NCBI GenBank assembly: GCA_021443825.1
Contig: JABUTE010000263.1
Coordinates: 1-43,432 of the forward strand
Direction: 5' to 3'
From: Bacillota bacterium
GTDB lineage: Bacteria > Bacillota > Clostridia > Peptostreptococcales > Anaerovoracaceae
Length of the DNA: 43,432 nucleotides
The notes beneath the pieces were generated by a model. The model was not told the origin of the DNA, did no database searches, and saw only the letters and a program-made list of their open reading frames with translations. Shown one piece after another: positions 1 through 43,432 of this stretch; within the stretch, counting starts at the first letter, position 1; the number at the start of each line of letters is the position of its first letter. Both the position numbers and the translations under genes were made by a program.

Positions 1-1
1 C

Positions 2-271
2 TATGCCCAGAAGAACGAGCCCTATTTCCAGCCCGAGCTGGACGAGCTGTGGGTAAAGGCCAACCAGACCGAAGAGCGCTTCGACAAGGAAGCCCAGCTT
101 GAGATGGCCTTTGAGATGGAGCAGATCATGCTTCGTGACCTGCCCATCATTCCCGTAATGGAAAATCCCAGCCGCTACCTGAAGGCAGACCGTGTCATTC
201 TGCCCACTCCCGACAACAGCTATGTTGTAAATGTCGGCTTCGGCTGGAAGTTCGCACGCATCGCTGAATAA
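2..271 (+). CDS. C-terminal fragment of an ABC peptide/oligopeptide substrate-binding protein (family 5), 5-prime end outside the window
   Basis: Open frame from the window edge to TAA at 269-271 (…LPIIPVMENPSRYLKADRVILPTPDNSYVVNVGFGWKFARIAE*). It lies directly upstream of Opp/Dpp-type permease and ATPase genes. Confidence 0.7.
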   Translation, partial: YAQKNEPYFQPELDELWVKANQTEERFDKEAQLEMAFEMEQIMLRDLPIIPVMENPSRYLKADRVILPTPDNSYVVNVGFGWKFARIAE

Positions 272-306
272 GCAGCCCTGCACCGCGGATATGTAACGAA
301 CCTGTG

Positions 307-345
307 GCGGGCTGCGGCAGTTGCCGCAGCCCGCTTTCCTTTATT
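307..345 (+). terminator. Rho-independent terminator or attenuator after the binding-protein gene
   Basis: Perfect 12-bp stem GCGGGCTGCGGC / GCCGCAGCCCGC with loop AGTT, followed by TTTCCTTTATT. Confidence 0.7.
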
Positions 346-377
346 CCTTATCGCAAACGCCGGAAAGGTAAACTCAA

Positions 378-1334
378 ATGACGAAATATATAATGCAGCG
401 TTTACTGGCAACGGTAATCACCATGTTTGTCATATTGACCATCGGCTTTCTTGTTATAAGGCTGATGCCCGGCAGCATTTTCGACGGCTATGACGAAATG
501 ACGCCCGAAATGATGCAGGCTCTCAATGCCAAATACAATTTCGACAAGCCGGTGATCGTTCAATACTTTATCTACCTGAAGAACATTCTGCTGCACTGGG
601 ACTGGGGCATCTCCCTGAAGATGAATCCCAATGTTCCGGTATGGACCATCGTAAAGCAGAAGATCCCCGTCACCTTATATGTCAATTTCTATTCGCTGCT
701 GCTGTCGCTGCCTTTAGGCCTTCTGGCCGGCATCGTCATGGCTCTTAAAAAGAACAGCGGCATCGACTACGGCGTATCGTTTCTGGTCGTCATCTTTATT
801 TCCGTACCGTCCTTTGTCTTTGCAACGGGATTGCAATACTTCCTGGCATATAAATTCGGGTGGTTTCCCATCATCTACGATGTCAATGCGGTGGGCACGG
901 CGAAGCTGCACTCTCTGCTGCTTCCCATCCTGGCGCTGGCCTTCAGCCCCATCGCTCGCGTGGCCCGCTATCTGAGAGCCGAGCTGGCCGAGACCATCAA
1001 TTCGGAATATATGCTGCTGGCCAGAACAAAGGGCCTTACCTATACCCAGGCCACCATCCGCCACGGCATCCGCAATTCTCTGGTGCCTCTGATGAATATC
1101 ATCATTCCCATGTTCACCACCATCATGGGCGGAAGCCTTGTTGTTGAGCGCATCTTTGCCATTCCCGGCATGGGCGGTCTGATGATCCAGGCCATCAACA
1201 CCAGCGACCATCAGGTGACCCTGGCGACCCTGATGTTCTATTCCTTCATCTCCATCATCACCATCCTGCTGGTCGACCTGAGCTACGGCATCGTTGACCC
1301 GCGTATCCGGATCGGGGGAGGAAAAGCAGAATGA
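378..1334 (+). CDS. Peptide ABC transporter permease (OppB/DppB family)
   Basis: 318 aa and multi-TM. N-terminal MTKYIMQRLLATVITMFVILTIGFLVIRLMPG is typical of OppB/DppB. An EAA-like loop is present (YMLLARTKGLTYTQATIRHGIRNSLVPL). Confidence 0.9.
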   Translation: MTKYIMQRLLATVITMFVILTIGFLVIRLMPGSIFDGYDEMTPEMMQALNAKYNFDKPVIVQYFIYLKNILLHWDWGISLKMNPNVPVWTIVKQKIPVTLYVNFYSLLLSLPLGLLAGIVMALKKNSGIDYGVSFLVVIFISVPSFVFATGLQYFLAYKFGWFPIIYDVNAVGTAKLHSLLLPILALAFSPIARVARYLRAELAETINSEYMLLARTKGLTYTQATIRHGIRNSLVPLMNIIIPMFTTIMGGSLVVERIFAIPGMGGLMIQAINTSDHQVTLATLMFYSFISIITILLVDLSYGIVDPRIRIGGGKAE

Positions 1335-2473
1335 AGATCTTCGATAAAAACGATTATAAGGATCTTGACGTCTCCAAGCTGCAATACGTTCAGCTGGAGG
1401 AATCGATCCACGATACCAACTTTGAGACCAAGCCCATAGGCTTTTTTAAGGATGCCATGCTGCGCTTTTGCAAGAACAAGAGCTCGGTCGTCGCGTCTAT
1501 CCTCATTGTGATCATCATCTTCTTTGCCGTTTTCGGCCCCATGATGAACGACAAGGGCTTCAACGATCAGGATCTGGGAAGAGTCAACGCGCCTCCCAAG
1601 ATCCCCTTCCTGGCCGACATGGGCGTGGGGCTTTTCGACGGCGGCATGACCCTGGTCAACCGCAGAGTGGAGAACCTTTCCGACACCAGCCAATATCCGG
1701 AAGGGTGCATCCTCGACGTGTATAACCGCCGCTTCATCAACGGCGTCGAGATGTGCGATCTGGAGGTAGACTACTACATCTACAACGATGTAGACGAGGT
1801 CTACTGGTTCGGCACCGATTACCTGGGCAGAGATCTTTGGACCAGACTTTGGAGAGGCGCCCGCATCTCGCTGGTGATCGCTCTTGTCTCGGTTGTGGTC
1901 AACGTGGTCATCGGCGTCACCTACGGCAGCATCGCCGGCTATTACGGCGGCAAGATCGATATGGTGATGATGCGCATCACGGAGGTCATCAACGCCTTTC
2001 CCAACATCGTTGTGATGACATTGTTCATCATGATCTTCGGAACGGGCATCTTCTCGATCATACTGGCTTTGGTGGTCCGCGACTGGATCGGCACCGCCCG
2101 TCTGATCCGCGCCCAGTTCTATCGCTTTAAGCAGAACGAATACGTGCTGGCGGCAAAGACTCTAGGCGTTCCTGACAGGACCCTGATCTTCCGCCATATT
2201 CTGCCTAACTCCATCGGACCCATCATCACCCGTACGGCGCTGGCTGTGCCCGGTGCCATCTTCTCGGAGTCGTTTCTGGCCTACATCGGCCTGGGCCTGC
2301 GGCCGCCAGAACCTTCCATCGGTATCCTCCTCAGCGAGGGTCAGAAGGTTCTGCTGTATTACCCCACCCAGGTGCTGTTCCCGGCCATTCTGATCTCCGT
2401 ACTTTGTATTTCCTTCAACATGTTTGGCAACGGTCTCAGAGATGCCTTTGACCCGACCCAGCGCGGTGCTTAA
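1331..2473 (+). CDS. Peptide ABC transporter permease (OppC/DppC family)
   Basis: 380 aa, ATGA overlap with the upstream permease. Contains the motif YVLAAKTLGVPDRTLIFRHILPNSIGPII and is multi-TM. Confidence 0.9.
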   Translation: MKIFDKNDYKDLDVSKLQYVQLEESIHDTNFETKPIGFFKDAMLRFCKNKSSVVASILIVIIIFFAVFGPMMNDKGFNDQDLGRVNAPPKIPFLADMGVGLFDGGMTLVNRRVENLSDTSQYPEGCILDVYNRRFINGVEMCDLEVDYYIYNDVDEVYWFGTDYLGRDLWTRLWRGARISLVIALVSVVVNVVIGVTYGSIAGYYGGKIDMVMMRITEVINAFPNIVVMTLFIMIFGTGIFSIILALVVRDWIGTARLIRAQFYRFKQNEYVLAAKTLGVPDRTLIFRHILPNSIGPIITRTALAVPGAIFSESFLAYIGLGLRPPEPSIGILLSEGQKVLLYYPTQVLFPAILISVLCISFNMFGNGLRDAFDPTQRGA

Positions 2474-2485
2474 CAGGAGGCTGCT

Positions 2486-3521
2486 ATGGAACCTATCTTA
2501 CAAGTAAAAGATCTGACGGTCTCCTTCAATGCCTTTGCGGGCACAGTGCAGGCCGTGCGGGGGATCTCCTTCGATCTGAATCCCCACGAGACCCTGGCCA
2601 TCGTCGGTGAATCCGGCTCCGGCAAGAGCGTCTCCATCAAGGCGGTGCTGGGCATTCTGCCCAAGAACGGCCGCATCGAAAAGGGCGAGATCCTCTATAA
2701 GGGAAACGACCTGACCAAGTTCAAAGAAGAAGACTTCTACAGCATCCGCGGAAAAGAGATCTCGCTGGTCTTCCAGGATCCCCTTTCGGCGCTGAACCCC
2801 ATTATGAAGATCGGAAAGCAGATCACCGAGGCATTGATCTTAAGCGGCTCTGTCGAAAAGAGCAAGGCGAAGGCAAAGGCCATCGAGCTGATGGAGGCTG
2901 TCGGTATTCCCGATCCCGAGCTTCGTTTTGAGCAGTATCCCTTCCAGTTTTCCGGCGGCATGCGCCAGCGCATCGTCATCGCCATCGCTCTGGCCTCCGA
3001 TCCGGAGCTGCTGATCTGCGATGAGCCGACCACGGCGCTGGACGTGACCATCCAGGCCAAGATCCTGGAGCTGATCAACGATCTGAAGCGGAAAAAGGAT
3101 CTTTCCATCATCTTCATCACCCACGACATGGGCGTTGTCGCCAACATGGCTGACCGCATCTGCGTCATGTATGCCGGCCGCATCGTCGAATACGGAACGG
3201 CAAGAGAGATCTTCTACGAGCCGGCACACCCCTATACCTGGGCACTGCTGTCGGCCATGCCCGATCTGGACACCAAAGAAAAGCTGTTCGCCATTCCGGG
3301 AGCTCCCCCCAACATGCTGATGCCTCCCAAGGGCGATGCCTTTGCTGCCAGAAACAAATACGCGCTGCAGCTGGATTTTGAAGAGGAACCTCCCTATTTT
3401 AAGCTGTCGGAGACCCATTATGCCGCCACCTGGCTGCTGCACCCCGATGCGCCGAAGGTGGAGATGCCTGAGATCCTGCGGGAGCGTATCGCCCGTATGA
3501 AAGAAAAGGAGGCAAAGAGCA

Positions 3522-3538
<17 letters not shown>
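2486..3538 (+). CDS. Peptide ABC transporter ATP-binding protein (OppD/DppD family)
   Basis: Walker A GESGSGKS, signature FSGGMRQR, Walker B LLICDEPTTALD, and the Opp C-terminal extension (HPYTWALL). Confidence 0.92.
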
Positions 3539-4463
<925 letters not shown>

Positions 4464-4492
4464 ACCGCAGCGCAAGCTTTGCCAGAATACAG

Positions 4493-4536
4493 CCGCCGCC
4501 GGCGGGGGAGTCTCCCTTGCCTGCGGCGGTTTTTTT
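4493..4536 (+). terminator. Rho-independent terminator closing the peptide-transporter operon
   Basis: CCGCCGCCGGC…GCCTGCGGCGG stem with an inner GGGA/TCCC helix, followed by TTTTTTT. Confidence 0.8.
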
Positions 4537-4908
4537 ATAGCATTTTCTTTCGCGCTGCATGTTGCGCGCAGCCCTTATGCAGAGGTCTCGGGACCCGTAT
4601 TTTGCTTCATATGACCATGCATAAATATTCTAAAATAACGAATAAATATTTATCTTGCGGAATCGGTTTTTGAAAGAATTCCGATTTTGCTTCTTTTCTG
4701 TGACCGCCCATTTTGGCCCTTATTTACCACTGCAGAGGAGGTTTTTCGGTGGAACATCCTCCCCCCTCGTCGAAAACCTGTCGAAAGTGCGGTCACAAAA
4801 TCTACCCGAAAATGTGATCTTTGTTATTTAATTATCAAAGTTTGACCCCAAAAAATGAGAAAAGCATAAAATAAATAAAAAACGCGTTAATTTTTTATGG
4901 AAATAGTA

Positions 4909-4938
4909 TTGATTTACTGTGGAAAGTTGTGCTATTTT
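4909..4938 (+). promoter_or_regulatory. Candidate sigma-A-type promoter for the flgB operon
   Basis: TTGATT (4909-4914), an 18-nt spacer carrying TG, then TATTTT (4933-4938), in an AT-rich region about 110 nt upstream of flgB. Pattern match only. Confidence 0.35.
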
Positions 4939-5046
4939 AGATTTGTAAAAATCTCATCAGGTACTTCCGTTTCGGAAGGTCACCGTCTGATCCGTTTTTA
5001 AAATCTTTTTTATTCATATTCGATCTATATAATTCGATTCTTTGAG

Positions 5047-5439
5047 GTGTCTTTAATGAGTCAGATCTACGACAATTCTCTGAAGATGATGGAAACCTCT
5101 ATGCGCTTTTTATGGACGAAGCAGTCTGCCATGCTCGACAACATCGCCAATGCGGAAACGCCCGGCTACCGTCCCAAGCAGGTCAGCTTCGAAGAGACCT
5201 TCCGTCAGCAGCTTCAGCAGGCGACCCGCAGCGCCGATCCCAAGCAGTCTGTTTCCCATGTTCTTGAAAACGCATCCGTCACCGTTACCGAAGAGCCTGT
5301 TTCCGCCCGTCTGGATGAAAACGGTGTCAACATTACCCAGCAGAGCGCAGAGCTGATGCGCAACGCCTATCAGCTGCAATATACCATGAGCGCCATCAAC
5401 AGCGATCTGAAGGTGCTGCGCTCCGTGATCCAGGGATAG
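5047..5439 (+). CDS. flgB: Flagellar basal-body rod protein FlgB
   Basis: …LDNIANAETPGYRPKQVSFEE… is the rod-protein N-terminal motif, and this is the first gene of the flgB-flgC-fliE order. The start may be GTG 5047 or ATG 5056. Confidence 0.9.
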   Translation: MSLMSQIYDNSLKMMETSMRFLWTKQSAMLDNIANAETPGYRPKQVSFEETFRQQLQQATRSADPKQSVSHVLENASVTVTEEPVSARLDENGVNITQQSAELMRNAYQLQYTMSAINSDLKVLRSVIQG

Positions 5440-5451
5440 GAGGCTTAGGCT

Positions 5452-5898
5452 ATGTCATTTCTCAATTCGCTGAATATCGTCGCCTCCGGTCTGACTGCCC
5501 AGCAGCAGCGGCTGGATGTGATCTCTGAAAATATCACCAATTCCGCAACCACCAGAACCGAGCAGGGCGGAGCCTACCGCCGCAAGATGGTGGTCTTCGA
5601 GGCGCAGAACTCCGGAGCAAGCTTTCGCAGTGCCATGAACAAGGCCATGCAAAAGGCGCAGCCCCTGCAGGGCGGCGTAAAGGTCACCGCCATCGTCGAA
5701 GATCCCACGGATTTTCAGCAGGTCTACGATCCGACCCATCCCGATGCCGACGAAAACGGCTTTGTGGATATGCCCAATGTAGACACGGTGAAGGAGATTA
5801 CCGACGCCATGGCGGCGACCCAGGCCTATTCCGCCGATGTTACCGCCCTCAACACCCTGAAGAGCGTTATTTCAAAGGGTCTTGAGATCGGCCGCTAG
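5452..5898 (+). CDS. flgC: Flagellar basal-body rod protein FlgC
   Basis: MSFLNSLNIVASGLTAQQQRLDVISENITNSATTRT… and C-terminal AMAATQAYSADVTALNTLKS are typical of FlgC. Confidence 0.93.
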   Translation: MSFLNSLNIVASGLTAQQQRLDVISENITNSATTRTEQGGAYRRKMVVFEAQNSGASFRSAMNKAMQKAQPLQGGVKVTAIVEDPTDFQQVYDPTHPDADENGFVDMPNVDTVKEITDAMAATQAYSADVTALNTLKSVISKGLEIGR

Positions 5899-5968
5899 CA
5901 TCGGGCCGCATCGCTCTTAAGAACAGATAATCCCCCTGCACAGGGTCTTTCCCGGAAAGGCAGAAAAA

Positions 5969-6265
5969 ATGATCCAGGCGATCGAAAAGCTGAATCCCGT
6001 CGGTTCTTTGCTGAAAGAAGAAAAGACCGGCAGTACCAACGGAGCCAACCCCTTCGAATCCATCTTTCGCTCGGCGGTCGAGCAGGTAAAGCAGACCGAC
6101 GCCGAAAAGAATCAGGCAGAATATCTGCTGGCCACCGGCCAGCTTGATAATCCGGCAGAGCTGATGACCGCGCTCACCAAAAACGAGCTGTCGGTAAGCC
6201 TGCTGGTGCAGCTTCGCAACAAGGCGCTGGACGCCTATTCCGAGCTGGCAAGAATCAGTCTCTAA
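5969..6265 (+). CDS. fliE: Flagellar hook-basal body complex protein FliE
   Basis: 98 aa. Contains FESIFRSAVEQVKQTDAEKNQAEYLLATGQLDNPAELMTALTKNELSVSLLVQLRNKALDAYSEL, plus synteny. Confidence 0.9.
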   Translation: MIQAIEKLNPVGSLLKEEKTGSTNGANPFESIFRSAVEQVKQTDAEKNQAEYLLATGQLDNPAELMTALTKNELSVSLLVQLRNKALDAYSELARISL

Positions 6266-6277
6266 CCTAAAATTCAA

Positions 6278-6364
6278 AATCGAATATCCGGCAAACCCGG
6301 GGAAACCCGGCGACGCAAAACTCCAGAGCCTGTAAAATGGCAGTCAGTTGCAATTTCTGAATAG
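6278..6364 (+). promoter_or_regulatory. Class-I c-di-GMP (GEMM-I)-like riboswitch aptamer
   Basis: UCCGGCAAAC-CCGGG-GAAA-CCCGG-CGACGCAAAAC-UCCAGA…UCUGAAUAGCUG. The GCAAAC, the GNRA-capped helix, GACGCAAA(A)C and the downstream UAGC match the hallmark of GEMM-I (compare Vc2 GGGCAAACC-AUUC-GAAA-GAGU-GGGACGCAAAGCC). Recognised by eye; no covariance model was run. Confidence 0.7.
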
Positions 6365-6399
6365 CTGCCTGCCGGGGTCCGGAGAGGCAGTTTTATTTT
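6365..6399 (+). terminator. Intrinsic terminator forming the expression platform of the riboswitch
   Basis: CTGCCTGCCGG-GGT-CCGGAGAGGCAG hairpin immediately followed by TTTTATTTT, inside the fliE-fliF gap. Confidence 0.7.
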
Positions 6400-6571
6400 G
6401 AGACCATTACCCGCTGCGAAAGAGCCCGTCCGAAGACAGGCGCGCAGTCCGGGTCTGGCGGCTTTGGGAATGGAGAGCCCGAGGCCGATGACAATACAGT
6501 TATTAACTTCTCAGTTAATAACGCCGCGAAAGGAATCGCGGTGTGTGTCGTAACACAGAGAAGGTTAAAAG

Positions 6572-8206
6572 ATGAAAGAAAAAATTGAATTGTTTGGTGA
6601 AAATCTTAAAGACAGGTTTTCCCGCATTTCCAAGAAGTTTTGGATCGGGGCTGTCGCGATCTTTTTAATCCTGGCAGCACTGGCTGCATTTATTCTCAAC
6701 AACAAACCGTACGAGGTGCTCGTAACCGGCGTAAGCTCCGGCGAGGCAGCCTCGATTTTGTCGTTCCTGGAAAGCCAGGGCGTGCAGAATTACAAGGTCG
6801 AGAATAACGACACCATCCTGGTTCCCAAAAGCAACGTCGACGCCCTGAAGGCCTCTGTCATCATGGCCGGCTATCCCCAGACCGGCTATGCCTACTCTGC
6901 CTACTACGACCATGTCAGCGCCCTCTCCACCGAAGCGGAGCGCGAAAACGCCTATCTGATGTTCCTGATGGAAAGCATGAGCAACGTTATCCGCAGCTTC
7001 GACAACGTAAAAGACGCCACCGTCATCATCAGCCCGGGCGAAGACCGTGGCTATGTGCTCGACAGCGGCAATGTGATCGATGCATCCGCATCGGTGCAGG
7101 TCACCATGTCGGGCAGCGCAAGACTGAGCCAGCAGCAGGTCAGCGCCATCAAGAACCTGGTATCCCACGGGGTGCAGGGCCTGACCGTTGAAAACGTAGC
7201 CATCAGCGACACCATGGGCAACCGCTACAGCGGAAACGGCTCCGAGATGGCCGAAGATGCCTCCTCGTTAAAGCTCAGCCTGGAAGAAGAATACGAAAAC
7301 AAGATCCGCAGCGAGATCCTGCAGGCGATCGTTCCCTTCTTCGGCGAAGACAACGTGCGCGTCAGCGTCAACTGCGTGGTCGAGCTGAGCCAGCGCACCG
7401 TCAATTCCAGAGATGTGCAGCTGCCCGAATACGGCCAGTCCGGCGACAATGCCGGCAAGGGCATCATCGGCTCTCAGATCTACGAATATAACCTGATCCG
7501 CGAAGCAGATGATACGGCAGGCGGCGTGGTGGGAACCGAAAGCAACAGCGAGATCCCCACTTATGTGGAGGTGCTTCCCGAAACCAACGGCAGCGAGACC
7601 CAGATCGGCGCCAGCGGCCAGACCGACTACGATAATTCCTTCGTCGAGACGGTAGCTACCTATACCGCAGGCTACCTGAGCGACTGCACCGTTGCTGTCA
7701 GCATCAACTCCGCCGCTGCAGGAGCCGTCGATCTGGACAGCATCCGCCGCCATATCGCAAGAGCGGCCGGCATCGTTGGCACCGTCGACAAAGACACCGG
7801 CACCGAATATCTGGAAGAAAAGATCTCGGTCGTTTCCATGAAGTTCTATACCCAAAGCGACAATTCCTCCATCCTGCCCTTTACGCCGCAGGAAAAGGAT
7901 CTGCAGCTTTGGATGATGATCGCCGCCGGAGGCGCAGTTGCCCTCCTGCTCATTCTGGTGATCCTGATCCTGGTGATCCGCAAGCGGCGCAGAAAAAAGA
8001 AGCTGATGCGCTCCCGGTCGGTCGTCACCGAAGATCTCTATCCGCCCCAGACCATGGAACCGCCCGAGTTCGACTTCGGGGCTGATGTGATGAAGATGCA
8101 GACCGAACGGAGCATGGAGCTTCGCAAGGAGGTCAGAGAATTCACCAGCGAGAACCCGGAAATCGCAGCGCAGATGATCAAAGCCTGGCTTAAGGAGACC
8201 GAATAA
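6572..8206 (+). CDS. fliF: Flagellar M-ring protein FliF
   Basis: 544 aa. Has an N-terminal TM (WIGAVAIFLILAALAAFIL), a YscJ/FliF periplasmic domain, a second TM (LWMMIAAGGAVALLLILVILILVI) and a charged C-terminal tail; precedes fliG. Confidence 0.93.
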   Translation: MKEKIELFGENLKDRFSRISKKFWIGAVAIFLILAALAAFILNNKPYEVLVTGVSSGEAASILSFLESQGVQNYKVENNDTILVPKSNVDALKASVIMAGYPQTGYAYSAYYDHVSALSTEAERENAYLMFLMESMSNVIRSFDNVKDATVIISPGEDRGYVLDSGNVIDASASVQVTMSGSARLSQQQVSAIKNLVSHGVQGLTVENVAISDTMGNRYSGNGSEMAEDASSLKLSLEEEYENKIRSEILQAIVPFFGEDNVRVSVNCVVELSQRTVNSRDVQLPEYGQSGDNAGKGIIGSQIYEYNLIREADDTAGGVVGTESNSEIPTYVEVLPETNGSETQIGASGQTDYDNSFVETVATYTAGYLSDCTVAVSINSAAAGAVDLDSIRRHIARAAGIVGTVDKDTGTEYLEEKISVVSMKFYTQSDNSSILPFTPQEKDLQLWMMIAAGGAVALLLILVILILVIRKRRRKKKLMRSRSVVTEDLYPPQTMEPPEFDFGADVMKMQTERSMELRKEVREFTSENPEIAAQMIKAWLKETE

Positions 8207-9280
8207 ATGAAAGAGAGTGCAGCAGCAAACAACAGAGCCTCTGCACCGGAGCCGAAGGAGCAGAAGAAAAAGGCATCAAAATCCAGCCTGACCGGCCCGC
8301 AGAAGGCCGCCGCCGTGGTGGTCGCTCTGGGCTCAGAGAAGGCTTCCAACATATACAAATATCTGGATTCCGACGAGGTCGAGACCCTTACCCTGGAGGT
8401 CGCAAGGCTGGGCTATCTGGGCCCGGAAGAGACAGAAGAATTCCTCGGCGAGTTCTACCGGATGTGCCTCACCAACAAGGTTGTCACCGAGGGCGGTCTG
8501 GAATATGCCAGAAGCGTGCTCGAAAAGGCCTACGGCCAGCAGACCGCAGACGATCTGCTCACCAAGCTGGTAAGATCCTTAAAGAACCGGGAATTCGTCT
8601 TTCTCAGCAAGGCCGATGTCAAGACCCTGTTTACCGTGCTCAACAACGAGCGCGCCCAGACCATCGCCTTCGTGCTTTCCTATGTGGATGCCGACAAGGC
8701 GGCAGGTGTCATCGCCCAGCTGGATCAGGATAAGCAGATCCGCGTGGTCAAGAACATGGCCAACATCGAGAATGTGGCTCCCGCGGCCGCTAAGATCGTC
8801 GAGGCCGAGATGAGCAAGAAATTCTCCAGCATGGTCACCAGCTCCAATGTCAAGGTGGGCGGCATCGATTACGTTGCCGACATCATGAACAATCTGGACC
8901 GGCAGAGCGAAAAGAATATCTTCGACGGCCTTACCCGCATCAATCAGGAGCTGGCCGAAGAGATCCGCAAGAAGATGTTCGTATTCGAGGATATCGTCAC
9001 CATGGACGACCGTTCCGTGCAGCGCTTTATCAGAGACTGCGATCCCAGAGATATCGTGCTTGCTCTTAAGGGCTCCAATCACGAGGTCGCCGAAAAGCTC
9101 TACGCCAACATGTCCGAGCGTATGGCCCAGAGCATCCAGGACGACCTGGAGATCACGACCAACGTTCGCCTGAAGGATGCAGAAGAAGCACAGCAGCGGA
9201 TCGTCGGTATCATCCGCGGCCTGGAGGAAAAGGGCGAGCTGATCATCATCAAGGGCGGAAAGGACGACATCATTGCCTAA
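8207..9280 (+). CDS. fliG: Flagellar motor switch protein FliG
   Basis: LTGPQKAAAVVVALGSEKASNIYKYLDSDEVETLTLEVA… and C-terminal MFVFEDIVTMDDRSVQRFIR…DDLE…V…EAQQRIV are typical of FliG. Confidence 0.95.
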   Translation: MKESAAANNRASAPEPKEQKKKASKSSLTGPQKAAAVVVALGSEKASNIYKYLDSDEVETLTLEVARLGYLGPEETEEFLGEFYRMCLTNKVVTEGGLEYARSVLEKAYGQQTADDLLTKLVRSLKNREFVFLSKADVKTLFTVLNNERAQTIAFVLSYVDADKAAGVIAQLDQDKQIRVVKNMANIENVAPAAAKIVEAEMSKKFSSMVTSSNVKVGGIDYVADIMNNLDRQSEKNIFDGLTRINQELAEEIRKKMFVFEDIVTMDDRSVQRFIRDCDPRDIVLALKGSNHEVAEKLYANMSERMAQSIQDDLEITTNVRLKDAEEAQQRIVGIIRGLEEKGELIIIKGGKDDIIA

Positions 9281-10106
9281 AATTCTCAAGAAGTCATCCG
9301 CTTTTACAGCGGCCATATACCAGTTTCCGACGACAGAAGAAGAGCTGCCCCGGGATACCCTCGAGGGGGATCCTTCCCCAGCAATCGGCGAGCAGCCGCA
9401 GGCCGAAACGCCCCTGTTTCCTACCTTCGGCGATGCGTTCCGCAGTGCCAGCCACACCAGAGAGCAGGCAGAAAACGCTCTGTCCTCTGCCGAGCTGCAG
9501 GCACGCGATATTCTGGAAAATGCCAGAAAGCAGGGCATTGAAGAGGCCCGCCTTGCCTACGAAAAGGCCATGCGGGAGGGCTACGAAGAAGGCTATGCAA
9601 AGGGCCTGCAGCAGGGCCGCGACGAAGCCTACGGCGAAGTCATTCAGCTGCAGCTGGATAAGACCGATGCCATGGCCACCGAGGTGGCTGCCTTTCTGCA
9701 AAAGGGAGAAAGGCTTTTGGAAGAGCAGCTGGAGCAGAACAAGGACGAGCTTCGCGAGCTGGCCATCGCTGTAGCCGAAAAGGTGATCGCGGTAAGCCTT
9801 AAGAGCAGCTCCGAGGTAGTGGGCCGCATGATCCAGGCCGCTGTCGACAAGCGCAAGCGCCGCGAGTGGGTTCGGATCTACGTATCCGAAAGCGCCGGAC
9901 AGGTGCTGCAGCTGTCACCTTCTCTTCGCAGCGCGCTGGCAGGCATCTCCGACCAGGTCAGGATCATTCCCATGGACGACGATGACCCGGGCATGTGCAT
10001 CATCGAGATGCCCGACGAGATCGTCGATGCCAGTGCCAATACCCAGCTCAACAATATCCGGGCCATCCTGTCGGATCTTTCCTACGACGACGGCCTTGGC
10101 AATTAG
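9273..10106 (+). CDS. fliH: Flagellar assembly protein FliH (export ATPase regulator)
   Basis: 277 aa between fliG and fliI. Has a coiled-coil E/A/K-rich centre and a FliH/YscL-like C-terminus. The proposed TTG start overlapping the fliG stop is uncertain. Confidence 0.75.
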   Translation: MPKILKKSSAFTAAIYQFPTTEEELPRDTLEGDPSPAIGEQPQAETPLFPTFGDAFRSASHTREQAENALSSAELQARDILENARKQGIEEARLAYEKAMREGYEEGYAKGLQQGRDEAYGEVIQLQLDKTDAMATEVAAFLQKGERLLEEQLEQNKDELRELAIAVAEKVIAVSLKSSSEVVGRMIQAAVDKRKRREWVRIYVSESAGQVLQLSPSLRSALAGISDQVRIIPMDDDDPGMCIIEMPDEIVDASANTQLNNIRAILSDLSYDDGLGN

Positions 10107-10118
10107 AGGATACAGCCT

Positions 10119-11420
10119 ATGTTCAGACAGATGACCCGTCAGGTAAGCAATATGGATACCTACAGCCTGACCGGCAAGGTGGAGAACATCGTCGGCATGT
10201 CCATCGAGGCCTCCGGCGGAAGAGCCGCGGTAGGCGATATCTGCCGCATCTACGACGGCGAATCCGGCAAGCGAGTCACCGCCGAGGTGGTGGGCTTTAA
10301 GCAGGGAAGAATGCTGCTGATGCCCTATTCGGATCTGAACGGCATCTCGGCCGGCAGCTTCGTTCGCAACACCGGAAAGCAGATGACCCTGCAGATCGGC
10401 GAGTTCTTAAGAGGACGCATCATCAACGCCATGGGCCAGCCGTTGGACGGCAAGGGCGGCTTTGAGATCGGCGTTCCCTATTGCGTCACCGGGCGCGCCA
10501 TGAACCCGCTGGAAAGGCCCCGTATCAAAGACCGGATGGAATTCGGCGTCAAGGCCATCGACGGCATGCTGACCATCGGAAAAGGCCAGCGTATCGGCAT
10601 CTTCGCCGGCTCCGGCGTCGGAAAGAGCACCCTGATGGGCATGATCGCCAAGAACGTCAAGGCCGACATCAACGTCATCGCCCTGGTGGGCGAGCGAGGC
10701 CGCGAGGTGCTGGAATTTGTCGAAAAAGATCTGGGCGAAGAGGGCATGCGCCGTTCGGTGCTGGTGGTCGCCACATCAGATCAGCCGGCCATGCTCCGCA
10801 TGAAATGCCCCAGCGTGGCTACCGGCATCGCCGAATACTTTCGCGATCAGGGCTACGACGTGCTGCTGATGATGGATTCCCTCACCCGTTTCGCCATGGC
10901 TCAGCGAGAGATCGGTCTGGCCATCGGTGAGCCGCCGGTGGCCAGAGGCTACACCCCGTCCATCTATGCAGAGCTTCCCAAGCTTTTGGAACGCAGCGGC
11001 AACTTTGCAAAGGGCTCCATCACCGGCGTCTATACGGTGCTGGTCGAGGGCGACGATACCAACGAGCCCATTTCCGACACGGTGCGCGGCATTCTGGACG
11101 GCCATATCGTCCTTTCCAGGACCCTGGCCAACAGCAACCATTACCCGGCCATCGATGTCAGCGCCAGCATTTCCAGACTTCTGCCCGAGATCACCGATCA
11201 GGAGCACCAGCAGCTGGCATCGAAGATCCGCGATATCATCAGCATCTGCGAAAAGAATGCCGACCTGGTATCCATCGGTGCCTACAAGATGGGCACCAAC
11301 GCCAGCCTGGATTATGCCCTTTCCAAAATGGACAGCGTAAACCGGTTCCTGACCCAGGGCATCAACGAGGCCTTCTCCTTCGAAGAGAGCCTGCAGATCA
11401 TGCGCGACATACTCAGGTAA
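10119..11420 (+). CDS. fliI: Flagellum-specific ATPase FliI
   Basis: Walker A GSGVGKST, Walker B DVLLMMDSLTR, and an F1/T3SS ATPase fold (…SITGVYTVLVEGDDTNEPISD…). Confidence 0.96.
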   Translation: MFRQMTRQVSNMDTYSLTGKVENIVGMSIEASGGRAAVGDICRIYDGESGKRVTAEVVGFKQGRMLLMPYSDLNGISAGSFVRNTGKQMTLQIGEFLRGRIINAMGQPLDGKGGFEIGVPYCVTGRAMNPLERPRIKDRMEFGVKAIDGMLTIGKGQRIGIFAGSGVGKSTLMGMIAKNVKADINVIALVGERGREVLEFVEKDLGEEGMRRSVLVVATSDQPAMLRMKCPSVATGIAEYFRDQGYDVLLMMDSLTRFAMAQREIGLAIGEPPVARGYTPSIYAELPKLLERSGNFAKGSITGVYTVLVEGDDTNEPISDTVRGILDGHIVLSRTLANSNHYPAIDVSASISRLLPEITDQEHQQLASKIRDIISICEKNADLVSIGAYKMGTNASLDYALSKMDSVNRFLTQGINEAFSFEESLQIMRDILR

Positions 11421-11433
11421 GGAGGCATCCGCG

Positions 11434-11895
11434 ATGAAGAAATTCCGCTTTCCGCTGGAGACGGTGCTGGATTACAAGCACCAGATCCTGGATGCTCTTC
11501 TGGGAGAGCACGCCCGTATCCGGGCCACGGTAACGGCCCAGGAGGAGCTGATCCTGCATCTGGAGCTGCAGCACATGGAGTGCGGCAGAGAATACGACGA
11601 AAAGAGCCGGGAAGGTCTTTCCATGACCGAGGTGCTGCTGTTTCAAAACCAGCTGAACGCCTTAAAACGCGATCAGAAGGCCGCCGAAATAAGGCTTGCC
11701 GAGCTGAAGAAGCTGGAGGCCGCCAAGCTGGCCGAGGTGGTCGAGGCGAAAAAAGAGGTGGCGAGCATCGAGAAGCTGAAGGAAAAACGGCTCAAGGAAT
11801 ACAACCGTATGGTGAACAAAAACGAAGAGACGCTGATCGACGAGTTCGTAACCACCGAGCGTGTAAAGGAATTCGCAAACAGCGCCGCCGAATAA
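11434..11895 (+). CDS. fliJ: Flagellar export protein FliJ
   Basis: 153 aa. MKKFRFPLETVLDYK… followed by a long coiled coil, directly after fliI. Confidence 0.85.
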   Translation: MKKFRFPLETVLDYKHQILDALLGEHARIRATVTAQEELILHLELQHMECGREYDEKSREGLSMTEVLLFQNQLNALKRDQKAAEIRLAELKKLEAAKLAEVVEAKKEVASIEKLKEKRLKEYNRMVNKNEETLIDEFVTTERVKEFANSAAE

Positions 11896-11953
11896 CGGTC
11901 TTACCCGCGACAGCGGAAGACATAGAAAAATACGCGAGAAAGGAGGTGGAAAA

Positions 11954-13021
11954 ATGATCGATCTTATAACAAATCCCATGATGACAGCCGAATGCACGCC
12001 CCAGCCTGCAGCCGCTGCAGCAGACGGGCAGCAAAGCCCGGCAAAAGGCGAATTCAAAGCCCTGCTGCAAAAAGGCCTGAAGAATACGGGCCATGCAGAA
12101 GGCGAAACAGCGCCGCAAAAGCCGGCGGTTGCTTCAAACCTGCTTCCTCTGCTCTTTGAGGGCCAGGGCGACGGCAGCGAAGAACCGGATGAAGAGGCGC
12201 TGGCGCTGCTGGCAGCATTGATGGGCATCGGCAGCCAGCCGGTCTTCTTTACGGAAGATCCGCAGCCCCTGCAGCAGGCTCTGCAGCCGAAGGCTTCGGC
12301 AGTTCTGACCGCAGAAGAATCGGCCGTTCCGCAGATGGCGGATCTTCCGCTTGATGCACAGGCACCCGGTGAAGAAGAATTCCTCTTCAGTGCCGCAGCC
12401 CCCGCATCCGATGGGCCGAAGCAAAGCTTAGAAGCAGACCTTCCGCAGCAGACCGCAGGTCTTACAGCGAAGGCAGAAGCACTGCCGCAGCAAGGCAGCG
12501 ATGGCGACGAGCCCTTCGAGGGAGGCGACATCCTTGCAGAGCTGAGCGTGCAGACCCCGCTGTTTAAAGATCCGGAGAGCATCCCCATCAAGGTGGCAGA
12601 AGCTCCCCGGGCAGCAGAGGCAAAGGAATCGGATCCGGTGCAGCAGCTGAGCGTCCGCATCAAAGACGCCTTAGACCGGGGCGAAAGCCGGGTCGAGCTG
12701 CAGCTCAATCCCAAAAGCCTTGGTAAGGTAAGCGTCGAGATGCTCTGGAGCAAGAGCGGCGAGCTGAGGCTCACCCTCACAGCACAGAATCCCGATACCC
12801 AGAAGCTTCTGGCAGCCGATCTTTCGCAGCTGAAGATGCTTTTGCAAAAGGACGGCGCCCAGACGGTGAACATCCAGCTTCGGCAGGAGCAGCAAAGCTA
12901 CGACCGCAATGACGAGCAGAGCGGCGGAAACGGCTCCCGCAGAGAACCGGAAAAACGCAAACATCATTCGCAGGACTTTATCCAGCAACTGCGGCTGGGT
13001 CTTGCAGATGAGATCAGTTAA
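11954..13021 (+). CDS. fliK: Flagellar hook-length control protein FliK
   Basis: Pro/Ala/Glu/Gln-rich disordered N-terminal part and a Flg_hook-type C-terminal domain (RVELQLNPKSLGKVSVEMLWSKSGELRLTLTAQNPDTQKLLAADLSQLKMLLQKDG). Position is fliJ-fliK-flgD. Confidence 0.85.
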   Translation: MIDLITNPMMTAECTPQPAAAAADGQQSPAKGEFKALLQKGLKNTGHAEGETAPQKPAVASNLLPLLFEGQGDGSEEPDEEALALLAALMGIGSQPVFFTEDPQPLQQALQPKASAVLTAEESAVPQMADLPLDAQAPGEEEFLFSAAAPASDGPKQSLEADLPQQTAGLTAKAEALPQQGSDGDEPFEGGDILAELSVQTPLFKDPESIPIKVAEAPRAAEAKESDPVQQLSVRIKDALDRGESRVELQLNPKSLGKVSVEMLWSKSGELRLTLTAQNPDTQKLLAADLSQLKMLLQKDGAQTVNIQLRQEQQSYDRNDEQSGGNGSRREPEKRKHHSQDFIQQLRLGLADEIS

Positions 13022-13038
13022 CAGCAGAAAGGAGAAAC

Positions 13039-13653
13039 ATGAGCGGATATATAGGCGATATCGGCAGCTATCTTTCGGCTTCGGCAACCGGCAGCTATGC
13101 GCTGACAAATGCCACGGGCAAGGATAACAGCAGCCTGAACATGACCGACTTCCTGACGCTGATGGTAACGGAGATGACCAACCAGAGCATCGACCAGACA
13201 GCCGACACGTCGGATATGCTCAACCAGCTGGTGCAGATGCAGATGGTGCAGGCGCTGGTCAACATGACCGATGCGTCGCTGATGACCTACGCGGCATCCC
13301 TGGTGGGCAAGACCGTCACCGTAGGCAAGGTCGACGACAGCGGCATCGTGCAGCAGACCGTCGGAACCGTGACTGCCACCGGCAGCTACAACGGCAATCA
13401 GGTGGTCTTTATCGGCGATGAGTGCTACCAGCTCAGCGATATTCTGGCAGTGGGCGTGCTTCCCGGAGCCGAGGCTCCCGCGGCAGCAAAGATCCCCGCA
13501 GCCACGATCCCCACCGTAGAAGAGATGCTTTTTGAAGAGCTTTTCGATGAGGACGGCTTCTTTGAGGAGGTTCCCGAAGAGGTGGTCGAGCCTGAGGCAA
13601 AGCCCGAGGCAGAAGTCGATGACGAAGTACTTCCCGGGGAGGAGATCCTATGA
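13039..13653 (+). CDS. flgD: Flagellar hook capping/assembly protein FlgD
   Basis: LNMTDFLTLMVTEMTNQSIDQTADTSDMLNQLVQMQMVQALVNM is the FlgD N-terminal motif; the tail is acidic. Confidence 0.9.
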   Translation: MSGYIGDIGSYLSASATGSYALTNATGKDNSSLNMTDFLTLMVTEMTNQSIDQTADTSDMLNQLVQMQMVQALVNMTDASLMTYAASLVGKTVTVGKVDDSGIVQQTVGTVTATGSYNGNQVVFIGDECYQLSDILAVGVLPGAEAPAAAKIPAATIPTVEEMLFEELFDEDGFFEEVPEEVVEPEAKPEAEVDDEVLPGEEIL

Positions 13654-14036
13654 CAGAACGGATAACCTCCGCCCGGCTATACAGCCAGAGCCAGCCTGAA
13701 CGAAAACAGAAAAATGCTCCCCAGGGAGATTTTGAGCTGCGCTTTCGGCAGCTGATGGACAGTCAGCCGGCAACGCCCCAGGTGCAGGTGGAATTTTCCA
13801 AGCATGCACTGAACAGAGCGGAAGAACGGGGCATCCAGATCACCCCCGACCTGATCGATCAGCTCAAGGGCAGCATGGTTAGAGCCCAGGCCAAGGGAGC
13901 GACCAACATCCTGGCGATGGACGCCGAAAAGGCATTTATCGTAAACATCCCCAACGCGAAGGTGATCACAGCCATCACCCAGGATGAAATGAAAGACAGC
14001 GTATTTACCAACATAGACGGCGCCGTGTTCCTGTAA
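13650..14036 (+). CDS. Conserved flagellar operon protein of unknown function (TIGR02530-like, between flgD and flgE)
   Basis: 128 aa, translationally coupled to flgD (ATGA). It occupies the flgD-X-flgE position seen in many Firmicutes and spirochete clusters. Family assignment is from memory and synteny. Confidence 0.55.
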   Translation: MTERITSARLYSQSQPERKQKNAPQGDFELRFRQLMDSQPATPQVQVEFSKHALNRAEERGIQITPDLIDQLKGSMVRAQAKGATNILAMDAEKAFIVNIPNAKVITAITQDEMKDSVFTNIDGAVFL

Positions 14037-14129
14037 AGCTACAGATGGCAGGACCGGTTTCGGAGGCTATGGCATCCGTTCAGACAGAAGGGATGCCGGC
14101 GGCGCCAGAATCGAAAGGAGTTTATCAAC

Positions 14130-15095
14130 ATGACCGGAGCAATGTATTCGGCAATCGCAGGTCTTCGGACCCATATGGACAAGTTAAATGTCATCGGCAA
14201 CAACGTTGCCAACGTAAGCACCAATGCTTATAAGACGCAAAGAAGCGTATTCAGAGATTCTCTTTACACCATGTACAGCAGAGGCTCCGACGGCTCGGCC
14301 ACCTCTGCCGGAAAGAACCCCTCCCAGACGGGCTTCGGTTCCCGCCTGACCAGCATCGATATGAACATGGCCACCAGCACCTATACCCCCGGAAGACCGA
14401 TGGACTGCATGCTCTACGGCGACGGCTTCTTCCTGGTCGGCGATAAGAATATCGAGATCGACCTGAGCAATCCCGAATCGGCCAAGGCCCTGACCCTCAC
14501 CCGACTGGGCGACTTCGAATTCAGAGCCGACGGTTATCTGGCCGACGGCAAGGGAAATGCGGTCTACGGCTTCCTCAATGTCGAAAGCGACGATCTGGGC
14601 AAGCCCCAGGTAAGCGATCAGCTGCAGGCCATCAAGCTGCCCGAGGACGAAAACAGCCCCTCCGGTTTTCTGCAGATCGACGGCATCGAGATCGATGCCA
14701 AGACCGGCCGCATCACCGGAACCTCCAAGGACACCGACCAGATCATTACCATCGGCTTTATCGCCGTCGGCAATGTGACCAACCCCGGCGGCGTTGAGCA
14801 CAAGGGCGATTCCTATTACTCTGCAGGCACCGGCTCCGGCGCACTGACCGTAAGTCTTCTGGGCGGCGCGGCCACCGATCTGCAGGTCTACGGCTCCTCC
14901 AAGATGCTCTCCGAGTATAACGTTTCCAGCGCAGGTGCCACCGAAATGATCACCGGCGGCCTGGAGGCCTCCAACGTCGACCTGGCAACGGAGATCTCCG
15001 AGATGATCACCACCCAGAGAGGCTATCAGGCCAACACCAGGATCGTGACCATCACCGACTCCATGCTGGAAGAACTGGTCAACATGAAGCGTTAA
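14130..15095 (+). CDS. flgE: Flagellar hook protein FlgE (short form)
   Basis: N-terminal MYSAIAGLRTHMDKLNVIGNNVANVSTNAYK and C-terminal LEASNVDLATEISEMITTQRGYQANTRIVTITDSMLEELVNM. Confidence 0.9.
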   Translation: MTGAMYSAIAGLRTHMDKLNVIGNNVANVSTNAYKTQRSVFRDSLYTMYSRGSDGSATSAGKNPSQTGFGSRLTSIDMNMATSTYTPGRPMDCMLYGDGFFLVGDKNIEIDLSNPESAKALTLTRLGDFEFRADGYLADGKGNAVYGFLNVESDDLGKPQVSDQLQAIKLPEDENSPSGFLQIDGIEIDAKTGRITGTSKDTDQIITIGFIAVGNVTNPGGVEHKGDSYYSAGTGSGALTVSLLGGAATDLQVYGSSKMLSEYNVSSAGATEMITGGLEASNVDLATEISEMITTQRGYQANTRIVTITDSMLEELVNMKR

Positions 15096-15153
15096 GATCG
15101 ATTAGTCCGGCAGGCGCTATAAGGCGCTTGCCGGGCAGGAAAGGAAATCCCTC

Positions 15154-15399
15154 ATGATAGTACTTACGAAACGAAACGGAGAACGGTTTCTTCTCAACCA
15201 CGGGCAGATCGCCTGCATCGAGACCATTCCCGAGGTAAAGATCACCATGATGAATCACGATTTTTATCTGGTCAGCGAGACCGTCGACGAGATCATGGAT
15301 AAGATCACCGAATACAATGCGAAGATCAGGGATATTTACAGGGAGATCCTCATAAAGGATGTACGCAAGGATCCGACGGAACGAGGTGAGAACATATGA
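15154..15399 (+). CDS. flbD: Flagellar protein FlbD (SwrD-like)
   Basis: 81 aa. MIVLTKRNGERFLLNHGQIACIETIPEVKITMMNHDFYLVSETVDEIMDKI is characteristic of FlbD; precedes motA. Confidence 0.88.
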   Translation: MIVLTKRNGERFLLNHGQIACIETIPEVKITMMNHDFYLVSETVDEIMDKITEYNAKIRDIYREILIKDVRKDPTERGENI

Positions 15400-16226
15400 A
15401 TTATCTCATAGGTCTTGTCGGTGCATTCCTGGTATGTCTTTTCGGAATGATCACCAAAATCAACCTGGGCGGCGGGCAGCTGATCGAGATCAACTTTGCC
15501 AATCTGATCAACTTCTTCGACCCTGCCAGCGTTCTCATCGTTATCGGCTGCACGGTGTTCATCATCGTCGCCAGCTTTCCGGGAAAGATCCTCAAGTCGC
15601 TGCCCAAGCACATCAAGATCATCATGGACAACAAGCGCTTTGACCCCACCGGTTATATCGAAAAGCTGGTGGAATATGCCCAGATCGCCCGTAAGAACGG
15701 TCTGCTGGCACTGGAGGGCAAGGCCAACGAAGAGACCGATCCCTTCTTTAAGCAGGCCATCATGCTCATCGTCGATGCCAACGACTCCGACAAGGTGCGC
15801 AGCATTCTGGAAAACTCCATCGACTGCATGTCGGCTCGTCACGAAGACACGGCAGGCATGTACGATAAGGCGTCTTCCATCGCACCGGCCTTCGGTATGG
15901 TCGGAACCCTGGTCGGCCTGATCAACATGCTGAAATCCATGAACGTATCCGACGGCAACAGCAACATCGGTGCCGACATGGGTACCGCGCTGATCACCAC
16001 CCTGTACGGCTGTATCCTGGCCCACATGATCTTCGGACCCATCGCCACCCGTCTCAGAAACAGAGACGAAGAGGAGGTGCTCTGCAAGATGATCATCGTC
16101 GAGGGCGTCATGTCGATCCAGGCAGGCGAAAATCCCAAGTTCTTAAGAGAGCGTCTCATGACCTATATGGCAGAAGACGCCATGAGCGATGGCGGCGGCT
16201 CCAAGAAGAAAGACAAAGAAGAATAA
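15396..16226 (+). CDS. motA: Flagellar stator protein MotA
   Basis: 276 aa with four TM segments. The C-terminal part APAFGMVGTLVGLINML…ALITTLYGCILAHMIFGPIA is typical of MotA/ExbB. Confidence 0.92.
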   Translation: MNYLIGLVGAFLVCLFGMITKINLGGGQLIEINFANLINFFDPASVLIVIGCTVFIIVASFPGKILKSLPKHIKIIMDNKRFDPTGYIEKLVEYAQIARKNGLLALEGKANEETDPFFKQAIMLIVDANDSDKVRSILENSIDCMSARHEDTAGMYDKASSIAPAFGMVGTLVGLINMLKSMNVSDGNSNIGADMGTALITTLYGCILAHMIFGPIATRLRNRDEEEVLCKMIIVEGVMSIQAGENPKFLRERLMTYMAEDAMSDGGGSKKKDKEE

Positions 16227-16260
16227 CAGGGCTTCGGCCCTTCCGACAGAGAGAAGGTGA

Positions 16261-17034
16261 ATGTCTTTGAAAAGAAAGAAAAAATCCGGGGGAGGCGGCG
16301 GCGCCAACTGGATGGATACCTACGGTGACATGGTCACCCTGCTGCTCTGCTTCTTCGTTTTGATGTATTCCATGTCGACCGTCACCGACGAAAAGTGGCT
16401 GAAGATAGTCGAATCCTTTAATCCGGACGGCATTCCCGATCCCACCGCCAATGAAGCCTGGAACGGGGCGACCGATGACTCCGACGAGTTTACAGGAGAG
16501 GTCACCCAGGCTACCATCAACGAAAAGATGGACGAGCTCTTTGAACGTCTCACCCAGATGGTCAGAGACCGTAATCAGGAAGATAACATCTCCGTCACCA
16601 GAGACGGAGGCCGCATCTTCATATCCTTTAATCAGGTGGTCTTCTTCGACGGCGACAGTCCGGTGATCAAGAAGGCTGCCGAGGAGATCCTCACCGATGT
16701 GAGCAGCATCCTGGAGGATCTGCAGGAATACATCGACGAGGTGCGGGTCCTGGGCCATACTGCCCAGGGCGAGCCCAACCGTCCCAATAACATACGCACC
16801 GACCGGACCCTGGCCAGCGACCGCTCCACCAATGTAGTCATCTTCATTCAGGAGCACTGCACCCTCGATCCGGCAAAGCTGATCAGCGAAGGCATCGGCC
16901 AGTGGAAACCGGTCGCAACTAACAGCACTGCGGAAGGCAGAGCCAAGAACCGCAGAGTAGAAATGATCATCAGCGGAAGAGACCTGGAAAAGGAACTCTC
17001 CAACGATGTGCTTCAGTATCAGATCATCGATTGA
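16261..17034 (+). CDS. motB: Flagellar stator protein MotB (OmpA-like peptidoglycan-binding C-terminus)
   Basis: ANWMDTYGDMVTLLLCFFVLMYSMS (TM carrying the conserved Asp) and a C-terminal OmpA-like region (…NRRVEMII). Confidence 0.92.
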   Translation: MSLKRKKKSGGGGGANWMDTYGDMVTLLLCFFVLMYSMSTVTDEKWLKIVESFNPDGIPDPTANEAWNGATDDSDEFTGEVTQATINEKMDELFERLTQMVRDRNQEDNISVTRDGGRIFISFNQVVFFDGDSPVIKKAAEEILTDVSSILEDLQEYIDEVRVLGHTAQGEPNRPNNIRTDRTLASDRSTNVVIFIQEHCTLDPAKLISEGIGQWKPVATNSTAEGRAKNRRVEMIISGRDLEKELSNDVLQYQIID

Positions 17035-17053
17035 TCGATTGTAAGGAAAGACC

Positions 17054-18061
17054 ATGGCGGAAGTATTATCGCAAAACCAAATAGATGCTCTTTTAAACGC
17101 CGTGCAGAATCACAGCGACGCAGAGATGTCCATCGGTGCCGACGGCAAGGATGATTACAGAGAATACGATTTTGCCAGCCCCAGAAAGTTCACCAAAGAC
17201 AGGATCAAGATGCTCAACGGGATCTTCGATAATTATTCCCGTATCGCCAACTCCCTGTTCAGCGCCAAGCTGCGGATGAACTGCGAGGTGGCGGTAGAAA
17301 GCATCGAGGAGCAGCGCTACTTCGAGTTTTCCAACGCCCTTACCGAGGGCGATGTGCTGGCGCTGATGGATGTTTCCATCAAGGGCCGCCCGGCAGAGGA
17401 TATTCCCTGCATGCTCTATATCTCCACGCCGATGGCCCTGAGCATCATCGACCGCATGCTGGGGGGCGACGGGGCACAGGACGACCGTCTGCCCGATAAT
17501 TACACCTATACCGATCTGGAGCTGCGGCTCTACGAAGAGCTGGCCCGCGATCTGGTATCCATCAACGGCAGAAGCTGGGAAAACTACATTCCCGTGGAAT
17601 TCACCTACAGCAAGACCGATATCAATCCCACCCTGAGCCAGATCATGGGCCTGGATGAGATCGTCATCATCGTCAATCTGGTGATGCAGACCGACAACAA
17701 CATCGGAAGCATGAGCATCTGCCTTCCCAGTGAGATCCTGAAGAACATCTTTGCCGAGATCAACAGCGACAACCACTGGAAAAAGGCGCAGACCGAGAAC
17801 AAATCCCAGGAGATCTTCGACAGCCTGCGCGACTCCCGTCTGGAGATCGTATCGGTGCTGGGAGAGGTACAGCTTTCCCTGAGCGATATCTACGGACTCA
17901 CCCCGGGCGACATCATCGACCTGGGCAAGCCCAGAGATTCCAGCGTTTACCTGGATATCGGAAATTATCACTGGTTCAAAGGGCACATCGGCACCCACAA
18001 AAAGAACTATGCCGTCAGCATAGACGAGGTGATCAACCCCGCACCCGCAAACCAGAGCTGA
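17054..18061 (+). CDS. fliM: Flagellar motor switch protein FliM
   Basis: MAEVLSQNQIDALLNAV (CheY-P-binding-type N-terminus), a FliM middle domain and a C-terminal SpoA-like domain. Confidence 0.93.
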   Translation: MAEVLSQNQIDALLNAVQNHSDAEMSIGADGKDDYREYDFASPRKFTKDRIKMLNGIFDNYSRIANSLFSAKLRMNCEVAVESIEEQRYFEFSNALTEGDVLALMDVSIKGRPAEDIPCMLYISTPMALSIIDRMLGGDGAQDDRLPDNYTYTDLELRLYEELARDLVSINGRSWENYIPVEFTYSKTDINPTLSQIMGLDEIVIIVNLVMQTDNNIGSMSICLPSEILKNIFAEINSDNHWKKAQTENKSQEIFDSLRDSRLEIVSVLGEVQLSLSDIYGLTPGDIIDLGKPRDSSVYLDIGNYHWFKGHIGTHKKNYAVSIDEVINPAPANQS

Positions 18062-18102
18062 ACCGGCGAACGCCCTGATCCTTATAAACAAAGCGAACAC
18101 AA

Positions 18103-18651
18103 ATGCGGGGAACGGAATCTCCCCAAGAGAGAGAAAAAATGGACGAAAATAACAACATCGAACAGAACATCGACGAAATCCTTCCCGAAGAAGAACATAC
18201 CCAGCCGGAAGCTCTGCCCCCGGAAGCAGTGCCCTTTGCCCAGGCCGAAGAGGCTGCTGAGCTGCCCTTCGATGGGCAGATCGAGCAGGCCTTCGAACCG
18301 GCTCCCGCGCAGCCCAAGGTCATCACCAGCAAGTCTCTTGATTTTCAGGAGCTGGATCTGACCGGCGCTCCCGCTCGCGAGCAGGCTCAGAATCTGGATC
18401 TGATCATGGATGTTCCCGTGCAGGTCACCGTAGAGATCGGCCGCACGGAGCGAATGGTCCAGGAGGTGCTGGAATTCGGAAAAGGCTCTCTGGTAGTGCT
18501 TGATAAGCTGGCCGGCGATCAGGTGGATCTCTTCGTCAACGGCAAGTGCATCGCCCGCGGCGATGTGGTGGTCGTCGACGATAACTTCGGCGTGCGCATC
18601 ACCGAGATCATTCCTTCCCAGGGCGGTGACAAGCTGCTGCAGAAGGATTGA
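18103..18651 (+). CDS. fliN: Flagellar motor switch protein FliN (FliN/FliY family)
   Basis: C-terminal SpoA domain LDLIMDVPVQVTVEIGRTERMVQEVLEFGKGSLVVLDKLAGDQVDLFVNGKCIARGDVVVVDDNFGVRITEI. The start could instead be ATG 18139. Confidence 0.9.
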   Translation: MRGTESPQEREKMDENNNIEQNIDEILPEEEHTQPEALPPEAVPFAQAEEAAELPFDGQIEQAFEPAPAQPKVITSKSLDFQELDLTGAPAREQAQNLDLIMDVPVQVTVEIGRTERMVQEVLEFGKGSLVVLDKLAGDQVDLFVNGKCIARGDVVVVDDNFGVRITEIIPSQGGDKLLQKD

Positions 18652-18655
18652 TCCC

Positions 18656-18994
18656 ATGAGAGTGCTTATCGGTTTGAGCGTGCTGTTTCTGTGCATCGCC
18701 GTTCTTCTGGTGCTGGCCTGGCTGGCCAGTAAGAACGCGGCATCCGGCAAGGCTCTTCCCGGCATGACCGGCGCAGGCAGCCTGAAAACGGTGGCCCGCG
18801 TGCCCGTAGGAAGAAACCAATGGGTGGTGGTGCTCAGAGCCGGCGAGCGAGGCCTGGTGCTGGGCGTGGGAACCGAGCAGATCAGTCTTCTGACAGAGCT
18901 GACTCCCCAGGAGCTGGCCGAGATCGAACAAACGCCCCAAAAGGACGGCGGTTTTTCCGCCGTTTTGCAGGGCATCGTAAAAAAGAGCAGCTGA
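18656..18994 (+). CDS. fliO: Flagellar biosynthesis protein FliO (FliZ-like)
   Basis: 112 aa from the in-frame ATG at 18656. Single N-terminal TM (MRVLIGLSVLFLCIAVLLVLAWL) and the motif RNQWVVVLRAGERGLVLGVGTEQISLL; sits between fliN and fliP. Confidence 0.8.
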   Translation: MRVLIGLSVLFLCIAVLLVLAWLASKNAASGKALPGMTGAGSLKTVARVPVGRNQWVVVLRAGERGLVLGVGTEQISLLTELTPQELAEIEQTPQKDGGFSAVLQGIVKKSS

Positions 18995-18995
18995 G

Positions 18996-19676
18996 GTGCA
19001 CATGGTTACAGACAGCCTTATCAATATCAACGGCGAAAGCGTACAGACGCTGGAGATCCTGTTCATAACGACCCTCATCACCCTGCTGCCCTCTCTGCTG
19101 GTGATGATGAGCTCCTTTACCCGCTACATCATCTCGTTCTCCTTTCTGCGCTCGGCCATCGGAACCCAGCAGACCCCGCCCAACATCGTGCTGGTGGGAA
19201 TGGCGCTGTGCCTGACCTTGCTGACCATGGCGCCGGTGCTGGACGACATCCAGGTCAACGCCTACGAGCCCTATGCCGCAGAGCAGATCTCTCAGGAGGA
19301 ATTCATGAAACGGGCCGAAAAGCCCCTGAAGGAGTTCATGATCCGCAATACCAAGACCAGAACCCTGGAGCTGTATTGCGATCTGGCCAAGCTGGAGGTA
19401 GGCGATGAGATCGACGAAGCGGCCGCCATGCAGCTGCCCCTTCGGGTGCTGATCCCGTCCTTTGTTACCTGCGAGCTGCAGAGGGCCTTTCTCATAGGGC
19501 TGCTTTTGTATCTGCCCTTTATGCTCATCGATGTGGTGGTCTCCTCCACGCTGATGTCGATGGGTATGATCATGCTGCCCCCGTCGATGATCTCCATGCC
19601 CTTCAAGCTGCTGCTCTTTGTCAGCGTCAACGGCTGGGAGCTTCTGTTCTCAAGCCTTGTGCAGAGCTTTCATTGA
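18996..19676 (+). CDS. fliP: Flagellar export apparatus protein FliP
   Basis: …LLPSLLVMMSSFTRYIISFSFLRSAIGTQQTPPN… and …DVVVSSTLMSMGMIMLPP are conserved FliP motifs. The start is GTG 18996 or ATG 19002. Confidence 0.95.
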   Translation: MHMVTDSLININGESVQTLEILFITTLITLLPSLLVMMSSFTRYIISFSFLRSAIGTQQTPPNIVLVGMALCLTLLTMAPVLDDIQVNAYEPYAAEQISQEEFMKRAEKPLKEFMIRNTKTRTLELYCDLAKLEVGDEIDEAAAMQLPLRVLIPSFVTCELQRAFLIGLLLYLPFMLIDVVVSSTLMSMGMIMLPPSMISMPFKLLLFVSVNGWELLFSSLVQSFH

Positions 19677-19687
19677 GGAGGCATCCC

Positions 19688-19948
19688 ATGGAACTGACTT
19701 CCGTAACCGATATCCTAAGAGATGCCCTTCTGGTAGCCATCAAGCTTTCTGCCCCCATCCTGCTGCTCAGCATGGCGGTGGGCGTAATTATCGCCGTTTT
19801 GCAGGCGGTGACCCAGATCCACGAGCAGACCATCTCCTTTATTCTAAAACTGGTGGTGGTGGTGCTGGTGCTGGCACTGGGAGGCTCCTGGATGCTGCAG
19901 CTGCTGCAGGATTTCACCAAAGACATCTTTGCGCTGATCGCCTCTTAA
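19688..19948 (+). CDS. fliQ: Flagellar export apparatus protein FliQ
   Basis: 86 aa from ATG 19688, with GAGGAGG 7 nt upstream. …LLVAIKLSAPILLLSMAVGVIIAVLQAVTQIHEQTISFILKL is typical of FliQ. Confidence 0.93.
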   Translation: MELTSVTDILRDALLVAIKLSAPILLLSMAVGVIIAVLQAVTQIHEQTISFILKLVVVVLVLALGGSWMLQLLQDFTKDIFALIAS

Positions 19949-19960
19949 GAGGATGAACCA

Positions 19961-20725
19961 TTGACTACCTGGTCTGATTTTACTTTATTTCTCTATATCG
20001 AGGCCCGTATCAGCGGCTTTGTTCTCTTCAGCCCTCTGCTGGGCAGAAGAAATGTACCCGGCATCTTCCGGGGCGGACTGATCCTGGTACTTTCCGTGTT
20101 CGTCTATTCGCTGGAATCATCCACGGTGGCCGTGCCCTCTTCCATGGCGGTGCTGGCTGTCCGGATGCTGGCGGAGCTGGCCCTGGGCTATGCCATGGGC
20201 ATGCTGGTCAATCTGTTCTTATATATTCCCCAGCTTGCCGGCAGCCTGATCGACACCCAGATGGGCATGAACATGAATCAGGTCTACGATGCCGCTTCTT
20301 CGGCCAACCTTTCCGTATCGGGGCAGCTGCTCAATGCTCTGATGCTGCTGCTGTTCTTTTCCGCAGGCGGCCACCATACCATGCTGCGCATCTTTCTCGA
20401 CAGCGGAAGGCTTCTGGGCTACGGCGCCGTTCATATCGGAAGCAATCTTGCCTCTCTTCTGCTCACCGTGTTTACGGAATGCACTCTGCTGGCGGTAAAG
20501 CTGGCGCTTCCCGTTCTGGCGGCCGAGCTGCTTGGCCAGGTGGGCATGGGCCTGCTGATGAAGGTGATCCCCCAGATCAACGTATTTTCCATCAACATCG
20601 AGCTTAAGATCCTCATCGGAATGGCTCTGCTGCTGCTTCTGCTCTCGCCCTTCAGCGAGGTGCTGCTCGACGCCGAAAAGACCATGCTCCAATACATGGA
20701 GAAGGTGCTGCAGGCGGCAGGCTGA
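19961..20725 (+). CDS. fliR: Flagellar export apparatus protein FliR
   Basis: 254 aa, polytopic, TTG start. Contains …AGSLIDTQMGMNMNQVYDA…, a FliR/SctT-type motif. Confidence 0.9.
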   Translation: MTTWSDFTLFLYIEARISGFVLFSPLLGRRNVPGIFRGGLILVLSVFVYSLESSTVAVPSSMAVLAVRMLAELALGYAMGMLVNLFLYIPQLAGSLIDTQMGMNMNQVYDAASSANLSVSGQLLNALMLLLFFSAGGHHTMLRIFLDSGRLLGYGAVHIGSNLASLLLTVFTECTLLAVKLALPVLAAELLGQVGMGLLMKVIPQINVFSINIELKILIGMALLLLLLSPFSEVLLDAEKTMLQYMEKVLQAAG

Positions 20726-20770
20726 TCCCTTTCAACGAAACCGCAAACGACCCTGTAAAAGGAAACCACC

Positions 20771-21829
20771 ATGGCAGACGGCTCCAAAACAGAAAAAGCG
20801 ACACCGAAACGGCGAAGAGACGAGCGAAAAAAGGGCCATACCTTTATGAGCCAGGATGTGGTCGCCATCGCATCTTTGTCGGGCGCCGTGTTCTGTCTGT
20901 TTATCATCGCCGGCTTTGCGACGGCTCAGCTGGGCAGCTACCTGACGGTCTGCATCGAAGGCTGCAGCACGCAGGAAACAGCGTCCGATCTGGTTCCCCT
21001 TTGGGCAAACCTGGCAGGGGTCACGCTGAAGATCGTGCTTCCCATCGCCCTGACCGGCATTCTGGCAGCGGTGACCGCCACCTTCTTTCAGACCCGGTTT
21101 CTCGTCAGCGGAGAGCTGATCAAGCCCAAGTTCAGCAGGATCAATCCCCTGGAGGGCTTTAAACGGCTCTTCTCCCTGCGCAGTCTGATCGAGGCCTTAA
21201 AGGGCTGTCTGAAGATCACCCTGTTCATGACCATCGTCTATCTGCGGCTCAAGGCGGAGTTCGCCAAAAGCGCCAGATATATGTATACCGATATTCCCGC
21301 CGGCGCGGCTGCCATCTTCAGCAGCGGCAAGGCCATGATCTTTACCATCATCCTGGCCTTTATCGCCGTCGCCGCCGCCGATGTGCTCTATCAGTGGTGG
21401 GAATACGAGCGAAGCCTGCGCATGAGCAAGCAGGAGATCAAAGAAGAATACAAGCAGACCGAGGGCGACCCCCAGATCAAGGGAAAGATCAAGGAAGCCC
21501 AGCGCCGCATCTCTCAGCGCCGCATGATCCAGCAGGTTCCGTCGGCCGATGTGGTCATCCGAAACCCGACCCATTTCGCCGTAGCCCTGCGCTACGATCC
21601 GGAAAAGGACAACGCTCCCATTCTGCTGGCAAAAGGGCAGGACGAGCTGGCTCTTCGCATCGTAAAGGTAGCCGAAGAAAACAAGGTCGCCGTGGTCGAG
21701 GATGTGCCCCTTGCCAGAGCCCTGTTCGCGCAGGGCCAGCTTGACCGGGAGATCCCCCAGGAGCTCTACAGCCAGGTGGCCGAGGTTCTGGTCTACGTAT
21801 TCAAACTGGAAAACCGTCAACTTGCATAA
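20771..21829 (+). CDS. flhB: Flagellar export switch protein FlhB
   Basis: MADGSKTEKATPKRRRDERKKG N-terminus, four TM segments, and the NPTH autocleavage site (VVIRNPTHFAVALRY). Confidence 0.96.
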   Translation: MADGSKTEKATPKRRRDERKKGHTFMSQDVVAIASLSGAVFCLFIIAGFATAQLGSYLTVCIEGCSTQETASDLVPLWANLAGVTLKIVLPIALTGILAAVTATFFQTRFLVSGELIKPKFSRINPLEGFKRLFSLRSLIEALKGCLKITLFMTIVYLRLKAEFAKSARYMYTDIPAGAAAIFSSGKAMIFTIILAFIAVAAADVLYQWWEYERSLRMSKQEIKEEYKQTEGDPQIKGKIKEAQRRISQRRMIQQVPSADVVIRNPTHFAVALRYDPEKDNAPILLAKGQDELALRIVKVAEENKVAVVEDVPLARALFAQGQLDREIPQELYSQVAEVLVYVFKLENRQLA

Positions 21830-21874
21830 TACAGATCCCATTCCGAATTTAAAAAGACAGGAGGTGAGAGGAAT

Positions 21875-23965
21875 ATGAAAAAAGCACTGCAGACCGTCAT
21901 GGACAATGCCATCGCTCTTGGCGTCGTCATCGTCGTTCTGTTCATGATCATTCCTCTTCCGTCCTATCTGCTGGACTTTTTCCTTATCGTCAACATCGGA
22001 CTTTCCATCGCCATCCTGATGATCACCATGAACATCACCGAGGCCCTGGAATTTTCCATATTCCCGTCCCTTTTGCTGGTGACCACCCTGTTCCGACTGG
22101 CGCTGAATGTTTCCAGCACCAAGCTGATCCTGGCCAACGGCTATGCCGGCGAGGTCGTTCAGAATTTCGGTCTTCTCATCACCGGCGGCAACATCGTCAT
22201 CGGTGTCGTCATCTTCCTGATCATCGTGCTGGTGCAGTTCATCGTCATCACCAAGGGCGCTGAACGTGTCGCAGAGGTCGCAGCCCGCTTTACCCTGGAC
22301 GCCATGCCCGGAAAGCAGATGGCCATCGATGCCGATCTCAGCTCCGGCCTGATCGACGAGCAGGAGGCCCGCAGACGCAGAGACAAGATCCAAAAGGAAG
22401 CCGATTTCTACGGCGCCATGGACGGTGCTACCAAGATCGTCAAGGGCGATGCCATCATGTCGCTGATCATCACCCTGATCAACTTCGTGGGCGGCGTGCT
22501 CATCGGCATGCTGATGAACGGCGGCGATTTCGCCTCTGTTCTGTCGAAGTATTCCATCGTCACCATCGGTGACGGCCTGGTATCCCAGCTGCCGGCTCTG
22601 ATGATCTCGACGGCAACGGGCATGATCGTTACCCGCTCCGTATCGGAGGGAAGCCTCAACCGGGATGTGATCGCCCAGTTCAAGGCCCAGCCCAGAGCCA
22701 TCATGACCACCGGCGTCATTCTGGTGGTGCTGGCCTGCGTGCCCAGAACGCCCCATGTCGCTCTCTTTCTGGCGGGCGGCGTGCTGCTGGGAGGCGGCTA
22801 TCTGATCAGCAAGAACATGGAAAAGGAGCGGGTTCTGGTGGCTTCCGAGCAGCCTGCGCCCACCGAGACCCAAAGCGAAGGCGACTTCTACAAGAATATC
22901 GACAACGTCTATTCCCTGCTGTCGGTAGAACCGATGGAGATGGAATTCGGCTACAGCCTGATCCCCCTGGTAGACGAAAGCCACGGAGGCAAGCTGATCA
23001 ACCGCATCGTCATCTTCCGCCGCCAGTTCGCGTCGGATATGGGCTTCGTATTCCCCTCCATCCGTCTCCACGACTCCTCTGCCGCCGGAACCAACCAGTA
23101 CATCATCCGCATCCGCGGCGAAGAGGTGGCCAGAGGCGAGATCCTGGTCGACTACTATCTGGCCCTGGAGCCGCCAAATCCGGCAGGCGAGATCAACGGC
23201 ATCGAGACGGTGGAACCGGCCTACGGCATTCCCTCCCGCTGGATCCTGCCCGAAGACAGAGAGCTGGCCGAGGTCTACGGCTATACGGTCATCGACCCTC
23301 TGTCGGTCATGCTCACCCATCTTTCCGAGGTCATCAAAAAGCACGCCCACGAGCTGCTTGACCGCTCCACCGCCATTCAGCTGGTAAACAACCTGAAGCA
23401 GACGGCCCCCGAGATCGTCGACGAACTGGTGCCCGGCACCGTATCCTATGCCAATCTGGAAAAGGTGCTCAAGAACCTGCTCAAAGAAGGCATTCCCATC
23501 CGCGATCTTGGTCTCATCATCGAAACGCTGGGCGACAGCCTGGCCCAGGGAAGAGACGTGGATGCCGCAACGGAGCAGATCCGCGGCGTTCTTTCCAGGA
23601 CCATCACCAGACGGTTCTGCGAAGACGGCCAGCTGAAGGTCGTTACTCTGGATGCCGAGCTGGAAAAGCGGATCATCGGTTCTCTTACCCGCAGCGACCA
23701 GGGCATCTTCCTGGAGCTGGGTCCCGAGCTGATGCAGCAGATCATCGCCCAGATGAGCGAAAACCTGAAGAAGTTCAGCGAGCTGTCAAGAACGCCTGTG
23801 CTGCTGGTAAGCCAGATCATCAGGCCCTATTTCAGCAGGCTTATCACCCAGTTTTATCCCGATGTATATGTGCTGGCCTTCAATGAGATCACCAATGCGG
23901 TGCAGATCCAGGCGATCGGTAATATCTCTGTTGCAGATGCCGGAGCAAAGGCGGTGAACCAATGA
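21875..23965 (+). CDS. flhA: Flagellar export gate protein FlhA
   Basis: 696 aa. Conserved FHIPEP region (…RFTLDAMPGKQMAIDADL…ADFYGAMDGATKIVKGDAI…) and a large cytoplasmic C-terminal domain. Confidence 0.97.
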   Translation: MKKALQTVMDNAIALGVVIVVLFMIIPLPSYLLDFFLIVNIGLSIAILMITMNITEALEFSIFPSLLLVTTLFRLALNVSSTKLILANGYAGEVVQNFGLLITGGNIVIGVVIFLIIVLVQFIVITKGAERVAEVAARFTLDAMPGKQMAIDADLSSGLIDEQEARRRRDKIQKEADFYGAMDGATKIVKGDAIMSLIITLINFVGGVLIGMLMNGGDFASVLSKYSIVTIGDGLVSQLPALMISTATGMIVTRSVSEGSLNRDVIAQFKAQPRAIMTTGVILVVLACVPRTPHVALFLAGGVLLGGGYLISKNMEKERVLVASEQPAPTETQSEGDFYKNIDNVYSLLSVEPMEMEFGYSLIPLVDESHGGKLINRIVIFRRQFASDMGFVFPSIRLHDSSAAGTNQYIIRIRGEEVARGEILVDYYLALEPPNPAGEINGIETVEPAYGIPSRWILPEDRELAEVYGYTVIDPLSVMLTHLSEVIKKHAHELLDRSTAIQLVNNLKQTAPEIVDELVPGTVSYANLEKVLKNLLKEGIPIRDLGLIIETLGDSLAQGRDVDAATEQIRGVLSRTITRRFCEDGQLKVVTLDAELEKRIIGSLTRSDQGIFLELGPELMQQIIAQMSENLKKFSELSRTPVLLVSQIIRPYFSRLITQFYPDVYVLAFNEITNAVQIQAIGNISVADAGAKAVNQ

Positions 23966-24765
23966 GCATTGAACCGCAGACCCCGAAAAGGGAATACACC
24001 GAGGCTGAGATTCTGGCCATGGAAACGGAAGAGCTGCTGGCGCTGTATAAGGCGACCGGCGATCCCGATCTGAAATGGCCCCTGGTGCTGCGCTACGAGG
24101 ATATGATCCGCCGGGTCGCTCTTCGGATCAACTCCGTCTACAGCAGCTTTGCCCAGATCGACGACATCGTAAACGAAGGCATCTTCACCCTGCTGGGCGC
24201 CATCGACAAGTACCAGCCCGAACGGGGCGTCAAATTCGAGACCTATGTTTCCAAGCGCATCCGCGGCATGGTCTTCGACCTGGCAAGAAAGCAGGACTGG
24301 ACGCCCCGCAACGTAAGGCAGAGAGCCTCCGAGATCGACCGGGCCGCCCAGGAGCTGACCGCAGCCCTGGGGCGCTACCCCACCGAAAGCGAAATGGTCG
24401 AAAAGCTGGAAACGACTCCCGGCCGTTACCAGAAGGATGTGGCAGACATCGCCATGAGCAACGTGCTGTCGCTTGATATGCTGCTGGATTCTCAGGCCGA
24501 TAACGATTACCGGGTCGAGGTTCCCAGCTCCGACATGAGCGTGCAGCCCGAAAGCGTGCTGCAGGCCAAAGATCTGCAGCAGACCCTGGCAGAGGCCATC
24601 GCCTCGCTGGGCAAGAACGAGCAGCTGGTGCTGTCGCTGTTTTACGAAAAGAATCTGAGCATGAAGGATATCGCCAAGGTGCTCGATCTCAGCAGCCCCC
24701 GGATCTCGCAGATCCACTCCCGGGCCATCGAAAAGCTTCGGGCCTATATGGAAAACAACGCTTGA
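23962..24765 (+). CDS. fliA: Flagellar sigma-28 factor (FliA/SigD family)
   Basis: 267 aa with region 2 (…DDIVNEGIFTLLGAIDKYQPERGVKFETYVSKRIRGMVFD), region 3 and region 4 (LSMKDIAKVLDLSSPRISQIHSRAIEKLR). ATGA overlap with flhA. Confidence 0.9.
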   Translation: MSIEPQTPKREYTEAEILAMETEELLALYKATGDPDLKWPLVLRYEDMIRRVALRINSVYSSFAQIDDIVNEGIFTLLGAIDKYQPERGVKFETYVSKRIRGMVFDLARKQDWTPRNVRQRASEIDRAAQELTAALGRYPTESEMVEKLETTPGRYQKDVADIAMSNVLSLDMLLDSQADNDYRVEVPSSDMSVQPESVLQAKDLQQTLAEAIASLGKNEQLVLSLFYEKNLSMKDIAKVLDLSSPRISQIHSRAIEKLRAYMENNA

Positions 24766-24783
24766 TACAGAAAGGAGCGTCTT

Positions 24784-25533
24784 ATGTACAAAGGCTTTTA
24801 CGGACTGGGCTCCGCCATGCTGACCCATCAGCGAAACCTCAATGTGATCGCAGACAACATCACCAATGTCTCGACCCAGGGCTATAAGCAGAAGCGCTAC
24901 GGCAGCACCACCTTCGGTGATGTGCTGATCAGCCGCTGGGATAAAGAAGACCCCAAGGGCACGCCCATCGGCCGGCAGAACTACATCCGCACCGAAAGCG
25001 AGATCAAGACCGATTTTACCCAGGGAAGCCCCGAGTACACCGGCCAGCCGCTGGATTTCGCTTTATACGGAGAAGGCTTCTTCGCCGTGCAGCTGACCGG
25101 CGGGTCTGTCGCCTATACACGCATGGGCAGCTTTTCGCTGGATGAGCAGGGCTATCTGTGCCTTCCCGGCTACGGAAGAGTGCTGAGCGATACCGCCCAG
25201 CCCCTGCAGGTCTTTACCGATAAGCTCTATGCCTCGCAGGACGGCACCGTCTGTGACGCAGACGGGCAGACGCTGGGCCGCATCGGCGTGTTCCGCTTTG
25301 ACGATCAGGCGGCGCTGGTCCATAACGATGACAACACCTTTACCGGCACCGGCGCACAGCAGACCGATAGCTGCCAGGTGATGAACAACTATCTGGAATC
25401 CTCCAATACCGATCTGGTAAGGACCATGACCGAGATGATCTCGGTGCAGCGCTCTTTGCAAAGCGCAGCCGAGCTGGCCAAGATGTACGACCAGATCATG
25501 ACCAAAGCAAGCACCGAAGTAGGACGCATCTAA
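24784..25533 (+). CDS. Flagellar basal-body rod protein, FlgF/FlgG family (FlhO-like)
   Basis: N-terminal LTHQRNLNVIADNITNVSTQGYK and C-terminal LESSNTDLVRTMTEMISVQRSLQSAAE. Confidence 0.85.
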   Translation: MYKGFYGLGSAMLTHQRNLNVIADNITNVSTQGYKQKRYGSTTFGDVLISRWDKEDPKGTPIGRQNYIRTESEIKTDFTQGSPEYTGQPLDFALYGEGFFAVQLTGGSVAYTRMGSFSLDEQGYLCLPGYGRVLSDTAQPLQVFTDKLYASQDGTVCDADGQTLGRIGVFRFDDQAALVHNDDNTFTGTGAQQTDSCQVMNNYLESSNTDLVRTMTEMISVQRSLQSAAELAKMYDQIMTKASTEVGRI

Positions 25534-25544
25534 GGAGGCCGCAC

Positions 25545-26237
25545 ATGAATCTTTCTTTTTATACCGGAGCCGTCGGCGCGCAGCAGCAGCAGAGCCGCAT
25601 GAATGTGCACGGCAACAACATCTCCAACGTAAACACCTACGGCTTTAAAGCCGAAAAGTCCCGGTTCCTGTCGGTCATGCTGGCCACCGATACCAGTCTG
25701 AAGGCAGGCGGCGGCGTCAACACCGGCTACCGCTACGACTACATGATCAACGGCGAGGGCTATTTTGCCCTGCTGGATCCGGCCGACGGCCAGGTCAGCT
25801 ATACCAGAAACGGTGCCTTCCAGGCAGCAGCCTTCCGCCCGGCGGGGGCAGCTGCAGACGCAGAAGACGTCATGTATCTCAGCGACGGCGAGGGCCGGCT
25901 GGTGCTGGATCAGGAGGGGGAGCTGATCCCCATTCCCCAGGCCGCAGGCGGCTCACAGGAAGATCCGGAGCAGGAGCTTCCCGTGGGCATCTTCGATTTC
26001 GTCAATAACAATGGCATGCAGCATCTGTCGGGCACCCGTTTTCTGCCGGTGCAAAAAAACGGAGGCATCACCGCCGGAACAGGCGAGCTGATCCGCGGCA
26101 TGCTGGAGCAGTCCAACGTCGATCTGGGCGAGGAATTCGCCAAGGTCATCGAGACCCAGAGAGCCTACAGCATGGCGCTTAAGATGGTCCAGACCAGCGA
26201 CGAGGTCGAAAACACCGTCATCAATCTCCGGTCATAA
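25545..26237 (+). CDS. flgG: Flagellar basal-body rod protein, FlgG family (FlhP-like)
   Basis: N-terminal RMNVHGNNISNVNTYGFK and C-terminal LEQSNVDLGEEFAKVIETQRAYSMALKMVQTSDE. Confidence 0.8.
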   Translation: MNLSFYTGAVGAQQQQSRMNVHGNNISNVNTYGFKAEKSRFLSVMLATDTSLKAGGGVNTGYRYDYMINGEGYFALLDPADGQVSYTRNGAFQAAAFRPAGAAADAEDVMYLSDGEGRLVLDQEGELIPIPQAAGGSQEDPEQELPVGIFDFVNNNGMQHLSGTRFLPVQKNGGITAGTGELIRGMLEQSNVDLGEEFAKVIETQRAYSMALKMVQTSDEVENTVINLRS

Positions 26238-26243
26238 AAAAAA

Positions 26244-26267
26244 GCCCTGTCCTTTTCCGGACAGGGC
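26244..26267. terminator. Bidirectional intrinsic terminator between the convergent rod gene and the ComFB-like gene
   Basis: GCCCTGTCC-TTTTCC-GGACAGGGC hairpin flanked by AAAAAAAA on one side and a T-rich run on the other. Confidence 0.75.
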
Positions 26268-26288
26268 ACATTCTGTTTCTCTGACGTT

Positions 26289-27020
26289 TTAATGGCGGGG
26301 ATTCTTTTTTACGATCTCGCAGGCCTTTACCAGCTGCGCGGTGATGCTGGCCGATACCTTGCCCTCGTAGACCGAGATCCGGGGGGCGGCGTCGCTTTGG
26401 TTGGTCACCACGTATTTGGGGATCAGGTTATTCAGAGCAATGGCCATGGCGTCGCAGCGGCAGCGTCTGCAGCAGCAGGCTCCCGAAAGCTGCAGAAACC
26501 GGTCCACGTTTTCGTCTACCAGGATCTGCATCACATTGATGATAGCCAGGTCATCATCGTTATCGCCGAAGAGCGGCACGGGCTGCGAAGCAGGAAGGTC
26601 TTCCGGCTTCAGGCCGCCGTCTGTCTGCTCTGCCTCCTGCGAAAGAGCGGCTGCGATGGCTTCGGCTGCTTCGTCTTGTGGCAGGCTGTTTTCATCGCCG
26701 GCGGCAGCTTCGGGCAGCGACTGCCCGGGTGCGACCTCATCCTGAAGGCTTTCCAGAAGGGCCTTGTTGATCAGCTCCGCCAGCGTTCTGTCGTCTCTGG
26801 AGGAGGCGATGATCGGCTGGCTCTGGCGAAGGGGATTTTTTTCCAGAGCCCGTTCGTCGCCGGAATTGGCCGTATGGGGAACCGGGATCTCGCTCTGGGT
26901 CCTGCTGAGCAGATTCATGACATTTGCCGTTTTGCGTGTCGTATTATTGATTTCCGAAGACACCTTAAGCTCCTTTTCTGATAAATCTGAGATTTTGTGC
27001 TTATTTAAATTATATTCCAT
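26289..27020 (-). CDS. ComFB-domain protein with a long acidic/disordered N-terminal region
   Basis: The C-terminal 90 aa carry the ComFB (PF10719-type) pattern: FLQLSGACCCRRCRCDAMAIALNNLIPKYVV…KVSASITAQLVKACEIVKKNP. The start is trimmed to ATG 27020 (MEYNLNKHK…) because the longer ORF runs into fliD. No clear SD, so the start is uncertain. Confidence 0.65.
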   Translation of the reverse strand: MEYNLNKHKISDLSEKELKVSSEINNTTRKTANVMNLLSRTQSEIPVPHTANSGDERALEKNPLRQSQPIIASSRDDRTLAELINKALLESLQDEVAPGQSLPEAAAGDENSLPQDEAAEAIAAALSQEAEQTDGGLKPEDLPASQPVPLFGDNDDDLAIINVMQILVDENVDRFLQLSGACCCRRCRCDAMAIALNNLIPKYVVTNQSDAAPRISVYEGKVSASITAQLVKACEIVKKNPRH

Positions 27021-27080
27021 GACGAAATATAAATAAAGATAAAAACAAGAAGACCGGGTTTTTCCGGCAAGGAGATACAC

Positions 27081-29057
27081 ATGGCATACATCAGCGGAAC
27101 AAGCAGCACCAGCTCCTCTTCGAGCATCTACGGCACCCGGAACGTGCTTTCGGGCCTGGCCAGCGGCATCGATACCGAAAGTCTCATCGAAAATGCCGTT
27201 ACCGGCTACAAGACCAAGATCACCTCGCTGCAGCAGAAGAAAACACAATACGAGTGGAAGCAGGAGGCTTATCGCAGCATCATCGATAAGCTGTCTTCCT
27301 TTGCCGACAAATATACCTCCTATCAGTCATCGACCAATCTCATGTCGTCGGCCTTCTACGACAGCGGTCTTAAGATCGTGTCGCAGGGCGTCAATGCCGA
27401 TCGGGTAGCCGCCTCCGGAAAGACGAACAGCGATGTACAGGTGCTGGGCGTCAAGCAGCTGGCCACCGCCGCCACCTACACCTCCACCACCCTGGGCGGA
27501 AGCAGCTCTCCCATCACCGGCGATGCCGTGGCTTTTTCCGATCTGGGCGAAGATTTCGAGGGAAAGGAGCTTACCTTCACCCTCGACGGCGTCACAAAAA
27601 AGATCACATTGAAGGCGGCCGATACCTACGGCGACGCCGACGGTCTGGTGCAGAGCCTGCAGCAGCAGCTGAATGATGCCTTCGGCACCGGAAAGATCAC
27701 CCTTACCTCCACCGGCGATGCATCGTCTTTTGCCATGGAATTCAGCGTCAGCTACGGCTCCACCTTAAGCCTTGGCGGCAGCGCCTGCGCTTCTTTGGGT
27801 CTTACCAACGGCGCCACCAGCTATGTCAACAGCGGAAACACCCTGGAGCAGATCCTGGGCAGCACCGCCTTCGACAGCCTTACCCAAAGCGGCACCGACG
27901 AGAACGGCGAAGCCTTATACGACTTTGTGATCAATGGCGTATCCGTCGGTCAGTTCAGCAAGAACAGCACTCTTGAATCGGTGATCACCGCCGTCAACTC
28001 CAATGCCGACGCAGGAGTCACCGTCCGCTTTTCCAAGATCACCAATCAGTTCACCTTCACCACGAAAGAGACAGGCACCGCGCAGCACATCACCATGGAA
28101 GACGGCGGCCTTTCCGCAGCGATCTTCGGCCAGGCCGATGCCAGAAACGGCCAGGATGCCATCTTCTCGGCCCGCGTCAACGGACAGCTGCTTGACGGCG
28201 TCTCCCGCAGCAGCAACAGCTTTGAGATCGACGGTCTTTCCCTCAACCTGAAGGGTACCTTCGGCGATTATACCGAAAGCAACGGCTCCTACAGCCTGAC
28301 CGATCCGTCGTCGGCAGCCCTGTCGGCCGTCACCTTCACCTCTCAGATGGACAGCGAAAAGATCGTCAGCGCCATCAAGTCCATGGTGGACGATTTCAAC
28401 ACCATGGTCACCGAGATCAAGAAGGCCTATTCCACCCTTCCCGCGCAGAAATCCAACGGAAGCGCCTATCTGCCCCTCTCCGACGAAGACAGAAGCGATA
28501 TGTCCGAATCGGCCATCGCCAAATACGAGGAGCAGGCCAAGCAGGGTCTGCTGTTCGGCGACAGCGAGCTTTCCGATCTTTATACCCGTCTGATCAGATC
28601 TCTTTCGGTCAATGCCGGCGATTCGCTTGCTTTAAAGAATATCGGCATCACTGCCAGCTACACCTCCGGACAGACCACCATCAGCCTGGACGAAAACAAG
28701 CTGAAGGCGGCTTTGGAAAGCGATCCCGAAAAGGTAAAGAATCTGCTTTCGGGCAGCGGCAGCGGAAGCAGCAGCATGCTTTCGTCCATGAAGCAGACCA
28801 TCGAAAAATACGCCAAGACCACCGGCACCAAGGGTCTTCTCATCCAGAAGGCCGGATCTTCGCTGGCGCCCACCTCCCTGTTAGACAACACGCTGAAAAA
28901 GAGCATCGACAAGCTGGAAGAGCAGATCACCAAATGGCAGGAGAAGATGGATGCCCAGATCGACCGCTACACCACCCAGTTCACCCAGCTGGAAAAGCTG
29001 ATCTCGCAGATGAATTCCCAGAGCTCGACCCTCAACGGTCTTATGGGCAGCTACTAG
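27081..29057 (+). CDS. fliD: Flagellar filament cap protein FliD
   Basis: 658 aa. N-terminal SGLASGIDTESLIENAVTGYKTKITSLQQKKTQYEWKQEAY and C-terminal coiled coil (…IDRYTTQFTQLEKLISQMNSQSS). Confidence 0.93.
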   Translation: MAYISGTSSTSSSSSIYGTRNVLSGLASGIDTESLIENAVTGYKTKITSLQQKKTQYEWKQEAYRSIIDKLSSFADKYTSYQSSTNLMSSAFYDSGLKIVSQGVNADRVAASGKTNSDVQVLGVKQLATAATYTSTTLGGSSSPITGDAVAFSDLGEDFEGKELTFTLDGVTKKITLKAADTYGDADGLVQSLQQQLNDAFGTGKITLTSTGDASSFAMEFSVSYGSTLSLGGSACASLGLTNGATSYVNSGNTLEQILGSTAFDSLTQSGTDENGEALYDFVINGVSVGQFSKNSTLESVITAVNSNADAGVTVRFSKITNQFTFTTKETGTAQHITMEDGGLSAAIFGQADARNGQDAIFSARVNGQLLDGVSRSSNSFEIDGLSLNLKGTFGDYTESNGSYSLTDPSSAALSAVTFTSQMDSEKIVSAIKSMVDDFNTMVTEIKKAYSTLPAQKSNGSAYLPLSDEDRSDMSESAIAKYEEQAKQGLLFGDSELSDLYTRLIRSLSVNAGDSLALKNIGITASYTSGQTTISLDENKLKAALESDPEKVKNLLSGSGSGSSSMLSSMKQTIEKYAKTTGTKGLLIQKAGSSLAPTSLLDNTLKKSIDKLEEQITKWQEKMDAQIDRYTTQFTQLEKLISQMNSQSSTLNGLMGSY

Positions 29058-29067
29058 GAGGCAATGA

Positions 29068-29454
29068 ATGGACCCCAGAGCGAATCAGAAATATAAAGAG
29101 CAGAGCATCAACACCATGACGCCCGAAGAGCTGCTTTTGCTGCTCTTCGACGAACTGGTCAAGCGGCTTTTGCGGGCAGAGCTGGAGCTGAAGGCGAAGA
29201 ATTTCGATCAGTTCGAAGAAAGCGTTACCCGTGCCATCGATATCATTCAATATCTCAGCAACACCCTCGATCGCAGCTATGAAGTAAGCGCCGGGCTCGA
29301 CAAGCTCTATGAATATTTCATCTACCAGCTGGGAAGAGCAAAGATCGGCCGCAACCAGGAGGTGCTCGGCTCGGTCAAGGATTATGTATCCCAGCTGCGC
29401 GATACCTTCCGCCAGGCCAAGGCCAACGCAGAAAAGGAGCCTGCTGCCTTATGA
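29068..29454 (+). CDS. fliS: Flagellin-specific export chaperone FliS
   Basis: 128 aa. …YKEQSINTMTPEELLLLLFDELVKRLLRAE…FDQFEESVTRAIDIIQYLSNTLD is typical of FliS. Confidence 0.9.
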   Translation: MDPRANQKYKEQSINTMTPEELLLLLFDELVKRLLRAELELKAKNFDQFEESVTRAIDIIQYLSNTLDRSYEVSAGLDKLYEYFIYQLGRAKIGRNQEVLGSVKDYVSQLRDTFRQAKANAEKEPAAL

Positions 29455-29840
29455 CACCCAACGTTCTGCAAAGCGCATTAAGCATCGAAAAGACCATGGC
29501 AGGGCTGCTGCGCGAGACCCAGGACATCAGCCGCCAGCTGGCAGAGGCACTCGACCGAAGCGACAAGGTGGTGATCTCCATGCTCACCGCCATGCGGCAG
29601 GAGCCCATCGAAGGGCTCAAACGCCAAAGGCGCCTGCTGGAAGACCTGCGAGACTCCCTTCCCGAAGAAGAGACAAAGCACTTTGCCGGTCTTCTTAACG
29701 GCGAGCAGCCGGAGTCTTCCGAAGAAGCCCCACTGGCCGCTCAGGTCGCAGCAAACCGAAGGCTTCTTACCCAGCTGCTGGAGCTGGATAAACGGCTGAG
29801 TCTGAAGCTGGGCGCAGACAAGTCCTTCTATAAGCTGTGA
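29451..29840 (+). CDS. Hypothetical helical protein, possible FliT/FlgN-like export chaperone
   Basis: 129 aa, ATGA-coupled to fliS, predicted all-helical, in the fliD-fliS-fliT position. No diagnostic motif. Confidence 0.35.
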   Translation: MTPNVLQSALSIEKTMAGLLRETQDISRQLAEALDRSDKVVISMLTAMRQEPIEGLKRQRRLLEDLRDSLPEEETKHFAGLLNGEQPESSEEAPLAAQVAANRRLLTQLLELDKRLSLKLGADKSFYKL

Positions 29841-29967
29841 TCAAAAATTAATACGTGATCGTTACAGCCGGGGGCATTTTTTGCTGCCCGGCGTTCGAGT
29901 CCCATATCTCATATCTCTTCAGGGAAGCCTGCCCACCCCCTGTCAACCCACCCAGGAGCCCCGCTGT

Positions 29968-30756
29968 ATGCCCATCATTACGCTGGAAAACGCCGGAAAG
30001 GACTACAAAGTCCGAAAAGGCCACGGCGTCAACGGTAAAAGGATCATAAACGCAGTCGACGACATCAACCTTGCCATTCGGCAGGGTGAATTTGTGTTTC
30101 TGATCGGCAGCAGCGGCGCCGGAAAATCCACTCTTCTCAATCTGATCAGCGGCGATATCAAGCCCACCCGAGGCAAGGTCTGTCTTGACGGGCGAGATCT
30201 TGCCCTTCTGAAGTTCCTCAGCGGAAAAACGACGCTGCAGTTCGGCAAGGTCTCCCAGACCGGCACCCTGGTGCGCCGCATGACGGTGATGGATAACCTG
30301 ATCCTGGCAGGCATGATCGGTCGCGGCCCCTTCGAGTCAAAAAAGAAGGTGCGCATGCGGGCAGAAAAGGTTCTGGGCCTTGTGGGCATGCAGGGCTACG
30401 GAGAGCGGTTTCCCGCAGAGCTTTCTCTTGGCGAGAGCCGCCGCATCGAGCTGGCCCGGGCCATGATCAACAGTCCGCCGGTGCTGATCTTAGATGAGGT
30501 CACCGCCAATCTGGACGACGACAACATTTGGGATATCTTTCACCTTTTAACGGAGATCAACCGCAGAGGAACCACCGTCATCATGGCGACCCACGCAGGC
30601 ACCTATGTCAATATCATGCGCCGAAGGGTCATCACCCTGGTCGACGGCAAGATCTATTCCGACGTTCCCAACGGCCGCTACGAAGCCGTGCGCAAAAGCC
30701 CGCAGGAGCAGGCCTTGCCGGGGGCTTCTGTACAGGATTTTTTCAATAACAGATAA
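29968..30756 (+). CDS. FtsE-like ABC ATPase with a degenerate signature motif and no adjacent permease
   Basis: Start trimmed to ATG 29968 (AGGAG 9 nt upstream). Walker A GSSGAGKST, Q-loop, signature LSLGESRR (instead of LSGGxQQR), Walker B VLILDEVTANLD, H-loop IMATH. Confidence 0.8.
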   Translation: MPIITLENAGKDYKVRKGHGVNGKRIINAVDDINLAIRQGEFVFLIGSSGAGKSTLLNLISGDIKPTRGKVCLDGRDLALLKFLSGKTTLQFGKVSQTGTLVRRMTVMDNLILAGMIGRGPFESKKKVRMRAEKVLGLVGMQGYGERFPAELSLGESRRIELARAMINSPPVLILDEVTANLDDDNIWDIFHLLTEINRRGTTVIMATHAGTYVNIMRRRVITLVDGKIYSDVPNGRYEAVRKSPQEQALPGASVQDFFNNR

Positions 30757-30787
30757 TGCACCATAGAACCCTCCATAAGACAGTGCA

Positions 30788-31612
30788 ATGAAAAAGATCA
30801 AGCTGAACAAAAAAATCATTATCATACTGGCCGCCGTTTTGGTGGCGGCTGCGGTCGGCGCCTTCTTTCTGCTCAAGTCGAAAAAGCCGGCCGAAGAAGA
30901 GCTCTCCGAGGAGCCGGTCGACAACACCATCGAGGCGCCTTTGCAGTACGCTGTGGGCGAAAAGCTTTTTACCGCTCTTCCCGTTTCCGGAGAGACCGTC
31001 ACGGTCACGGCGGGCGAGGTCGACGAAGAGGGAACCATCCTCAGCTATTGCTACAGCGGTTATAAGGATATGCCCGGCCTTCTTTCGGGCTACAGCACCC
31101 TGATGTGCACCTCCGATCTGGGCTTTTCGCGAGTTGATGAAGAGATGGAGCAGCTGGACGAAACGACTCTGGCCGCCCCGCTTCCCGCCGAGGGCACCCT
31201 GCGTCTGCTGCACAAAGAAGAGATCTCACCGACGGCGCAGCTGATCACCGTCACCTGGAAGGGGCAGGACTGCACCGTCGCCGCCAAATCGACCGTTATC
31301 CGGCCGAAGAAGGTTGCCAAGGCTACTTCTTCTGCAGCTGCCATGACCATCACCGACGTGCAGGATTACGTGCAGAACCTGAAGCCTTCGTATCTGGGGC
31401 TCGACGGCGAATCCATGGCAGAATATAACGTCTACCTCATGGACGGCTATGCCCGCATGGGCGACACCTACTGTATGCGCTTTAATGTATACCGCACCGA
31501 CGGCGTGGCCGGAACCAACGAGATCGCCGGCATGTATACCATCAGCTGCGACAGCCAGAAGGTCTACCGCTACGATGCCGATGCCCGCACCGTGACCGAG
31601 CTGAGCGAATAA
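30788..31612 (+). CDS. Single-pass membrane-anchored extracytoplasmic protein of unknown function
   Basis: 274 aa with an N-terminal signal anchor (KKIIIILAAVLVAAAVGAFFLL). The C-terminal about 80 aa resemble a PepSY-like beta-rich module (…MYTISCDSQKVYRYDADARTVTEL). No recognised family. Confidence 0.6.
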   Translation: MKKIKLNKKIIIILAAVLVAAAVGAFFLLKSKKPAEEELSEEPVDNTIEAPLQYAVGEKLFTALPVSGETVTVTAGEVDEEGTILSYCYSGYKDMPGLLSGYSTLMCTSDLGFSRVDEEMEQLDETTLAAPLPAEGTLRLLHKEEISPTAQLITVTWKGQDCTVAAKSTVIRPKKVAKATSSAAAMTITDVQDYVQNLKPSYLGLDGESMAEYNVYLMDGYARMGDTYCMRFNVYRTDGVAGTNEIAGMYTISCDSQKVYRYDADARTVTELSE

Positions 31613-31636
31613 ACAGAACTCTGTTTCCCCTTTTTG

Positions 31637-31660
31637 CCCGCAGCGATGCGGGTTTTTTAT
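31637..31660 (+). terminator. Rho-independent terminator
   Basis: CCCGCA-GCGA-TGCGGG followed by TTTTTTATT. Confidence 0.75.
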
Positions 31661-31704
31661 TGATCCACTTCGTTTGTTTTTAAGAATAATTTTTAAATTC
31701 ACCA

Positions 31705-31732
31705 CTTAACATTTTCAAAACTGTGCCGATTA
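31705..31732 (+). promoter_or_regulatory. Sigma-28 (SigD/FliA)-type promoter of the flagellin gene
   Basis: CTTAA-N15-GCCGATTA against the consensus (C)TAAA-N15-GCCGATAA, about 185 nt upstream of the flagellin ATG. Confidence 0.6.
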
Positions 31733-31873
31733 AAGTATTGTAAGCCAAAGGCGGGCTGCAAAAGCAGTTTCGCCGGGCAAGCAAAGCGGCCTCTGTGCAC
31801 AGGCCGAAACAGGCGATGCACCTTTCCCAAGGTCCGGCCGGGCCGAAGGAAGGGCGGGCATCCGAAGCTGAAG

Positions 31874-31893
31874 CGTCGGCAAGGAAGCTGACG
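31874..31893 (+). promoter_or_regulatory. Candidate CsrA-binding hairpin (GGA in a hexaloop) in the flagellin leader
   Basis: CGTCGGC-AAGGAA-GCTGACG lies 24 nt upstream of the ATG. A second GGA lies in the SD, AAGGAGG (31904-31910). This is the same two-site architecture reported for B. subtilis hag. fliW and csrA are encoded in this window. Confidence 0.5.
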
Positions 31894-31916
31894 CAAGTAT
31901 TTTAAGGAGGAACACA

Positions 31917-32837
31917 ATGCGTATTCAGCACAACATCAGCGCCATGAATTCTTATCGCAACCTGACCAACAACAACAGCGCTCTGTCCAAGAACCTTGAG
32001 AAGCTCTCTTCCGGTTACAAGATCAACAGAGCAGGCGACGATGCTGCAGGTCTGGCAATTTCCGAAAAGATGAGAGCACAGATCACCGGTCTTAACGCTG
32101 CTACCAAGAACGTAAAGGACGGCATCTCTCTCGTAAAGACTGCAGAAGGAGCTCTGCAGGAAGTTCATGACATGCTCAACAGAATGGTATACCTGGCCGA
32201 ACAGTCTGCAAACGGAACCTACGACGATGCCGTAGACCGTCAGGCTCTGCAGGACGAGGTAACCTCTCTGGCAACTGAAATCACCCGTATCGGTGAGACC
32301 GCTAACTTCAACGGCAAGAAGCTCTTTGCCAACGGCGACAACCTGACCTCGCAGAACGGCGGCGTCGGCATCATGCAGCTGCAGATCGGCGACAGCGCCG
32401 CTGCAGAAGAGCGCCTCGACCTGAGCGTTGCCCTGGCCGGCTCCGAAGATGCTGCCGACCTGAAGACTCTGGTCTCAACCATCACCGACGGAACCCTGAA
32501 CGTACAGACTGTTGATGCAGCTACCACTCTTCTGGCAACCCTCAGAGGCGGTGTAGACACCGCGGGCACCGAGGTAACTCCCGCAGACGGCCTGATCAAT
32601 CAGGTATCCTCTCTCAGAGGTAAGCTGGGCGCAACCCAGAACAGACTGGAGCATACCCAGAACAACCTGGCAGTTATGACCGAAAACATTCAGGATGCAG
32701 AATCCACCATCCGCGATACCGATGTAGCCGAAGAAATGATGGCTTACACCAAGAACAACATCCTGATCCAGTCCGCTCAGGCTATGCTGGCTCAGGCAAA
32801 TCAGGTACCGCAGGGCGTACTTCAGTTAATGCAGTAG
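31917..32837 (+). CDS. fliC: Flagellin (FliC/Hag)
   Basis: MRIQHNISAMNSYRNLTNNNSALSKNLEKLSSGYKINRAGDDAAGLAISEKMRAQI… and C-terminal …LIQSAQAMLAQANQVPQGVLQLMQ. 306 aa with a short variable domain. Confidence 0.97.
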   Translation: MRIQHNISAMNSYRNLTNNNSALSKNLEKLSSGYKINRAGDDAAGLAISEKMRAQITGLNAATKNVKDGISLVKTAEGALQEVHDMLNRMVYLAEQSANGTYDDAVDRQALQDEVTSLATEITRIGETANFNGKKLFANGDNLTSQNGGVGIMQLQIGDSAAAEERLDLSVALAGSEDAADLKTLVSTITDGTLNVQTVDAATTLLATLRGGVDTAGTEVTPADGLINQVSSLRGKLGATQNRLEHTQNNLAVMTENIQDAESTIRDTDVAEEMMAYTKNNILIQSAQAMLAQANQVPQGVLQLMQ

Positions 32838-32879
32838 TCTCCAGACTGCATCATATTGTTTCACCAAACAATTGCAATG

Positions 32880-32912
32880 GCCGGGCTTTATGCCCGGCTT
32901 TTGTGTTTTTTT
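32880..32912 (+). terminator. Rho-independent terminator of the flagellin gene
   Basis: GCCGGGC-TTTAT-GCCCGGC followed by TTTTGTGTTTTTTT. Confidence 0.85.
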
Positions 32913-32933
32913 GAAAATTTTTAATTTTTGCTA

Positions 32934-32961
32934 TTAACTATTATGTGAAACCTGTCGATAA
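32934..32961 (+). promoter_or_regulatory. Candidate sigma-28-type promoter for the FliK-like / FlhB-C-like / PilZ operon
   Basis: TTAA-N16-GTCGATAA (one mismatch to GCCGATAA), 60 nt upstream of ATG 33022. Confidence 0.4.
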
Positions 32962-33021
32962 ATATATCGGGATACTACATTCATCCCCATTTTTTGATGA
33001 TTTTACGGGAGGAGATCCGCC

Positions 33022-34452
33022 ATGCCCGATATTCTTGGGGCTGCAAAACCGGTACAAGCCTACGATAAGGCGATCAACAGCCGCAATACCCCCATTTCCC
33101 CCGAGAGCACCCGCGTGCAGAACAGTCCCGTTCCCGGCGTGGGCATCCAGGCCCCCCAAAGGCACAGCCAGGGCCAGGAAAGCAATCTGGGAAACGGCGG
33201 CGGTATTTATTACGAATCCAACTTCAAAAGCTTTCTGGACCGTCTGGAAAACACGCCCTTTTTAAGCGAAGAAACAGCCGGTCTTTTTGCCGATGCCGCA
33301 ATGCAGGCAGAGCTGCCCCAGCTGGCTTCGCCTCTGCAGGCCGACCTGGCGCAGGCTCTCAGCCTCATGGAGGGCGACGACCGGCTTTTAGAGCTTCTCA
33401 TGGAGCAGGTCAACAACGGAAGCCTGTTTGCCGGCAGCTTCTTCAATGTATTAAGAGAAGCTCTCGAAAAAGACAATGCCGCCTTCCTTAAGAAAGACGT
33501 TTTGAACTTTTTAAAATGCTGGATGGATCATTCCGCTCAGGGCCATATCGAAAACAGCATCCGCCAGGATCTGGACCGGCTGGCCCAGTCGCTGCCCCAA
33601 AGCTGGGGCCAAAAGCTGCAGGAGCTGGCCCGCGTCGTCGATAAGAACATGGCAGCCGGCAACCGCAGCGGCGCGCTGCAGCTGCTGGAGGGCAGCCTGA
33701 TGCCCTTTTTGCACCGCTACTTTTCGCTGAGCCATCAGACGGGCACGCCCCGCATGTATCTCAGCATGCTGGTGCTCAACATCGCCCGCTACGAAAACAG
33801 CTCCCTCGAAAAGCTGAACGAAAGCTTTACCCGAATGATGAGCTATTCCGGTTTAAAGCATTCTCTGGGAGGCATCACCTTAGAGCAGCTGCTGCAGCAG
33901 TTCTCGCCGGCGCAAAAAGGCGAAGGCTCCCGCCTAAGCGGCTTAAGCCAGGCCCTGGGCTCTGCCGCAGAGCAGGTCATGAACGGCGACGGAAGCCCCG
34001 AGCTTTTGCAGCTGCTTCGCCGCTTTACCGCATCGGCGCTGGTCAACGAAAGCGTCTACATGCCCATCAATCACTATGTGCTGCCCCTGCAATACAAGGG
34101 CACGGCCCACATGGCTGAGCTTTGGGTCGACCCCGACAGCGAACAGGAGAGCAAAGGTGGCAAGGCGAAAAAGCCTGCCTGCAAGCTGTATTTTAAGATG
34201 GAGCTGGCGCCTTTAGGCAGCCTCGATATGATCGTTACCGCCGCCGAAAACCGGGTAGCGGTCAATCTCTTCTGCCCCGAAGAGGTGATGCCTTTTTCCA
34301 GGCAGATCCAGACGGCTCTTACCGACATATTGAAAAACAACCAGCTTGAGGCCGCGTCCATCACCGTTAAAAAGGCAGATCACCGGCTCAGCCTGCGAGA
34401 AATATTCCCCAAGATCGATCAATGGAGGAACAGCGTAGATGTCAGGATATGA
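33022..34452 (+). CDS. FliK-like protein (second hook-length-control-type C-terminal domain)
   Basis: 476 aa, GGGAGGAG SD. The C-terminal segment KLYFKMELAPLGSLDMIVTAAENRVAVNLFCPEEVMPFSRQIQTALTDILKNNQLEAASITVK follows the L-x-L-x-P-x-x-LG-x-(beta strands) pattern of the FliK domain seen at 12650-12900. The rest has no recognised motif. Confidence 0.55.
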   Translation: MPDILGAAKPVQAYDKAINSRNTPISPESTRVQNSPVPGVGIQAPQRHSQGQESNLGNGGGIYYESNFKSFLDRLENTPFLSEETAGLFADAAMQAELPQLASPLQADLAQALSLMEGDDRLLELLMEQVNNGSLFAGSFFNVLREALEKDNAAFLKKDVLNFLKCWMDHSAQGHIENSIRQDLDRLAQSLPQSWGQKLQELARVVDKNMAAGNRSGALQLLEGSLMPFLHRYFSLSHQTGTPRMYLSMLVLNIARYENSSLEKLNESFTRMMSYSGLKHSLGGITLEQLLQQFSPAQKGEGSRLSGLSQALGSAAEQVMNGDGSPELLQLLRRFTASALVNESVYMPINHYVLPLQYKGTAHMAELWVDPDSEQESKGGKAKKPACKLYFKMELAPLGSLDMIVTAAENRVAVNLFCPEEVMPFSRQIQTALTDILKNNQLEAASITVKKADHRLSLREIFPKIDQWRNSVDVRI

Positions 34453-34729
34453 TAAAAGCAGCGGCCCCGCCGAAAAGGCCGTGGCCCTTTCCTATACAGA
34501 CAGAGATTCCGCACCGGTCATCGTCGCCTCGGGCATGGGGCCTCTTGCCGAAAGGATCGTTGAGGCAGCCGCTAAAAGCGGCGTTCCCATCTACGAAGAC
34601 AACTCGCTGGCCACCGTGCTCACCAGGCTGCAGCTGGGCCAGGAGATCCCGCCGGCCCTTTACAGCGCCATCGTAGAGATCTATCTGTATTTTCTTAATT
34701 TCGACGTCGGCGAAAGCCGCAAGCAGTAG
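34439..34729 (+). CDS. Stand-alone FlhB C-terminal-subdomain paralog (EscU/YscU/HrcU-like, YlqH/COG2257 type)
   Basis: The 96-aa product aligns with this window's own FlhB immediately after the NPTH site: KAVALSYTDRDSAPVIVASGMGPLAERIVEAAAKSGVPIYEDNSLATVL…EIPPALYSAIVEIYLYF versus FAVALRYDPEKDNAPILLAKGQDELALRIVKVAEENKVAVVEDVPLARAL…EIPQELYSQVAEVLVYVF. Confidence 0.85.
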   Translation: MSGYDKSSGPAEKAVALSYTDRDSAPVIVASGMGPLAERIVEAAAKSGVPIYEDNSLATVLTRLQLGQEIPPALYSAIVEIYLYFLNFDVGESRKQ

Positions 34730-34756
34730 AAGCTTCCGCTTCAAAAGGAGTGTCAA

Positions 34757-35362
34757 ATGTCAGATTACTTTGATGATTCCATGTTTCTTTTGCTCAACGA
34801 AGACGGGCAGACTCTGGGCAGCGGAACCCTTGTGGGCCCCCTGCGCAGCGGCCGCATCGAGCTGAAGCTCAGCCCCATCAGCGGGCAGATACCAGAGGGC
34901 GAGCCTGTGATCCATATGGTGGGCATGGGCGACACCAGCCTGGCCCTGCGCTGCCGCGTGATCGGCCGTAAGGGAAGGACCCTGTTCCTGAAAAAAACGG
35001 AGCTGCTCTCGCCCGACTACCGCGAGAACCTGAGGGTAAAGACCGATTTTTGCAGCTTTCTTTATCCCCTGGACGACAGTCTGCGGGGCAGATGCCCCAT
35101 CGAAAGCAAGGATCTTTCCTGCGGCGGCATCGCCTTTTATGCCGATGAAGAGCTGCAGAAGGGGCAGATCTTCGAGATCGTGATCCCCGTTACCGAAGAG
35201 CCGATCATCGTGCCCGGAAGGCTTCTGCGAAGCCAGCAGGACGGGCAGAAGACCCTCTACGCAGCCGCCTTCAGCGACCTTTGCCACGATCAGGAACGGG
35301 AGATCCGCGGCGCGGTGTTCCGCATTCAGCTGCAGAACATGTACCAGCCCGCCAAACAGTAA
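34757..35362 (+). CDS. PilZ-domain c-di-GMP receptor, MotI(DgrA/YpfA)/YcgR-like candidate flagellar brake
   Basis: 201 aa. RxxxR motif (Y-RENLR-V) and D-x-S-x-x-G motif (DLSCGG) at PilZ spacing; an N-terminal beta-rich PilZN-like half. Confidence 0.7.
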   Translation: MSDYFDDSMFLLLNEDGQTLGSGTLVGPLRSGRIELKLSPISGQIPEGEPVIHMVGMGDTSLALRCRVIGRKGRTLFLKKTELLSPDYRENLRVKTDFCSFLYPLDDSLRGRCPIESKDLSCGGIAFYADEELQKGQIFEIVIPVTEEPIIVPGRLLRSQQDGQKTLYAAAFSDLCHDQEREIRGAVFRIQLQNMYQPAKQ

Positions 35363-35389
35363 AACCGGCCTGTTTTTGTTGCTTTTCAT

Positions 35390-35418
35390 CTTATTATTTC
35401 AGGTGCTGCTGCCGATAT
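35390..35418 (+). promoter_or_regulatory. Sigma-28-type promoter of the flgM-flgN-flgK-flgL…csrA operon
   Basis: Perfect -10 GCCGATAT (35411-35418) 54 nt upstream of the flgM start. The -35 is poor (CTTA at 17-nt spacing). Confidence 0.5.
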
Positions 35419-35471
35419 AAATAGTGATGAAACAAAGCATTGCATACACATTTTGAAAGGAGTGAGTCTCA

Positions 35472-35789
35472 GTGATCAGATCCTCTGACGGTATCAATTC
35501 CGTAAAACCGACACAACTTCCGTATGCCGCGCCCAAGCAGGCTCCGGCCGAAAAGGCGGAATGTAATAAAAAGTTCGACTCCTGGTCCGTTTCGACCTCT
35601 TGCTCCGATAAAGACGAAGAGATCCGCAAGGCTCTGATCAGCCGCATCTCCACCGAGATCAAGACGGCCACCACCACCGGCGACCTGAACCAGCTGAAGA
35701 AGCAGATCGAAAGCGGCGAATACAAGATCGATCCCGAAGCCATTGCAGGCAGCATTCTCTTTGCGATGGAGAAGACAAATGAAAGATGA
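35472..35789 (+). CDS. flgM: Anti-sigma-28 factor FlgM
   Basis: 105 aa, GTG start with GAAAGGAG SD. C-terminal …ISTEIKTATTTGDLNQLKKQIESGEYKIDPEAIAGSIL is typical of FlgM. Confidence 0.85.
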   Translation: MIRSSDGINSVKPTQLPYAAPKQAPAEKAECNKKFDSWSVSTSCSDKDEEIRKALISRISTEIKTATTTGDLNQLKKQIESGEYKIDPEAIAGSILFAMEKTNER

Positions 35790-36258
35790 TATGCACGACC
35801 TTTTAGAGGTCTTAGACGGAGTCTCCTCCGTGCTTTCCAGACTGACCGAGCTGGAGCGTCTCAAGATGCGGGCCGTCGAAAACAACGACCTGCTGGAGCT
35901 TGATTCCATCATGAACAGAGAGCAGGTGCTGGAGCTTACCCTGCGAGGCATGGAAAAGACCCGCACCACCCTTCTTGAAAAACTGGGTCTGGAAGGCGAG
36001 CCTCTCAGCCGCCTCGAAGAGCATTGCGCTCCCGAAGATAAAGAAGAGGTCAGCAGCCTGGTCAAGGTGCTCAAGGCTAAGTATGCCGAATATCGCAGCA
36101 ATGCCGATCAGGCCCGCCGCATGCTCGAAAAGGGCCTTTCCGACATCGAAAAGGATCTGCGAAGGCTGGGCGCAGCCCCTGCCGACAAGGGCGCCGGCTA
36201 CAGGGCTTCTGCAGAGCTTACCCCTCCCAAGGGCATGAAGACCGATTTCAGAGTTTAA
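35779..36258 (+). CDS. flgN: FlgN-family export chaperone (YvyG-like)
   Basis: 159 aa from ATG 35779 (GGAGAAG SD), overlapping the flgM stop. …LLEVLDGVSSVLSRLTELERLKMRAVENNDLLELDSIMNREQVL… is helical and FlgN-like; precedes flgK. Confidence 0.7.
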   Translation: MKDDMHDLLEVLDGVSSVLSRLTELERLKMRAVENNDLLELDSIMNREQVLELTLRGMEKTRTTLLEKLGLEGEPLSRLEEHCAPEDKEEVSSLVKVLKAKYAEYRSNADQARRMLEKGLSDIEKDLRRLGAAPADKGAGYRASAELTPPKGMKTDFRV

Positions 36259-36290
36259 TTCATTTCTATAAACGACAGCGAAGGTGTCAT

Positions 36291-38201
36291 ATGAGTTCCA
36301 TAGGTTCTTTTGCTTCCATGACACAGGCCCGGCTCGGCATCTATGCCGCCCAGAACGGCCTCAGTGTTACCGGAAATAATATCGCAAATATCAATACAGA
36401 GGGCTATACCCGCCAGAGGCTGGAGCAGTCCAGCTTTGCCGCCACAGGCTCCGATCGCTATTACTCCGCTACCGATGTAAAAACCGGCAACGGAGTTCTT
36501 TGCACTGGAATCTCCCAGATCCGCGACGGCTATATGGATGTTCGTTACCGCAGCCAGGCCAGCAATGCCGGCGCCATGAACGCCCGCTATACCGGCCTCG
36601 ACGGTCTGAGCGCCATTCTCGACGAGGTGGGCGACGGCGAAGACGGCTTCGGTATTCTGGGTTCTCAGTTCCAGGAGCTTTACGAAGCCTTCCAGACCCT
36701 GACCGACCAGACCGGTCACAACATCTACGACACCCAGGTCAGAGCCACCGCCCAGACCCTCACCGACACCATGCGCTCTTATGCCAACCGCCTGTCGGAG
36801 CTTTACAACAACTCCCTCACCAGCTTTAAAGAAGACATCGTGCAGGTCAACCAGATGCTGAAGAGCATCAGCAACCTGAGCTACGAGATCCGTAAAAGCG
36901 AGATCCGCGGCGACAAGGCGCTGGAGCTGCGCGACCAGCGCAACACCCTGATCGACAGCCTGTCCGAATACATCAAGATCGATGTGATCTACGAAATGGA
37001 AGACATCGGCGGCGGCGCCCAGGTCGAAAAGCTGATCCTCAAGCTGGCAGGCGCCAACCCCGATCCCTCTGTCACCACCGACTCCTCCACCATTCTGGAG
37101 GGCAGCTACTGCACCCAGTTCTCCATCCTCAGCGAAGACAACATGATGCTGGGCATCAGCGCATTAAAGGATTCCAAAGACCGGGTGCTCTACAGCCTCA
37201 CCAAGGCCGAGCCCGAGCTGACCGATGCCGCCGATTACGGCGACGGTCTCACCCGCAGCGTCTACGACGAGACTACCGACACCACTACCATCACCACCTT
37301 CGAAAAGAAGGGCGACCTCTATTACAAGCAGGTCTATACCAGAGCTCCGTCGCAGGATATCGCTCTTGACGATAACGATCTGTACGGCGCCTTCCAGTCG
37401 GCCAGAGAGATGCTCACCGAGCAGGGCGAGTTCAGCACACAGGATACCATCCTGAATATCGACGAATATGCCGACGAAAAGCGGGGCATTCCCTATTATC
37501 AGAAGGCCCTCGATCTTTTGGCAAAGCAGTTCGCCGATGCCCTCAACGCCGCCAACACCGGCTACCTGCGCAACGAAAAGGGCCAGTACATCGATGCCGA
37601 CGGCAATGCGCTCATCTTCAATTCCGCATTCCTTTCCGACGGCGATGCCCTCGACGAAGACCAGCTTGCCTACCTGAAAGAAAACGGCGTACGGCCCGGC
37701 TTCAACCTTTTCAGCACCGGCGGCGACACCGACAGCGACGAAGGACTGAATGCCTCCAACATCAGCATCTCTTACAGCTGGGGCAGCGGCAAGCATGTGA
37801 TCACCTCTTATGTCAAGCCCACCGGCATGGAGATCGCCACCACCGACAACAGCAACGTGCTCCACATGATCAGCATGTTCACCGAAGATATGGACTACAT
37901 CCCCTCGAAGGTGCAGGAGGGCAGCACCGATAATGCCATCTTCACCGGCTCCTTCATCGAGATGTGGGACAACATCGGTTTTGTATTAGGAAGCGATATG
38001 AAGATCACTTCCACCCTTTACGATAACTACAGCGCCGCGGCCACCGAGCTGGATTCCGCCAGGATCTCGGTCTCTTCCGTCGATCTCAATGACGAAGCGA
38101 TGAACCTGATGCAGTATTCCAAATCCTACAGCGCCGCCTGCCGCCTGATGACTACTCTGGACTCCCTTCTGGATAAGCTCATCAACGGCACCGCGATCTA
38201 A
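36291..38201 (+). CDS. flgK: Flagellar hook-associated protein 1, FlgK
   Basis: 636 aa. N-terminal LGIYAAQNGLSVTGNNIANINTEGYTRQR and C-terminal …SVDLNDEAMNLMQYSKSYSAACRLMTTLDSLLDKLIN. Confidence 0.93.
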   Translation: MSSIGSFASMTQARLGIYAAQNGLSVTGNNIANINTEGYTRQRLEQSSFAATGSDRYYSATDVKTGNGVLCTGISQIRDGYMDVRYRSQASNAGAMNARYTGLDGLSAILDEVGDGEDGFGILGSQFQELYEAFQTLTDQTGHNIYDTQVRATAQTLTDTMRSYANRLSELYNNSLTSFKEDIVQVNQMLKSISNLSYEIRKSEIRGDKALELRDQRNTLIDSLSEYIKIDVIYEMEDIGGGAQVEKLILKLAGANPDPSVTTDSSTILEGSYCTQFSILSEDNMMLGISALKDSKDRVLYSLTKAEPELTDAADYGDGLTRSVYDETTDTTTITTFEKKGDLYYKQVYTRAPSQDIALDDNDLYGAFQSAREMLTEQGEFSTQDTILNIDEYADEKRGIPYYQKALDLLAKQFADALNAANTGYLRNEKGQYIDADGNALIFNSAFLSDGDALDEDQLAYLKENGVRPGFNLFSTGGDTDSDEGLNASNISISYSWGSGKHVITSYVKPTGMEIATTDNSNVLHMISMFTEDMDYIPSKVQEGSTDNAIFTGSFIEMWDNIGFVLGSDMKITSTLYDNYSAAATELDSARISVSSVDLNDEAMNLMQYSKSYSAACRLMTTLDSLLDKLINGTAI

Positions 38202-38221
38202 CTGAAACGGAGGCAATAACG

Positions 38222-39256
38222 ATGGTACGTTCTACGACAAACAGTGTATTGAAAACCTATCGCTACAATCTGCAGCGTTCTTCCATCAACATGGATAGCT
38301 CCCGCGACAAGGTGCTGACCGGCAGAACCTTCGATACCTTTGCCCAGGCACCCGCCAAGGCAGCCAAGTGCTTCCAGCTGCGCCGCTCGTTTCAAACGGT
38401 CAACGCCCAGTACGAGATCGGCGAATCGGTCAGCCGCAAGTACGAGCAGGCCTGGAGCTGCATCGACGGCGTTCTCGAAACGGTCCAGAACCGGCAGAAC
38501 GACTCCGCCTTTGCTGAGATCATCAGCAGCAGCAACGATGTGACCGGTCCGGGCAGAACGGCCCTCGGCCAGTCCCTTTCGTCCATGGCAAAAGAGATCA
38601 TTCAGTCCATGAACTGCACCTATGCCGGAAGCTATGTCTTCGCCGGAGCCGACGGACTGAACATTCCCTTCACCTGGGATGACTCCGGAAATCTCTGCTA
38701 CCGTGGTGTTGCCGTCGATTCCAACGACACCACCCTCGACTACATGGCCAACGACGAAAAGCGCTATGTGGATCTTGGTCTCGGTTTAAAAGAAGAAGAC
38801 GGCAAGCTGATCGGCGCATCCGCCTTCGATTCCGCGCTGCAGGGCATTACCTTCCTGGGCTACGGTGTCGACGAAGAAGGCGACCCCAAGAACATCGTTT
38901 CCATCATTGCCCGCATGGGCGCGATCCTGGAAAACTGCTCCTCCGCCGACGGAAGCTTTGCCAGCGAAGACGACCGCACCGAATTTTACCGCCTGGCCGC
39001 AAAGTTCGACGATGCGGCAGCCAACCTGTCTGACAAATACATCGAGCTGGATACCAGAGCAAAATTCATTCAGAACAACCAGGCTCAGCTGGAAAATACC
39101 GCCTACACCCTGGAGGAACAGTTCCTCGGTCTTGAGGATGCCGACCCTGCCGAGGCGATCTCCGCCTTTACCTGGGCCCAGTATTGCTACAACACCGCCC
39201 TTAAGGTCGGCAACAGCGTGCTGTCGCAGAGCCTTATGGACTACCTGAATCTGTAA
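38222..39256 (+). CDS. flgL: Flagellar hook-associated protein 3, FlgL
   Basis: 344 aa with flagellin-like termini (…DADPAEAISAFTWAQYCYNTALKVGNSVLSQSLMDYLN), directly after flgK. Confidence 0.88.
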   Translation: MVRSTTNSVLKTYRYNLQRSSINMDSSRDKVLTGRTFDTFAQAPAKAAKCFQLRRSFQTVNAQYEIGESVSRKYEQAWSCIDGVLETVQNRQNDSAFAEIISSSNDVTGPGRTALGQSLSSMAKEIIQSMNCTYAGSYVFAGADGLNIPFTWDDSGNLCYRGVAVDSNDTTLDYMANDEKRYVDLGLGLKEEDGKLIGASAFDSALQGITFLGYGVDEEGDPKNIVSIIARMGAILENCSSADGSFASEDDRTEFYRLAAKFDDAAANLSDKYIELDTRAKFIQNNQAQLENTAYTLEEQFLGLEDADPAEAISAFTWAQYCYNTALKVGNSVLSQSLMDYLNL

Positions 39257-39289
39257 CCTGCAGAATACACCGGAGAGGAGGAACGCCCT

Positions 39290-39913
39290 TTGGACCGTCT
39301 AATTGAAATCAGAAGCGTACCCATCGAGATCGAAATGAAGATCAGCCCCGCCAGACTGGAATATACCAGAGGCACCGCCGATCTTGAAATATCAAGAGAC
39401 GAGGGCATGCTGAGCATCAAGAGCAAGCCCATCAAGGTCAATATCGACAGCTACGATGCCCGCAGCTCTGTGATCCCTTCCCTTGCCGATTCCCTTCGCC
39501 AATATGCCCAGTACGGGCGTCAGGCAGCCTACGAGGCCTCGGCCACCTATGCCACCCACGGCCAGCTGCTGCTGAAGGCGCGCATCGGCGAAGACATGAT
39601 CGCTCAGTTTGCCAGAGAGGTCACCGATAAGCATATGGAGACCAACGTGGGCATCAAGTTCATTCCTCAGGAGCCGGTAAAGCTTGACTGGGATCCTGCC
39701 GAGCTGAACATCCGCTTTGAGATGGATAAGCTGAATCTGGACTGGAAAATGAACAAGGCCCAGTTCGAATTCATTCCCGGAAATATCGAGATCAGCATCA
39801 CCCAGATGCCCGACGTGATCATCGAATACGTGGGCGGTCCGGTGATCTTTCCGTCCCCAGCCGCAAACGATTCTGAGGTGATCGACGTGATCGCCACCAC
39901 AGGAGGCTTTTAA
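39290..39913 (+). CDS. YviE-like (DUF6470-type) protein of unknown function
   Basis: 207 aa, TTG start with GGAGAGGAGGAA SD. It occupies the flgL-yviE-fliW-csrA position known from B. subtilis. Family assignment is from synteny and memory. Confidence 0.55.
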   Translation: MDRLIEIRSVPIEIEMKISPARLEYTRGTADLEISRDEGMLSIKSKPIKVNIDSYDARSSVIPSLADSLRQYAQYGRQAAYEASATYATHGQLLLKARIGEDMIAQFAREVTDKHMETNVGIKFIPQEPVKLDWDPAELNIRFEMDKLNLDWKMNKAQFEFIPGNIEISITQMPDVIIEYVGGPVIFPSPAANDSEVIDVIATTGGF

Positions 39914-40354
39914 ATGGAATTACAGACCAAACTGTTCGGAAAAATCGAATACAACAAAGACGAGATCCTGCACTTTCCTGCCGGGATCTTCGGCTTTGAA
40001 GAGGAGCACGAATTTCTGCTTCTGCCCTTCGAAGGAAGCGAAGGCGCCATGCTCTGTCTGCAGAGCATGAGCAATCCCTATCTGGCCTTTATCGTGCTGG
40101 ATCCCTTCCGTTATTATCCCGCCTACCAGCCTGCGGTCTCCGATGCCGATCGGAAGCTGCTTGGCGCAGACAGCAGCGACGAACTGTGCTATTATGTATT
40201 ATGTGTGATCAAGGATCCCGTATCCGAAAGCACCGTCAATCTCAGATGCCCTGTGGTGATCGATCCCAAGACTTCCACAGCATGTCAGATCATTATGGAA
40301 GGCAATGCCTATTCCATGCGCCATTCCATCGGCGACCCGGTGGGGGAGGTCTAA
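39914..40354 (+). CDS. fliW: Flagellar assembly factor FliW (CsrA antagonist)
   Basis: 146 aa. …KLFGKIEYNKDEILHFPAGIFGFEEEHEFLLLPF…YLAFIVLDPF… is typical of FliW. Confidence 0.92.
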   Translation: MELQTKLFGKIEYNKDEILHFPAGIFGFEEEHEFLLLPFEGSEGAMLCLQSMSNPYLAFIVLDPFRYYPAYQPAVSDADRKLLGADSSDELCYYVLCVIKDPVSESTVNLRCPVVIDPKTSTACQIIMEGNAYSMRHSIGDPVGEV

Positions 40355-40355
40355 A

Positions 40356-40598
40356 ATGCTTATACTCCAACGAAAAGCCGGTGAATCGCTCGTCATCGGC
40401 GAAGATATCGAGATCACCGTCGTATCGGTCGGCCGCGGTCAGGTCAGCCTGGCGATCGCAGCGCCCTCCGATGTATCCATCTTAAGAAGCGAGCTTTTGA
40501 AGGCAAAGGAATCCAACAAAGAAGCATCTCTTGAGGCCGCCGACGCAGCCGCCCTGATGGATCTTCTCGCTGCCGCAAAGCAGGTGGCAGAGAAGTGA
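40356..40598 (+). CDS. csrA: Carbon storage regulator CsrA (flagellin translation repressor)
   Basis: 80 aa from ATG 40356: MLILQRKAGESLVIGEDIEITVVSVGRGQVSLAIAAPSDVSILRSEL. Confidence 0.95.
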   Translation: MLILQRKAGESLVIGEDIEITVVSVGRGQVSLAIAAPSDVSILRSELLKAKESNKEASLEAADAAALMDLLAAAKQVAEK

Positions 40599-40627
40599 TT
40601 CTGTTTCACGAAAACGAGGTGATCTGT

Positions 40628-43396
40628 ATGAAACGATTCTTATCTCTTTTACTCTCTCTTGCGCTGACCGTATCGGCCTTGCCGATGGTCGTCTTTGCAG
40701 AGGAATCCGATATCACCTTCAGCGACCTTTCCGTCGACATCGCAGAGGATGCCGTCTACGGAGATCTCTGGGGTGATATCGTTGCTTTTTCCGGCGGTAC
40801 TGCCACAGCAAACGGCGAGCCGGTAGAAGGAACCTTTACTCTTAAGGATGCCGATGCGCCGGTGCCCGGTGCCGGACGTCAGGCCTGGCAGATCCTGTTT
40901 AATTCCGCAGACGGCAATTATACTGATGTGATCGCCCAAAGCGGCACCATCGAAGTCGCAAAAGCGGAGTTGACGGCGACGGTGCGCAATCTCCAGGTTG
41001 TATACGGATCGGAATCTCCCTATAATGCCGTTGATCCTTATCAAGTAGAGATCGCCGGCTTTGTCGAAGGTGATGATGAATCGGTCCTCCTCGGAACACC
41101 GGTCTATACCGGATATACCAAGGGCGACAATGCTGATGTCTATTCCATCGAATTGTCCGGCTTGTCTGCGCAGAACTATAATATCTCTTATTATCCCGGA
41201 CAATTAACGGTAGGGCCCAGACTGATCCAGATATGGAATAATTCTCTGTATTTGGAAAAGACCTACGATGGTTTATTTACCGCCGGTGCGGATATTTCTA
41301 AAACAGGTTCACTTGTCATTTCGAACAAGTACGGTTCCGACGATGTAGACATCGACTTTAACAGAAACACAGGCAATGCTGTAGTCACATTTGATCAGAA
41401 GGATGTGGGTCAGTATTCTGTTACCATTGCAGGCATGGCCCTTATCGGTGCTGATAAGGATAATTACCGACTGAATGCCACCTATGTGATGGATGATGTT
41501 TCCGGCGAGATCACTCCCGCAGACATCACCGGGGAAATGCCCCCTGCGAATAAAAAAGTATTAGCCGGCAGCGGCAGCTTTGAAGAGCCTGTTATAAAGG
41601 GCTTTGCTTCCGATCCGAAAATTTACGGTACATTTCTTTATTCCTATGGAGATATTACCCGTGGCAGCCAATCAGATGTTGAATCTGCGCTGTCCCGTCT
41701 TCCTGTCGGAACGACCGGAACCATCAACTGGACCTTTGATCCTTCTCCCAGCGATAATCTAAATAATTATCGAGGTACGGTCACCGGTTCGATCAACTTT
41801 ACCGTTGCCGAGATCCTGTTTCTCGTTGCCGGAACAGATGCGACCGTTGATAACGTCATCGATGTCAAGATCGATGCGCCGGTCTACGGCGACAGCTGGA
41901 GCAGCATTCTCGACATCGATGCATCGCATATCACGGCCCTGACCGGCGACGGAGCAGTCTCCGGAACCTATTCGCTGGATGTTTCCGGTAATCCCGGAGT
42001 CGGCACTCAGACCTATCGGTTGCTGTTCAGCGGAACTTCCGCAAGCCATACCTATACCGACATGGAAGTTTTGACCGGTTCTGTTGCCATTGCGCCTCGG
42101 CCCCTTACCGTCACCTGGAGCGGCGATGAAAACCTTGTTTACGACGAAAACCCCAAGAGCGTTACGGCAGAGGTGTCCGGAGCTGTCGACGGTGAGGATG
42201 TGACCGTATCGGTCCGCGGCGGAGACAAAATAATTCCCGGCACTTATCAGGCAACCGCCTCCCTGCTTTTCGGCCCCGGTGTAGACCCCGATAACTACTG
42301 CGTCAATGAGGCCGATCTGCGCAGATCCTATACCATCGTGCCCGGCACGATCACCGGCGATATCGGATTTACGCCTGTAAAAACAAGCGGAAAGACCTTT
42401 GCCGATCTTCAGATCAACTACGGCACCCTGGAACCTGCAAACGGAGTGCTTATCGTCACGGATGCGACGGGCGAACAGGTAGACGATTCTACCCCGGTCG
42501 AAAAGAATGAGATCTATAACTATCGTTATGATTATCCGCATTACTATACGTATTACGGCTCCTTCGTTCCGTGGAAGACGGCAAGCGGCAGCGTTTCCGA
42601 TGATTCTCAGGGAAAGAATACCCTTTCCTTTAATACCAACGGCGGAAGCGAGCTCGTTTCGATCAGCAAGCTGCGCGGAAACATCATCGATCTGGAAGAG
42701 TATACTCCTCATAAAGAGGGCTTCGAGTTCGAAGGCTGGTATTCCGATCCCCAGCTGACCAACAGGATCACCACCATTCAGCTCGGGGCGAACATGACCG
42801 TTTACGCCAAGTGGGTCGCTGTTCTGCCCGCAGGAGGCTTCTTCACCGATGTTGCTGCAGACAGCTGGTATCAGGCTTATGTAAACGACCTGTATGAGCG
42901 CGATATCATTCACGGCTTCTCAGACGGAAGCTTTAAGCCCAACAGCAGCATCACCAGAGCCCAGTTTGTGACCATTCTGGCAAATATGGCAAAGGCAGAT
43001 CTGAGCAGCTACACTGACGTAGTCTTTACCGATGTAGCAAAAGGCGACTGGTATTTCGGGGCCACCTGTTGGGCATACGAAAACGGTGTCGTTATGGGCC
43101 ATGATGACGGAACCTTCCGTCCCAATGCACCGATCACCCGCCAGGAGCTTTGCACCGTGCTCGACCGGTTTGCAGGCAATGTTATGAAATTTGAGCTCGC
43201 AAGCCCTGAAGCTGCCGAAGCCTTTGCTGACGCAGATCAGATCGCACCCTATGCGGCGGCATCTGTCAATAAGCTGAAGGCAGCCGGCATCATCAGCGGC
43301 AAAGGAAACAATATCTTTGCTCCCAACGCGCCTGCCACGAGAGCAGAGGTCTGCAAGATGGTCTCTGTGCTGCTGGACATAGTTGAAACTAGATAA
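40628..43396 (+). CDS. Large cell-surface protein: signal peptide, repeated MBG/YDG-type beta domains, a Listeria-Bacteroides (InlB B-type) repeat and three C-terminal SLH domains
   Basis: Start trimmed to ATG 40628 (MKRFLSLLLSLALTVSALPMVVFAEE). Has repeated …VYG…Y…NY…GxLTV modules and LSFNTNGGSE…EGFEFEGWYSDPQL…MTVYAKW. The three SLH units begin FTDVAADSWY…, FTDVAKGDWY… and FADADQIAPY…. Confidence 0.85.
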   Translation: MKRFLSLLLSLALTVSALPMVVFAEESDITFSDLSVDIAEDAVYGDLWGDIVAFSGGTATANGEPVEGTFTLKDADAPVPGAGRQAWQILFNSADGNYTDVIAQSGTIEVAKAELTATVRNLQVVYGSESPYNAVDPYQVEIAGFVEGDDESVLLGTPVYTGYTKGDNADVYSIELSGLSAQNYNISYYPGQLTVGPRLIQIWNNSLYLEKTYDGLFTAGADISKTGSLVISNKYGSDDVDIDFNRNTGNAVVTFDQKDVGQYSVTIAGMALIGADKDNYRLNATYVMDDVSGEITPADITGEMPPANKKVLAGSGSFEEPVIKGFASDPKIYGTFLYSYGDITRGSQSDVESALSRLPVGTTGTINWTFDPSPSDNLNNYRGTVTGSINFTVAEILFLVAGTDATVDNVIDVKIDAPVYGDSWSSILDIDASHITALTGDGAVSGTYSLDVSGNPGVGTQTYRLLFSGTSASHTYTDMEVLTGSVAIAPRPLTVTWSGDENLVYDENPKSVTAEVSGAVDGEDVTVSVRGGDKIIPGTYQATASLLFGPGVDPDNYCVNEADLRRSYTIVPGTITGDIGFTPVKTSGKTFADLQINYGTLEPANGVLIVTDATGEQVDDSTPVEKNEIYNYRYDYPHYYTYYGSFVPWKTASGSVSDDSQGKNTLSFNTNGGSELVSISKLRGNIIDLEEYTPHKEGFEFEGWYSDPQLTNRITTIQLGANMTVYAKWVAVLPAGGFFTDVAADSWYQAYVNDLYERDIIHGFSDGSFKPNSSITRAQFVTILANMAKADLSSYTDVVFTDVAKGDWYFGATCWAYENGVVMGHDDGTFRPNAPITRQELCTVLDRFAGNVMKFELASPEAAEAFADADQIAPYAAASVNKLKAAGIISGKGNNIFAPNAPATRAEVCKMVSVLLDIVETR

Positions 43397-43432
43397 AACA
43401 TCGCTTGTCTGTTCATCAAGAACAGCAGCCCT

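Follow-up and report, generated by a model that had tools for sequence, protein, structure and literature searches.

The 306 nt that separate fliE from fliF in the 43,432-nt stretch of DNA analyzed here (the window) contain a class-I c-di-GMP (c-di-GMP-I, GEMM-I) aptamer with an intrinsic terminator behind it, that is, a known type of switch in an unusual place. The reading that we favor with some confidence is that positions 6280-6399 form a transcriptional OFF riboswitch of this class. By its predicted folding, high c-di-GMP would probably shut off some 20 kb of flagellar genes, and it is plausible that flgB-flgC-fliE are left unregulated by the element.

A c-di-GMP-I aptamer in the fliE-fliF gap

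5969-6265, plus strand: fliE, the last gene before the element (Pfam PF02049 (FliE), 4.7e-18; NCBIfam TIGR00205 equivalog, 65.5 bits, cutoff 30)
6280-6355, plus strand: c-di-GMP-I (GEMM-I) aptamer, RF01051, 49.5 bits
6572-8206, plus strand: fliF (YscJ_FliF; TIGR00206 above its cutoff)
6572-26237, plus strand: downstream genes by Pfam and NCBIfam, namely fliF, fliG, fliH, fliI, fliJ, fliK, flgD, flgE, an flbD-like ORF and motAB
Within 6572-26237, plus strand: downstream genes, continued, namely fliMN, fliPQR, flhBA, fliA and flgF/G by Pfam and NCBIfam

The whole window was searched on both strands against 4227 Rfam families, with lower-scoring hits from elsewhere in clan CL00126 suppressed, and RF01051 was the sole match. 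It covers the full model (1-87) at 6280-6355 of the plus strand and exceeds the gathering score of 35 by 14.5 bits, with an E-value of 7.6e-7 for this entire search space. No further RNA families were found in 4000-7000 at Rfam E-values up to 1. The initial annotation had proposed an aptamer of this class and an intrinsic terminator between fliE and fliF from the letters at 6278-6399, which agree with its quotation, and it had named an RF01051 score below the gathering threshold as evidence to the contrary; at the score found here its central claim stands.

The gap itself is 306 nt long as claimed, and its flanking genes were confirmed by Pfam and NCBIfam. The remaining junctions from flgB to fliN measure -8 to +93 nt, and the apparent gap between flgE and motA is occupied by an 81-aa ORF (15154-15399) that we took to be flbD-like from its position and size. 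Another apparent gap, 18652-18995, is also covered by an ORF. With flgB at 5047-5439, the riboswitch element sits 3' of flgB, flgC and fliE, and the Rfam scan found no riboswitch upstream of flgB. On the distal side, the sigma-28 gene fliA (FliA/WhiG sigma factor, TIGR02479 with 223.8 bits) is located at 23962-24765, and a terminator scan of 6400-26244 detected no strong plus-strand terminator before a hairpin at 26244-26267. We infer that the operon extends from fliF through fliA as a cotranscribed unit. The same cluster also encodes a PilZ protein and a CsrA/FliW pair.

Three contigs of the same strain, L135, L136 and L137, confirm that this arrangement did not arise from a chimeric assembly. 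Contig L135 is 99.86% identical to the window, and its 13 differences are probably errors, because all of them are transversions and they are clustered; together the three contigs carry almost no evolutionary signal. Two metagenome assemblies from other samples contain the element.

Ligand contacts and helices

6290, plus strand: G, equivalent of Vc2 G20 (column 11 of the Rfam alignment)
6291-6316, plus strand: P2 (P1 of Weinberg 2007), from the Rfam alignment
6317, plus strand: equivalent of Vc2 A47 by the Rfam alignment, at the start of the AAA linker
6319-6349, plus strand: short P3 by the Rfam alignment, with pairs 6319-6322/6346-6349, 6326-6327/6344-6345 and 6328-6330/6339-6341
6351, plus strand: equivalent of Vc2 C92, at 'UgC' of the Rfam alignment; the aptamer ends ...CAGUUGC6351
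6352-6364, plus strand: linker AAUUUCUGAAUAG, candidate P1 3' strand and also the inner part of the predicted anti-terminator

In Vc2, G20 reads one guanine of the ligand, and an A at this position marks the cGAMP type, GEMM-Ib (PMC6140456), so that the G at 6290 points to c-di-GMP rather than cGAMP. Residue A47 intercalates between both ligand bases (PMC4744006), and C92 pairs in Watson-Crick fashion with the ligand's second guanine (PMC4744006, PMC6140456). As judged by alignment, the contact nucleotides G6290, A6317 and C6351 are of the c-di-GMP type, and the UGC at the 3' end of the aptamer is unchanged in 9 of the 12 sister sequences. The interhelical Watson-Crick pair C44-G83 of Vc2 (PMC4744006) may have a counterpart in C6314, the C of GAC, and in a conserved G of the P3 3' strand, the consensus not fixing the position of G83. 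We infer that the aptamer RNA binds c-di-GMP.

The P2 helix appears in all MFE and prefix folds. It consists of the pairs G6291-C6316 and C6292-G6315, an AAA internal loop (6293-95) and 5 bp (6297-6301/6306-6310) capped by a GAAA tetraloop at 6302-6305, with a mismatch (C6296/C6311) in place of a sixth pair. Together with GACGCAAA at 6312-6319, these features match the GEMM definition (PMC1950547).

The P3 helix comprises 9 bp with the conserved AG bulge (6342-6343) and a terminal loop UGUAAAAU at 6331-6338. It lacks the distal hairpin of the consensus, in that a 13-nt consensus segment is reduced to 2 nt in the Rfam alignment. In an alignment of 12 related sequences, 98.4% of the P3 cells were paired, against 14-42% in slid controls; two pairs were changed on both sides, and the observed covariation score was reached by 1 of 500 shuffles. 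The window has a compensatory change of its own, from G-C to A-U at 6327/6344, as well as an A-U pair at 6320/6348 that becomes G-U in contig L137 (A6320G). The segment CCU-GUAAAA-UGG (6329-6340) resembles the two halves of the 11-nt tetraloop receptor, CCUAAG...UAUGG, with the helix beyond it absent; a canonical receptor is missing from the window aptamer. A likely tetraloop receptor is found in only about 50% of GEMM instances (PMC1950547).

One detail of the initial annotation had to be corrected. Its 3' side of the aptamer, 'UCUGA-AUAGC' (6356-6365), is wrong, and the true 3' side, on which 11 sister aptamers and the alignment to Rfam agree, is GGC-AG-UC-AGUU-GC (6339-6351). The boundary UCCAGA...UCUGA-AUAGC was consequently dropped, and there is no UAGC element. 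At the other end, the 5' junction reads UCC as opposed to AAa in the Rfam consensus. The P1 helix lies outside the RF01051 model, and of the two AU-rich candidates, 6282-6287/6353-6357 (+3.5 kcal/mol, homologous to UGAAU/AUUCA in L101) and 6272-6280/6353-6362 (-0.6 kcal/mol), both are thermodynamically marginal and neither makes a convincing P1. The sisters L093 and L101 have short P1s at equivalent places.

Compared with Vc2 and the RF01051 consensus, the window retains GGCAAAC, the GAAA-capped helix, GACGCAAA, the bulged AG of P3 and the 3' UGC; it differs in that the two halves of the receptor region are fused into the 8-nt loop UGUAAAAU, the distal P3 hairpin is gone, the 5' junction is altered and P1 is weak or unclear. 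Short-P3 aptamers from gut and other metagenomes (the L101, L083/L090, L081/L086 and L093 types) match 65 nt of the window with 87-89% identity and have in common with it the P2 30-mer, the short P3, the loop UGUAAAAU or a similar one, and a 3' end CAGYUGCAAU. This 30-mer (6290-6319) was found without a mismatch in 54 metagenome loci. All of these short-P3 sisters pass Rfam, with 55-57 bits. With its 49.5 bits the window aptamer nevertheless scores below all the relatives examined, among which canonical aptamers reach 71-78 bits. The sisters are followed not by flagellar genes, as the window element is, but by GGDEF, CAP-domain or HTH genes or by unknown ones, and their expression platforms differ as well, being terminators that overlap P3, platforms close to the Shine-Dalgarno (SD) sequence, or tandem pairs; L093 is a triple tandem with P3-overlapping terminators, an ON design. 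The compact short-P3 subgroup of GEMM-I is common in gut metagenomes, and we found no biochemical characterization of it in the literature.

Terminator and predicted direction of switching

6365-6399, plus strand: intrinsic terminator, stem CUGCCU-G-CCGG / CCGG-AG-AGGCAG (6365-6390), loop GGU, tail UUUUAUUUU (6391-6399)
6321-6384, plus strand: predicted anti-terminator hairpin from folding, exclusive with both P3 and the terminator

The intrinsic terminator that had been noted behind the aptamer was confirmed as a stem of 6+4 bp followed by UUUUAUUUU. The 10 bp were calculated to contribute -14.9 kcal/mol; a simple terminator scanner did not report the hairpin at 6365-6390, probably because of the internal loop in its stem. 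The terminator begins 14 nt past the aptamer, and no nucleotide is common to both.

Folding predicts a competing structure. Its outer pairs are CUCC 6321-24 with GGAG 6381-84, GA 6326-27 with UC 6378-79 and CCU 6329-31 with GGG 6374-76, and its inner pairs are GGCAG 6339-43 with CUGCC 6369-73 and CAGUUG 6345-50 with UAGCUG 6362-67. This putative anti-terminator is the MFE structure of 6280-6390, at -36.5 kcal/mol versus -31.1 kcal/mol for aptamer plus terminator, and in prefix folds the GGCAG/CUGCC nucleus is present by 6375, ahead of the 3' arm of the terminator. The ensemble probability of the terminator was 0.007-0.009 in unconstrained folds versus 0.82-0.88 with the aptamer enforced, and it climbed steeply when ligand binding was credited with -6 to -10 kcal/mol. 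With the whole fliE mRNA included in an equilibrium fold, the probability of the terminator given the aptamer went down to 0.11.

The anti-terminator alone was not significant against shuffles (z -1.47). This test on its own z-score was replaced by a permuted-stem control, in which 400 terminators were built by rearranging the order of the native base pairs. Their median terminator probability without ligand was 0.62 and 5% were as suppressed as the native one, while the native switch ratio of 95 was reached by 4%, which corresponds to a p of ~0.04-0.05 and hence to modest significance. The initial annotation had left the question of ON or OFF open, as the CCGG tracts of the terminator might also pair with the aptamer 5' strand. 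One intermediate of the folding series does contain such a pairing, between CCGGCA 6288-6293 and UGCCGG 6370-6375; as this pairing opposes both the terminator and the aptamer, it points in the same direction. The computation thus predicts an OFF switch, as in C. difficile Cd1.

In the mechanism that we propose, RNA polymerase would enter from fliE, most likely on transcripts begun near 4910-4940, where the promoter region of flgB lies. At low c-di-GMP, the P3 3' strand GGCAG-U-CAGUUG (6339-6350) would pair with the terminator 5' arm UAGCUG/CUGCC (6362-6373) and the P3 5' strand with the terminator loop and 3' arm, forming the anti-terminator and allowing read-through into fliF. At high c-di-GMP, bound ligand would lock P2 and P3 and so free 6365-6390 for the terminator, and transcription would stop at the U-tract 6391-6399. 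The outcome would be that ~20 kb of early flagellar genes are off, including those for the MS-ring, C-ring, export apparatus, hook and stator as well as fliA, and via fliA the late flagellar genes would be off too.

The opposite direction, in which c-di-GMP blocks the terminator and raises fliF expression, seems very unlikely to us. Class-I ON switches do exist, for example Bc2 in B. thuringiensis (PMC6366702), and in 78 of 322 GEMM instances the terminator overlaps the aptamer hairpin, which is the ON design (Weinberg 2007, PMC1950547). The L093 sisters are of this overlapping kind, but they are built differently from the window, as the 5' arm of their terminator is the P3 3' strand itself, whereas the separate terminator of the window forms readily in folds with the aptamer enforced. 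Induction of flagella by high c-di-GMP would moreover contradict the usual physiology and the behavior of Cd1 (PMC6366702).

A role directed mainly at the upstream RNA, where the ligand-bound 3' end would stabilize the flgB-flgC-fliE transcript or give rise to a stable small RNA, is compatible with termination control and in itself very unlikely. A preprint describes Vc2 in V. cholerae as controlling the stability of an upstream RNA, an sRNA (bioRxiv 10.1101/617340), and a terminated product of the window element would likewise end in a folded aptamer and terminator. Nothing specific to the locus favors this role, however, and the arrangement of terminator and anti-terminator suffices to account for the anatomy.

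Distribution among relatives

No c-di-GMP-I or c-di-GMP-II riboswitch was found by regular expression or Rfam within ~3 kb of fliF in any of the loci from 80 GTDB Oscillospiraceae species, and the placement is therefore specific to the source lineage. Most fliE-fliF gaps in these loci measure 30-150 nt, and the best FliF other than that of the window itself is 63-65% identical, which leaves no orthologue at an informative distance. Longer gaps are found in the closest genera, with 445 nt in L001 and 1033 nt in L002; neither aligns with the gap of the window, and both appear to have a hairpin and a U-run 3' of fliE. With respect to the conserved flagellar operon, the absence in 80 of 80 sampled relatives makes the window a clean case of lineage-specific rewiring by a modular RNA.

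Promoter candidates and the fliF leader

6245-6273, plus strand: weak sigma-70-like site, CTGGCA-17-TAAAAT, 9/12 matches, ending 6 nt before the Rfam match
6400-6571, plus strand: remainder of the fliF leader, with five hairpins (z -4.7 to -4.8) and the inverted repeats I2, I5 and I7

The position of the sigma-70-like site raises the question whether the same riboswitch might be an ordinary 5' leader, with the fliF unit starting at 6245-6273 (TSS near 6280) and the flgB-flgC-fliE transcript ending at the same terminator. We consider this a lesser possibility, though one of some weight. The site is the only one of its kind in 4000-9000 and stops just short of the aptamer; the sister riboswitches have a TATAAT 22-35 nt 5' of G20, a comparable geometry; and the long gaps with hairpin and U-run after fliE in L001 and L002 suggest separate transcription units there. 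On the other hand, the site is weak, with CTGGCA as its -35, and shuffled sequences yield 3.1 such sites per 5 kb by chance, and upstream of flgB there is a better-looking site, TTGATT-18-TGnTATTTT. The more stable of the P1 candidates, 6272-6280/6353-6362, also needs RNA from before 6280. Two positions of the -10 hexamer differ in the same-strain contig L135, which likewise speaks against the site but is probably sequencing noise. Some fliF transcripts may also start at this site beside the aptamer, and the exemption of flgB-flgC-fliE from control is thus no more than plausible.

The element might also be a decayed aptamer that no longer switches, in which case a constitutive terminator or attenuator would follow fliE and fliF would be transcribed from an unrecognized promoter in 6400-6571. 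This appears unlikely. The low Rfam score relative to the other aptamers, the truncated P3, the non-consensus 5' junction and the lack of a clear P1 would fit decay, as would the absence of the element from all 80 related species and the apparently plain hairpin and U-run after fliE in L001 and L002. Against it, the contact nucleotides and all helices are intact, P3 carries its window-specific compensatory pair, the Rfam match clears the gathering score by 14.5 bits, and by the permutation control the terminator is unusually well matched to the P3 strand of the aptamer. As to the promoter, the scan of 6400-6571 found nothing sigma-70-like; by eye, GCCGATGA (6484-6491) looks like the -10 box of a sigma-28 promoter, but it was rejected for want of a TAAA -35.

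The leader beyond the terminator is itself highly structured, and 0 of 100-200 shuffles of 6400-6571 folded as well. It contains a possible anti-SD, CUUCUC 6507-6512, against the SD GAGAAGG 6558-6564, and loops with GGA; similarity to any of the loci compared was not found. Combining leader and riboswitch, one may speculate, with rather low expectation, that in a single Oscillospiraceae lineage the ancestral flgB-...-fliA operon has recently acquired an internal riboswitch-terminator cassette, which would divide the operon into a c-di-GMP-blind proximal-rod module flgB-flgC-fliE and a gated module from fliF onward, and that the leader adds to the gated module an independent second layer of control, an anti-SD/SD toggle and GGA-loop hairpins that CsrA/FliW might read. 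If this were true, a three-tier checkpoint of c-di-GMP and CsrA, consisting of riboswitch, leader and PilZ protein, would operate at the first step of flagellar assembly.

Comparison with known systems

All seven functional class-I switches of C. difficile, and Cd1 with them, turn expression off by means of a terminator (PMC6366702), and Cd1 controls the flgB operon, which contains sigD (PMC6366702). The position of Cd1 at the 5' end of that operon, cited in the initial annotation, agrees with the literature (PMC6366702). Cd1 (Cdi-1-3) and the window element are alike in combining a class-I aptamer with an intrinsic terminator behind it, and in preceding genes of a long early-flagellar operon that includes the sigma-28 gene, and because this gene lies inside the controlled operon, c-di-GMP would in both cases shut the whole flagellar hierarchy. 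Cd1 is a demonstrated OFF switch, whereas the window element is one by prediction; Cd1 belongs to the 5' UTR that precedes flgB, whereas the window element is found between fliE and fliF; and the P3 of the window is truncated. C. difficile furthermore has a 'flagellar switch', an invertible segment flanked by long inverted repeats; no such segment was found downstream in the window, where only short inverted repeats occur (the longest spanning pair has 13 nt at 85%).

We found no description in the literature of an aptamer or riboswitch at the fliE/fliF junction, nor of c-di-GMP riboswitches in Oscillospiraceae. The element would represent a second, independently evolved RNA-based control of flagellar synthesis by c-di-GMP in gut Clostridia, found not in C. 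difficile but in a commensal lineage that is uncultured. It would mean that aptamers of this one class can enter the flagellar operon at another node, directly before fliF, whose product assembles first, and the cost of this placement would be that three rod genes stay transcribed. The current understanding of how these riboswitches work is unchallenged by it. The gene families apparently regulated by GEMM already include flgB, flgC, fliE, fliF, fliG, fliI, fliM and motAB (PMC1950547, Table 2), in a list that counts genes anywhere in the downstream operon (PMC1950547). Among the short-P3 sisters, the L106 type has its riboswitch unit ~4.7 kb upstream of a fliE-fliF-fliG operon, with a GGDEF-EAL gene and a promoter-like site in between.

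Position and identity of the aptamer

The flagellar cluster is separated from an upstream oligopeptide ABC transporter by a 580-nt non-coding stretch preceding flgB. The initial annotation had singled out the 306-nt fliE-fliF gap, and this is a real outlier, since the junctions from flgB to fliN otherwise span only -8 to +93 nt. Behind fliF the order is fliG, fliH, fliI, fliJ, fliK, flgD, flgE, a flbD-like ORF, motA, motB, fliM, fliN, fliP, fliQ, fliR, flhB and flhA, followed by a sigma factor and two rod genes; farther downstream are fliD, fliS, flagellin, a PilZ-domain protein, flgN, flgK, fliW and csrA. The PilZ-domain gene adjoins a short FlhB-C-terminal-like gene and flgN, and through its product c-di-GMP probably acts on this flagellar motor at the protein level too.

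Features of the flagellar cluster and its surroundings
378-4463, oligopeptide ABC transporter
5047-5439, flgB (TIGR01396, above its cutoff)
5452-5898, flgC
5969-6265, fliE
6280-6355 (+), c-di-GMP-I aptamer (RF01051)
6365-6390, terminator stem CUGCCU-G-CCGG / CCGG-AG-AGGCAG, -14.9 kcal/mol, then UUUUAUUUU
6572-8206, fliF
between flgE and motA, flbD-like ORF, 81 aa
23962-24765, FliA/WhiG sigma factor, after flhA
34757-35362, PilZ-domain protein (PF07238, 2.6e-10)
39914-40354, fliW
within 40305-40598, csrA

As evidenced by the Rfam search, the c-di-GMP-I aptamer proposed between fliE and fliF is present: RF01051 matched at full model length, scoring 49.5 bits where the gathering score is 35 (E 7.6e-7, whole window searched), and by this curated test the element is a member of the family. 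It is the sole Rfam match at gathering threshold in the 43 kb, and the sole one at E up to 1 within 4000-7000. The terminator proposed behind it was likewise recovered, as the 6365-6390 stem and its tail. The initial finding is correct and now better defined.

Aptamer anatomy read from the Rfam RF01051 alignment (Vc2 numbering in brackets)
G6290 (G20), unpaired, preceding the first helix
G6291-C6316 and C6292-G6315, 2-bp stem with AAA internal loop
C6297-G6301 with C6306-G6310, GAAA-capped stem, then GACGC
A6317 (A47), start of the AAA linker
6319-6322/6346-6349, 6326-6327/6344-6345 and 6328-6330/6339-6341, P3, with conserved bulged AG 6342-6343
G6350 and C6351 (C92), after P3

Ligand contacts in c-di-GMP-I aptamers are made by G20, A47 and C92, and an A at position 20 marks their cGAMP-sensing relatives (PMC4744006, PMC6140456); on these residues c-di-GMP is the predicted ligand. 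The distal P3 hairpin is absent, 2 positions standing for 13 of the consensus, and what are usually the two halves of a tetraloop-receptor region are fused into the 8-nt loop UGUAAAAU. Directly 5' of G20, three positions read UCC against the consensus AAa, and the 6-bp stem has a mismatch, C6296/C6311, at its base.

Sister aptamers and the 3' boundary

Metagenome contigs searched for the exact 30-mer 6290-6319 yielded 54 loci, about half of which form a subgroup that shares both the short P3 and the aptamer 3' end (CAGYUGCAAU) with the element described here, at 87-89% identity to the window over 65 nt and with Rfam scores of 55-57 bits. In an alignment of the window with 11 distinct sequences from this subgroup, standard pairs filled 98.4% of the P3 pair cells, as against 14-42% in structures slid by 1-3 columns. 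Both-sided changes occur at two pairs, of which the window-specific one turns G-C into A6327-U6344. Note that A6320-U6348 of the window is G-U or G-C in most sisters, and that a same-strain contig of low coverage has A6320G, which restores G-U. Alignment and pairing together put the aptamer end at C6351, and the boundary at UCUGA-AUAGC in the initial annotation was not upheld; 6356-6365 was rejected as the aptamer's 3' side, being linker plus the terminator's first base.

In the sister loci, the genes that follow the aptamer encode GGDEF, CAP-domain or HTH proteins or are unannotated. One group places the riboswitch unit 4.7 kb ahead of a fliE-fliF-fliG operon; a GGDEF-EAL gene and a promoter-like site intervene. 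The sister closest in type, with the same UGUAAAAU loop, is found in metagenome locus L106 (136-6931; likewise L095, L129 and L133), where the order is aptamer, CAP-domain secreted protein, solute-binding protein, GGDEF-EAL protein and finally a fliE-fliF-fliG operon, which has a promoter-like site of its own. Another gut bacterium therefore has both a c-di-GMP riboswitch unit and a gene for c-di-GMP turnover directly upstream of a flagellar operon. Sister loci such as L083 and L090 carry a second aptamer copy about 210 nt upstream, where the contig extends that far.

Predicted switching logic

Terminator and aptamer have no nucleotide in common. In the unconstrained fold of 6280-6390, P2 is kept and a long hairpin (6321-6384) forms between the P3 strands and the terminator, comprising GGCAG 6339-43 with CUGCC 6369-73, CAGUUG 6345-50 with UAGCUG 6362-67, CCU with GGG, GA with UC, and CUCC 6321-24 with GGAG 6381-84. 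This anti-terminator structure folds at -36.5 kcal/mol versus -31.1 kcal/mol for aptamer plus terminator, and when growing transcripts are folded its GGCAG/CUGCC nucleus is present by 6375, ahead of the terminator 3' arm. The ensemble probability of the terminator is 0.007-0.009 unconstrained versus 0.82-0.88 with the aptamer pairs enforced, and a ligand bonus of -8 to -10 kcal/mol suffices to flip the population. Among 400 control terminators, each built from the native ten base pairs after permuting their order and orientation, the median probability without ligand was 0.62; native-level suppression occurred in 5% and the native switch ratio of 95 was reached by 4%. The anti-terminator alone has a z of -1.47, and adding the whole fliE mRNA to the equilibrium fold weakened the effect. 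This folding behaviour lends modest computational support to an OFF design, in which ligand would free the terminator.

A different arrangement is seen in three tandem c-di-GMP-I aptamers of another sister locus (L093, contig Ga0265294_10095596, 1155-1560 on the - strand; 55-57 bits each, within 400 nt), upstream of a 247-aa protein without Pfam match: there, in an ON design, the P3 3' strand itself is the terminator 5' arm, as in 78 of 322 GEMM instances of Weinberg et al. (PMC1950547).

Transcription and probable extent of the gated unit

We consider read-through from fliE the main transcript source. A separate promoter is conceivable because the sister riboswitches carry TATAAT 22-35 nt upstream of G20, and the sole sigma-70-like site in 4000-9000 (CTGGCA-17-TAAAAT, 6245-6273) ends 6 nt before the aptamer; its match is weak, however, and upstream of flgB lies a TTGATT-18-TGnTATTTT site that is similar to the flgB promoter conserved in Oscillibacter relatives. 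Whether transcripts start upstream by read-through or internally, entry into fliF is predicted to be gated by the terminator. A scan found no strong + strand terminator downstream of the element before the hairpin at 26244-26267, so that the gated unit plausibly covers about 20 kb, fliA included.

GEMM was tied to flagellar gene families, fliE and fliF among them, at its first description (PMC1950547, Table 2). C. difficile Cd1, in the flgB 5' UTR, has been shown to act as a terminator-type OFF switch of a 23-kb operon with sigD (PMC6366702), in agreement with the comparison drawn initially. The present element is predicted to work likewise, but differs in following three cluster genes, in its miniature P3 and in its restriction to a single lineage. 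Our literature search found no paper describing this placement; the class is known, the position unusual.

Distribution and authenticity

The closest FliF in a collection of 5.8 billion proteins is 63-65% identical. Around fliF of 80 Oscillospiraceae species representatives the order flgB-flgC-fliE-fliF is kept, save in two where no upstream genes could be recognised and a few that carry inserted DNA. As none of the 80 has a c-di-GMP-I or c-di-GMP-II riboswitch in the fetched DNA, before fliF or flgB alike, the element is specific to this lineage. An assembly artefact was rejected: 6271-6571 is identical in a 12-kb contig of another assembly (ERZ27313635), and two fragments of a third (ERZ3979722) span both gap ends. 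A near-identical contig of the same strain (L135) differs from window 4720-14206 at 13 positions. Every change is a transversion (C>A, A>C, G>T, T>A, T>G), and the changes cluster, with three in flgD codons 89-93, for example; they look like sequencing or assembly error, not natural variation.

In the two closest genera the fliE-fliF gap is also unusually long (L001, 445 nt, 2442-2886; L002, 1033 nt, 1962-2994). Each gap starts with an AU-rich hairpin and U-run, blocks near fliF are common to both, and the L002 gap holds a perfect direct repeat of 45 nt as well as an antisense ORF of 98 aa. In this clade the junction seems to be a hotspot for insertions.

The fliF leader and further observations

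Between terminator and fliF (170 nt, 6400-6590 region) five consecutive hairpins are predicted (z -4.8; 0 of 200 shuffles fold as well), and no similarity to the fetched loci was found. A perfect AU-rich hairpin of 10 bp (6499-6508/6513-6522) contains CUUCUC 6507-6512, a sequence complementary to the fliF Shine-Dalgarno GAGAAGG 6558-6564; the two are paired in the MFE structure, while the hairpin is kept in the centroid, making a translational toggle possible. GGA lies in the loops of two leader hairpins, 6460-6487 and 6522-6544 (AAUGGAGAG and AAGGAA), and the Shine-Dalgarno region reads AGAAGG. GGA in hairpin loops together with the Shine-Dalgarno region is the pattern expected of CsrA binding sites, and these hairpins are candidates; fliW and csrA are both encoded in the cluster.

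A 13-nt inverted repeat, 85% complementary, connects the aptamer 5' part (6288-6300, CCGGCAAACCCGG) with a hairpin beyond the terminator (6449-6461, CCGGGTCTGGCGG); it could reflect long-range pairing in read-through transcripts, or chance.

In twelve Oscillibacter-like species (L035, L038, L039, L042, L044, L048, L059, L060, L070, L074, L075 and L079, at about 1040-1330), a promoter-like TTGATT...CATAAT with strong conservation lies 230-550 nt ahead of flgB and is followed by a leader of about 50 nt ending GUGUUGCAAAACGCACA. This leader matches no Rfam family, and the element could be a flagellar leader or operator of a kind not described before.

Follow-up and report, generated by a model that had tools for sequence, protein, structure and literature searches.

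We have identified, in a flagellar gene cluster of the window (the whole stretch of 43,432 nucleotides of Bacillota DNA that was analysed), a three-gene operon on the + strand that encodes K2, FlhX and a PilZ-domain protein in this order. It is very probably the Oscillospiraceae version of the FliK2/YlqG-FlhX/YlqH pair, extended by the PilZ gene. FliK and FlhB are the two proteins by which flagellar export is turned from components of the hook to those of the filament. We confirmed that the 476-aa/96-aa pair is real and conserved (Table 1). Such a pair is already known from Pseudomonas and Bacillus, and FlhX from Helicobacter; the member in the window was previously unannotated and is not a new kind of system. 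Accordingly, the novelty implied by the initial annotation did not hold, as the literature contains the fliK2-flhX operon of P. putida, a flhX-fliK locus of Nitratiruptor and FlhX of H. pylori. What is added here is the conserved PilZ partner, the fixed 14-nt overlap and the invariant pentapeptide VDVRI of K2.

Table 1. Coordinates of the K2-FlhX-PilZ operon and of related features in the window.
Feature	Position	Strand	Remarks
Genuine FliK of the window	11954-13021		identified by Pfam
The window's own FlhB	20771-21829		NPTH intact
Sigma-70-family gene, regions 2-4	23962-24765		position typical of sigD/fliA
TTAAC-N14-GCCGATTA, 5' of the flagellin gene	31706		near-identical to the box upstream of K2
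Flagellin gene, upstream of the K2 operon	31917-32837
Intrinsic terminator of the flagellin gene	32879-32909	+	8-bp stem, 7 G-C pairs, then T-run
SigD/sigma-28-like promoter box TTAAC-N15-GTCGATAA	32934-32961	+	61-88 nt 5' of the K2 start codon
K2 ribosome-binding site GGGAGGAG	33007-33014		good
K2, soluble FliK2/YlqG-type protein	33022-34452	+	476 aa, ATG start
Motif SNFKSFLDRL of K2	33217-33246	+	residues 66-75; pattern S-[NV]-[FY]-x-x-F-[ILV]-x-x-L, from alignment columns
Predicted T3S4 (FliK/PscP-type substrate-specificity-switch) domain of K2	34069-34374	+	residues ~350-451
FlhX ribosome-binding site GGAGGA	34424-34429		good
VDVRI-COOH, last five K2 residues	34435-34449	+	family pattern [VIL]-[ND]-[VI]-x-[IVLA]
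Overlap of K2 stop and FlhX start	34439-34452	+	14 nt
FlhX/YlqH-type protein, soluble paralog of FlhB-CC (= FlhB-CCD)	34439-34729	+	96 aa, ATG start
PilZ-domain protein, third operon gene	34757-35362	+	201 aa; PF07238 E 2.6e-10, 41 bits vs cut-off 22.5
GCCGATAT, SigD-type -10 box	35412-35419	+	5' of flgM (35472)

Sequence comparisons show that the 96-aa protein is a stand-alone paralog of FlhB, limited to the part C-terminal to the cleavage site. It aligned with residues 265-347 of the window's own FlhB, from NPTH onwards (40% identity, E 2e-15), and its match to PF01312 (Bac_export_2) was confined to the C-terminal part of the profile (positions 258-334 of 335, E 6.6e-18). In the alignment with 3b1s and 3b0z, two crystal structures of FlhB-C, the 96-aa protein begins at its residue 10 with residue 1 of chain B, which represents the part after the cleavage site. 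At the NPTH position of FlhB this protein carries GPAE, and its relatives carry RAKK, LRRA or PRQA. There is no transmembrane domain, linker, NPTH autocleavage motif or hydrophobic segment in the protein, of which the highest 19-residue Kyte-Doolittle mean was 1.23 versus 2.53 for FlhB. The initial annotation had described this ORF as the part of FlhB after NPTH without the membrane domain, the linker and the motif itself, and in all of this it proved accurate. Among NCBIfam models, the best was TIGR00789 (flhB_rel) with 89.7 bits, below its curated cut-off of 117.35, versus 58.1 bits for FlhB (TIGR00328). Several tblastn matches of FlhX in a plasmid collection turned out to be complete FlhB genes and were left out.

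For the C-terminus of K2, structure models and profile comparisons support a FliK-type T3S4 switch domain. The AlphaFold model of residues 335-476 had a pLDDT of 86 and a pTM of 0.79. In Foldseek, the top PDB match of this model was the SS domain of PscP (5cuk, E 7.5e-3, probability 1.00, TM 0.53), and FliK-C (2rrl) stood at rank 7 with a probability of 0.97; the E-values for the domain are modest (7.5e-3 and 0.21), and the support for the predicted T3S4 fold is moderate. When the K2 family profile was aligned with P. aeruginosa FliK2, which itself passes Flg_hook (E 9.9e-19), hhalign gave a score of 41.2 (E 8.8e-5), and 60 shuffles gave 14.5 +/- 2.1 with a maximum of 19.4. The score with YlqG of B. 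velezensis was 32.8 (E 1.6e-3; maximum 21.3 in 60 shuffles), and the C-terminal 126 residues of YlqG aligned with K2 to the very end, VDVKI versus VDVRI; the earlier label of "YlqH-type" was thus the right one. The LG signature is present in the K2 domain, in which G399 is invariant. The Pfam model PF02120 (Flg_hook) fell on residues 381-451 of K2 with only 14 bits against a cut-off of 29.8 (E 0.046), and matched only 8 of the 62 relatives (best E 0.0015), although it was still the commonest Pfam family among them. A Flg_hook-type C-terminus had been read from the sequence at first sight, and the fold and the profile alignments agree with this reading, while the Pfam match lies below the gathering score.

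K2 and FlhX had also been taken for a duplicate of both export-switch partners. When K2 was compared by BLASTP with the FliK of the window, nothing significant emerged; the best local match (K2 68-86 with FliK 34-53, in the SNFKSFLDRL region) had an E-value of 2.9. This lack of similarity, together with the better fit of FlhX to flhB_rel than to FlhB, argues against a recent duplication and points to an old, separate lineage. An hhalign comparison of the K2 family with the alignment of the lineage's genuine FliK paired the right regions, but its score (19.2, E 0.15) was at shuffle level, and therefore we did not use it as evidence.

In AlphaFold models, K2 consists of a disordered N-terminus (~1-66), a helical middle (67-345) and the T3S4-like domain, and a hydropathy scan found no transmembrane segment. 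The middle is predicted to be folded and helical rather than of low complexity, which argues against a simple ruler. The motif SNFKSFLDRL is similar to FxxxPhi, by which early export substrates are recognised at the gate, and we offer this resemblance only as a lead. Relatives of K2 amounted to 594 cluster representatives at E<=1e-3 and occurred in the genomes of 378 species; the 80 listed were all Oscillospiraceae or unclassified Clostridia/Bacillota MAGs. No fused FlhX was found as a C-terminal extension among the matches listed, and the longer relatives (585-650 aa) all stop at the endpoint of K2. When PDB sequences were searched with the K2 family profile, only noise was obtained. The relatives are named "hypothetical protein" in databases, a second word-indexed search with the broad alignment gave the same Oscillospiraceae entries without informative names, and K2 had no Pfam or NCBIfam match above threshold. 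Considering the absence of family matches and the uninformative names, K2 and FlhX could be regarded as a decaying duplicate or a chance ORF artefact without function. However, the spread over 378 species, the identity of FlhX across relatives (62-76%, with K2 at only 35-42%), the invariant gene order and overlap and the confident model of the K2 domain effectively refute this view.

The two ORFs and their overlap lie exactly at the positions first assigned to them. The order K2-FlhX-PilZ was kept in all 79 related Oscillospiraceae loci examined, and the overlap was exactly 14 nt in every one of them and likewise in two more distant loci, L086 and L087. Neighbouring genes of this type were also found in other lineages, with an overlap of 4 nt in Bacillus and Pseudomonas and a gap of 3 nt in Acetoanaerobium. 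This arrangement supports translational coupling of K2 and FlhX. As the arrangement is explained by ordinary termination-reinitiation, we did not retain programmed frameshifting within the 14 nt, which we had considered.

The conserved overlap also bears on whether the two proteins act together. FlhX might by itself serve in trans as a spare FlhB-CC, in the manner of H. pylori FlhX. K2, in turn, would be another FliK-like ruler or switch, secreted and acting on the genuine FlhB, and only co-regulation would link the two genes. In favour of this, K2 is laid out like FliK, from a hydrophobic and conserved N-terminus through a disordered stretch and a motif resembling FxxxPhi to the T3S4 domain, and the Pseudomonas partner is annotated as FliK by PGAP. 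However, the strict conservation of the overlap across phyla speaks for co-production in stoichiometric amounts, the middle of K2 is a folded helical domain in the model and not a low-complexity ruler, and a genuine FliK is already present in the window. Accordingly, we consider independent roles distinctly unlikely.

The terminal pentapeptide of K2 fits the family pattern at the extreme C-terminus of all 62 aligned family members. It resembles the tail of E. coli FliK (VDIFA) and the strand before NPTH in the window's FlhB (ADVVIR). The motif is retained only in part in P. aeruginosa FliK2 (VDETA) and absent in Acetoanaerobium. Since the [ND]-V codons (xAT GTx) contain the start codon of FlhX, part of the conservation of the K2 tail may be due to it; in Bacillus the overlap is only 4 nt, and therefore the embedded start codon cannot explain the tail VDVKI there.

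Upstream of K2, the terminator of the flagellin gene sets that gene apart from the operon and is followed by a box with 3/4 and 7/8 matches (10/12) to TAAA-N15-GCCGATAA. A loose SigD-type pattern occurred 21 times in the window versus 9.9 +/- 3.4 times in shuffles. Upstream of K2 homologues in the 79 related loci, no SigD-type box with at least 10/12 matches was found on the K2 strand. A SigD-like box does precede the operon, as proposed earlier, but the case for late expression comes from this window and from P. putida only. The sequence TATCG[AG]C, conserved on the + strand upstream of K2 homologues, probably belongs to the divergent cheA operon as its -10 box. On the 3' side, the box GCCGATAT likely marks the start of the next operon, flgM-flgN-flgK, in which FlgM and FlgN were identified by Pfam matches.

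The PilZ ORF starts 27 nt after FlhX with no terminator between them, which agrees with the initial annotation. Its product carries RxxxR (RENLR) and [DN]xSxxG (DLSCGG) and is a putative c-di-GMP receptor. The gene follows FlhX in 79/79 related loci and in L087, and it is absent from L086 and from the Bacillus and Pseudomonas loci. With both motifs intact and a position among flagellar genes next to flgM-flgN, the protein is similar to the PilZ flagellar regulators YcgR, MotI/YpfA and FlgZ. In contrast to them, it had no match to PDB chains in phmmer and no Pfam family for its N-terminal 85 residues. A c-di-GMP riboswitch lies in the same gene cluster, and the pair therefore sits in a c-di-GMP-regulated flagellar system.

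The closest known systems showed both similarities and differences. The fliK2-flhX operon of P. putida (PP_4328-PP_4329) is transcribed in a FliA-dependent manner, which parallels the SigD-like box upstream of K2, and its function is uncharacterised. In the P. aeruginosa record examined, a FliK-like gene likewise precedes and overlaps an FlhB-C-like gene and the C-terminal T3S4 domain aligns with that of K2, whereas K2 fails Flg_hook, the N-terminal two-thirds of FliK2 are unrelated to K2, the overlap is 4 instead of 14 nt, there is no PilZ gene and the tail is VDETA instead of VDVRI. In B. velezensis, a large protein, YlqG, is followed by an overlapping gene for a 93-aa "FlhB-like flagellar biosynthesis protein"; on the other hand, this pair lies in a housekeeping context (rnhB ... 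sucCD) instead of a flagellar cluster and has no PilZ gene, and YlqG is longer than K2 (567 aa) and annotated as "glycosyl transferase".

H. pylori FlhX (HP1575) is, like the TIGR00789 proteins, a small soluble homologue of FlhB-CC only, although the FlhX of the window stays under the cut-off of that model. It has been described as a "spare part" for FlhB-CC and is reported to permit export when FlhB-CC is deleted. HpaC of Xanthomonas is a T3S4 protein that controls substrate specificity by binding HrcU-C, of the FlhB/YscU family, and an early substrate. HpaC provides a precedent for a protein of the T3S4 type that acts on such a C-terminal domain, but in an injectisome and with a membrane-bound HrcU as partner instead of a free paralog. 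[quoted passage not shown]

Based on these comparisons, we propose that the cell would produce K2 and FlhX in constant proportion and that the two would join in a soluble complex, the existence of which we consider probable. In this complex, the T3S4 domain and the last five residues of K2 would hold FlhX as FliK-C engages the cleaved FlhB C-terminal domain, and the K2 tail may supply the beta-strand that FlhB-CN normally gives FlhB-CC. In a 2026 study of Salmonella, FlhB-CCD was lost in a FliK-dependent manner when the late genes turned on; early substrates dock on FlhB-CCD there, and the switch sets the domain free into the cytoplasm. The five terminal residues of FliK have been suggested to engage FlhB-CCD and to trigger the switch (PMC13344023). 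If the Salmonella model applies, the genuine FlhB C-terminal domain would be removed from the gate once the hook is complete. FlhX could then be a trans-acting replacement or regulator of the vacated gate site, K2 may keep FlhX off the gate or load it, and the PilZ protein may add a c-di-GMP input. Action of K2-FlhX at the export gate is a tentative part of this proposal, and the intact NPTH of the window's FlhB speaks against the gate-replacement reading, since no "spare part" is obviously needed. We give the whole explanation, including the mechanism that we infer, a probability of roughly 45%.

The substrate pocket of FlhX allows a different reading. The residues A286/P287/A341/L344 of the early-substrate pocket of Salmonella FlhB correspond to A25/P26/V79/Y82 in FlhX, each of which is hydrophobic and at least 90% conserved. 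As a cytoplasmic sink or decoy, FlhX could bind through this pocket the gate-recognition motifs of leftover rod-/hook-type subunits or of FliK, K2 would capture the ejected FlhB C-terminal domain, and the switch would become irreversible without docking at the gate. This is close to the "decoy" idea of the initial annotation. The docking of early substrates in the FlhB-CCD pocket, the passage of this domain to the cytoplasm at the switch and the late-type promoter agree with such a role. However, two pocket positions of FlhX differ from those of the window's own FlhB (A to V and L to Y), so that the ligand may differ, and the reported H. pylori genetics indicate that FlhX can act at the gate. 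We consider the sink unlikely. Returning to the proposed K2-FlhX complex, it might go further and represent a "split" FlhB C-terminal domain that can be reloaded and, once the switch has occurred, would re-arm the export gate or lock it under the control of PilZ and c-di-GMP. In this case, the K2 tail [VI][ND]Vx[IV] would be the strand that FlhB-CN gives FlhB-CC, and the last five residues of FliK (VDIFA in E. coli) would displace the FlhB-CN strand when FlhB-CCD is removed. We hold this extension to be quite unlikely; if true, it would suggest strand displacement as the way in which FliK flips the switch.

In summary, an unannotated Oscillospiraceae family now has a name, and in the records examined, FlhX/YlqH proteins with FliK-like partners were present in Bacillota and Pseudomonadota, thus in at least two phyla. 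To our knowledge, the "spare part" experiments in H. pylori are the only functional data on proteins of the FlhX/YlqH type. The FliK-dependent loss of FlhB-CCD in Salmonella adds to the relevance of a free copy of FlhB-CC that is encoded together with a FliK-like partner of its own, and the fixed overlap, the invariant tail and the conserved PilZ gene provide comparative constraints to guide experiments.

We confirmed the two open reading frames (ORFs) of the initial annotation, which encode a 476-aa protein (K2) and a 96-aa protein (FlhX) and overlap by 14 nt, and its identification of a FliK-like protein joined to a free FlhB C-terminal paralog was essentially right. The implied novelty does not hold: within Oscillospiraceae, this is an unannotated representative of the known FliK2/YlqG-FlhX/YlqH pair. 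Specific to this lineage are the PilZ gene, an overlap fixed at 14 nt, and the helical middle region of K2.

The window holds a large flagellar cluster, which also encodes FliD, FliS, FlgM, FlgN, and FliW. Both K2 and FlhX have a good ribosome-binding site, and PilZ starts 27 nt past FlhX with no terminator found in this interval, in agreement with the proposed co-transcription. The box upstream of K2 is close in form to that upstream of the flagellin gene. Because flgM, which starts 110 nt past PilZ, has its own perfect SigD-type -10 box 52 nt upstream, behind a weak hairpin and T-run that follow the PilZ stop codon, flgM-flgN-flgK is probably a separate late operon. Considering the flagellin terminator and box before K2, the missing terminator before PilZ, and the separate flgM box, we read K2-FlhX-PilZ as a three-gene operon. 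No hydrophobic segment of membrane-spanning length was found in any of the three proteins. The main flagellar operon contains a c-di-GMP-I riboswitch, with the 98-aa ORF on one side and the 544-aa ORF on the other; this riboswitch and the PilZ gene are two putative c-di-GMP inputs to the cluster.

Features of the flagellar cluster and of the K2-FlhX-PilZ operon
Feature	Position	Strand	Remarks
98-aa ORF	5969-6265		candidate fliE by expected position alone
c-di-GMP-I riboswitch (RF01051)	6280-6355	+	49.5 bits (gathering score 35), E 7.6e-7
544-aa ORF	6572-8206		candidate fliF by expected position alone
FliK	11954-13021
FlhB	20771-21829
Sigma-70-family factor	23962-24765		regions 2-4; position typical of sigD/fliA
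ORF	26292-26981		no Pfam family match
ORF	29451-29840		no Pfam family match
ABC-transporter ATPase	29881-30756		between fliS and flagellin gene, directly before 274-aa ORF
274-aa ORF	30788-31612		no Pfam family match; strongly hydrophobic N-terminus; faint FliL-like NCBIfam matches
Box TTAAC-N14-GCCGATTA	31706		upstream of flagellin gene
Flagellin	31917-32837
Intrinsic terminator of flagellin gene	32879-32899	+
Box TTAAC-N15-GTCGATAA	32934-32961	+	downstream of flagellin terminator
K2 ORF	33022-34452	+	476 aa
FlhX ORF	34439-34729	+	96 aa
PilZ gene	34757-35362	+	201 aa
Box GCCGATAT	35412-35419	+	SigD-type -10
flgM start codon	35472		GTG
636-aa ORF	36291-38201		candidate flgK by expected position alone
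DUF6470 protein	39290-39913		E 4.7e-51; directly upstream of fliW
933-aa protein	40595-43396		end of window; S-layer-homology, Flg_new, MBG, and YDG domains

FlhX corresponds, as had been noticed, to the part of FlhB after the NPTH autocleavage site. Its match to the FlhB/YscU Pfam model (E 6.6e-18) covers just the 77 final positions, and its alignment with the FlhB of the window (40% identity, E 2e-15) begins exactly at NPTH, in place of which FlhX has GPAE. Residue 10 of FlhX aligns with residue 1 of the post-cleavage chain in two FlhB-C crystal structures. On the other hand, the suggestion that both partners are duplicates was not borne out. The top NCBIfam model for FlhX was TIGR00789, 'FlhB-like flagellar biosynthesis protein' (89.7 bits, below the cut-off of 117.35), and the FlhB model scored lower (58.1 bits), while BLASTP of K2 against the FliK of the window gave no match. 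Considering the higher TIGR00789 score, FlhX was, judged by its sequence, not copied recently from the genome's own FlhB but belongs to the old FlhX/YlqH lineage. The early-substrate pocket of Salmonella FlhB is formed by A286, P287, A341, and L344 (PMC9307174). In the FlhB of the window, these positions hold A, P, A, and L; in FlhX, they correspond to A25, P26, V79, and Y82, and across 80 relatives each of these four FlhX residues is conserved in 90% or more.

For K2, the claimed Flg_hook-type C-terminus was supported by structure and profile comparison, whereas the Pfam match itself was sub-threshold (E 0.046, residues 381-451). The case for a FliK-type switch (T3S4) domain at residues ~350-451 is built on three independent lines of evidence. 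The AlphaFold model of residues 335-476 was confident (pLDDT 86, pTM 0.79), and its best PDB match was 5cuk, the switch domain of the needle-length protein PscP (E 7.5e-3, probability 1.00), with the FliK C-terminal domain (2rrl) at rank 7 (probability 0.97); a low-confidence full-length model again gave 5cuk as the top match. In hhalign, the K2 family profile aligned with P. aeruginosa 'FliK2', which itself scores Flg_hook at E 9.9e-19, with a score of 41.2 (E 8.8e-5); 60 shuffles averaged 14.5 and reached at most 19.4. Flg_hook was the most frequent family match among 62 diverse K2 relatives (8/62, best E 0.0015). Considering that K2 aligned with FliK2 and YlqG, whereas comparison with the lineage's own FliK stayed at noise level, K2 is, at the level of sequence profiles, closer to FliK2/YlqG than to genuine FliK. 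Residues 66-75 hold a conserved motif, SN[FY]xxF[ILV]xxL, whose likeness to the FxxxPhi gate-recognition motif is only a lead.

The K2 family comprised 594 cluster representatives in the profile search, and relatives turned up in 378 species when a single genome was scanned for each species. Of these 378, the 80 best were all from Oscillospiraceae or unclassified Clostridia/Bacillota MAGs, with at most 42% identity to K2. Such relatives are labelled 'hypothetical protein' in databases and carry no precomputed Pfam domain. A 337-aa metagenome-assembly fragment was 99% identical to K2; given the low identities among the species scanned, this organism has thus already been sampled, although none of the reference genomes is close to it.

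The order K2, FlhX, PilZ and an overlap of exactly 14 nt were kept in 79/79 related loci extending downstream. Two more distant relatives kept the overlap; one of them has PilZ and the other lacks it. Identity to the window's proteins was 62-76% for FlhX, 35-42% for K2, and 31-50% for PilZ; K2 and FlhX, though overlapping, thus evolve at very different rates. In related genomes, the operon adjoins a divergent cheA-cheR operon, not flagellin, and lies upstream of an S-layer-homology protein, a type of protein that is also encoded at the end of the window. In these relatives, the intergenic region shared with cheA holds a conserved TATCG[AG]C ~40-70 nt upstream of the K2 start, whose opposite strand gives a SigD-type -10 box, G[TC]CGATA, that probably serves the che operon.

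The pair also occurs as neighbours in Bacillus, Pseudomonas, and Acetoanaerobium. In B. velezensis, YlqG (567 aa) and YlqH (93 aa) overlap by 4 nt instead of 14, and the alignment of K2 with the last 126 residues of YlqG runs through to the final residue (score 32.8, shuffle maximum 21.3). The RefSeq label of this YlqG homologue (locus L081, 2298-4001), 'glycosyl transferase', looks wrong, since a Pfam search found no glycosyltransferase domain in it and it ends in a region that aligns with the switch domain of K2. P. aeruginosa likewise shows a 4-nt overlap, here between the genes for a 492-aa 'FliK' and a 111-aa FlhB-C-like protein. In Acetoanaerobium noterae, a 499-aa protein (locus L085, 1474-2973) lies directly upstream of a 92-aa FlhX and matches DUF6240 (PF19753; 30.2 bits, cut-off 26.6) and Flg_hook (29.4 bits, E 7e-7). 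DUF6240 may cover part of YlqG-type proteins; K2 had no match to it in Pfam. The pair is already known from the literature: P. putida PP_4328-PP_4329 is named fliK2-flhX, an operon with FliA-dependent transcription whose function is described as 'still uncharacterized', a Nitratiruptor flhX-fliK locus is mentioned, and H. pylori HP1575 is reported as a 'spare part' permitting export with FlhB-CC (the post-cleavage fragment) deleted. Flagellar gene surveys use FlhX as a standard query.

The pattern [VIL]-[ND]-[VI]-x-[IVLA], short and picked after being seen, forms the very C-terminus of every one of the 62 K2 relatives in the alignment. The last five residues are VDVRI in K2 (34435-34449) and VDVKI in B. 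velezensis YlqG, VDIFA in E. coli FliK (locus L088, 5497-5511), and VDETA in P. aeruginosa FliK2. The K2 tail resembles both VDIFA and ADVVIR, the strand immediately before NPTH in the window's FlhB; FlhX starts past that strand. In contrast to K2, the lineage's genuine FliK has a conserved QQLRLGL ~5-8 residues ahead of a variable C-terminus. Because the start codon of FlhX falls within the [ND]-V codons in Oscillospiraceae, tail conservation there may be partly at the DNA level, which does not apply to Bacillus.

In Salmonella, a 2026 study reported that the cleaved FlhB C-terminal domain holds the gate in early mode, docks early substrates, and is lost FliK-dependently upon late-gene onset, and proposed that the last five residues of FliK engage it (PMC13344023). 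We infer that the K2 tail would bind FlhX where the FlhB strand before the cleavage site would bind, the pair being a soluble mirror of the encounter between FliK-C and the cleaved FlhB domain. In the reading that we favour, K2 and FlhX are translationally coupled and would form a soluble complex. Once the switch has occurred, this complex would provide or control a substitute for the FlhB C-terminal domain, and PilZ would contribute a c-di-GMP input. The main rival is a putative sink, confined to the cytoplasm, that would take up remaining early substrates and ejected components, and a third possibility is that K2 and FlhX act separately. The Salmonella model makes the question of the function of this pair more testable.
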